This document shows positions 1-32,000 of a DNA stretch of 32,000 nt, piece by piece (positions within the stretch are counted from its first letter, which is position 1; each line of letters begins with the position of its first letter). A program made the position numbers and the translations under genes. The notes beneath the pieces are model-generated. The model was not told the origin of the DNA, did not search any database, and saw nothing but the letters and a program-made list of their open reading frames with translations. The stretch lies in the NCBI RefSeq assembly GCF_000011805.1, contig NC_006840.2; one strand, 5' to 3'. Source of the DNA: Aliivibrio fischeri ES114. Lineage in GTDB: Bacteria > Pseudomonadota > Gammaproteobacteria > Enterobacterales > Vibrionaceae.

Positions 1-266
1 TGCACCTGCAACAGGTCACTTCAAAGTAGAGTGGATTGTTCCAGAATAAAAAATAAGGGTTCAGGCCGGTCGCAAGCTCCCTCAAAGGATTCAGGAAAAG
101 CAGATAGCATTGCTCAGTTTTATCTCTTTCCTGAAACCTAGTAGACCTTGAAAAAGAAAAATTTGGTCGCATTTCATACATAGTAAATAAAAAGAATTAA
201 TACCAATGTTATAAATTAGATGAAGATAATTATTAGAATTGGTTAACACTTATTGGAGAGAAAGTA

Positions 267-1622
267 ATGACTACACATTTTGATTATATCTGTATTGGCG
301 GTGGTTCAGGCGGTATCGCATCAGCAAACCGTGCATCAATGTACGGTGCAAAAGTGGCACTGATCGAAGCTCAAGATCTTGGCGGTACGTGTGTAAACGT
401 AGGGTGTGTACCTAAAAAAGTAATGTGGCATGGCGCTCAAGTTGCTGAAGCCATTAATCTATACGCTGAAGATTACGGCTTTGATGTAGAGCTAAAAGAA
501 TTCAAATGGAACAAGATGATTGAAAGCCGCCAAGCTTACATTGGCCGCATTCATGAATCTTACGATCGCGTACTTGGTAATAACAAAGTAAACGTAATCA
601 AAGGCTTTGCTAAGTTTGTTGATGCAAAAACCGTTGAAGTAAACGGTGAGCACTACACAGCGGATCATATTCTTATTGCCGTTGGCGGTCGTCCAACAAT
701 TCCAAATATCCCTGGTGCAGAATACGGTATTGATTCAAACGGTTTCTTTGAACTGACTGAACAACCAAAACGCGTTGCGGTTATTGGTGCAGGTTACATT
801 GCAGTAGAAATCGCAGGCGTTCTTCATTCTCTAGGTACAGAAACTCACCTATTCTGCCGTAAAGAATCACCACTACGTAGCTTTGACCCAATGATCATCG
901 ATACGCTAGTTGAAGTAATGAATACCGAAGGCCCAACACTTCATACTCACTCGGTACCAAAAGAAGTAGTTAAAGAAGCAGACGGCAGCCTAACGCTTCA
1001 CCTAGAAAACGGTAATACACAAAACGTTGATACGCTAATTTGGGCTATCGGTCGTCACCCAGCAACGGATGCTATCAATCTTGATAAAACCGGTGTTGCA
1101 ACAAACGATCGCGGTTACATCAAAGTGGATGAATACCAAGAAACAAACGTGAAAGGCATCTACTGTGTTGGTGACATCATGGAAGGCGGTATTGAGCTGA
1201 CTCCTGTTGCGGTTAAAGCAGGTCGTCAACTTTCAGAGCGTCTATTTAATGGCAAAACCAATGCAAAAATGGACTACGATTTAGTTCCTACTGTTGTATT
1301 TAGCCACCCACCAATTGGTACGATTGGCTTAACAGAACAAGAAGCTGACGAACAATACGGCAAAGAGAACGTGAAAGTGTACACATCAGGCTTTACTGCA
1401 ATGTACACAGCAGTAACTAAGCACCGTCAACCTTGTAAGATGAAGCTAGTCTGTGCGGGCGAAGATGAAAAAGTTGTTGGCCTACACGGTATCGGTTTCA
1501 CGGTTGATGAAATGATCCAAGGTTTTGCAGTTGCAATGAAGATGGGCGCAACTAAGGCTGATTTCGATGCCGTTGTGGCTATTCACCCAACAGGTTCAGA
1601 AGAATTTGTAACGATGCGATAG
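267..1622 (+). CDS. gor: glutathione-disulfide reductase
   Basis: 451 aa. FAD fold ICIGGGSGG. Redox-active disulfide motif [13 protein letters not shown]. Second dinucleotide fold [11 protein letters not shown]-terminal HPTGSEE active-site His motif. GGAGA RBS upstream of the ATG. Confidence 0.95.
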
Positions 1623-1651
1623 TCTGATATTAGACTCTCTATTCTAACGAT

Positions 1652-1686
1652 AAAAAACGGGATAATAACTATCCCGTTTTTTATTT
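1652..1686 (+). terminator. rho-independent terminator after gor
   Basis: Stem CGGGATA (1658-1664) / TATCCCG (1670-1676), 5-nt loop, then a T-run. Preceded by an A-run. Confidence 0.8.
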
Positions 1687-1785
1687 TTACGAGATAGGTA
1701 ATAATTCTTATCACCCGATATATTCATAACATGTTAGTCTTCAGTTACTTTCATAAAAACATAAACTCAAGCAATAGGTATATAC

Positions 1786-2256
1786 ATGGCTCGCATTACT
1801 GCAGAAGAAAAAGAGCAGAAAAAGAATCAATACGATGCCCTCATATTTCAAATTTTTACAGAAGAAGGGTGGGATGCTGTTACTTATGATCGCCTAGCAA
1901 AAGAACTAGACATAGGTAAAAGCTCATTACAACGTTACTACCCTAGCAACCTATTTTTTGCCACAGCACTACAGGGAAAAGTTTTTCCTTTGGCTATACA
2001 GAAACTAGATCTAAGTTCTAAATCAGCATTTATTCAATCTTGGCTAACAGCCTACCATGATGAAAATGACCATATTTTTCATGAAGTCATTCGGATGTTA
2101 ATGGCCAATATCATGAATCACGGAGGCGCACCAGCCACTAAATCAGCGATTGGACGCTTAATTGCACTATTAGCGCAAACTCTCGGTGAAGATGACGCAA
2201 AAGATGCAGTAATTACAGCTCTCGGCTATACAATTTATTCATATATAGAACAATAA
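1786..2256 (+). CDS. short TetR-family-like transcriptional regulator
   Basis: 156 aa. The N-terminal segment VTYDRLAKELDIGKSSLQRYYPSN resembles the TetR HTH signature (T..IA...GvS.gtlY.YF..K). It is shorter than typical TetR proteins, so the ligand domain is atypical. Confidence 0.6.
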   Translation: MARITAEEKEQKKNQYDALIFQIFTEEGWDAVTYDRLAKELDIGKSSLQRYYPSNLFFATALQGKVFPLAIQKLDLSSKSAFIQSWLTAYHDENDHIFHEVIRMLMANIMNHGGAPATKSAIGRLIALLAQTLGEDDAKDAVITALGYTIYSYIEQ

Positions 2257-2303
2257 CTTATAAGTTTAATTAAAATTAGTTTAATTTTTATGCGTACTAG
2301 TAC

Positions 2304-2331
2304 TTTACAGTGGAACGCAATACCCTATAAT
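2304..2331 (+). promoter_or_regulatory. near-consensus sigma70 promoter
   Basis: TTTACA (2304-2309), 16-bp spacer, TATAAT (2326-2331). AT-rich direct repeat AGTTTAATT x2 immediately upstream (2263-2271, 2278-2286). Confidence 0.45.
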
Positions 2332-2342
2332 GAGCCGCATAC

Positions 2343-2380
2343 AAAGCAAGGACGGAACAACGCCGACTTTGCTTTTTATT
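2343..2380 (+). terminator. terminator-like hairpin just downstream of the predicted promoter (attenuator or tiny sRNA 3' end)
   Basis: AAAGCAA (2343-2349) pairs with TTGCTTT (2369-2375). Inner CGG/CCG pairs. Followed by TTATTT. Lies about 50 nt upstream of the adhesin ATG. Confidence 0.4.
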
Positions 2381-2426
2381 TAAAACCAATGTGTACTAAT
2401 ACACAAAGATTTATAGGTATATAAAA

Positions 2427-3734
2427 ATGAAAAAGTCTATTCTAGCGTTATCAGTTCTTAGTGTTTTTTCTTTTGGTGCGACTGCTTCACCTGAATTAGG
2501 AAACGGACAGTTAGGTTTTACTGCTGAAGATAAAGTTGAGTTTGTTAATGCCAATACAAATATGAACCTTATTGTTCAGCGTTCTGCTGATGGCTCAGTA
2601 AAACTAATTGATGGTGGAACTGGTCAAATTTATACATATGCTCAAATTTTAGACATGACGGAAGAGGCTAGAAAAACAGTTAAAAATGCAGCTCCATCTT
2701 ACGATTTCAAAAATGGTGAAATGTTTGATGACGCAATAAAATCCCGAATGAATAATGACGATAAATATGAGTTTACTATCGAACAAAAAGTTTCTGCTAT
2801 TAATAAACTATCTACATCTAGCAACGAATTTTTTATTCAAGATGGAAAACTTTTTGTAAAATCGGGAAAAAATGGAGAAAGCAGAGAAGTTTCTCAAGAC
2901 GAAGTAAAACTTGCTAAACAGTTAATAGTAAAAGAAGCTCAAGAACGCTCAGAACCTATTGATGGAATTAATCCTCCAGCAACAGATTTACCAAATATTC
3001 CGGTAACCCGTGAAGAAGCAATTCAATATATTGTTGATGGTAACGTTCAAGTTAAGAATGCTAAAAACCTAGATAAAGCAGTAAAGTTTCGTATGAACAA
3101 TGAAGATAAATATGAATTCACTGCTGAACAAAAAGTTGCCGCTGTAAATAAGCTTACAGGTAATGATCGTTATAGCGTTCAAACGTCAGCTGATGGCTCA
3201 AAACATCTAATCGATAATGAAACGGGCCATGCTTATACTCCAGAACAAGCTGAATCAATGGCGAAAGAAGCTCGCACAAAAATTATTGCTGAAGCGCAAA
3301 AACGTGCGGAGACTACTCCTCCAGAAGGAAGCCTTCCGCCAGTAGAAAATCCAGAACAACCACCAGTAATTGAACCTGATAATGAAGCAGTAAAAAAAGC
3401 GGTACAAAACTTAGCATCACATGGATACTCTTCTCAAGCTAACATCGACACTAACGCAGCAAACATAGACGAGCTATTTAACATTACCGCTGATTTACGT
3501 GAAGATTTAGAATTACAAGGTGCTCGTAACATGGCGGCAATATCTGCTCGTGCATTTACGACTGAAGAGGGTGAGTTTTCTGTAGGTGTTGGCCTTGGTG
3601 GTTCTGGTTCAGAGAACGCAATGGCAATTGGTGGTGCATACCAAATCAATGCTAACTGGTCAGTAAACACAACAATCGCATTCGATACAGGTTCAAATGC
3701 TGATTACGGTGTTGGTGCTCACTACTCTTGGTAA
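2427..3734 (+). CDS. short trimeric autotransporter adhesin (YadA-like C-terminal anchor) with atypical repeat passenger
   Basis: 435 aa. Signal peptide MKKSILALSVLSVFSFGATA|SP. The last ~95 aa (NMAAISARAF...GVGLGGSGSENAMAIGGAYQINANWSVNTTIAFD...YGVGAHYSW) fit the 4-strand YadA anchor pattern, ending in an aromatic-S-W. Internal duplicated modules are described in the findings. Confidence 0.75.
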   Translation: MKKSILALSVLSVFSFGATASPELGNGQLGFTAEDKVEFVNANTNMNLIVQRSADGSVKLIDGGTGQIYTYAQILDMTEEARKTVKNAAPSYDFKNGEMFDDAIKSRMNNDDKYEFTIEQKVSAINKLSTSSNEFFIQDGKLFVKSGKNGESREVSQDEVKLAKQLIVKEAQERSEPIDGINPPATDLPNIPVTREEAIQYIVDGNVQVKNAKNLDKAVKFRMNNEDKYEFTAEQKVAAVNKLTGNDRYSVQTSADGSKHLIDNETGHAYTPEQAESMAKEARTKIIAEAQKRAETTPPEGSLPPVENPEQPPVIEPDNEAVKKAVQNLASHGYSSQANIDTNAANIDELFNITADLREDLELQGARNMAAISARAFTTEEGEFSVGVGLGGSGSENAMAIGGAYQINANWSVNTTIAFDTGSNADYGVGAHYSW

Positions 3735-3763
3735 TCAAATACCTATAAAACTTTTTGTTTTAG

Positions 3764-3792
3764 CCCCAAACCGTAAGGTAAGGGGTTTTTTT
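3764..3792 (+). terminator. rho-independent terminator after the adhesin gene
   Basis: CCCCAAACC / GGTAAGGGG imperfect stem with GTAA loop, followed by TTTTTTT. Confidence 0.6.
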
Positions 3793-3800
3793 ATAGATAA

Positions 3801-3838
3801 AAAAACGCCGCCAATTAACCTTGGCGGCGTTTTTGTTT
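3801..3838. terminator. bidirectional terminator between convergent genes
   Basis: AAAAACGCCGCCAA (3801-3814) / TTGGCGGCGTTTTT (3821-3834). GC-rich stem flanked by an A-run and a T-run. Confidence 0.8.
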
Positions 3839-3877
3839 TATTGAATCATGTTTAACTCAATTAAGCAGTTAGTGACA

Positions 3878-4606
3878 TTACTTACCCGATTTTTCTGCGA
3901 TTTTAGCTTCAACCATAGGTGCTAACTTTTCATAAGGTAAATAGCCCGGAAGAAGTTGGCCATCAATCAACATAGCAGGGGTTCCTCGCACGCCTAAATC
4001 CGTAAATAATTGGTAGTTCTTCGCTACCATATCTTGAACTTCGTCATTCGTTGATACGTACTTTTCAGCATCATTCGCTTTTGCGACCTTCATAATAGAG
4101 CGCGTATTATGAATTCCCGGTTTACTTAATAAGGTTTCACTGATCTTATTAAATTTGTCTGGGCTTTCCTTCCACACTCTTAATGCAAAGGTTGCCGAGT
4201 TAGCCGGATTTGAACCCTCTTTAAGTGGTACATAAATGTTTATCACTTTAAGATCATCAGGGTGCTCTTCGACCAACTTCATTAATACTGGGTCTAATTT
4301 TTTACACCAAGGGCAACTTAAATCCGTTAATACAACAATAGTTAATTTAGGATCTTTCGCACCAAACCACGGTAGATTTGGGTTGTTGTACATATAATCA
4401 TGATAATCTGCCAACGTTTTTTCATACTTACCCTGTTGAGCAATATACATAGCCAAGCTCTCATGAAGGCTATCAATAATAGTAGGGTTGTCTTTAAGCA
4501 TTTTATTAATATCTTCCACTTTCTCCGATTGAGTCATTGCAGAAGCAAGAGGAGAAAATAAACATGCCATTACCAGTGTTGTGATTAATTTCGTTTTAAA
4601 TTTCAT
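3878..4606 (-). CDS. periplasmic DsbA-family thiol:disulfide oxidoreductase (ScsC/DsbG-like)
   Basis: 242 aa. Signal peptide ending PLASA. Thioredoxin-fold active site LSCPWCKKL. cis-Pro region GVRGTPAMLI. Last gene of the DsbD-like cluster. Confidence 0.8.
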   Translation of the reverse strand: MKFKTKLITTLVMACLFSPLASAMTQSEKVEDINKMLKDNPTIIDSLHESLAMYIAQQGKYEKTLADYHDYMYNNPNLPWFGAKDPKLTIVVLTDLSCPWCKKLDPVLMKLVEEHPDDLKVINIYVPLKEGSNPANSATFALRVWKESPDKFNKISETLLSKPGIHNTRSIMKVAKANDAEKYVSTNDEVQDMVAKNYQLFTDLGVRGTPAMLIDGQLLPGYLPYEKLAPMVEAKIAEKSGK

Positions 4607-4630
4607 TTTTTATTGTCCGTATATATTCGT

Positions 4631-5134
4631 TTAGATAAGCCATAAGCGAGCAAGTAATCCCATCGGAGTTGTTATCCCCGTGGTGATGTTTTTTATCTCA
4701 CCTTTATCAATAATGACGATGGTTGGGGTCACTTGAATGCCCCATTTTCTTGAAATATCGCCACGCGTATCATTCATATTTTTAAAAGTGTAATCGTGAG
4801 ATCTCATATAACCAGAGACTCTTCTGTCCTCTCCAGAACTCGTACTAACACCAACAACTTGATAAGTATCGCTGAACCAATTAATGGTTGGCGTCACGAA
4901 TCGACACGCTGCACACCACGTCGCCCAGAAATACACCACCACCGGCTTTTCTTGGCTCATAGCGATAACATCAATCGCTTCGCCTGTTGTACTTATTCCA
5001 ACAAGAGCAGGGGCAGTATTCGCTGGCATATCTTTAGTTCTCCACGCATCAACAGTAAAACTAAAAATAATGATCACCAGAAGGTAAATCAGTGTCTCTT
5101 TACCCCAGCGCTTCATTTTTTGTCTTTTCCCCAT
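4631..5134 (-). CDS. membrane-anchored TlpA/ScsD-like thioredoxin
   Basis: 167 aa. N-terminal TM anchor LIYLLVIIIFSFTV. Active site FWATWCAACRF. Its ATG shares one nucleotide with the TAA stop of the upstream DsbD-like gene (TAATG), which suggests translational coupling. Confidence 0.8.
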   Translation of the reverse strand: MGKRQKMKRWGKETLIYLLVIIIFSFTVDAWRTKDMPANTAPALVGISTTGEAIDVIAMSQEKPVVVYFWATWCAACRFVTPTINWFSDTYQVVGVSTSSGEDRRVSGYMRSHDYTFKNMNDTRGDISRKWGIQVTPTIVIIDKGEIKNITTGITTPMGLLARLWLI

Positions 5135-7230
5135 TACGGTTTATTTCCTGCTTTTTTAATCGCATCCATAACGACTTTTTCATTCAAAATAACCGGAAGT
5201 TCGATGCCGTTTGGCGCACTTGGGCCATAAACCACATTAAATGGCACTCCAAATCGTCCATGTTCTTGTAAGTAAGAGGTGATTTTTTCACTCGGAACCG
5301 TCCAGTCTCCCTGCATAGGTACAACATTGGCGCTGTTTAACTCGCTATAAACCGGCTCTTGAAGCAACACACCAATTTTGTTTGCCTTACAGGTCACACA
5401 CCAATCAGCGGTAACATCAACAAAGACCACTTTTCCTTCATCTACATATTGCTGAATAGATTCACTCGATAACGGAACCCATTTAGGCTCTTCAGGCAGT
5501 AGATCAGTTGACGTCATGCTGTCTATCACGGTGCCAAAGCCAAATGCGATAGCAAATAAGATACTTAACCAGCCTGCCGCTTTCTTACTATGAACTTGAA
5601 CGGTTCGCAGCAAGATTACGCCACCCGCAATTGCTGCAATGACATAAATCCAAAACTCTGATAGATGGTTAGAGAGTAAGTTCAGCAACCAAATGCTAGT
5701 AATAAGCATCATTGCACCAAAGAGATACTTAACCTTACTCATCCATGGGCCGGGTTTAGGTAATGAAAGAGCAATGGATGGGAAGAGGGCAACCAATATC
5801 CATGGCAGAGCCATACCAAGCGCTAACGCAGTAAAAATGCCGTACATGGTTGGGATGTTTGTAGCTAAAGCAAAAGCAACCGCAGTACCTAAGAAAGGGG
5901 CGGAGCAAGGGGTAGAAAGTAAGGTGGCAAACATACCTTGAATAAAATGACCAAAGTACGAATTGTTTCCTTTTGATGCGATCCAAGTGTTGGTATTTGA
6001 GGATAATCGAATTTCAAACAAGCTCAGCATATTGGCACCAAACAATGCCGTAATAAGCGTCATGACTCCAATAAACCACGCACTCTGAAATTGAATGCCC
6101 CATCCAATTGCATTGCCTGATAACTTAAGTACCACTAAGAACGAAGCCAGAAGCCAAAAAGAAAAAACAATCCCACTTGCAGAGGCTAAAAACTGCAATT
6201 TAATCTGTTTCTTCTCAAGACCTTGAGCTGAAATAACACTGCTTAACTTCATTCCCAATACAGGGAAAACACAAGGCATTACGTTTAGAATCAAGCCACC
6301 AAATAAAGCAAATAAGATCATTTTCAAAATAGACTGCAATCCATTGCTGCTTGTGATTACCCCATCACTAATGCTTGCTGGTTGCTCTGCTATAAACTCA
6401 CTGTCTTTTAAAGTAACACTGATATTTTCACCAGTTAAATCCGGCGTTCCCATCCAACTGCTTACATCAAATGTTGCGGTAATATTGTTACCATCTACAT
6501 CGATCTTTGGACGAGAAAAATTAGCGTCTTGCATTTCATCTGACGGACCATCTACTAAAACATCAGGCGTTATCCATCCCATTTTTTTGCTTGCTGTCAC
6601 CTGAAGCTGCATTTTTGTGGCATCCCACACTGCTTTTACATCACTGAGCAGTGCAGACTCTTTTGGAACCTGACTTAACCCTTGGGCGTAAACGTGCATC
6701 GCTTCTTTAGAAAGCGTTAAATCAGCAGGAGTGAATGTAAGTTCAAATGGGTAGTCAGTCAGAACACAAATAGTGGTGCAAGATGACAAAGTGAGATCAG
6801 CCTTAAAGGTAACCGGCTTATTGAGATCATCAATATGAAGTGTCATAGGGAAAATCACACTTCCCTTATACCCTAAGGTTTCAATACCAAGTAGATCGAA
6901 GCGTTTCGGATATGGCCAATACCAATCGATACTGCGAATATTTTGAGAATCCTCCCAAGTCATGCTCGGGGCAATACCACCTTCTCCTGGGCTTCTCCAA
7001 TACGTTTTCCAATCACCCGCTAAGCGAACCTCTAAGAATCCAGCAACGGTTTGATCGACTTTATTGATTTGCCCAGTAAGAACAAAACGAGTTTCAATCG
7101 GAGTGTGGTTTGAATTTTTAAGCCACCCAGTATGTGGGGTTTCGGCTTGAGCAACGGATATAAATACGCTGCACAACATCGCAAATAGCCCAAATAGGAC
7201 CATACGTGTTGTGATTACTGATTTTTGCAT
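5134..7230 (-). CDS. DsbD/ScsB-family transmembrane protein-disulfide reductase
   Basis: 698 aa. Signal peptide, then a large periplasmic N-domain (SSCTTICV). CcdA-like TM core with both conserved Cys segments (NVMPCVFPVLG and LSTPCSAPFLG). C-terminal thioredoxin domain VDVTADWCVTCK. Confidence 0.9.
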   Translation of the reverse strand: MQKSVITTRMVLFGLFAMLCSVFISVAQAETPHTGWLKNSNHTPIETRFVLTGQINKVDQTVAGFLEVRLAGDWKTYWRSPGEGGIAPSMTWEDSQNIRSIDWYWPYPKRFDLLGIETLGYKGSVIFPMTLHIDDLNKPVTFKADLTLSSCTTICVLTDYPFELTFTPADLTLSKEAMHVYAQGLSQVPKESALLSDVKAVWDATKMQLQVTASKKMGWITPDVLVDGPSDEMQDANFSRPKIDVDGNNITATFDVSSWMGTPDLTGENISVTLKDSEFIAEQPASISDGVITSSNGLQSILKMILFALFGGLILNVMPCVFPVLGMKLSSVISAQGLEKKQIKLQFLASASGIVFSFWLLASFLVVLKLSGNAIGWGIQFQSAWFIGVMTLITALFGANMLSLFEIRLSSNTNTWIASKGNNSYFGHFIQGMFATLLSTPCSAPFLGTAVAFALATNIPTMYGIFTALALGMALPWILVALFPSIALSLPKPGPWMSKVKYLFGAMMLITSIWLLNLLSNHLSEFWIYVIAAIAGGVILLRTVQVHSKKAAGWLSILFAIAFGFGTVIDSMTSTDLLPEEPKWVPLSSESIQQYVDEGKVVFVDVTADWCVTCKANKIGVLLQEPVYSELNSANVVPMQGDWTVPSEKITSYLQEHGRFGVPFNVVYGPSAPNGIELPVILNEKVVMDAIKKAGNKP

Positions 7231-7242
7231 CTGTGTTTCCTT

Positions 7243-7282
7243 TAAAAAATAAATATACGTCGAATGTTGTTAAAACATTCGA
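7243..7282 (-). terminator. hairpin (possible terminator/attenuator) between the small membrane-protein gene and the DsbD-like gene
   Basis: 9-bp perfect stem TCGAATGTT (7260-7268) / AACATTCGA (7274-7282). On the minus strand it is followed by CGTATATTTATTTTTT. Confidence 0.45.
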
Positions 7283-7286
7283 TTAC

Positions 7287-7673
7287 TTATTCTCTAAAAA
7301 CACACAACTTGAGGTGAACCCGCCTTCCTTTATGAAGAATAGGCTCGGTAAATGAAGAGGTATAGCTGAATGATAAACACAACCCAATAACGAGAAGAAC
7401 CGTGAATATCTGAACAATAAGCGCATGATCGCCAACTTGATGTTGTTCGAAATGGATTAAATGTTCCGATAACTCACACTTATCACCTAATCCATTTTTG
7501 TCTTGCTGTGTTTCCGATACTTGTTGCACAGTATCAGATACTGAACTATCCAACGGTAAAGAACACGAACTCAATAAACCAATATTATTTGCCGCACAGA
7601 CAAAGATAACCCAACACACAAGAATGAGGGGCCATCTAAAAAAATCATGTCTGTAAAATGCAGATTTCATCAA
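7287..7673 (-). CDS. small two-TM membrane protein with Cys/His-rich loop (ScsA-like position)
   Basis: 128 aa. Hydrophobic segments WPLILVCWVIFVCAA and ALIVQIFTVLLVIGLCLSF flank the loop DKCELSEHLIHFEQHQVGDH. Same strand as, and directly upstream of, the DsbD-like gene. I recognise no family signature. Confidence 0.5.
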   Translation of the reverse strand: MMKSAFYRHDFFRWPLILVCWVIFVCAANNIGLLSSCSLPLDSSVSDTVQQVSETQQDKNGLGDKCELSEHLIHFEQHQVGDHALIVQIFTVLLVIGLCLSFSYTSSFTEPILHKGRRVHLKLCVFRE

Positions 7674-7754
7674 CTGGTTAACTACAAGAATAAGGAACGA
7701 GTGCAGTTAGGACACACGCTCCTTTAAATAGTTTCCTAGTTTACATATTTAAAT

Positions 7755-8351
7755 TTAATGAGCGTGGTTATGATGATGGTGATGACCACAACCACATGTT
7801 GGTGCTGCAACCACGCTTTGTAATGGATGGAATTCCATTTTTTCTTGCAGTGCTTCAGGTGTTAATGAATTTAATAGGTGCATATTCTCGACATTTACCA
7901 CATTAACATCACCTAATTCACGTTGTGTTTTTGCTACTTCAATAAACTGACAACTTAACGCTTCAGGTAACGTAAATTCACGAATTGCACACAATAAATT
8001 GGTTGCTGTATCTACCGCAATCATAGAAACAGATAAGGTGTTATCTTCAGAAAGTGAGAAATATTCATCTGGAATTGCTGATGAATTAAATTGCATTTCA
8101 AAAGCTAAATCACCAAAAATAACAACAAGTAGGCAACCACCTTTTTCTGATGATACTAAACCTAATTGAGCACCGCTTTGACCTAATAGTGTTTGTTCAT
8201 CAGCGGTAATATTGCTAAGTCCAACATACAGTAAATTAGGTAAATCATTACGAAATAGTTCAAGCATCGCACCGTCACCCTCTTGAAACGGGTGGTTTTC
8301 AAACGTTTGTCCAACTTGAAATTGTGGAGTGTTGTGTTCAGCCATAATCAT
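7755..8351 (-). CDS. cytoplasmic protein of unknown function with C-terminal Cys/His-rich metal-binding tail
   Basis: 198 aa, no signal peptide. C-terminus APTCGCGHHHHHNHAH. AAGG RBS; the second ATG (8345) has better spacing than the first (8351). Confidence 0.7.
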   Translation of the reverse strand: MIMAEHNTPQFQVGQTFENHPFQEGDGAMLELFRNDLPNLLYVGLSNITADEQTLLGQSGAQLGLVSSEKGGCLLVVIFGDLAFEMQFNSSAIPDEYFSLSEDNTLSVSMIAVDTATNLLCAIREFTLPEALSCQFIEVAKTQRELGDVNVVNVENMHLLNSLTPEALQEKMEFHPLQSVVAAPTCGCGHHHHHNHAH

Positions 8352-8610
8352 TACCTTCTTAATCTGTATCTCAATTTATACCGCTAAGTGTAATCCTTAT
8401 TTGAAAAATAACTATCCTAGTAAAAAGCAAATCACTATTACTTATTTGTAATAATAACCGTGACAAATAATTTATTATTAAGAATATCAATAATCATCAT
8501 CTACAGAGATCAAGAATTTTATTCAAATCTTCTTAAAAACGAGAAAATTCATTCACATTTTGAATATTAACTTATACAGTACGCACAAATTATTTTTATA
8601 AATTAACATC

Positions 8611-9936
8611 GTGCTGCTAGGTACTTCTTCAACACAAATCTTTTATCACTTGTTAGATCTGGATGATGAACAACAGCAAAAAGTGCTCGACACACTTAAA
8701 GAAAATCAACCAGAAATCCATCAAGAGATCACAGCGTTACTAGGTTCTTCCCCATCAGAGCATTTCTCCGATCTGCTCGGCTTTCACGCGCAACAAACTT
8801 GCCATTTTGATTGGGATTTAAGCAATCAAACGATTGATAAATACCAATTACGTGATGAGTTGGGTCGTGGAGGAATGGGCGTTGTTTATTCTGCACATCG
8901 AGCAAATGGTACTTTTGAACAAGAGTTGGCTATTAAGTTTATTCAGCCAAGTTTTAACAACCTACTCGATAAAAGAGCGCTATTTGAAGAAGCTCAACTT
9001 TTAGCTCGTTTAAATCACCCCTACATTGCAAAAGTATTCGATGGTGGTGAGCACCAAAATCTTGTTTATGTCGTAATGGAAAAAGTGATTGGTTCAACGC
9101 TTAACGATTTTTTAGTAATGCATGAACTATCCAAGGCACAAAAATTACACCTATTTAGTCAAGTTTGTAAGGCTCTCGAACACGCACATCAGCACAATGT
9201 ACTTCATGCGGATCTTAAGCCTGAAAACATATTGATTGATAAGCAACACTCTCCCAAATTAATCGACTTTAACCTTACACAAAAAGTAAAAGAGAGCACG
9301 ATTGAGCCTCAACAAGGCGTGCTTGCCTTTAGTGAGCAATTTGCGAGCCCTGAACAAAAATCAGGTGGGTTTCTTACGCAACAGAGTGATATTTTTTCAC
9401 TCGGAAAGATCTTACATTTGCTATTTCCAGTAACAAATGAAAATGATGATATTCACTGCATCCAAACGAAAGCGATGCAAGAATCATTAGATAAGCGCTA
9501 TCGCTCGGTTTTAGAACTGCGATTAGATATCGAAGCGGTTATCGCTTCTCGTCCAATTAGCTTAAAGCAGCATCGTCCATGCTATACATTAACGTGCCTA
9601 TTAAAACGTAAGCCTATTCCTTCATTTTTATGTGCATTATTAATGATTACAGGCATCGCATTTTCAAGTTTATTAGCACTTAAAAACCATCAGTTAGAAC
9701 AAGAAAAAATCGTTGCTGAAAACATGATGTATGAAGTGACGCAATTACTGTTTCACTCAAAAGGGTCAAGCGTCTCTCAAGCATCGATTAACTCGATGTT
9801 AGAGCTTACTCGTCGCCGAATTTTATCTAATCCAGATTTACCAGCACATATAAAACAGCGAATGTTATTGGCCATGATGACGCCGATCCCAACAAAACAG
9901 AAATTAACCACTCATCATTTCACTAATAATAATTAA
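8611..9936 (+). CDS. pknT: membrane-anchored Hanks-type Ser/Thr protein kinase (PknT-like)
   Basis: 441 aa. Gly loop GRGGMGVVY, LAIKF (catalytic Lys), HADLKPENILID, DFN, SPEQ. One TM segment (FLCALLMITGIAFSSLLAL), then a tail of about 85 aa. GTG start at 8611 is uncertain. Same operon as an ECF sigma factor of the kinase-activated type. Confidence 0.85.
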   Translation: MLLGTSSTQIFYHLLDLDDEQQQKVLDTLKENQPEIHQEITALLGSSPSEHFSDLLGFHAQQTCHFDWDLSNQTIDKYQLRDELGRGGMGVVYSAHRANGTFEQELAIKFIQPSFNNLLDKRALFEEAQLLARLNHPYIAKVFDGGEHQNLVYVVMEKVIGSTLNDFLVMHELSKAQKLHLFSQVCKALEHAHQHNVLHADLKPENILIDKQHSPKLIDFNLTQKVKESTIEPQQGVLAFSEQFASPEQKSGGFLTQQSDIFSLGKILHLLFPVTNENDDIHCIQTKAMQESLDKRYRSVLELRLDIEAVIASRPISLKQHRPCYTLTCLLKRKPIPSFLCALLMITGIAFSSLLALKNHQLEQEKIVAENMMYEVTQLLFHSKGSSVSQASINSMLELTRRRILSNPDLPAHIKQRMLLAMMTPIPTKQKLTTHHFTNNN

Positions 9937-9965
9937 ATTCTCGTTTAGAAAAGGACATTCATAAT

Positions 9966-11393
9966 ATGAAAAACAAACCGTTTTCAGCTCTTTTATTGAT
10001 GCTATTTCTAGGCACTCCTTCTGTTGCTCATGCAGAAATAAAAACGGGATATTTCATCGACTCACCAGTTACTGGTCTTTATTACCAAACAAGCTCACAA
10101 CTGTCTGGAACGACAAATAAAGGGGCTTTTGAGTATCGAACTGGTGATGTGGTGCGTTTTTTCTTAGGTACTGATGAAAATGGTTATCTTATTAGTACAC
10201 TATCAGGCCAAGAAGTAGTTACCCCAACGTTAGCCACCACAACACCAAGTAAAAGTATTAATTTAACTCGGTTATTGCTCTCTCTTGATAGTTCACCAAG
10301 CAACCGAGATGAAATCACTCTAGCAAGTAAGATGCTTTCTAACGTGGATTTTCAACAACGACTTAAACAAATCGATCTCAATGTATTAGACAGTTCTTCT
10401 AAAGAGCTAAATATTGATCTCGTTTCAGTAAAAGAAGCCGTTGAACACTTAAATCTAAGCCAGCAATACATCGAAGATAATTTCACTTCCGATGACATTA
10501 TTTATCAGCCAGTCAATAAACATCTAAAACACATCATCATTAAGAAAAAAGACTGGCAAGGTCGAATGTGTGCTTACGACATTAAATATCAGCATCACCC
10601 AAGATATCGCCCTTCTTTTGGCAATATGGAATATACGGTGACAAATACTCACCTTATCCAATACCCAAGCGCTGGTGATTACTTTAATGGCTGTGAATTA
10701 GATACCAGTCTCCCTGTGATCGCAAACAAAAGTCCTATCTCTGAATTTGAAGGCTTTGGCGGAATGATCGGATGTGCCCCAACAGGATGCACACGTAATG
10801 ACCTTAATGGGTTTACGTTAGACGACTATAACGACGAAGGTGACTGGAAATACCGAACCATCGCTATGAATTTTGATCCTGAAACTGAATTAATGATGGA
10901 AAAAATTCAAGGGTTAGGTCCTAACGAACACGTGCGCCATCAAAATAGAGGTGAACAAATTGCTTTTATTTATCCGATAGATAAAGAAGAAAAAATCCCT
11001 TTTGAAGGCATATGGCAACAAACGCAATATCACGGTCAAAAAATCGAAAAACACTGTTTATTAGTCAAAAATCATCAAGTTCTTAAGCACCCAAAAACAG
11101 GTAAAACCTGCTCAAAAAATGAAGAACAGTACACATTGAATGTGACTAAAGACTACGCCGATATGTGGTGGGTAAACAATAAAGATAATAATGCTCGACT
11201 AGAACAAATGAATTTATTGGTTCGTTGGTATCTCAACGGAAATCAGGTTCAACACACAACATGGGAGTATTTACCCGCAGGTAGAGATTGGAAGCAAGGG
11301 GTTCTCTATCGCTATCGACAAACACTTCAACGCCAGCCAAATGGTATTGAAACTATGGATACATTTTCTGTCTCTGAATTTAGCAAAATATAA
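9966..11393 (+). CDS. secreted protein of unknown function (kinase/sigma operon)
   Basis: 475 aa. Signal peptide MKNKPFSALLLMLFLGTPSVAHA|E. 29 nt after the kinase gene and 11 nt before the sigma gene. Several Cys, Trp/Tyr-rich. No motif I recognise. Confidence 0.75.
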   Translation: MKNKPFSALLLMLFLGTPSVAHAEIKTGYFIDSPVTGLYYQTSSQLSGTTNKGAFEYRTGDVVRFFLGTDENGYLISTLSGQEVVTPTLATTTPSKSINLTRLLLSLDSSPSNRDEITLASKMLSNVDFQQRLKQIDLNVLDSSSKELNIDLVSVKEAVEHLNLSQQYIEDNFTSDDIIYQPVNKHLKHIIIKKKDWQGRMCAYDIKYQHHPRYRPSFGNMEYTVTNTHLIQYPSAGDYFNGCELDTSLPVIANKSPISEFEGFGGMIGCAPTGCTRNDLNGFTLDDYNDEGDWKYRTIAMNFDPETELMMEKIQGLGPNEHVRHQNRGEQIAFIYPIDKEEKIPFEGIWQQTQYHGQKIEKHCLLVKNHQVLKHPKTGKTCSKNEEQYTLNVTKDYADMWWVNNKDNNARLEQMNLLVRWYLNGNQVQHTTWEYLPAGRDWKQGVLYRYRQTLQRQPNGIETMDTFSVSEFSKI

Positions 11394-11404
11394 CGGAATT
11401 AGTC

Positions 11405-11971
11405 ATGAAAACAACAACAGAACTGACACGCATTATTCAAGATTGGCAAGCAGGAAATAAACAAGCTGAAAACCAGTTATATCAATTCGCTTATTTACAG
11501 CTCAGACATATCGCTCAAGAAGAGCGAAAACGTAACGCTGAAAAATTCGGCCAACATAATGATGTTCTGACTGACAGCGTAAATAGCACAACCGCTTTGA
11601 TTCACGACGCTTACCTTAAGCTTTCAAACTCAGAGCTAAGTGATGTAAAAACCAAACGCGATTTCTTTTTAATGGCCACCAAAGTGATGCGCCAAATCTT
11701 GATCGACAATGCCCGTTCACAACAAGCTCAAAAGCGTCAGGCGCTAACCTCAATTCAAGATGATAATGATAAATTTGAACAATTGATCATTATGGATAAA
11801 GCACTTGATAGCTTTAGTGTGCGCTATCCCCGCCAATCAAATGCTCTAAAGTTAAAATATCTTATGGGTATGAAAAACAATGAAATTTGCCAACTTTTAG
11901 AATGCAGCTCAAGCCTAATAGAGAAAGATTTAAAATTCTCTCGCAGCTGGCTTCAAACTCGTATGATGTAA
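11405..11971 (+). CDS. ecfP: ECF-type RNA polymerase sigma factor, kinase-activated class (EcfP-like)
   Basis: 188 aa. N-terminus TELTRIIQDWQAGNKQAENQLYQFAYLQLRHIA is typical of the kinase-linked ECF group. The sigma2.2 region reads DSVNSTTALIHDAYLKL, so the acidic DAED motif is replaced by NSTT, with Thr at residue 63 (nt 11591-11593). C-terminal sigma4 HTH MKNNEICQLLECSSSLIEKDLKFSRSWL. Confidence 0.85.
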   Translation: MKTTTELTRIIQDWQAGNKQAENQLYQFAYLQLRHIAQEERKRNAEKFGQHNDVLTDSVNSTTALIHDAYLKLSNSELSDVKTKRDFFLMATKVMRQILIDNARSQQAQKRQALTSIQDDNDKFEQLIIMDKALDSFSVRYPRQSNALKLKYLMGMKNNEICQLLECSSSLIEKDLKFSRSWLQTRMM

Positions 11972-11977
11972 TTACTA

Positions 11978-13546
11978 ATGAAAAAAAAAGCACTCATTCT
12001 ATTATCAATAAGTACTATTGCTTTAAGTGGTTTTTGGTTGCGCTCTGCTATTTCGTCACCATCCGAACATACCGTGATAGCAGAACCAATTCCATTACCA
12101 ACAATACAAAACACGCCATCTCGTGAAGCATTTTTATCTAGCTTTCATAAAGAAAAAACACAGCTAAATACAGCGCCAAAAAAGGAACGAGATAATGATG
12201 AAACTACAGAGTATTCAGAGAAAATAAATACTCGAAAAACATCGCCTCAAGAAGATAGAGAAGCTGATTTAGAATATAACGCAGATAAAGTACAAAGCCT
12301 CCCACAGTTGAGCTCGACTCAAAAAACAGGAAGTGTTGGCAACCAAAAACCCAAAGTGGATAACGACATACAGCAGCAGTTACAAACCATGATGTATGCG
12401 TGGAATTTAACGCAATCCACACCGGTAAATTATTCATTTAATATCAACGGTCTTTTTTATGATGAGGAGCATGACTTTATTACCACGAGAGTTCGCTTCT
12501 CTTATCCAGGACTTTCTTTAATCAATAGAGGCGAGCTAACCTTAGTTGGTTCCCCTATCGAAAGTGATAAACCAACTCAATTCATTATTTCGGCAAAAGA
12601 TGACTATCATGGAAATAAAGAAAGTGCATGGACTCATGTAAGCTTTGATTTACCCTCAACAGAAGAGTCAAACTCAAGCGTTGAACACCCATTAATTGGG
12701 CATACCCTTTATCGATTAGAAACAACAAATCATTTTGCTGGCCATAGCTATGAGTATGAAGTTGTTTATTGTGAGGCATTTAAATTCATTAATAACCTCG
12801 CTTATTATGCGGCTTCAACCAATAAAAGAACCTGCCCTACAGAAGAATCGTTATCCGAAGTCGGTACCTATGCCATTGATGACAAACACCTCATTGTAAC
12901 AAGCAGCTATTCAGCTTTTGATGCAGAGCAACGTTGGAAAATACTGCATTCCTATGAATCTAGCTTTAATAAAGGTGAAAGCCTACTTACCACGATTCAT
13001 AATGGAAAAGAGTTTGAGACCTACACAATATTAAAAAATAAACGAGCAATGGAATCTCGTTTAAATGTCGTTACTGGGCAAACCCCTTATCAAATGGAAA
13101 AATTTGAATATTTCTTCCCTACAGATAAGCAAGGAAACTACATTAAAGGCACTGCGGGAATGTATATGATGGACTCTAGATTAGTTAATCCAAACTGGTT
13201 CAGCCTAGATTCTGATCTCAATATTCATTCGGATACGCATAACATGACGTGTGATTTTGTTGTCGCTTTTTATCAAAGTTCAACCATGGGTGGTCAAGGA
13301 GCAAGTGGTATAAGTATAACGTCGAGTTCCGTAGCCCCTAACTATATTGACCCACTAGAATGCGAAGAAAGAATTAACCCAAATAATGGCAAACGCTATG
13401 CGTATCTTGACTTAGATTACTCACCTTATGATGAGTTTGTTGATGGGGGGATCTATAGCTACATTTTAAAACCCAAACCAGAATACGCTCATTTAGTGGA
13501 AGAGTTTAAAGTTAACCTAATCTATCACGCTCCAAATTTAAGCTAA
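11978..13546 (+). CDS. exported protein of unknown function (last gene of kinase/sigma operon)
   Basis: 522 aa. N-terminal hydrophobic signal/anchor MKKKALILLSISTIALSGFWL. A low-complexity polar linker of about 100 aa, then a globular region. Starts 6 nt after the sigma gene. Confidence 0.75.
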   Translation: MKKKALILLSISTIALSGFWLRSAISSPSEHTVIAEPIPLPTIQNTPSREAFLSSFHKEKTQLNTAPKKERDNDETTEYSEKINTRKTSPQEDREADLEYNADKVQSLPQLSSTQKTGSVGNQKPKVDNDIQQQLQTMMYAWNLTQSTPVNYSFNINGLFYDEEHDFITTRVRFSYPGLSLINRGELTLVGSPIESDKPTQFIISAKDDYHGNKESAWTHVSFDLPSTEESNSSVEHPLIGHTLYRLETTNHFAGHSYEYEVVYCEAFKFINNLAYYAASTNKRTCPTEESLSEVGTYAIDDKHLIVTSSYSAFDAEQRWKILHSYESSFNKGESLLTTIHNGKEFETYTILKNKRAMESRLNVVTGQTPYQMEKFEYFFPTDKQGNYIKGTAGMYMMDSRLVNPNWFSLDSDLNIHSDTHNMTCDFVVAFYQSSTMGGQGASGISITSSSVAPNYIDPLECEERINPNNGKRYAYLDLDYSPYDEFVDGGIYSYILKPKPEYAHLVEEFKVNLIYHAPNLS

Positions 13547-13562
13547 AAAAATCATAGAGATA

Positions 13563-13600
13563 AATAAAAAAAGAGCGAAGTGTGTCGCTCTTTTTTGTTT
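13563..13600. terminator. bidirectional terminator between convergent genes
   Basis: AAAGAGCGA (13570-13578) / TCGCTCTTT (13585-13593), with an A-run upstream and a T-run downstream. Confidence 0.8.
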
Positions 13601-13613
13601 GGCCTATGATAGG

Positions 13614-14477
13614 CTAAAAACTCCAGAGTGCCTGTAAACCAGTACTGAATGTATGGGTATCCGCCTCTGGCAGCGTTGCATAGCCATTTTTGGTTTCGCG
13701 CTCTGTACAAACACCATCAACCATGGTGATGCACGTTTCAACTAGCACCGCTTGCTTGTCTGTCTCAAAGCGTTTTTCATAACCTAGCATCGCATACCAA
13801 CCAAGGTGTAACCCTTTCATGACTTCGTAGCTAATGGTTCCTTCAATTGAAACTCTCATTCCAAAATCATTAAACGTATTATCTTCAAACTTAGTATTTT
13901 GAGTCACACTATAAATTGGGAGACCTAATACTGCACGTCCGCTCACTTTCCATTTCTTATCACTAAACAGTAAGCCATTATCGTAAGCCACACCCAAATC
14001 AACAAAAATATCGGTCGAGGTTTCTTCCCATGTGCCATAAAACGCTTTATTGGTGAACCCATTATGGTTTCTCATACCGTAGCGAGTATACGTTTGGTAA
14101 GTAAGTGCCGGACCACCGATAACTCGCCACTCGTCAGTAAGTTTGTAGTGCAGTTGAATGTTGGTCGCCGTTTTTAAATATTCAAACTTATTGGTTTGCA
14201 TTAATTGACCATAATACTTCCAATCTTCTTGTGCACTTTGAGGAGAAAATGAAGCCAAGGCATCAATAGAAAAATCAAACTTATCGTTAATGTAATACAA
14301 GCCACCACTGTTCAAAACAGGGTTTGTGATCGTCACCTTAGATTGTGTTCCACCATAATACTCTTGATACGTTACGTTCTCTAAACCAAACGTAAAGTAA
14401 GAATACCCATAGTTTTTGTCTCCCTCATGCGCCATTGCAAAACACGGCAATAAACCTAACCAGTATATTTTTTTCAT
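13614..14477 (-). CDS. outer-membrane beta-barrel protein, family unassigned
   Basis: 287 aa. Signal peptide MKKIYWLGLLPCFAMA|HEG. Alternating aromatic/polar strand pattern throughout. C-terminal OMP signature ...GLQALWSF with a terminal Phe. Confidence 0.75.
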   Translation of the reverse strand: MKKIYWLGLLPCFAMAHEGDKNYGYSYFTFGLENVTYQEYYGGTQSKVTITNPVLNSGGLYYINDKFDFSIDALASFSPQSAQEDWKYYGQLMQTNKFEYLKTATNIQLHYKLTDEWRVIGGPALTYQTYTRYGMRNHNGFTNKAFYGTWEETSTDIFVDLGVAYDNGLLFSDKKWKVSGRAVLGLPIYSVTQNTKFEDNTFNDFGMRVSIEGTISYEVMKGLHLGWYAMLGYEKRFETDKQAVLVETCITMVDGVCTERETKNGYATLPEADTHTFSTGLQALWSF

Positions 14478-14704
14478 TTTTCGTCCCTAGATGTATTTTG
14501 GGGTGCGAAATATGAGTGATTCATTCCAAAAAACCAATAGTGCTATTGATAAAAAAATAAAATAAATTTTACGGTTTTTTTCCTATTTTCCGTGTCTTGT
14601 TTTGTTTTTTGAACCGGCGTAAAAGTGTCGCACTTTTGAGTTTTACAAATAAATAAACATGTATTGAGGGAAAGGCTACCCTCATCAAAAAGGATTGAGA
14701 CAGA

Positions 14705-17476
14705 ATGAAAAAGGTAAGTTTATTAGCAGCGTCAGTGGCACTAGCGTTAGTAGGTTGTGGCGGTTCTGATGGTGGTTCAGACACCAATACAGGTACACCT
14801 TCAGCTGGCGGTATTGTTATTACTGGTTTTGATGGCTACTTTAAGAATGCGGTTGTGTTTGATGACATGCCTGTAGCAACACGTACATCAACAGTTGGCA
14901 AACTAGATTCTAACGATACTATTTTTGGTTTAACTGATGGAAATGGTAAAATTACTCTTCCAAAAAATACTGAAATTAAAGGTACTCTGAGTTTACAAAC
15001 CATTACTCCTAATGGCGATGTACAAAAGATGCTGATCGCTCGTGATCCAAGTAAATTTGCTGGCATCTATACCATTGATATGGATCATCCAACTCAAGCA
15101 ATGGCACACGAAGTTTCTTTCCGTACTCTTTCTGGTGAGAAAATCATCTCTCCTTTAACAGACCTTGTAGCAGCCAAAGCAGGTACAAATCCAACACCAG
15201 CTCAAATCAAACAAGCTAAAAAAGAAGTAAATACAGCTCTTGGATTGGATGAAGAAAACACTGATGTATTTTCTGATGTCATTGCTGCTGGCGATCATGC
15301 TCTACACAAAACAGCACAAATCTTAACTGAATCAAAAGTAGAAGCTGGTAATAACTATACGCCAACAGCAGCTATCGCTATTGCCGAAAAAGCGACAGAA
15401 ATAGTAAAAGATCCTGAAAATGCAGATAAACTTGATCAACCTAACTTCAAACCAACGATTCCTGTAGACAATACAGGAACAGTCGGTGAAGTGATTATTA
15501 ATAATAAGTTAGTCGTTAGCAAAACTATTTATGACAACCTTATCAAACAAGTAAATAGCGCAGATAAATTTACTGATGTTACAGAAATTTCTCTAATCGA
15601 TTTACCTATCGCTGAACTATTTGTAGATGCTGATAATAAAAATGAAATTATCCCAGAAGTAAAAATCAGTACCGTAAATGGTAGCGATGTTACTGCAGAA
15701 TTTAACATTACTAAAACAGCGACAGAGTTAACTATTTCAGCAAAAAATATCACAACTGTACGTGATACTTATATTGTGACATTAAGCTCTACAGATATTG
15801 CTGTTAATGATAAAAACATGGGGGTAGTTAGTACGACTTTTAAAATCAAAGTTGATCTAGAAAATTCAGCACCAACATTAAACCTACAAGTTAAAAATAC
15901 ATTACAAGAGTGGTTAGGAAGTTTAGAACTACAACAAAATGTTGCTGTATTTGATGAAAAAATGCGTATCAGCGACTTATTTGAAGATGAAGACAAGTTA
16001 ACTTATAGCGTTTATAGCTCTGTTGCAGGTTTAGAGTTTGCACTTGCTCCTTTTAATGATGGCGGTACTGAACTTGAAATATTAGGTAAGCCAAATCATG
16101 CGTACCCAGCAGGTGAAACGATTACAATTTCTGCGACTGATGGTATTAATACTGTTTATGAAGAATTTACATTAGCTGCAATTGCAGAAGCCGGCATTAC
16201 GATTAATGAAATCAAATATGTGGCACTACAAGAAAAAATTACTGATATAACCTTGAAAAAAGGTACCCCTATAATAGAGGCTCAATTAAATATTACAGAA
16301 CTGTTCAATACTGAAAGCGTAAACGGCTTAGGTGCTATTGAATATTATGCAGGCTTAGAAGATAAAGCTCCTGGACCTAATGGTGAGAACCTTCATGAAG
16401 GTTTCACTACTGTAGATGGTGTTAACGTTAATGTTGATACTAATGGCACCCTTACTATTTATGGTGAACCAAACGAGATTATTAAAGGTGGTTACTTCTA
16501 CCTTATGGCAGGTGTAAATGGTGACACCTCAGACGAAATTTCATCTAAAATGGTGAAAATAACTTTATCTGATGTTCAACCTGCGGATGGTGGCGAAATA
16601 ATTCCACCAGAGACAAGCCTTAACCTACAAGATAAATATTTATATAAAATAGAAAGCGGCAATTTCAATGGCGTATCGGGTCTATTCTGTGACATTCGCT
16701 ATTATGATTCTTCTAATAAAAAGTTCTATATGAATATAAGAACAGAAATCAATAAAGAACTTTGTACTGTTGTGAACACAACTCTTTCACCAAGCAACCA
16801 ACCAGAATTATTTGAAGAAGTTGCTGAATATACACTTCAAAATGGAATTTTCACTTTTAGTTATAATGATGGTTCTGAGCAATTTACAACCACTCATTCA
16901 CCTTTACAATTTGATATAGGTTATGACTCTCAAGTATCACCATTTAGCCACTATGTTGTTAGAGCTAATGAGGTTGGGATCGATAATGATGGTGAATATG
17001 AAAGTGCTGAACTTTACTCTCTATATCTTGGAGCAGAGGCCGTTGAGGAGGTTATTGCAGTAAAAACTACCCATCAAAGCGGCAACGACCATACAACTGA
17101 ACCATCAAACTTCAGAAATCAAATGATACATTACACAGATAACAATGAAGTGTCTGAATTCAAAGTCGAAGCTCAAATGCGATCTTTGGATTTCTGTGAT
17201 GGAACGTTAGAAGGCTCAATGTGCGAACAAGGTTTGGCTGATGCTGACCTTATTATCAAAGATATGAGCTGTTCTGAATTTCAAAAAGCCTACAACACTC
17301 CATATGTGAACGGTGAATACTTCATTAATGAAGGTTATATTGAAAACGGTATTAATAAGTGTGGCATCGATTTTTATAGTGAGAGTGCTATTACATCAGG
17401 ATTTTATACTTTCCGAGCTTCACCTAAAAATGAAAATACTCATGAAGAAATTAACTTCAGTTTCAAAAAAGACTAA
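14705..17476 (+). CDS. large surface lipoprotein with three cadherin-like/Ig-like repeats
   Basis: 923 aa. Lipobox LALVG|C (Cys18) followed by a Gly/Ser/Asp linker. About aa 296-622 holds three tandem ~100-aa modules with the cadherin-like pattern (e.g. DLFEDEDKLTYSV...ELEILGKPN...GETITISATDG). The C-terminal ~300 aa are Cys-containing and unassigned. Confidence 0.8.
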   Translation: MKKVSLLAASVALALVGCGGSDGGSDTNTGTPSAGGIVITGFDGYFKNAVVFDDMPVATRTSTVGKLDSNDTIFGLTDGNGKITLPKNTEIKGTLSLQTITPNGDVQKMLIARDPSKFAGIYTIDMDHPTQAMAHEVSFRTLSGEKIISPLTDLVAAKAGTNPTPAQIKQAKKEVNTALGLDEENTDVFSDVIAAGDHALHKTAQILTESKVEAGNNYTPTAAIAIAEKATEIVKDPENADKLDQPNFKPTIPVDNTGTVGEVIINNKLVVSKTIYDNLIKQVNSADKFTDVTEISLIDLPIAELFVDADNKNEIIPEVKISTVNGSDVTAEFNITKTATELTISAKNITTVRDTYIVTLSSTDIAVNDKNMGVVSTTFKIKVDLENSAPTLNLQVKNTLQEWLGSLELQQNVAVFDEKMRISDLFEDEDKLTYSVYSSVAGLEFALAPFNDGGTELEILGKPNHAYPAGETITISATDGINTVYEEFTLAAIAEAGITINEIKYVALQEKITDITLKKGTPIIEAQLNITELFNTESVNGLGAIEYYAGLEDKAPGPNGENLHEGFTTVDGVNVNVDTNGTLTIYGEPNEIIKGGYFYLMAGVNGDTSDEISSKMVKITLSDVQPADGGEIIPPETSLNLQDKYLYKIESGNFNGVSGLFCDIRYYDSSNKKFYMNIRTEINKELCTVVNTTLSPSNQPELFEEVAEYTLQNGIFTFSYNDGSEQFTTTHSPLQFDIGYDSQVSPFSHYVVRANEVGIDNDGEYESAELYSLYLGAEAVEEVIAVKTTHQSGNDHTTEPSNFRNQMIHYTDNNEVSEFKVEAQMRSLDFCDGTLEGSMCEQGLADADLIIKDMSCSEFQKAYNTPYVNGEYFINEGYIENGINKCGIDFYSESAITSGFYTFRASPKNENTHEEINFSFKKD

Positions 17477-17491
17477 ATGTGATTAACTAAC

Positions 17492-17525
17492 AAAAAACCC
17501 CGGTACTCGCCGGGGTTTATTTTAT
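17492..17525 (+). terminator. rho-independent terminator after the lipoprotein gene
   Basis: AAAAAA-CCCCGG (17498-17503), loop TACTCG, CCGGGG (17510-17515), then TTTATTTTA. Confidence 0.85.
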
Positions 17526-17585
17526 CTCTCCCCACCGCCACTTCCATTTAAAACCTTACTCACATCACAAAAAACTCACCTCAAA

Positions 17586-17738
17586 TTTCCATTTCCACTT
17601 TTATTTCCACATTAGGTAAATTTGTAACTTCATAATAAGTAAGGAAATAGAAAAAAAAGTATGATCTATATCTCCTCAAGTATTCCAATTTCCACTTCAA
17701 AGTGGAAAAACTATCTCTGTTCACTTTTTCTTTCCACT
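17586..17738. promoter_or_regulatory. array of TTTCCAC(T) motifs, including a perfect inverted repeat; candidate operator/activator sites for the downstream operon
   Basis: TTTCCA 17586-17591. TTTCCAC 17592-17598 and 17604-17610. Inverted repeat TTTCCACT (17689-17696) tcaa AGTGGAAA (17701-17708). TTTCCACT 17731-17738. All lie within 210 bp upstream of the first operon gene. Confidence 0.55.
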
Positions 17739-17796
17739 TATATTCTTTCATCATCAAGTTAGGTATTAAAAATATTATTTAGAGGAAATAAAAAAC

Positions 17797-18144
17797 GTGA
17801 ATAGTAATACTCTAGAAATAAATGAAGAGTTATTCACTGATGAAGTAGATTCAACGTTCAATAAAGTTATCGATATTTTACGAGCTGAGAATATATTTCC
17901 AGACAGTGTTCAAAAACAAATGCTTTATTCTCATTTAAAAGCAATGGTAATTCGTTCTCATACTAATGAACCATTACCAGAAGTTGAAATTGAAATGTTT
18001 GATGAAATATCTAAGTCATCACACAAATTAGCTGAAGATGTCGTGAAATGGTTTCCGGCATTAGCATACGAAGAAACATATTTATTATCTGTTCACTTTG
18101 AAGTGGCAAAAGAAAACGAATTAACTGAAGAATTAGGAGCTTAA
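17797..18144 (+). CDS. stand-alone PRD-domain protein
   Basis: 115 aa, GTG start with a GAGGA RBS. Helical with several His (SHLKAMVIRSH, SSHK, SVHFE). Matches the small PRD domain-containing protein that heads SFCGS/DUF4310-4312 clusters (recognised from memory of annotation patterns). Confidence 0.65.
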   Translation: MNSNTLEINEELFTDEVDSTFNKVIDILRAENIFPDSVQKQMLYSHLKAMVIRSHTNEPLPEVEIEMFDEISKSSHKLAEDVVKWFPALAYEETYLLSVHFEVAKENELTEELGA

Positions 18145-18145
18145 T

Positions 18146-18508
18146 ATGGCTGATGTAAAAGTAGTTATCGGTGACCGTCTAGGTAAAGGACAAAAAGTAG
18201 GTATGGGTGTTGAAGCTGCAGGTGGTTCTGTAACAGTAATCCCAGGCATGGCAGCAGATATGAAGCTTGGTGATATCATGAAACAAGAAGAAGCTGACTT
18301 CGGTATCTCTTTTTGTGGCAGTGGCGGTGCTGGTGCTATCACGGCTCAAAATAAATACGGTTACAAAGCAAAATATGGTATGCGCTCTGTAGAAGAAGGC
18401 GTTACTGCAATTAATGAAGGTTACAACGTTCTTGGGTTTGGTTTTATGGACCAGGAAGAACTAGGTAAAAAATTAGTTGAAGCCTTCGTTAAAAAATACA
18501 GAAGTTAA
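18146..18508 (+). CDS. glycine-rich SFCGS-family protein
   Basis: 120 aa. Contains the eponymous motif GISFCGSGGAGAITA (Cys57, nt 18314-18316). The ATG is 1 nt after the upstream stop, and the GGAG RBS sits inside the upstream gene. Confidence 0.85.
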   Translation: MADVKVVIGDRLGKGQKVGMGVEAAGGSVTVIPGMAADMKLGDIMKQEEADFGISFCGSGGAGAITAQNKYGYKAKYGMRSVEEGVTAINEGYNVLGFGFMDQEELGKKLVEAFVKKYRS

Positions 18509-18514
18509 TTATTT

Positions 18515-18811
18515 ATGAAAGAATCTATTACAACAACCGTAACGGTCAGTGGTAATGGAAATACAAAACAATCAGCTTTCAGCTCTGCATTAAGTAATAT
18601 TCAAAAAACCATTTTAAAAGATAACGAACAAGTTATTTTACGAATTGAACCTGTTGATGTGAAATTAATTAATGCAGAGAAAAAAGAAAGAATTGAAAAG
18701 TTTATGTTTTTCTTTTTACCAAGAAATAAAACAACCTACTCAGTCACGATTGATGTCACTGTTAATGTCACAGTAATTAATATTGACCAATTAGATTTTA
18801 AATCAATATAA
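18515..18811 (+). CDS. DUF4312-family small soluble protein
   Basis: 98 aa, beta-rich (TTTVTVSG..., YSVTIDVTVNVTVINI), with no His or Cys. Its position after the SFCGS gene is as in conserved clusters. Confidence 0.7.
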   Translation: MKESITTTVTVSGNGNTKQSAFSSALSNIQKTILKDNEQVILRIEPVDVKLINAEKKERIEKFMFFFLPRNKTTYSVTIDVTVNVTVINIDQLDFKSI

Positions 18812-18867
18812 ACACCTATTTATTTAATTAGCACTTAATTAAATATACTAACGGAAGGTATATATAG

Positions 18868-19644
18868 ATGTTCTTAATAATATTAATAAAGTCCCTCATT
18901 ATTGGGGCTTTAGTTGGCGTCGGCGTTGGTGTCGGTGCAGCTCGAATGTTCCATGCTCCAACAGTTCAAGGGATGGGTGCATTCCGTACTCTTGGAGAGC
19001 TTAATTCTTGTGAAGGTGACCCTGCTTCTCACTTCTCTTTTGGTCTTGGTTTCTTCTTTAACGCATGGGCATCATCTGTTGCTGCTGGTGCCTTCACTCA
19101 AGACGTTGATCACCGCATCATTCCTAACTGGGGTGCCGCTGCTCTAATGGTTAAAAACCGTGATGTAGCAACAACCATGCACGACCCGAAAAAAATGGGT
19201 ATTGCTTGTGGCATCATCGGCATGATCGTTGTTGCTTTCTTAAATACAACAGCATCAGCCGTACCAGAAAGCCTACAAATCACAGCCGTTAAAGTACTTG
19301 TTCCTGCAGCTAACCTTCTTGTAAACATCGCGATGCCGGTTATTTTCTGGCTTGCAGCTATTGATGCGGGCCGTCGTTCAGGTTTTTGGGCAACTATCTT
19401 TGGTGGTCTTGCTCATATGATCATGGGTAACGCCGTTCCAGGTCTTGTTCTAGGTATCTTAATTGGTAAAGGTGTTGAAGATGGTGGCTGGAACCGTGTA
19501 ACAAAAACGATGTTAACTGCGGTAATTGCACTGTTTGTTCTAAGTGCCTTCTTCCGTGGATTTGACCTTGAGCTTCTAGAATCTTTCCGACTCACTATCC
19601 CTACATGGTTAGAGAGTGTTCATACAAGCATTAGCGGCAAATAG
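18868..19644 (+). CDS. DUF4311-family polytopic membrane protein
   Basis: 258 aa, Gly/Ala-rich with multiple TM segments (LIIGALVGVGVGVGAA, GIIGMIVVAFL, VIFWLAAIDAG, VPGLVLGILIG, LTAVIALFVLSAFF). GGAAGG RBS. Confidence 0.75.
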   Translation: MFLIILIKSLIIGALVGVGVGVGAARMFHAPTVQGMGAFRTLGELNSCEGDPASHFSFGLGFFFNAWASSVAAGAFTQDVDHRIIPNWGAAALMVKNRDVATTMHDPKKMGIACGIIGMIVVAFLNTTASAVPESLQITAVKVLVPAANLLVNIAMPVIFWLAAIDAGRRSGFWATIFGGLAHMIMGNAVPGLVLGILIGKGVEDGGWNRVTKTMLTAVIALFVLSAFFRGFDLELLESFRLTIPTWLESVHTSISGK

Positions 19645-19662
19645 TAAGTCTGGAGTTTTAAA

Positions 19663-20313
19663 ATGGATGACAAATTAAAGAATAACTTTTGGTACGCAGA
19701 TTGGTCTTTTCCATTCTTCGTAGGTCTGCTTTCTTCAGGCGTATTTGCTGGTACTCACATGTATTACCTATATGGCATCGGCGCATTTAACGAAGTTGCT
19801 TTCGTTTCAATGTTACGAGCAGGTATGGATACAGGTGTTTATGGTGCGGTTGCTGCCTTTGGTGCGAGTTTCTTATTCGCTCGAATCATTGAAGGTTCAC
19901 TAGTTGGTATCTTGGACATCGGTGGTGCAATTCAAACCGGTATTGGACTGGGTGTTCCGGCTCTACTTCTTGGTGCTGGTATTGTTTACCCACTAGAAAA
20001 CTTTGTTGCCTCATTAATTGTTGGTTTCTTCTTAGGCGTGGCAATTGGTTACATCATCATTATTGCTCGTAAATATACCGTTGGCCAAAGTAACTCTACC
20101 TACGGTGCTGACGTCATGATGGGGGCTGGTAACTCATCAGGTCGCTTCTTAGGTCCTTTGATTGTTCTATCTGCAATTGGTGCTTCAATTCCAATTGGTA
20201 TCGGTTCATTAATTGGTGCTCTAGCATTTTATCAATGGCAAAAGCCAATCACTGGTGGCGCAATTTTAGGTGCAATGATTTTCGGTTCACTATTCCCAGT
20301 AGCCATCGGCTAA
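19663..20313 (+). CDS. DUF4310-family polytopic membrane protein
   Basis: 216 aa with multiple TM segments (FPFFVGLLSSGVFAG, GAVAAFGASFLFA, GLGVPALLLGAGIV, LIVGFFLGVAIGYIIII, LIVLSAIGASIPIGIGSLIGALAF). GGAG RBS. Confidence 0.75.
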   Translation: MDDKLKNNFWYADWSFPFFVGLLSSGVFAGTHMYYLYGIGAFNEVAFVSMLRAGMDTGVYGAVAAFGASFLFARIIEGSLVGILDIGGAIQTGIGLGVPALLLGAGIVYPLENFVASLIVGFFLGVAIGYIIIIARKYTVGQSNSTYGADVMMGAGNSSGRFLGPLIVLSAIGASIPIGIGSLIGALAFYQWQKPITGGAILGAMIFGSLFPVAIG

Positions 20314-20370
20314 CCCATCTTGGTAATGCTCTTCAACCAAGAAGAGCATTACATAACACAGGTAAGAATT

Positions 20371-21507
20371 ATGTATGACTTACTCATTAAAAATGGAAAA
20401 TTAGCTAACGGTCACTTTGTCGACATTGCTATTCAAGCGGGAAAAATTGCCAAAATTAGTACCAATATTATCGAAAGCGCTGAAAAAGAAATCGATTTAA
20501 AAGGGCTTCATTACATTAGTGCTGGTTGGATAGATTCTCATACTCACTGTTACTCCGCTTCTCCTATATACAACGATGAGCCTGATTTAATTGGTGTTAC
20601 TCATGGTGTAACCACCGTTGTAGATGCAGGTAGTGTCGGTGCTGATGATATTGATGATTTTTATCAACTAACTCAAAAAAGCTCAACTAACGTATACAGC
20701 ATTCTTAATATTTCTCGAATTGGTTTATTACGACAAGATGAGCTTGCTGATATGAGTGATATTGATTTAGATATCGCCAAAGAAACCATCAACAAACATT
20801 CCGATTTTGTGGTTGGCATTAAAGCGCGAATGAGCGGCAGTGTTGTCAAAGAAAACGGATTAAAACCTTTGGTTAAAGCCAAAGAGATGCAAGCTCAAAA
20901 TAACCACCTACCTTTAATGGTACACGTTGGAAATAATCCACCTAATTTAGATGATATTGCTGAATTACTAACAAAAGGCGACATCATTACACACTGTTAT
21001 AACGGCAAACCAAATCGCATTTTAACTCCAGAAGGTGAGCTAAAAGAATCGATGAAAAAAGCCATTAAACGCGGCGTTATTTTAGATGTTGGTCATGGCG
21101 GTGCAAGTTTCAGTTTTGATGTTGCTGAACAAGCGATTAAAAAGGGAATTTACCCTGACACGATAAGTTCTGATATCTACTGTAAAAACCGAATTGCAGG
21201 ACCTGTACGTAGCCTAGCTCATATCATGTCCAAGTTTTTAACCATTGGTTTATCTCTTGAGCAAGTAATCAACTGTGTAACGATAAATGCTGCAAATGCA
21301 CTACAAATGGACGCAAAAGGTCAATTAGAAGTGGGTAAAGACGCCGATCTAACCATTTTCAATATCCATCATGAACCATGTACTTTTGTCGATTCTGAAC
21401 AAGGAAATCGTCAAGGTAACGAATCATTTTTACCTTTGGCAAGCATTGTTGCTGGCCAAGTTATCACGACACAACACGGAGAAAAAACTGATGTCTTCAA
21501 TTCATGA
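20371..21507 (+). CDS. amidohydrolase/deacetylase-family metallohydrolase
   Basis: The ORF is open from a TTG at 20320. I prefer the ATG at 20371 (MYDLLIKNGKL..., a typical amidohydrolase N-terminus). Metal-binding GWIDSHTHC, later HVG and HCYNG His residues, and the DVGHG motif. Confidence 0.8.
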   Translation: MYDLLIKNGKLANGHFVDIAIQAGKIAKISTNIIESAEKEIDLKGLHYISAGWIDSHTHCYSASPIYNDEPDLIGVTHGVTTVVDAGSVGADDIDDFYQLTQKSSTNVYSILNISRIGLLRQDELADMSDIDLDIAKETINKHSDFVVGIKARMSGSVVKENGLKPLVKAKEMQAQNNHLPLMVHVGNNPPNLDDIAELLTKGDIITHCYNGKPNRILTPEGELKESMKKAIKRGVILDVGHGGASFSFDVAEQAIKKGIYPDTISSDIYCKNRIAGPVRSLAHIMSKFLTIGLSLEQVINCVTINAANALQMDAKGQLEVGKDADLTIFNIHHEPCTFVDSEQGNRQGNESFLPLASIVAGQVITTQHGEKTDVFNS

Positions 21508-22594
21508 GAAGTATGGTCTAACTGAAGTAATTAATGCATCTGGCCGCATGACTGCATTAGGGGTTTCAACGCCAAATGAAGACGTTGTAAATGCAGTAAA
21601 AGAAGGGCTTGGGCAATATTTTGATATGAAAGATCTCGTTATCAAAACCGGTGAATATATTGCTAACCTTCTTAATGTCGATGCTGCGGTTGTTGTGTCT
21701 TGTGCTTCTGCTGGTATCGCTCAGTCTGTGGCTGCGGTTATTGTTAGAGACAGTCAATACCGCTTAGAAAACCTGCACGCTCACTCTCACGATGTTCCAT
21801 CAGAAATTGTACTGCCAAAAGGTCATAACGTTAATTTCGGTGCTCCTGTTGGCACAATGGTAACTCTCGGTGGAGGAACAATTAAAGAAGCTGGATACGC
21901 GAATGAATGTTCAGCGGAACAACTTGAAGCAGCTATCACTAAAAATACTGCAGCGATTTTGTACATCAAATCTCACCACTGTGTTCAAAAAAGTATTTTA
22001 AACGTAGAGCAAGCGGCAACTGTAGCTCAAAAACATGGCCTACCATTAATTGTTGATGCCGCAGCAGAAGAAGATTTAAAAAGCTACTTTGCTATGGGCG
22101 CGGATCTCGTTATCTACAGTGGAGCGAAAGCCATTGAAGGGCCGACAAGCGGGTTAGTTGTCGGTAAAACTCAATATGTAGATTGGGTTCGAAAACAATC
22201 TCAAGGCATTGGCCGAGCAATGAAAGTCGGCAAAGAAGGTATCTTAGGTTTAACTCACGCTATCACTGATTACTTAACTGTTGAAAAAGAATCAGGCCAA
22301 GAAATGGTTGCGAAGATGGAAAAATTCATCGCTGATATGAACACCATTCATGGCGTAACGTCACGAGTAGTGTGGGACAGTGCAGGACGCGATATTGCAA
22401 GAGCTGAGATTGCTTTTGATCATGAAACTCTAGGTACAACAACTAATAATATCGTTAAGCAATTAAATAACGGTAATCCAGCAATTTACTGCCGTGGCTA
22501 CAAAGCTAATGAAGGCATTATTGAGATTGATGTTCGCAGTGTTAACACCACTCAATTAAACACTATTTTCGAAAAAATTAACGCATTATTTTAA
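21491..22594 (+). CDS. DgaE-family (SelA-like fold) PLP-dependent ammonia-lyase
   Basis: The ORF track starts at 21371 inside the upstream gene. I prefer the ATG at 21491 (GGAG RBS 9 nt upstream), which overlaps the amidohydrolase stop by 17 nt. N-terminus MSSIHEKYGLTEVINASGRMTALGVS. PLP-lysine motif YSGAKAIEGPTSG, compare SelA SGDKLLGGPQAG. Confidence 0.75.
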   Translation: MSSIHEKYGLTEVINASGRMTALGVSTPNEDVVNAVKEGLGQYFDMKDLVIKTGEYIANLLNVDAAVVVSCASAGIAQSVAAVIVRDSQYRLENLHAHSHDVPSEIVLPKGHNVNFGAPVGTMVTLGGGTIKEAGYANECSAEQLEAAITKNTAAILYIKSHHCVQKSILNVEQAATVAQKHGLPLIVDAAAEEDLKSYFAMGADLVIYSGAKAIEGPTSGLVVGKTQYVDWVRKQSQGIGRAMKVGKEGILGLTHAITDYLTVEKESGQEMVAKMEKFIADMNTIHGVTSRVVWDSAGRDIARAEIAFDHETLGTTTNNIVKQLNNGNPAIYCRGYKANEGIIEIDVRSVNTTQLNTIFEKINALF

Positions 22595-22606
22595 GAGAGA
22601 TATTCC

Positions 22607-23347
22607 ATGAGTTTAAAAGCTAACTTCTATAAAAACCGTGTATGCCTAAACGTATTAGCAGGCTCTGTTGATAATGCGGCTGATATTTATGACGCAGCAG
22701 AAGGCCATGTCCTTGTTGGCGTTTTATCTAAAAATTACCCAGATGTTGATACTGCAGTGGAAGATATGAAGAAATACAGCGAAGTAACAAACAATGCTGT
22801 ATCTGTTGGTTTAGGTGCTGGAGATCCAAATCAATCAATGATGGTTTCGCTTATTTCACAACACGTACAACCACAGCACATTAACCAAGTATTTACTGGT
22901 GTAGCGACAAGCCGAGCTTTAGCTGGACAGGATAAAAGTATCGTAAATGGCCTTATTTCACCAACTGGCACTGTTGGAATGGTGAAAATATCAACAGGTC
23001 CGTTAAGCTCTCGCTCTGAAGACGCTATTGTTCCAGTAGAAACAGCAATTGCCATGCTAAAAGACATGGGAGGTAGCTCTGTAAAATACTTCCCGATGGG
23101 CGGTTTAGAAACACGTGAAGAATTCGCTTGTGTTGCAAAAGCGTGTGCTGATAAAGATTTCTGGTTAGAGCCGACAGGCGGGATTGACCTTGAAAACTAT
23201 GAAGAAATTATGCAAATCGCATTAGATGCTGGTGTAAGCAAAATCATTCCTCATATCTACAGCTCTATCATAGATAAAGCGACAGGAAATACTCGCCCTG
23301 AAGATGTAAAAACACTGTTGGACATGACAAAAAAACTACTTAACTAA
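22607..23347 (+). CDS. KDGP-aldolase-family protein (2-dehydro-3-deoxy-phosphogluconate aldolase-like)
   Basis: 246 aa. N-terminus FYKNRVCLNVLAGSVDNA, VSVGLGAGDP, KYFPMGGL, LEPTGGIDL: the TIM-barrel aldolase pattern I associate with the KDGP_aldolase family that partners DgaE-like genes. Confidence 0.7.
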   Translation: MSLKANFYKNRVCLNVLAGSVDNAADIYDAAEGHVLVGVLSKNYPDVDTAVEDMKKYSEVTNNAVSVGLGAGDPNQSMMVSLISQHVQPQHINQVFTGVATSRALAGQDKSIVNGLISPTGTVGMVKISTGPLSSRSEDAIVPVETAIAMLKDMGGSSVKYFPMGGLETREEFACVAKACADKDFWLEPTGGIDLENYEEIMQIALDAGVSKIIPHIYSSIIDKATGNTRPEDVKTLLDMTKKLLN

Positions 23348-23357
23348 GTTTGCTCCC

Positions 23358-23397
23358 AAAGGCCAATTATTCGCCCCCGGATATTGGCCTTTTTTAT
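23358..23397 (+). terminator. rho-independent terminator ending the catabolic operon
   Basis: AAAGGCCAAT (23358-23367) / ATTGGCCTTT (23383-23392), 15-nt loop, T-run. Confidence 0.7.
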
Positions 23398-23545
23398 TAA
23401 AAACAAGAGAGAAAATGTATATTTTTCAATAAAATAAATTACATCTACATATACATCACATATTGAATAAATACCATTACCCTAACGTTTTCGTTGGTTG
23501 ATATTATTATCAATATAAACACTTATTAACTGTTCTGGTTTTTCT

Positions 23546-25468
23546 ATGATCCAACTGCCTTATCCTCGTCTTAATGTCATTTTTGAAGCGCTTAGATATG
23601 AAGCCCTTCCTCAGCAAGAGCTTGCTCAGCGTTGTGATATTTCAACACGAACAATTCGAACAGACATCTCTGCCTTGAATGATATTTTGGCTTCTTACGG
23701 TGCCCAAATTCAGCACCAGAGAGGAAAGGGCTATCACTTTGATATCTATGATGAGACCCGTTTTTTGGATATTGAAAAACAAACGAAAAAAATGAAATCA
23801 TCTCCTCGCAACGCCAAAGATCGTATGGTGTATTTGATGATGCGTCTATTATCTCAAGAGGAAGAATGTAAGTTGGATGATCTTGCCAATCAATGGTTTG
23901 TCAGTCGCACTTCATTACAAGCAGATATGGGAGAAATTAGAGAGCAGCTTGAGCAATATAATTTAGAGTTAATAAGTAAAGCGCATTGTGGATTACGCCT
24001 GTTTGGTGAAGAGCAAGCAATTCGAGCTTGTATCGCCCATATTTTATTCCAATTTAAACCAAGTGATCATACGTTTATTGATGTTTGCGAATATTTTTTC
24101 CCAGAGATTAATCAACCATCCTTAAAAACGGATTTACTTGAATTAATTAATAAAAATCACATCAAGCTTACTGATGAAGGTTTGCATCATTTAGTGGTGT
24201 ATTGTGGTGTTGCCCTGCATCGACTAAAACAAAACGCATGCATTCATCACGTAGATCAACCAAATCTCAGTGAAGAAGCACAAAAAACAGCAGCAGAGTT
24301 AAGCCAAACCATAGAAAGTTTACTTGGTGCACCTTTACCTCAAGCAGAAATAGATTATCTAAGCATTCAAATTGCTGCTCGTCGAGTTACTGGCGTTCCT
24401 GAAATCGACACTCAAAAACCAACAGAGCAATTAGAATTAACTCAATACTTATTGGATTACGTTAATACACATTACAACTACGATCTGCGTAATGATGAGC
24501 AATTAAAACGAGACTTACTCTGCCATATAACCACCATGATCTTACGAGTTAAGTATCAAATTACCATTCCAAATCCACTATTTGATCATATAAAACGCTA
24601 TTACCCATTGGCTTATGATATGACTGTTGCTGCTATTTCTCATTGGGGTAAACATTTAATTCCAGATGGTGAGATAGGTTACTTAGTTATGCATATTGGT
24701 GTTGGACTAGAGCGTAATTTCTCACTGGAAGAACAATTACCACCAAAAGCTTTGCTTGTGTGTGACTCGGGAACATCAATTGTACGCTTACTTGAATCAC
24801 AACTTATTCGCTCATTACCTCAACTTACAATAGAAAAAGTAGAGAGTCTTAGAGATTATGAAGAGCTATCAAAAGTAGATGCTGATTTCGTTATCTCAAC
24901 AGAAAAAGTATCACAAAAAAACAAACCAACAATCACGGTATCTCCGATACCAACGAGCTTCCAATTAGAACAAGTAAATAAACTCATTCTAATGAATCGC
25001 TCACACCCATATATGTTGGATAAGTTTTTTGATCACCGTTATTTTTCTGTTCTGGATGAACCAATGACTCAAGGTGAAGTGCTCAAAAAATTCAGCGCTC
25101 ATTTTACAGAAGATAACATCACCCCTATTGAGTTTTACGACTCAGTTATTGAGCGAGAAAGCATTACATCGACAATTTTAGGGGAAGGCATTGCGATTCC
25201 ACACTCTTTGGGATTACTCGCTAACGAGACCAAAGTATATACCATCATTTCTCCACACGGCGTAGATTGGGGGAACGGGAAAATAGCTCATGTAATTTTT
25301 CTTTTTGCTATCAATAAAGACGATTATGAAGAAGCGATGAGCTTGTACGATTTATTTGTGACCTTCATGAATGGTAAAGCCGTCGATACCATCTTAGGCT
25401 GCCACTCTTATGATGAATTTCAATATGTTGCTAAAGAATGTTGGTTTAATCGAAAAAAAGATTGGTAA
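23546..25468 (+). CDS. PTS-controlled transcriptional activator (MtlR/LicR/ManR type: HTH-HTH-PRD-PRD-EIIB-like-EIIA-like)
   Basis: 640 aa. N-terminal winged HTH (LPQQELAQRCDISTRTIRTDISAL). Two PRD-like regions with conserved His (GLHHLVVYCGVALHRL; IGYLVMHIGVGLER). EIIB(Gat)-like Cys406 in ALLVCDSGTS. EIIA(Mtl/Fru)-like His553 in GEGIAIPHSLG. Confidence 0.85.
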   Translation: MIQLPYPRLNVIFEALRYEALPQQELAQRCDISTRTIRTDISALNDILASYGAQIQHQRGKGYHFDIYDETRFLDIEKQTKKMKSSPRNAKDRMVYLMMRLLSQEEECKLDDLANQWFVSRTSLQADMGEIREQLEQYNLELISKAHCGLRLFGEEQAIRACIAHILFQFKPSDHTFIDVCEYFFPEINQPSLKTDLLELINKNHIKLTDEGLHHLVVYCGVALHRLKQNACIHHVDQPNLSEEAQKTAAELSQTIESLLGAPLPQAEIDYLSIQIAARRVTGVPEIDTQKPTEQLELTQYLLDYVNTHYNYDLRNDEQLKRDLLCHITTMILRVKYQITIPNPLFDHIKRYYPLAYDMTVAAISHWGKHLIPDGEIGYLVMHIGVGLERNFSLEEQLPPKALLVCDSGTSIVRLLESQLIRSLPQLTIEKVESLRDYEELSKVDADFVISTEKVSQKNKPTITVSPIPTSFQLEQVNKLILMNRSHPYMLDKFFDHRYFSVLDEPMTQGEVLKKFSAHFTEDNITPIEFYDSVIERESITSTILGEGIAIPHSLGLLANETKVYTIISPHGVDWGNGKIAHVIFLFAINKDDYEEAMSLYDLFVTFMNGKAVDTILGCHSYDEFQYVAKECWFNRKKDW

Positions 25469-25470
25469 AT

Positions 25471-25500
25471 AAAAAACCCCGGAACATGCCGGGGTTTTAC
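25471..25500. terminator. bidirectional terminator
   Basis: AAAAAA-CCCCGG (25477-25482), loop AACATG, CCGGGG (25489-25494), then TTTT. Sits between convergent genes. Confidence 0.85.
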
Positions 25501-25526
25501 ATATCAACTAAATTGAACAATAAAAA

Positions 25527-25799
25527 TTATCTGCGAGGCTTAAACTCAAGCACTGGCGCTTTCTCTCCATCATTCACATCTTTTGGATTGTTAATAACTA
25601 AAAAATCCAAGGCGCGTCCTGTAGGACTAAGTAACGCAAGCTCTTCTCTATGTTCATCTTCCAAACAAATATTTAATGAGATATTTGAAAGCGCCTTAAC
25701 ACCAAATTCATCTTCTAATGTCTCTAGTGCTTCTTGTAGGTTTTCAGCAAGAGACTTACTGTCCCAGCGACCTTTAAATTGGATTTCCAACGACTTCAT
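25527..25799 (-). CDS. small acidic hypothetical protein
   Basis: 90 aa and protein-like in composition (EALETLEDEFGVKAL...). Overlaps the 3' end of the upstream minus-strand gene by 26 nt. Preferred over the low-complexity plus-strand ORF 25462-25830. RBS spacing is poor, with GAGG abutting the ATG. Confidence 0.5.
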   Translation of the reverse strand: MKSLEIQFKGRWDSKSLAENLQEALETLEDEFGVKALSNISLNICLEDEHREELALLSPTGRALDFLVINNPKDVNDGEKAPVLEFKPRR

Positions 25800-26670
25800 C
25801 CTCTACTTTCTTAGTACACATCACATTTAGCATGGAGGTGTTTTTTAATTTTCTGGCCGCACCGTCTTTAAAGAGTCCCAAATTATCAGCACCCCAATAA
25901 GGCAATAATACAGGCCATTTGTCTTTGGTCATTATCGTTGAATCAAGCAAGATTTGCCATTGCTCTTTAGTAACCAAATCCATATCTATTTGCTGACAAA
26001 TTTCTTGAGCATGTAGAGATGTAGCTCTAAGCCATGGCAAACTATTTTCCATATAAAAGCCTTCACTACTGTCATCAGTAAATGGAACTACAAAATGAAT
26101 ATTATTTATCTTTGTTTGCTTACGAATAGTAATAGGATCAGGTTCTGGCTCGCTTACCGCCTCTGGAGCGCTTTCAATCGGTTCTTCAACTTGAGGCAAC
26201 AAAGCTAAGTTCACTTCCCTTAATGCAGCATGCTTAAATAACCGATCACTTTGTAAACTTCTTAATTGCTTTTGCGCTGTAGTGAAATCTTGATAAGGTC
26301 CAATCAAGCAACGCTTAGCTTCTCCCTCTAATTTAAAGTTAATCGAGGCATCCACTTTCTTTTGAATATGATTTACTTTTTCTTTCGTCAGATCCTGATT
26401 AAACACACCACATTGAATCCAAAACTCGCTCTTTCCTTTTTCTAATTTTGGTTGTTGATTTCCCCATAAACCATCACCAATTGGGCAAGCATCTAACAAC
26501 ACATTTTTCGCATCAGAATGCGCAGCTTTAGAAAAACAAATCGAGGTAAGTGCGCTTTCCTTTTTAACCACATCATCATTTGAAGCATCATTGGCATAAG
26601 CATGCGTCATAACAAGGACACTACTTAGTACTCCCAATGAAATTTTTGTTATTTTTATTAATTGAGTCAT
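25774..26670 (-). CDS. secreted protein with SPOR-like domain
   Basis: I prefer the ATG at 26670 (GGAG RBS 8 nt upstream) over the GTG at 26691. Signal peptide MTQLIKITKISLGVLSSVLVMTHAYA|ND. The segment FWIQCGVFNQDLTKEKVNHIQKKV...CLIGPYQDFTTAQKQLRSLQ fits the SPOR beta-alpha-beta-beta pattern. C-terminal domain unassigned. Confidence 0.6.
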   Translation of the reverse strand: MTQLIKITKISLGVLSSVLVMTHAYANDASNDDVVKKESALTSICFSKAAHSDAKNVLLDACPIGDGLWGNQQPKLEKGKSEFWIQCGVFNQDLTKEKVNHIQKKVDASINFKLEGEAKRCLIGPYQDFTTAQKQLRSLQSDRLFKHAALREVNLALLPQVEEPIESAPEAVSEPEPDPITIRKQTKINNIHFVVPFTDDSSEGFYMENSLPWLRATSLHAQEICQQIDMDLVTKEQWQILLDSTIMTKDKWPVLLPYWGADNLGLFKDGAARKLKNTSMLNVMCTKKVEDEVVGNPI

Positions 26671-26845
26671 CAAACTTCTCCAAGCAAGCACTTACAATAT
26701 TATCAGCATAGCAAAAGTTATGTTTCAAATCCGAGAACCTTATTCTAATGCGCTTATATTACTCATTTTCATAGAATAAAATGGCTATCCATAAGCCGAT
26801 AAACTAAAATTATTTTTCCCCTTCTCTATTTATGTCGAGTAACAC

Positions 26846-28726
26846 ATGGAAGTTGAACTGTTAGAAATACAGCATTTTTTATCTCAATACCCTCCGTTTA
26901 ATTTACTTCCAGAGGAAGCGATAAAAGAAGCGGCTCAAAGTGTTGAAATATCTTATTACCGAGCAGAAACCATGGTGATTGGCTTTGGTGATGAGATCAA
27001 AGATCTCTACATGGTTCGCAGTGGTATTATCGAAGTGTACCGTCGAAATGGAGAGCTTTATAACCGTCTTGATGAAGGCAGTATCTTTGGTCAAATGGGG
27101 TTATTAATGAACAATAAAGTTCGTTTCCCAGCCAAAGCCCTAAAAGATTCTCTACTTTACTGTATTCCTGAAGCCGTTTTTGATGATTTCTGTGAACGCT
27201 ATGATGAGTTCTCTGACTTTGTTGAAGTAGAAGATGCCACTCGTTTAAAACAAGCAGTTGAAAACACAGAAGACGATGCAAACGACTTAACAACATCTAA
27301 AGTGAAAACGCTGATCACCCGTGAAGCCGTAATGATTGAAAAAAATCAAACCATTCAATCTGCTGCAAAAACCATGGCAGAAGAAAACGTATCAGCGGTA
27401 TTAATCACAGATCCCGACATCGATATCGAAGAAGAAGATAATAACTTTGTTGGTATTATTACCGACCGAGATTTATGCACCAAAGTATTGGCGTGTGGCT
27501 TAGATTTTGAAACCCCCGTATCTGAAGTAATGTCGACAGAATTAATATCTCTTGATCACAATGCTTATGTTTTTGAAGCCATGCTGATGATGCTACGCTA
27601 CAACGTCCACCACCTTCCTGTACTAAGAAATAAACAACCCATTGGCGTTATTGAAGTTTCTGATATTGTTCGCTACGAATCACAAAACAGTCTGTTGTTT
27701 GTAAGCAGTATTTTCCAACAGCAAACCATTGAAGATTTAGTGATACTTTCCACTCAGTTGAAAGATTGTTTCTTACGTATGGTCAACGAAGACGCCAACT
27801 CTCACATGGTTGGTAGCGCAATGTCTGAAATTGGACGTAGTTTTAAACAACGCTTATTAGAACTAGCAGAAGAAGAACTGGGGGAGCCTCCTGTGCCTTA
27901 TTGCTTCTTAGCTCTTGGCTCTATGGCTCGTGACGAACAATTAATTGTTACAGACCAAGATAATGCGATCATTTTAGATAACGAATACAACGAAAAAGAG
28001 CATGGTGAATACTTCAAAGCACTATCTGAATTTGTCTGTGATGGCTTAGCGGCTTGTGGCTATAAATATTGCACAGGCGATATCATGGCAACCAACCCTA
28101 AATGGCGTAAAACACAATCAGAGTGGGAAGAATGTTTTGCTGATTGGATTGATAACCCAGATCCTCAAGCACTATTAAATAGCTCTATTTTCTTTGATTT
28201 GAATGGCGTCTATGGTCGAACTAAATGGGCTGAACAACTTAATGGCTTCATTGTTCGACGCGCGAAAAAAAATAACCGCTTCTTAGCTTGTTTAGCACGA
28301 AACGGCTTACGTCGAACGCCACCTCTAGGTTTCTTTAAAGACTTTGTAATGGAAAAAGATGGTCGTCATAATAATTCCATCAACCTAAAACGCCGTGGTA
28401 CAGCCCCACTAGCGGATTTAATTCGTGTTCACGCATTGGCCATTGGTTCTCATGCACAAAACTCATTTGAACGTTTAGATGACATTATCGAAGCCGGTAT
28501 TTTACCTAAATCCAAAGGGCAAGATTTGCATCATGCAATGGAATTAATCTCACTGGTTCGATTGCGCCACCAAGCATTAGATGTCGAAGCTGGTATTGAA
28601 CCCGATAATAATATCGAGCCTGAAAACATGTCAGACTTTGAACGCCGTAATTTAAAGGATGCATTCCAAGTATTAAGTAACGCTCAAAATTTCTTAAAAT
28701 ATCGCTATAACGCGAATAAATTCTAG
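26846..28726 (+). CDS. cNMP-binding / tandem-CBS / DUF294-type nucleotidyltransferase signalling protein
   Basis: 626 aa. N-terminal cyclic-nucleotide-binding-like fold (DLYMVRSGIIEVYRRNGELYNRLDEGSIFGQMGLL). Two CBS modules (VLITD...GIITDRDL; HHLPVL...IGVIEVSDIV). NTase motif LGSMARDEQLIVTDQDNAII (GS...DxD). C-terminal helical substrate-binding region. Confidence 0.8.
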   Translation: MEVELLEIQHFLSQYPPFNLLPEEAIKEAAQSVEISYYRAETMVIGFGDEIKDLYMVRSGIIEVYRRNGELYNRLDEGSIFGQMGLLMNNKVRFPAKALKDSLLYCIPEAVFDDFCERYDEFSDFVEVEDATRLKQAVENTEDDANDLTTSKVKTLITREAVMIEKNQTIQSAAKTMAEENVSAVLITDPDIDIEEEDNNFVGIITDRDLCTKVLACGLDFETPVSEVMSTELISLDHNAYVFEAMLMMLRYNVHHLPVLRNKQPIGVIEVSDIVRYESQNSLLFVSSIFQQQTIEDLVILSTQLKDCFLRMVNEDANSHMVGSAMSEIGRSFKQRLLELAEEELGEPPVPYCFLALGSMARDEQLIVTDQDNAIILDNEYNEKEHGEYFKALSEFVCDGLAACGYKYCTGDIMATNPKWRKTQSEWEECFADWIDNPDPQALLNSSIFFDLNGVYGRTKWAEQLNGFIVRRAKKNNRFLACLARNGLRRTPPLGFFKDFVMEKDGRHNNSINLKRRGTAPLADLIRVHALAIGSHAQNSFERLDDIIEAGILPKSKGQDLHHAMELISLVRLRHQALDVEAGIEPDNNIEPENMSDFERRNLKDAFQVLSNAQNFLKYRYNANKF

Positions 28727-28732
28727 GAGCTA

Positions 28733-29452
28733 ATGATGATCCCACATGCTCCTCAAGAAATTTTAAACTGGCCCTCCTTTTTCAAACATAAGCAGGAGAT
28801 CAGTAAAGATAAACGGCTAAAAAACTTCTACAAGACAGGAACGTACGAAGAAGAAACACCACTAAGTGACATTGAGTTTGTGGCGCTTGATTTTGAAACT
28901 ACGGGATTAGATGCGAACCAAAATAGTATTATCAGTATTGGTTTAGTGCCTTTTACGTTAGAACGTATTTTTTGCCGTCAATCACAACACTGGTTTGTGA
29001 AGGCACAAGACAGCTTAGAAGAAAATTCAGTGGTCATTCATGGTATTACTCACTCAGACCTACAAGGTGCTCCAGATTTACGCCGGATTTTAGAACAGGT
29101 ATTAGATGCACTCGCAGGAAAAGTCGTAGTTGTGCACTATCGCCGTATAGAACGAGACTTCTTTGATGCAAATCTTCGCAGTTTGATTGGTGAAGGGATC
29201 GTTTTCCCAGTCGTAGATACCATGCAAATTGAAGGAGATTATCAACAAGAACAAGCGAAAGGCTTTATCAATTGGCTTAAAGGTAAGCGTCCAGAATCAA
29301 TTAGACTAGCCAACACTCGGTTGCGTTATGGATTGCCTTCATATCCTCCCCATCACGCATTAACAGATGCAATAGCGACGGCTGAATTATTTCAAGCACA
29401 AGTGAGATACCACTTCTCACCTCACGATCCAATTCGTAAGTTGTGGTTATAA
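28733..29452 (+). CDS. DEDDh 3'-5' exonuclease (DNA polymerase III epsilon-like)
   Basis: 239 aa. Exo I FVALDFETTGL. Exo II-like VVIHGITHSD / VVVVHY. Exo III HHALTDAIATAELF. The AGGAG RBS overlaps the stop of the upstream gene, and the gap is 6 nt. Confidence 0.85.
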   Translation: MMIPHAPQEILNWPSFFKHKQEISKDKRLKNFYKTGTYEEETPLSDIEFVALDFETTGLDANQNSIISIGLVPFTLERIFCRQSQHWFVKAQDSLEENSVVIHGITHSDLQGAPDLRRILEQVLDALAGKVVVVHYRRIERDFFDANLRSLIGEGIVFPVVDTMQIEGDYQQEQAKGFINWLKGKRPESIRLANTRLRYGLPSYPPHHALTDAIATAELFQAQVRYHFSPHDPIRKLWL

Positions 29453-29481
29453 CGTTTTATTTATATTGCGATGAAATATAA

Positions 29482-29517
29482 AAAAGCCGATGAAGATAAA
29501 ACTTCGTCGGCTTTTAT
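29482..29517. terminator. bidirectional terminator between convergent genes
   Basis: 12-bp stem AAGCCGATGAAG (29484-29495) / CTTCGTCGGCTT (29502-29513) with one G-U pair. A-run upstream, T-run downstream. Confidence 0.8.
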
Positions 29518-29541
29518 GTGCACGTAATAATCTAAAATAAA

Positions 29542-31122
29542 TTAACTACGGTTATATTTTTCTGTTCTCATACCCATCAGCAAACTTACACACATCGCAA
29601 GTAAAATCAGGGTAAATGGTAACGCTGTTGAAATTGCACCAGCTTGTAATGCTTGGATAGCTTCAGTACCGCCAACCCACAGTAGAGCAACAGCAATCGC
29701 ACCTTCCATAAACGCCCAGAACACACGTTGTGGCATTGGTGCATCCACTTTACCACCAGCGGTAATACTATCGATAACCAATGAACCTGAATCCGATGAG
29801 GTGATAAAGAACACAAGCACCAGAACAACAGCAATCATAGAAAGAATATTGCCCATAGGCAGAGCATCAAACATTTCAAACATAGCTAAAGAAACATCTG
29901 TCAGGCCTTTTGATCCTAATGTACCAATGTTATTTACAACTTGATCAATCGCGACACCACCGAAGATAGACATCCATAAGACGGTAAATAATGTAGGTAC
30001 AATCAATACAGCAGTAATAAACTCACGAACAGTACGACCGCGAGATACACGCGCAATAAACATACCTACAAATGGAGACCACGAAATCCACCAAGACCAG
30101 TAAAACACAGTCCAACCATGCATCCATGCTTCATCAACACGGCCATGAGGATTACTTAACGGAATGATATTTTCTACATATCCCATAACCGTTGTTGGAA
30201 TCGTACCCATGGATATAGCGAAAGTAACAAGAGCAACAAAAGCCAATAGTACAATGGCAATTAGCATATTGATGTTACTAATGACTTTTACACCACCATC
30301 AATACCACGCATTACCGATACAACAGCAAGTAAGGTAACAACAAAAATAATCGCAACTTGAAGACCTAGGCCGCCATCCATACCAAATACATGGTGGAAG
30401 CCACTCGCAGCTTGCTGAGCACCTAAACCTAATGACGTCGCTAGACCAAATAACGTAGCAAGAACCGCTAAAATATCAACAACGTGGCCAGGCCATCCCC
30501 ACGTACGATCACCTAAGATTGGATAAAAGATAGAACGCATCGAAAGTGGCAATCCTTTGTTATAAGCAAAAAATGCTAATGACAAAGCAACAACGCCATA
30601 AATAGCCCAAGGGTGTAAGCCCCAGTGAAACATAGTTGCACCTAGCGCTAATTTCGCAGCTTCTGGTGTATTTGCCTCAACGCCAAGCGGAGTCTCAAAC
30701 CAACCAGTAAAATATGCGACAGGCTCAGCCACGCCCCAGAACATCAATCCAATACCCATACCGGCAGCAAATAGCATTGCTATCCAAGATACCATTGAGT
30801 AATCCGGTTTGGCTTTATCACCACCCAGACGAATTTTGCCAAACGGCGATACAATCAATGCTAAACAGAAAATAACAAAGATATTAGCTGACCACATGAA
30901 TAAACCATCAAATGCATTAATGATCTTCCATTTAAAACCATCAAGAACGGTTTTGGCGCTTTCGGGATCAGTTACTGCTACAGCAACTAAGAAGAGTGCA
31001 ATCAGACCTGCGCTGATGCCAAAGACGGGATTATGTACATCGAATCCCCATTTCTGAACGTTATCCTGTCCAACAGTATAATCCGTATTATCTATACTGT
31101 ACTTATCCTTATTTCTACTCAT
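29542..31122 (-). CDS. BCCT-family betaine/carnitine/choline-type osmolyte transporter
   Basis: 526 aa, about 12 TM segments. Family signature WTVFYWSWWISWSPFVGMFIARVSRGRTVREF. Confidence 0.92.
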   Translation of the reverse strand: MSRNKDKYSIDNTDYTVGQDNVQKWGFDVHNPVFGISAGLIALFLVAVAVTDPESAKTVLDGFKWKIINAFDGLFMWSANIFVIFCLALIVSPFGKIRLGGDKAKPDYSMVSWIAMLFAAGMGIGLMFWGVAEPVAYFTGWFETPLGVEANTPEAAKLALGATMFHWGLHPWAIYGVVALSLAFFAYNKGLPLSMRSIFYPILGDRTWGWPGHVVDILAVLATLFGLATSLGLGAQQAASGFHHVFGMDGGLGLQVAIIFVVTLLAVVSVMRGIDGGVKVISNINMLIAIVLLAFVALVTFAISMGTIPTTVMGYVENIIPLSNPHGRVDEAWMHGWTVFYWSWWISWSPFVGMFIARVSRGRTVREFITAVLIVPTLFTVLWMSIFGGVAIDQVVNNIGTLGSKGLTDVSLAMFEMFDALPMGNILSMIAVVLVLVFFITSSDSGSLVIDSITAGGKVDAPMPQRVFWAFMEGAIAVALLWVGGTEAIQALQAGAISTALPFTLILLAMCVSLLMGMRTEKYNRS

Positions 31123-31312
31123 TATTCCTCACTTCGAGCCTCAGCTCTCTGTTTTGGTTTAATTCAAATACTCGCTTTAAAATATTTAAACACACCTAAT
31201 GATCTTAACAACTGAGCATATAATTGCCAGTAAAAGCAGCGAATTAGCCTAATAAAACAACAAATAAAGGAAAATTATCCATATTGTGAAACACAATATC
31301 TGTTCTACAAAC

Positions 31313-31345
31313 AAAAAAACGGTGAATAATTCACCGCTTTTTTAT
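31313..31345 (-). terminator. rho-independent terminator after the ABC permease gene
   Basis: CGGTGAAT (31320-31327) / ATTCACCG (31329-31336). On the minus strand it is followed by TTTTTTT. A T-run is also present on the plus strand. Confidence 0.7.
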
Positions 31346-31360
31346 TAGCTAAAAAATAGG

Positions 31361-32000
31361 TTAGCCTTTATAAATTTTAGGATTAAACACATCTCTTAAC
31401 CAGTCACCCAGTAAGTTAATCACTAAAACTAAGGTAACTAAAACAAGTCCTGGGAAAGCGGTTATCCACCACGAACCAGAGAAAATGTAGTTAAAACCAA
31501 TACTGATTAAAGAGCCTAATGAAGGTTGGTCAACAGGTAAACCTAACCCTAAGAAAGACAGCGCTGCCTCTGACATAATCGCATTAGCAATTTGAACCGT
31601 TGAGATAACCAAAATAGGCGATAAACAGTTAGGGAGAATATGGCGGAACATGATGCGAGGAGAACGGAACCCCATGACTTTTGCAGCCTCTACATACTCT
31701 TTTTTCTTCTCAGCAAGCACTGATGCGCGAATAGTACGAGCATATTGTGGCCATTCAGCAACACCAATGATCACCACAAGCATAACAACAGCATACTGGC
31801 TAAAAAACTCAGTCCCAAAACTGGCTTTAAAAATAGCCGATACAATGATTGCAACCATCATCGTAGAAAAAGATAACTGAACATCGGCAAATCGCATTAA
31901 AAAACTATCAATACGTCCACCAAAATAACCTGCAGATAAACCAATAATAATCCCCAACGCTAATTGCACACCAACCGCAAGAAAACCAATAGTCAATGAC
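31361..32000 (-). CDS. ABC transporter permease, peptide/nickel (DppC/OppC-like) family; 3' portion only, gene continues past the window edge
   Basis: 211 aa visible. EAA-loop region YVEAAKVMGFRSPRIMFRHILPN. C-terminal INLLGDWLRDVFNPK is typical of DppC/OppC-type permeases. Confidence 0.85.
   Translation of the reverse strand, partial: SLTIGFLAVGVQLALGIIIGLSAGYFGGRIDSFLMRFADVQLSFSTMMVAIIVSAIFKASFGTEFFSQYAVVMLVVIIGVAEWPQYARTIRASVLAEKKKEYVEAAKVMGFRSPRIMFRHILPNCLSPILVISTVQIANAIMSEAALSFLGLGLPVDQPSLGSLISIGFNYIFSGSWWITAFPGLVLVTLVLVINLLGDWLRDVFNPKIYKG

Follow-up and report, generated by a model that had tools for sequence, protein, structure and literature searches.

A probable orthologue of the PknT/EcfP kinase-sigma factor system in Aliivibrio fischeri ES114, with a predicted ECF-type promoter and lipoprotein target gene

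The region spanning positions 8611 to 13546 of the DNA analyzed here, a stretch of 32,000 nucleotides from Aliivibrio fischeri ES114 (contig NC_006840.2; hereafter the window), is very probably the orthologue of the Vibrio parahaemolyticus PknT/EcfP system, for which we also propose a target promoter and a mechanism. Systems of this kind are known, their membrane kinase reportedly activating a sigma factor via one phosphorylated threonine, and the earlier judgement that the locus is described rather than novel matches this assignment. What is newly seen is that the module exceeds four genes, because a conserved promoter of the ECF type and a lipoprotein gene travel along with it; an outer-membrane-like gene also accompanies it in many species. 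The comparison across species indicates that a likely dedicated target promoter and its lipoprotein gene adjoin the operon.

A preliminary description of this DNA had reported a four-gene operon coding for a membrane Hanks kinase, a secreted protein, an ECF sigma factor, and an exported protein. The four open reading frames were found in place, all on the + strand and separated by gaps of 29, 11, and 6 nt, and the product types were borne out by Pkinase and PF07638 matches, a transmembrane segment, and signal-like N termini. The operon therefore stands as claimed, but the unit is larger than these four genes, since the conserved promoter and the lipoprotein gene also belong to it. The features of the locus are as follows.

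8552-8580, + strand: candidate operon promoter of the sigma-70 type (TTCACA, 17 nt, TACAGT), from a consensus scan only, weak match
8611-9936, + strand: PknT-type Hanks Ser/Thr kinase, 441 aa, AAW86991.1, GTG start; Pkinase match, 56% identity to the V. parahaemolyticus kinase
9966-11393, + strand: secreted 475-aa accessory protein with a signal-peptide-like N terminus; 56% identity to a V. parahaemolyticus 490-aa protein
11405-11971, + strand: EcfP-type ECF sigma factor, 188 aa, AAW86993.1, VF_2498, rpoE5; PF07638, TIGR02999, 79% identity to EcfP
11585-11596, + strand: codons of S61-T62-T63-A64, uncharged residues in place of the acidic sigma2.2 motif at the DAED position (MAFFT and hhalign alignments)
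11978-13546, + strand: exported 522-aa accessory protein (AF2 model, hhalign); 42% identity to a V. parahaemolyticus 524-aa protein
13567-13596, no strand assigned: palindromic terminator-like hairpin between convergent genes (stem of 12 pairs with an A run on one side and a T run on the other)
13614-14477, - strand: 287-aa outer-membrane-like protein with a signal peptide and C-terminal ...LWSF; conserved as a neighbour but optional
14565-14603, + strand: predicted EcfP-dependent ECF-type promoter (motif scan, conserved in related loci)
14705-17476, + strand: 923-aa lipoprotein, AAW86996.1, lipobox LVGC, VP0053 homologue and predicted direct sigma target
17495-17518, + strand: hairpin resembling a terminator that follows the lipoprotein gene (10 pairs, of which 6 are G-C)

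Vibrio, Photobacterium, and Aliivibrio all have loci with these four genes in this order, and most of 60 species-level genomes keep it. The gene for the 287-aa protein, which gave no family match in Pfam or NCBIfam, occupies the same place and orientation in about 25 of 61 related loci from three genera and is not present at the V. parahaemolyticus locus. Rfam gave no matches in the window.

The sigma factor is VF_2498 by identity with ES114, and its name rpoE5 comes from the 2008 annotation (PMC2330054). It matched Sigma70_ECF (PF07638, 1.2e-31, residues 5-187) in a Pfam search, being of the type with sigma2 and sigma4 only, and it scored 185.9 bits against a cut-off of 126 with TIGR02999 in an NCBIfam search. 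Its full-length identity to a V. parahaemolyticus protein of 190 aa, which has STTA and a threonine at position 63, is 79%. In MAFFT and hhalign alignments, the positions equivalent to DAED (DVPD in E. coli RpoE) fall on residues 61-64, STTA, so that proper alignment did not bring a canonical acidic sigma2.2 motif opposite DVPD. The replacement of DAED noticed earlier is thus real, but its register had been placed at NSTT, residues 60-63, and has to be corrected. The codons read AGC ACA ACC GCT, and the ACC of Thr63, the third position of STTA, lies at 11591-11593 as described before. This register agrees with the published description of V. parahaemolyticus EcfP as a protein with STTA whose second threonine is phosphorylated (PMC8999054, PMC8103513). 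VP0055 has been identified as EcfP, a member of ECF43 in which the second threonine of STTA is the target of PknT (PMC8999054, PMC7826278), and STTA, T63, and ECF43 are given for VP0055 in the literature taken together (PMC8999054, PMC8103513, PMC7826278, PMC13147305); the window sigma would belong to ECF43 by its orthology to VP0055. Both Thr62 and Thr63 are invariant among the sigma orthologues (62 of 62), just one of which has an acidic residue at position 64, and Thr63 is the predicted phospho-acceptor. Thr115, in the linker, is a threonine in 42 of the 62. PDB sequence searches with the family profiles of the sigma factor and of the 475- and 522-aa proteins returned nothing meaningful.

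The claimed lack of an anti-sigma factor was upheld, since no anti-sigma family match was obtained among the neighbours of the sigma gene (Pfam, NCBIfam), no HxxxCxxC (ZAS) motif occurs in any frame of positions 7200-14750, and the accessory proteins have no cytoplasmic domain, the 475-aa protein being fully secreted and the 522-aa protein having a few residues at most before its hydrophobic helix. The sigma factor therefore departs from the canonical anti-sigma-regulated ECF type, with STTA in place of the acidic motif and the anti-sigma factor undetected. The tight linkage of both accessory genes to the sigma gene might suggest that the two exported proteins act as an unconventional anti-sigma or partner system that mainly controls the sigma factor, the primary substrate of the kinase being a different one. 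We regard this as very improbable, because both proteins lack a cytoplasmic domain with which to reach the sigma factor, variant related loci keep the kinase and sigma genes yet lose one or both accessory genes, and an invariant Thr-Thr pair in the place of the acidic motif fits control by the kinase.

The kinase (Pkinase, 3.4e-37, Pfam search) has 56% full-length identity to the 450-aa kinase of V. parahaemolyticus and consists of an N-terminal region (residues 1-75), a kinase domain (about 76-300), a single hydrophobic transmembrane segment (337-357), and a C-terminal tail of 84 aa (358-441) that we infer to be periplasmic. Its locus tag is VF_2496. The GRGGMG Gly-loop, K109, H-A-D201-LKPEN, N206, DFN, and SPE are all present, and 55-60 of 60 orthologues keep them, apart from the position that separates His from Asp, which varies (Ala in 47, Gly in 12); these intact catalytic motifs predict a competent kinase. 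The kinase domain also scores up to 2e-50 against the PADLOC PD-T4-6 models, which raises the question of whether it is an anti-phage defence kinase beside which the sigma gene is incidental. This seems very unlikely, as the matches do not go beyond the generic kinase domain (residues about 72-272), none of the other five proteins was matched in PADLOC, and the gene lies in a chromosomal module conserved with the sigma gene across three genera rather than in a defence island. The orthologous sigma-phosphorylation switch put forward in the preliminary description is consequently supported as well as sequence alone allows, with orthology, synteny, and STTA with Thr63 all in agreement.

Downstream of the operon, a bipartite motif was found at 14565-14603, AATTTTACGG TTTTTTTCCTATTTTC CGTGTCTTG, with a -35-like box TTTACGG (14568-14574) and a -10-like box CGTGTC (14591-14596), and 16 nt separating ACGG from CGT. 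No second site in the 32 kb reaches 8 bits, the threshold of the scan, and the pattern occurs once in the window compared with 0.00 occurrences expected; no other ECF-type motif of at least 8 bits was found before the kinase gene or elsewhere in the window. Among the related loci (about 1 Mb searched), 52 of 61 have one or two such sites, which, two weak cases apart, follow the sigma gene on its own strand. Wherever the downstream gene could be called, a lipoprotein gene with the conserved signal sequence MKKVSLLAASVAxALTGCGG follows, with one weak exception. The A. fischeri 923-aa lipoprotein is 36% identical over residues 1-499 to the 767-aa V. parahaemolyticus protein. Its tag, VF_2501, was inferred from accession order.

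We infer that the promoter at 14565-14603 depends on the sigma factor and that the lipoprotein gene is its target. It is conceivable, although improbable, that the module is orthologous as proposed but that this site is an operator or promoter through which another regulator or sigma factor controls the lipoprotein gene, given that the -35-like box is atypical in lacking the AAC common in ECF promoters and that an A-rich tract and a CTATTGATAA element just upstream of the motif may be bound by other factors. However, the motif tracks the sigma gene through rearrangements, directly following it in loci without the 522-aa gene and being doubled where the lipoprotein gene is doubled, and nearly all sites are on the sigma strand. 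Moreover, both boxes and the 16-nt spacing are kept while the spacer sequence drifts, as in a promoter, and diverged paralogous sigmas (45% identity) go with an altered -10-like box, CCCTGTG. These observations argue for a promoter read by the sigma factor of the module. The lack of a site upstream of the kinase gene speaks against autoregulation of the operon through a motif of this type.

The 475- and 522-aa proteins, each with an N-terminal signal-like sequence, gave no family match in Pfam or NCBIfam, and their two families are unrelated. The AF2 model of the 475-aa protein (pLDDT 84, pTM 0.82) had no significant fold match in the PDB, and its N-terminal domain (about residues 18-170) is widespread, occurring in 3653 representative proteins. 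In the model of the 522-aa protein, an N-terminal hydrophobic helix (3-25) is joined by a disordered linker (26-119) to a folded domain (120-522), and this domain is paralogous to the C-terminal half of the lipoprotein (hhalign against the lipoprotein family, 99.9%, E 3e-37). These relationships allow a more tentative reading, which we think rather unlikely, namely that the locus is a self-contained envelope unit of six genes with a dedicated promoter, whose main local output is a large surface or periplasmic lipoprotein and whose sensor-side proteins are built from the domains of that output, the 522-aa protein resembling its C-terminal half and the 475-aa protein perhaps sharing its N-terminal domain. 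If so, the kinase would be sensing the state of the product that it induces, through a circuit of feedback or ligand sharing, and the widespread domain at the N terminus of the 475-aa protein would be an unnamed sensor or adaptor that works outside the cytoplasm.

Taken together, these results are consistent with the following mechanism. The operon would probably be transcribed from a housekeeping-type promoter, as a weak consensus match suggests. The RNA polymerase-binding surface of sigma2.2 carries STTA instead of acidic residues, and by analogy with EcfP the sigma factor would be inactive until the kinase phosphorylates Thr63 and thereby supplies the missing negative charge. The extracytoplasmic tail of the kinase is short and helical, and the 475- and 522-aa proteins, judging from conserved linkage, probably assist it in the periplasm by delivering the signal or modulating it. 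The active holoenzyme would then initiate at TTTACGG ... CGTGTC and express the 923-aa lipoprotein, and presumably further target genes elsewhere in the genome, while the operon itself is apparently not autoregulated via the promoter motif. A switch at a single site may not be general, given that Xanthomonas citri EcfK is still functional with T51A and that its linker phosphosites matter (PMC13147305).

Only a handful of systems, namely EcfP, EcfK, and an ECF43 member from Hyphomonas, have experimental evidence that phosphorylating the sigma factor itself activates it. In its light-organ niche A. fischeri, a symbiosis model that lends itself to experiments, meets antimicrobial peptides of the host, and an EcfP-type switch would therefore be directly testable there. 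The analysis adds a promoter motif that is precisely defined across species. It also predicts a first target gene, which offers a ready reporter of kinase activity along with a matrix for tracing the other members of the regulon, and it recognises one accessory protein (522 aa) as a paralogue of the target lipoprotein. Our search of the literature for the system and its genes in both species (VP0053-57; VF_2496-2501, rpoE5) brought up reviews, the EcfK paper, a note on the structure of VP0053, and the rpoE5 annotation, and nothing else of relevance; the three gains would be merely confirmatory if the V. parahaemolyticus paper already gave the same promoter and target.

When compared with known systems, the sigma factor resembles that of the E. 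coli RpoE/RseA pair in having two domains, sigma2 and sigma4, and in the bipartite -35/-10 style of its predicted promoter. Canonical ECFs have an acidic sigma2.2 (DVPD in RpoE), a co-encoded anti-sigma factor, and usually autoregulation, whereas the window has STTA, no anti-sigma factor found, and no motif before the operon. The X. citri PknS/EcfK pair (ECF43) likewise has a Hanks kinase beside an ECF43 sigma with a conserved threonine at sigma2.2, but EcfK keeps one acidic residue (QATE) and STTA has none; EcfK also depends on a second phosphosite, located in the linker between sigma2 and sigma4, and it controls a type VI secretion system (PMC13147305). The closest likeness is to V. parahaemolyticus PknT/EcfP (VP0057/VP0055, ECF43). 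The neighbourhoods differ, with a DsbD/Scs-like cluster in A. fischeri and LacI and gluconate-utilisation genes in V. parahaemolyticus; a LuxR site has been reported between VP0057 and VP0058 (PMC2628434), and the upstream neighbour is a different one in A. fischeri. Polymyxin resistance has been reported as a phenotype for V. parahaemolyticus only (PMC8999054). A. fischeri has the extra outer-membrane-like gene between the operon and the lipoprotein gene, and its lipoprotein is longer (923 versus 767 aa). In agreement with the layout claimed earlier, kinase, secreted protein (490 aa), sigma factor, and exported protein (524 aa) follow in identical order in V. parahaemolyticus, with the lipoprotein gene next in both species, and the alignment to VP0057-VP0054 gave identities of 56, 56, 79, and 42% in that order. 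EcfP, which is also encoded without an anti-sigma factor, has the identical DSVNSTTALIHDAYLK segment with Thr63.

The preliminary description had placed four co-directional genes in one operon, and the ORF listing agrees, with intergenic gaps of 29, 11 and 6 nt. The kinase, the sigma factor and the lipoprotein encoded farther downstream are identical to the A. fischeri ES114 proteins AAW86991.1, AAW86993.1 and AAW86996.1, respectively. The sigma gene is VF_2498, named rpoE5 in the ES114 re-annotation (PMC2330054), and a literature search for VF_2498 and rpoE5 found no functional study. The features considered here are the following.

8552-8580, plus strand: weak sigma-70-like promoter match 5' of the kinase operon
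8611-9936, plus strand: kinase gene (protein 1)
9966-11393, plus strand: gene for the 475-aa protein (protein 2)
11405-11971, plus strand: sigma gene (protein 3)
11978-13546, plus strand: gene for the 522-aa protein (protein 4)
13567-13596, unstranded: hairpin, boundary of transcription units
14565-14603, plus strand: bipartite promoter-like motif, 102 nt 5' of the lipoprotein ATG
17495-17518, plus strand: hairpin, boundary of transcription units

Protein 3 belongs to the ECF sigma factors (PF07638, 1e-31; TIGR02999, 186 bits, cut-off 126 bits), and uncharged residues replace its acidic sigma2.2 motif, as previously proposed, although in a different register. The codons AGC ACA ACC GCT at 11585-11596 encode S61, T62, T63 and A64; both MAFFT and hhalign set T62, T63 and A64 opposite V, P and D of the E. 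coli RpoE DVPD motif, and MAFFT sets S61 opposite its first D. Therefore, the motif is STTA (61-64) rather than NSTT (60-63). The assignment of Thr63 itself stands, this residue being encoded by the ACC triplet that precedes GCT and occupying the third position of STTA. T62, T63, L65, H67 and Y70 are invariant in 62 orthologues. According to reviews, EcfP of V. parahaemolyticus carries STTA, and its second Thr is phosphorylated by the kinase PknT (PMC8999054, PMC8103513). By analogy, the A. fischeri sigma factor would be phosphorylated at Thr63 and would be inactive when unphosphorylated, and the system may be tied to polymyxin.

The best-named relative of the sigma factor is a V. parahaemolyticus protein of 190 aa with the same DSVNSTTALIHDAYLK segment; VP0055 is EcfP, of group ECF43 (PMC7826278). 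Identities to V. parahaemolyticus are 79% for the sigma factor, 56% for the kinase, 56% for the 475-aa protein, 42% for the 522-aa protein and 36% for the lipoprotein, and the gene order there is kinase (450 aa), 490 aa, sigma, 524 aa and a 767-aa protein. Judged by these alignments and by locus order, the operon is orthologous to the PknT/EcfP system and shares its four-gene layout, as had been claimed. When one genome of each species was scanned, 60 loci were recovered from Vibrio, Photobacterium and Aliivibrio, and the four-gene order is kept in the majority. The module is flanked by other genes in each genus, which indicates that it moves as a unit.

Protein 1, a Hanks kinase by its Pkinase match (3e-37), has intact catalytic motifs: a Gly-loop GRGGMG, K109, HADLKPEN (D201), DFN and SPE. 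These are kept in 55-60 of 60 orthologues, except that the position separating the catalytic His from the Asp varies (Ala in 47 orthologues, Gly in 12). The enzyme belongs to the non-RD kinases and has DFN rather than DFG; both features are kept in 58-60 of the 60. Its single hydrophobic segment (337-357) is followed by an 84-residue C-terminal tail (358-441), which is probably periplasmic. Conservation of the tail is similar to that of the juxtamembrane region, which is compatible with a protein partner outside the membrane. The kinase domain also gives strong scores against the PADLOC PD-T4-6 models.

The absence of an anti-sigma factor was borne out: Pfam and NCBIfam gave no anti-sigma family match, HxxxCxxC is absent from every frame of 7200-14750, and neither accessory protein (475 or 522 aa) has a cytoplasmic domain. 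Both carry N-terminal export signals, match no Pfam or NCBIfam family and would take part in sensing. A word-based search found members of the 475-aa family in Vibrionaceae only. NCBI and UniRef commonly name these homologues 'chromosome partitioning protein ParA'; since no Pfam family, whether ParA or another, matches the window protein or its homologues and the window protein has a signal peptide, the name looks like a propagated misannotation. The AF2 model of the 475-aa protein is of high confidence (pLDDT 84, pTM 0.82) but has no significant fold match in the PDB. Its profile gave 3653 matches among 1.84 billion representative proteins, mostly covering the N-terminal ~150 residues alone. 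This domain (residues ~18-170), for which there is no Pfam model, is N-terminal in a diverse range of secreted multidomain proteins, including some giant ones, and usually follows directly on the signal peptide. The 522-aa AF2 model shows an N-terminal helix, a disordered ~95-residue linker and a folded region (120-522) with Ig-like PDB matches alone. By hhalign, this folded part and the C-terminal half of the lipoprotein family are homologous (probability 99.9%, E 3e-37). The 475-aa N-terminal sandwich is weakly linked to the lipoprotein N-terminus (E 2e-4, probability 48%), and the 475-aa and 522-aa families are unrelated to each other. An AlphaFold analysis of VP0053, the V. parahaemolyticus lipoprotein homologue, described Ig-like calcium-binding domains and two lipocalin-like barrels (PMC10734457).

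The preliminary description missed a linked promoter-like motif and its predicted target gene. Regions upstream of homologues of the lipoprotein gene (14705-17476, the next gene on the plus strand) share AATTTTACGGtTTTT, a variable spacer and TTTyCGTryCTTG, with exactly 16 nt from ACGG (14571-14574 in the window) to CGT (14591-14593). A pattern search gave one match against 0.00 expected, and a weight matrix with a threshold of 8 bits found no second site in the 32 kb. Across ~1 Mb of related loci the motif occurs once or twice in 52 of 61; apart from two weak sites, every copy lies 3' of the sigma gene and on its strand. The gene after it, callable at all but three sites, encodes a lipoprotein starting MKKVSLLAASVAxALTGCGG, with one weak exception. 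Duplicated lipoprotein genes each have a separate motif, and in loci that lack the 522-aa gene the motif lies immediately 3' of the sigma gene. In a 16-species alignment both boxes are invariant and the spacer is free, which argues for a promoter signature and not an operator, and diverged paralogous sigma factors (45% identity) coincide with an altered -10-like box. Taken together, these results suggest that the motif is a promoter read by this sigma factor and the lipoprotein its local target. Autoregulation of the operon is unlikely because the weight matrix found no motif 5' of the kinase operon, where the weak sigma-70-like match stands alone.

An A-rich tract with CTATTGATAA lies immediately 5' of the -35-like box (14540-14564), and a conserved GTAAAA box ~20 nt 3' of the -10-like box (14618-14626); either may serve as UP element, regulator site or leader element. 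A second, diverged copy of the system occurs in V. fortis and related strains (L054, L055, L058 and L060), with a sigma factor 45% identical, the kinase gene directly adjoining the sigma gene, no 475-aa gene, and a motif variant ...CCCTGTGyCTTG 5' of a lipoprotein gene.

Between the operon and the lipoprotein gene lies a 287-aa outer-membrane-like gene (13614-14477, minus strand), present in ~25 of the 61 related loci in three genera and absent from the V. parahaemolyticus locus; its product has no family assignment. The minus-strand genes at 3878-8351, seen in Aliivibrio loci only, comprise an Scs-like trio (DsbD-like, 698 aa; thioredoxin-like, 167 aa; DsbA/G-like, 242 aa), then an ORF of 128 aa with two TM segments and a protein of 198 aa that ends in CGCGHHHHHNHAH. 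At 17797-25468, 'conserved hypothetical' families EF_0829, EF_0830, EF_0832 and EF_0833 accompany an EF_0837-like amidohydrolase, a SelA-like PLP enzyme, a KDGP aldolase and a PRD/EIIA/Mga-type regulator; the set resembles a catabolic cluster under PTS regulation, with no relation to the sigma module. As listed, ORFs 20320-21507 and 21371-22594 share 137 nt. Farther out are a TetR-type protein with a LuxT_C domain and a YadA-anchor autotransporter (1786-3734), and a cNMP-binding/CBS/DUF294 nucleotidyltransferase followed by an RNase T-like exonuclease (26846-29452).

The analysis adds a corrected motif register, an extended module, a promoter prediction and the paralogy between accessory protein and output lipoprotein. 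The system was correctly identified as a known kind in a new organism, and novelty is therefore modest. Work on X. citri EcfK shows that ECF43 members can require a second phosphosite, in the linker (PMC13147305); Thr115 of the window sigma factor, a position occupied by Thr in 42 of 62 orthologues, is a candidate equivalent.

Follow-up and report, generated by a model that had tools for sequence, protein, structure and literature searches.

The cassette lies in a window of 32,000 nucleotides from Aliivibrio fischeri ES114, the whole stretch of DNA analysed here. In the ORF list of the whole window it comprises eight close-set genes (17797-23347), followed by a regulator gene (23546-25468) that is transcribed on its own, all on the + strand. 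The first five genes encode a free-standing PRD protein of 115 aa (17797-18144, TIGR03582), a soluble Gly-rich SFCGS protein of 120 aa (18146-18508, PF14272), a DUF4312 protein of 98 aa (18515-18811, PF14189), and two polytopic membrane proteins, DUF4311 (18868-19644, 258 aa, PF14188) and DUF4310 (19663-20313, 216 aa, PF14187). They are followed by an EF_0837-type (cog3964) amidohydrolase (20374-21507, TIGR03583), a DgaE-family PLP ammonia-lyase (21491-22594, TIGR01437) and a KDGP (DgaF-type) aldolase (22607-23347, PF07071, NF047796). The intergenic gaps are 1, 6, 56, 18, 60, -17 and 12 nt when likely starts are used (the amidohydrolase ORF opens at 20320, with a likely ATG at 20374, and the lyase ORF opens at 21371, with a likely start at 21491). 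The 198 nt between the aldolase and regulator genes contain a hairpin, AAAGGCCAAT...ATTGGCCTTT, with a T-run (23358-23396, +), which reads as the probable terminator of the eight-gene operon; its long loop kept it out of the automatic terminator scan. A strong GC hairpin (25473-25498) forms a bidirectional terminator after the regulator gene. The ORFs and terminators agree with the first-pass annotation, which had described eight co-oriented, close-set genes and a separately terminated regulator.

The family assignments made by eye in that annotation hold at curated cut-offs, which are passed by PF14272 (210 bits), PF14189, PF14188, PF14187 and PF07071, and likewise by TIGR03582, TIGR03577, TIGR03578, TIGR03580, TIGR03579, TIGR03583, TIGR01437 and NF047796; the strict DgaE equivalog is missed. 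The cluster had been called undescribed, but it is already catalogued in TIGRFAMs/NCBIfam as the uncharacterised "EF_0829-EF_0839 / AHA_3910-3917" cluster. A literature search found no functional study of its DUF families, in keeping with the earlier statement that they have no experimentally assigned function. Also as noted earlier, no EIIA/B/C/D, sugar kinase, ABC, MFS or TRAP gene is present in the operon or adjoining it.

Distribution and gene neighbourhoods

The cassette is present in at least 501 species genomes. Nine genes in an order identical to that of the window are found at 76 of 85 informative loci, so the arrangement is not due to chance; at one locus (L094) the DUF4312 gene is placed at the cluster end. 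The five-gene module was never found with any other enzyme set in the survey of homologues and loci. Within the cassette, SFCGS, DUF4311 and DUF4310 have the highest median identity (79-84%), compared with 59-73% for the three enzymes.

The proteobacterial cassettes are self-contained islands. At about 80 such loci housekeeping genes make up the flanks; neither a kinase nor an EII is linked, and no other transporter recurs, which implies that the cassette must bring its own uptake and can otherwise count on nothing but ubiquitous functions of the host. Both Microvirga genomes (Alphaproteobacteria) carry an intact fused HPr-Enzyme I gene 17-98 nt past the cassette, again with no EII. Canonical EIICs, of different families, are frequent in the Firmicute cassettes: they lie inside or beside the cluster in the Enterococcus, Pilibacter and E. 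faecium versions, contrary to an expected mutual exclusion with canonical EII genes. A mannose-type EII set adjoins the cassette at locus L092, and the E. cecorum cassette has no linked permease.

Catabolic enzymes and candidate substrate

The catabolic half follows the logic of the dga pathway, in which PTS uptake is followed by the DgaE and DgaF reactions; this parallel, drawn in the first-pass annotation, is borne out by the DgaE-type lyase and DgaF-type aldolase families. The amidohydrolase (TIGR03583, 547 bits, cut-off 432) matches PDB entries 8wzy (E=1e-148), 2ics (EF0837, E=3e-105) and 2ogj (E=3e-62), and is proposed to be the N-deacetylase of a (phospho)amino-sugar acid. The lyase (TIGR01437, 611 bits) matches Salmonella DGL (7lc0, E=1e-83). 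The proposed 6-phosphate-binding cluster of DGL, Arg301/332/346, which was assigned by manual docking and not from a complex structure, maps to lyase residues R304/R335/R349, and these are invariant in 85/85 cassettes together with H162, H163 and K213. Given the invariance of the three Arg, a phosphorylated substrate is probably required, as had been supposed. With 362 bits the lyase falls short of the cut-off of the strict DgaE equivalog (600), and the stereochemistry of its substrate may therefore differ from that of glucosaminate-6-P. We propose KDPG, or a stereoisomer of it, as the product that the lyase forms from a deacetylated 6-phospho amino-sugar acid. The aldolase (PF07071, E=8e-112; DgaF equivalog NF047796, 398 bits, cut-off 300) has a near-identical solved structure (3nzr, E=4e-160), and its predicted products are pyruvate and glyceraldehyde-3-P.

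About 26 loci have an inserted gene for a secreted 7-bladed lactonase, indicating an aldonic-acid substrate such as N-acetylglucosaminate. Catabolism of N-acetyl-D-glucosaminate (GlcNAc1A) is established in Pseudoalteromonas, through a deacetylase, a deaminase and a KDG(P) route. The ong pathway for this compound involves the OngIT symporter, OngB, OngC and then KdgK, with no need for substrate phosphorylation. GlcNAc1A or a close stereoisomer is the most likely substrate, and the earlier guess of an N-acylated amino-sugar acid was thus a good one. Its source would be aldonolactones from C1-oxidising chitin LPMOs or from periplasmic sugar oxidation.

Proposed uptake module and regulator

The SFCGS protein (PF14272, E=6e-63) has one Cys and no His, as first read from its sequence. 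Its AF2 model (pLDDT 92) has an RpiB/LacAB fold: the top 45 Foldseek matches in the PDB are all RpiB/LacAB/DhuI proteins. A known EIIB fold, which the first-pass annotation had suggested for comparison, is ruled out by the absence of EIIB from these matches and by hhalign (E=0.58 with GatB versus E=4.8e-4 with RpiB); its Cys pairs with the RpiB catalytic Cys, and is thus homologous to an isomerase catalytic base. This residue, Cys57, is invariant and lies within the Gly-rich loop motif GISFCGSGGAGA, which is also invariant in a divergent subfamily. We propose that SFCGS is a phospho-Cys carrier or, alternatively, an isomerase-like subunit.

The free-standing PRD protein (TIGR03582, 153.6 bits, cut-off 69) matches PDB entry 3nuf (E=6.5e-12). 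Conservation reaches at least 80% for His46 and at least 95% for His100, and both canonical PRD His positions are kept when the divergent subfamily is also compared. Its gene is always first in the module, even where the cassette is under GntR control or belongs to the most divergent subfamily. The PRD protein belongs to the proposed transport module, which had earlier been taken to consist of four proteins. A role as a phospho-His relay or a regulatory subunit is proposed; we know of no PRD protein that serves as an EIIA-like relay.

DUF4312 (PF14189, E=1e-36) is an alpha+beta protein with a median identity of 49% and, as noted earlier, no His or Cys. No solved relative was found (best match Alba2, E=0.12), and it is probably an accessory subunit. 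DUF4311 (PF14188, E=2e-119) has at least 5 hydrophobic spans and a conserved 90-residue Gly/Ala/Phe-rich polar region, and its identity across phyla is 77-84%. It has 128 matches among 1.84 billion representatives, none of which is another transporter family. DUF4310 (PF14187, E=9e-104) matches an A. fischeri protein at 100% identity and is not demonstrably a paralog of DUF4311 (hhalign E=0.08). Both membrane proteins are Gly/Ala-rich with invariant charged intramembrane residues, structure prediction gave no modelled fold (pLDDT 36.6), and no similarity to EIIC, EIID or any solved protein was found. We propose that they are partner subunits of a translocator. A parallel trio occurs in the E. 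coli yhf cluster, comprising YhfY, homologous to the PRD protein (E=2e-7), the membrane protein YhfT, and YhfU, which gives a weak match to the RpiB profile at its Cys motif.

The MtlR/LicR-type activator (23546-25468) combines HTH_11 and Mga with PRD1 and PRD2, an EIIB-position segment and EIIA_2; in Pfam, PRD scores E=2e-27 over two stretches and EIIA_2 E=1.5e-17. His327 and His383 of PRD2 are 100% conserved, the EIIA-like His553 95% and the EIIB-position Cys406 94%. These conserved sites support the PTS-type regulation claimed in the first reading. The 'EIIB-like' segment has weak support, a PTS_IIB match of E=0.02 that falls short of the cut-off. Five of the six TTTCCAC copies in the window fall within a 146-bp stretch (17592-17737, +), a cluster that includes the palindrome TTTCCACTTCAAAGTGGAAA (17689-17708). 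Across 83 loci this repeat is about ten-fold enriched 5' of the PRD gene (0.90 versus 0.09 per 350 nt), and the cluster is a candidate for the operon's operator or promoter region.

Proposed mechanism of uptake

The five-protein module (free PRD protein, RpiB-fold SFCGS, DUF4312, DUF4311 and DUF4310) most likely imports the substrate. PTS-type group translocation is the leading mechanism, held tentatively and unproven. Phosphate would pass from PEP through EI and HPr to a His of the PRD protein (in the role of EIIA), next to Cys57 of SFCGS (in the role of EIIB, using an anion-hole loop inherited from RpiB), and finally to the C6-OH of the substrate, with DUF4311 and DUF4310 building the membrane translocator. 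The 6-phospho product would be deacetylated by the amidohydrolase, deaminated and dehydrated to KDPG by the lyase, and cleaved by the aldolase. The activator would turn on the operon, controlled by HPr and perhaps by the module too. Points in favor are the fixed cassette, its need for its own uptake, the invariant Cys57 loop, the high conservation of SFCGS and the membrane pair, the PRD gene at the head, the HPr-EI gene in Microvirga and the conserved phospho-sites of the regulator. The dga precedent, the catabolic family assignments, the lyase Arg cluster, the lactonase and GlcNAc1A pathway, and the yhf parallel also point this way.

Somewhat less likely is that DUF4311 and DUF4310, with SFCGS and DUF4312 as accessories, import the unmodified substrate, with a kinase of the host adding phosphate at a later step. 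Candidates are KdgK, which would take KDG once the substrate has been deacetylated and deaminated (the order of events in the ong pathway), and a gluconokinase-like enzyme that uses glucosaminate. On this view the role of both the PRD protein and the PRD regulator would be limited to PTS-dependent control (such as catabolite repression or inducer exclusion), and the linked HPr-EI could likewise mean regulation only; PRD regulators are known HPr targets in carbon catabolite control. The characterized GlcNAc1A pathway sets a precedent for such plain uptake, and the module members are unlike EIIA, EIIB and EIIC. The docking origin of the DGL phosphate cluster and the Firmicute EIICs also count against group translocation, as do the KDG-kinase-like PfkB genes flanking two Firmicute cassettes, in Enterococcus sp. 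(co-oriented) and Shouchella, which fit an unphosphorylated route. This linkage is nevertheless inconsistent, since the Shouchella gene, accompanied by its own GntR, lies on the other strand, and no PfkB gene is linked to the cassette in Pilibacter, E. cecorum or L092. Three lyase Arg conserved throughout, Enterococcus included, are hard to explain with an unphosphorylated substrate, and the island, though it moves between phyla, brings no linked kinase in its proteobacterial versions. A purely regulatory role also leaves unexplained why the PRD gene is kept beside the transport genes under GntR regulation.

Isomerase ancestry alone could account for the conserved SFCGS Cys. SFCGS, perhaps with DUF4312, might thus be a true RpiB-type isomerase or epimerase that alters the stereochemistry or keto position of a 2-keto-3-deoxy or amino-sugar(-phosphate) intermediate, with DUF4311 and DUF4310 an ordinary secondary carrier. 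We consider this improbable. SFCGS retains the catalytic Cys and following Ser/Thr, RpiB-fold enzymes such as DhuI (4u8f) use deoxy-keto-uronates, and the possibly different stereochemistry of the lyase substrate would fit. Against this, SFCGS stops at residue 120, without the C-terminal helix bearing the phosphate-binding Arg/His of RpiB, the RpiB His99 position is variable in its alignments, and it scores below the Pfam LacAB_rpiB threshold (20 versus 24.7 bits). Its conservation (79%) is in step with the membrane proteins and not the enzymes, the deacetylase-lyase-aldolase route needs no isomerase step, and RpiB chemistry requires a carbonyl, which aldonic acids lack. More improbable still is a module that acts as a membrane sensor, signal-relay complex or membrane enzyme informing the PRD regulator of substrate availability, with the substrate entering by unlinked PTS permeases. 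The varied EIICs of Firmicute cassettes and the EII set at L092 would suit such a role, and confinement to one enzyme set is unusual for a transporter family; yet the proteobacterial and E. cecorum cassettes lack any linked permease, the module is kept where the regulator is GntR-type with no PRD, and its two membrane proteins look translocator-like.

The earlier interpretation is thus partly supported: a non-canonical group-translocating permease gains from the lack of any kinase or EII linked to the proteobacterial cassettes, and loses from an SFCGS protein that is not EIIB-like and from the PfkB genes. Returning to group translocation, the nine genes may, on a reading we favor with reservation, form a horizontally mobile, self-contained catabolic island whose uptake is coupled to PTS phosphorylation through the module. 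Its three enzymes would degrade an acetylated amino-sugar acid, perhaps an oxidized chitin product, and its five-gene module may represent a novel type of transporter that phosphorylates sugars.

Organization and distribution of the cassette

The cassette consists of eight genes in one orientation (17797-23347 in the ORF table), encoding a PRD protein, an SFCGS protein and DUF4312, DUF4311 and DUF4310 proteins (together the module), then an amidohydrolase, a lyase and an aldolase, and of a ninth gene for a regulator (23546-25468). With start codons implied by the profile alignments, the intergenic spacings are 1, 6, 56, 18, 60, -17 and 12 nt, followed by a 198-nt spacer ahead of the regulator gene that contains a hairpin with a T-run (23358-23396). 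A strong hairpin terminator is found in the sequence 3' of the regulator gene, and another terminator (17495-17518) closes the upstream lipoprotein gene. The ORF table and these hairpins bear out the first-pass annotation, which had described eight co-oriented genes and a separately terminated regulator; the families that it named by eye all score above the curated cut-offs of Pfam and NCBIfam, and its claim that the operon and the genes beside it include no EII component, sugar kinase or known transporter is confirmed in the window. Directly upstream of the operon are five TTTCCAC repeats, including a perfect 20-bp palindrome (17592-17737). In 83 related loci, the motif is ∼ten-fold enriched ahead of the PRD gene, and the repeats are a candidate binding site of the PRD regulator. 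The region further upstream (8611-17476) encodes a Ser/Thr protein kinase (8611-9936), an ECF sigma factor (11405-11971) and several large ORFs without a Pfam match, including a 923-aa lipoprotein (14705-17476), and a further ORF without a Pfam match lies downstream on the minus strand (25774-26691).

A DUF4311 relative is present in at least 501 genomes (pattern scan, one genome per species). The nine genes of the window occur in identical order in 76 of 85 informative loci, and the regulator is placed in front in five others. DUF4311 (84%), DUF4310 (83%) and SFCGS (79%) have the highest median identity to the window, followed by the aldolase (73%), lyase (71%), amidohydrolase (59%), PRD protein (53%), DUF4312 (49%) and regulator (44%), and the membrane pair of Enterococcus is still 77-80% identical to that of the window. 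The most divergent full-length subfamily has the same eight-gene set with DUF4312 shifted to the end, and the module was never found with other enzymes among the surveyed loci. In the proteobacterial loci, the flanks are housekeeping genes (pmbA-cybC...nrdDG or dolP-diaA-lpoA neighbourhoods) with no recurrent kinase, EII or transporter, and the cassette is a self-contained island. The module and canonical EII genes do not exclude each other: the proteobacterial cassettes are EII-free, but EIICs are inserted in some Firmicute cassettes. The SFCGS protein of the window corresponds to the ES114 record AAW86998, and its DUF4310 protein is 100% identical to another A. fischeri protein in the homologue set (P0241).

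The cluster is already catalogued, since NCBIfam recognizes the gene set as a conserved hypothetical cassette ('EF_0829...EF_0839 / AHA_3910...3917'). Of the earlier description of an 'undescribed' system, the functional part therefore stands and the genetic part does not: a literature search for functional studies of the DUF families, their Salmonella, Enterococcus or A. fischeri genes, or yhfTUY found none, and the cassette is uncharacterized as a functional system while catalogued as a gene cluster. Its genes do appear in published work on other subjects: Salmonella STM4441-2 are listed merely as unknown and Crp-regulated, STM4446 is mis-binned as SelA, the EF0839 promoter region was recovered in a urine R-IVET screen of E. 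faecalis, and in E. faecium the cassette is carried by a composite transposon.

Two loci considered as PTS-poor test cases were dropped. The locus recorded as 'Martelella alba' (L099) has Enterobacterales-type flanks (darP, pmbA, cybC), suggesting that the record is misassigned or contaminated, and its cassette is decayed, with DUF4311 cut to 118 aa, DUF4310 missing and a lactonase-regulator fusion in the gene call. The Xenophilus locus lacks a PTS neighbour.

Catabolic enzymes and the candidate substrate

The lyase is a clear DgaE-family member (TIGR01437, 611 bits against a cut-off of 385), as the first-pass annotation had proposed, but it falls below the strict D-glucosaminate-6-P ammonia-lyase equivalog (NF047797, 362 bits against 600); its substrate may therefore differ from D-glucosaminate-6-P, and a stereoisomer is possible. 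Assignment of the following enzyme as a KDGP aldolase (22607-23347) is upheld by PF07071 (373 bits against 26.7) and by the DgaF equivalog NF047796 (398 against 300), and a near-identical structure has been solved (PDB 3nzr, E=4e-160). The amidohydrolase (20374-21507) is of the EF_0837/cog3964 type (TIGR03583, 547 bits against 432; PDB 2ics, the EF0837 structure, E=3e-105) and is predicted to be a deacetylase-type enzyme. It also matches PDB 8wzy (E=1e-148), deposited as 'dihydroorotase'.

The window lyase aligns to the Salmonella DgaE lyase DGL (PDB 7lc0/7lce, E=1e-83). In the docking model of the DGL authors, the substrate 6-phosphate is bound by Arg301, Arg332 and Arg346 and the carboxylate by Arg226, with catalysis by His162/His163. 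The corresponding residues of the window lyase are R304, R335, R349, K226, H162 and H163. These three Arg residues, the His pair and the PLP lysine K213 are present in 85/85 cassette lyases without exception, and position 226 is Lys or Arg. This conservation is the best available evidence that the substrate is probably already phosphorylated when the lyase acts, in which case the phosphate would be added at or shortly after uptake.

In about 26 enterobacterial loci, a further co-oriented gene, absent from the window, lies between the aldolase and the regulator (e.g. L047:14538-15689 and L032:14763-15986, with about 24 other loci). The product is a lactonase of the 7-bladed beta-propeller type (PF10282, E about 1e-99) and carries an apparent Sec signal peptide, judged by eye. 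Secretion of the lactonase would place an aldonolactone precursor outside the cytoplasm and make an aldonic acid the species that is imported; taken with the deacetylase-type amidohydrolase, this suggests an N-acetyl amino-sugar acid. From these enzymes we infer N-acetyl-D-glucosaminate (GlcNAc1A), the end product of C1-oxidizing chitin LPMOs, as the obvious candidate.

GlcNAc1A catabolism has been described in Pseudoalteromonas prydzensis, involving the OngIT symporter, OngB deacetylase, OngC deaminase and the kinase KdgK, with the intermediates unphosphorylated until KDG (Jiang et al. 2022, PMC9537276). Both systems occur in chitin-associated Gammaproteobacteria, and in both an N-acetyl amino-sugar acid would be deacetylated, then deaminated to a 2-keto-3-deoxy acid that feeds an Entner-Doudoroff aldolase. 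The proteins are nevertheless non-orthologous and set apart by family assignment: OngB is of the D-aminoacylase type, OngC a fold-type III PLP enzyme, OngIT an SSS symporter and KdgK a kinase, and the window contains no SSS or PfkB gene. A study of Aeromonas, a genus that carries the present cassette, reported LPMO, KdgK and KdgA to be present and good OngB or OngC to be absent.

In the Salmonella dgaABCDEF system, too, a PLP ammonia-lyase of the DgaE family precedes a KDGP aldolase of the DgaF type, and the cassette lyase keeps the His-His pair, PLP lysine and phosphate-cluster arginines. The shared logic would be phosphorylation on entry, deamination to KDPG and cleavage. Unlike dga, the cassette lacks the mannose-family EIIABCD and a sigma-54 regulator, adds the cog3964 amidohydrolase, has a lyase under the DgaE equivalog cut-off (362 against 600), and carries PRD, SFCGS, DUF4312, DUF4311 and DUF4310 genes in place of the uptake genes. 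The catabolic half is dga/ong logic in a new form.

Additional genes accompany some cassettes. In Enterococcus sp. and Pilibacter, an insertion between DUF4310 and the amidohydrolase (L002:11574-14317; L089:13665-16441) encodes a Lac/Cel/chitobiose-family EIIC and a MupG-type 6-phospho-glycosidase, which fit a disaccharide branch, together with an 83-88-aa ORF without a significant Pfam match. A GntR regulator is also inserted in Pilibacter. KDG/KDGal-kinase-like PfkB genes adjoin the cassette in Enterococcus sp. (L002:17532-18542) and Shouchella (L088:16176-17171), and a short-form 6-phosphogluconate dehydrogenase follows the aldolase in one locus (L092).

Proteins of the uptake module

The SFCGS protein is confidently assigned to its family (PF14272, 210 bits against 27.3; TIGR03577, 225 bits against 141). 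All 84 sequences and the divergent subfamily keep the SFCGSGGAG motif, the single Cys57 and its loop GISFCGSGGAGA unchanged, and there is no conserved His. An AlphaFold2 model built with 30 homologues (pLDDT 92) contains five strands and five helices, and its best 45 Foldseek matches in the PDB are all RpiB/LacAB/DhuI isomerases (best E=5.5e-6, TM 0.57-0.72). The predicted structure thus has the five-stranded parallel sheet with flanking helices of the RpiB/LacAB fold. Sequence comparison points in the same direction: phmmer matches the protein to RpiB structures, and hhalign aligns it with E. coli RpiB over 67 columns (E=4.8e-4), with Cys57/Ser59 aligned to the catalytic Cys66/Thr68. The earlier suggestion that the protein is EIIB-like fails as a matter of family membership, since the fold found by Foldseek is that of RpiB with no PTS EIIB among the best 50 PDB matches of the model, hhalign finds no relation to the EIIB GatB (E=0.58, 8 columns), and a search of an SFCGS homologue against Pfam, including EIIB (PF02302), gave no EIIB match even at E<=10.

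Like members of the RpiB/LacAB family (PF02502), the SFCGS protein has a five-stranded alpha/beta fold with the Cys in a C-G-[ST]-G loop at the end of strand 3. However, it scores below the gathering threshold of that family (20.0 bits, E=7e-4, against 24.7), is ∼30 residues shorter, has no counterpart of the C-terminal helix that binds phosphate, and its gene always accompanies those of two membrane proteins. It stops at residue 120, ahead of the equivalent of RpiB residues 126-149, and lacks the phosphate-binding Arg/His residues at the C-terminus of E. coli RpiB; the position of RpiB His99 is not conserved, being the variable Asn90. The early end and the variable His99 position indicate that the SFCGS protein has the RpiB fold without being a typical RpiB. 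In the most divergent SFCGS subfamily (L094:9621-9998, L095:944-1300), His replaces the invariant Asp10, giving GHR for GDR, with the Cys loop unchanged.

DUF4312 (PF14189, 125 bits), DUF4311 (PF14188, 397) and DUF4310 (PF14187, 346) all score far above the Pfam cut-off of 27, and the corresponding NCBIfam models (TIGR03578, TIGR03580 and TIGR03579) are likewise above cut-off. By hydropathy, DUF4311 and DUF4310 have at least 5 spans each, together with conserved, sub-threshold Gly/Ala/Phe-rich segments (21-109 of DUF4311; 1-57 and 135-157 of DUF4310). Charged residues invariant (6/6) in the cross-subfamily alignment are R26, R40, E44, D51, H55, D79, H82 and R83 of DUF4311 and E44, R74, E77 and D85 of DUF4310. 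Judged by eye, these segments and charged residues could belong to re-entrant loops that build a polar binding site.

Profile searches of the membrane pair, including EIIC/EIID families (PF02378, PF03609, PF03613 and related), returned the DUF families and chance-level matches, and PDB profile searches with DUF4311, DUF4310 and DUF4312 were empty. A DUF4311 HMM scan of 1.84 billion cluster representatives recovered 128 proteins, mostly fragments, with no other transporter family among them. On this evidence the uptake half is a member of no known transporter family. A paralogous origin of DUF4311 and DUF4310, hinted at by a forced MAFFT overlay, found no support from BLAST or hhalign. Two metagenomic proteins (P0092 and P0053) are apparent DUF4311-DUF4310 fusions with internal deletions; they come from contigs of 2-3 kb and could be artefacts of assembly or deletion instead of true fusions. 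An AlphaFold2 model of the membrane pair, for which P0092 was used as a single chain with an 8-row alignment, gave no usable fold (pLDDT 36.6).

Links to the PTS and the proposed mechanism

Pfam identifies HTH_11, Mga, two PRD stretches and EIIA_2 in the regulator. Among 83 orthologues, His327 and His383 of PRD2 are conserved in 100%, the EIIA-type His553 in 95% and the EIIB-position Cys406 in 94%. These domains and phospho-His sites substantiate its description as an MtlR/LicR-type activator with two PRDs and an EIIA-like His. Its HTH, Mga-like domain and two PRDs recur in MtlR, LicR and ManR, as do the conserved Cys of the EIIB-position segment and the conserved His of the EIIA(Mtl/Fru)-type domain at the C-terminus. 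Unlike in those activators, the EIIB-like segment can hardly be recognized (PTS_IIB E=0.02, 16 bits against 23.6; no BLAST similarity to GatB), the operon lacks a cognate canonical EIIA/EIIB to phosphorylate the regulator, and the Firmicute orthologues lack the EIIA domain.

The free-standing PRD gene is always first in the module, including in Shouchella and Pilibacter, where the regulator is of the GntR type; the PRD protein therefore belongs with the transport genes. Both canonical His positions are conserved in it, and in the divergent subfamily small first ORFs match PRD weakly. In two Microvirga genomes (Alphaproteobacteria), a fused HPr-Enzyme I gene on the minus strand (L052:8268-10424; L098:16554-18593) lies directly after the cassette, 17-98 nt past its end and before aroA, with the motifs GLHARPA and GGxTSHVAI intact and no EII nearby. 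The linkage is one evolutionary event, and as the two copies are just 67% identical it has been kept through considerable divergence. The cassette also adjoins the npr-rapZ-ptsN operon in six surveyed loci (L004 of Aeromonas, and L045, L048, L063, L081 and L083), as does the decayed L099 cassette. Insertion beside npr-rapZ-ptsN-hpf-rpoN is seen in Aeromonas (L004:16491-19883) and in several Yersiniaceae/Hafniaceae, and could reflect a functional link to NPr or a shared insertion site. The PRD, regulator, HPr-Enzyme I and npr links together tie the cassette to EI/HPr, and fit either a transport or a purely regulatory role.

The best-supported model, which we put forward tentatively and rate as a little less likely than not, is that the five leading genes form an uptake system in which uptake is coupled to phosphorylation by the general PTS. 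Phosphate would pass from HPr to a PRD histidine, to Cys57 of the SFCGS protein and then to the substrate, which would be held in the DUF4311/DUF4310 translocator during phosphorylation. Because PRD domains accept phosphate from HPr and are partners of EIIB~P, the PRD protein is the only plausible stand-in for EIIA. The Cys loop of RpiB stabilizes an anionic intermediate, so that recruitment of the loop as a phospho-Cys site is chemically plausible, and Cys57 may be a phosphate carrier. Under the proposed mechanism, the module would resemble canonical PTS Enzymes II (Glc/Fru/Lac, Asc/Gat, Man) in combining a soluble Cys protein with membrane subunits, in its EI/HPr dependence and in PRD-type regulation. 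It would differ in that the EIIA role falls to a PRD domain, and no sequence or fold similarity to the EIIA, EIIB, EIIC or EIID families was detected.

The main alternative, plain uptake with phosphate supplied by an unlinked kinase, has a precedent in the ong pathway and finds support in the KDG-kinase-like PfkB genes that adjoin the Enterococcus sp. and Shouchella cassettes. This PfkB linkage is inconsistent, however, and with an invariant phosphate cluster in the lyase and a mobile island devoid of any linked kinase, we regard plain uptake as somewhat unlikely. It is quite improbable that the SFCGS protein is a genuine isomerase, as it misses RpiB elements, is co-conserved with the membrane proteins and would serve a pathway that needs no isomerase step. 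The EIICs of Firmicute cassettes would suit a module acting as a sensor, but the EII-free cassettes argue against a sensor, which we hold to be very improbable. A more far-reaching version of PTS-coupled uptake, unlikely when taken as a whole, is that the five proteins constitute an unrecognized PTS permease superfamily, with the PRD protein as an EIIA-like phospho-His relay, the RpiB-fold protein as a new EIIB acting via phospho-Cys57, the E. coli proteins YhfY/YhfU/YhfT as a distant second member, and GlcNAc1A from LPMO-oxidized chitin as the substrate.

The architecture of the E. coli K-12 yhfS-yhfZ cluster (L006:6936-14345) parallels that of the module. In yhfZYXW-php-yhfUTS, YhfY is a free PRD protein homologous to the cassette PRD protein (E=2e-7), YhfU (117 aa) carries its Cys at the same position, in the motif IGACNTGAGAAL, YhfT is a polytopic membrane protein, and PLP enzymes and an amidohydrolase-superfamily enzyme are encoded without a kinase or EII. 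The enzymes themselves differ from those of the cassette, and both clusters are uncharacterized. A weak RpiB-profile match of YhfU at this Cys motif (E=0.065) is only a hint of kinship; YhfU has no significant similarity to SFCGS (nothing by BLAST, hhalign E=0.16), and BLAST found no similarity of YhfT to DUF4311 or DUF4310. Membership of the yhf cluster and the module in one wider class is no more than a lead.

At least 501 species carry the cassette, among them Salmonella, Yersinia, Serratia, Aeromonas, Vibrionaceae and enterococci, and its five leading genes are of unassigned function. The finding is real, widespread and testable, and the mechanism rests on inference. Should the module prove to be a PEP-dependent group translocator, the PTS would gain a new permease family, in which a former isomerase fold serves as a new EIIB and the PRD domain takes on a new role, and there would be a handle on the yhf y-ome cluster of E. 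coli; even under the more ordinary alternative, the module would define a transporter family that is new and stands sharply apart. With N-acetylglucosaminate as its substrate, the cassette would be a second pathway, non-orthologous to the first, for what the oxidative breakdown of chitin yields, bearing on the chitin-fed squid-vibrio symbiosis, and it could supply the OngB/OngC functions 'missing' in Aeromonas. The more far-reaching reading, if true, would place a PTS-linked oxidized-chitin route in Vibrio, Aeromonas, Serratia, Yersinia, Salmonella and Enterococcus, and would be a notable addition to PTS biology.
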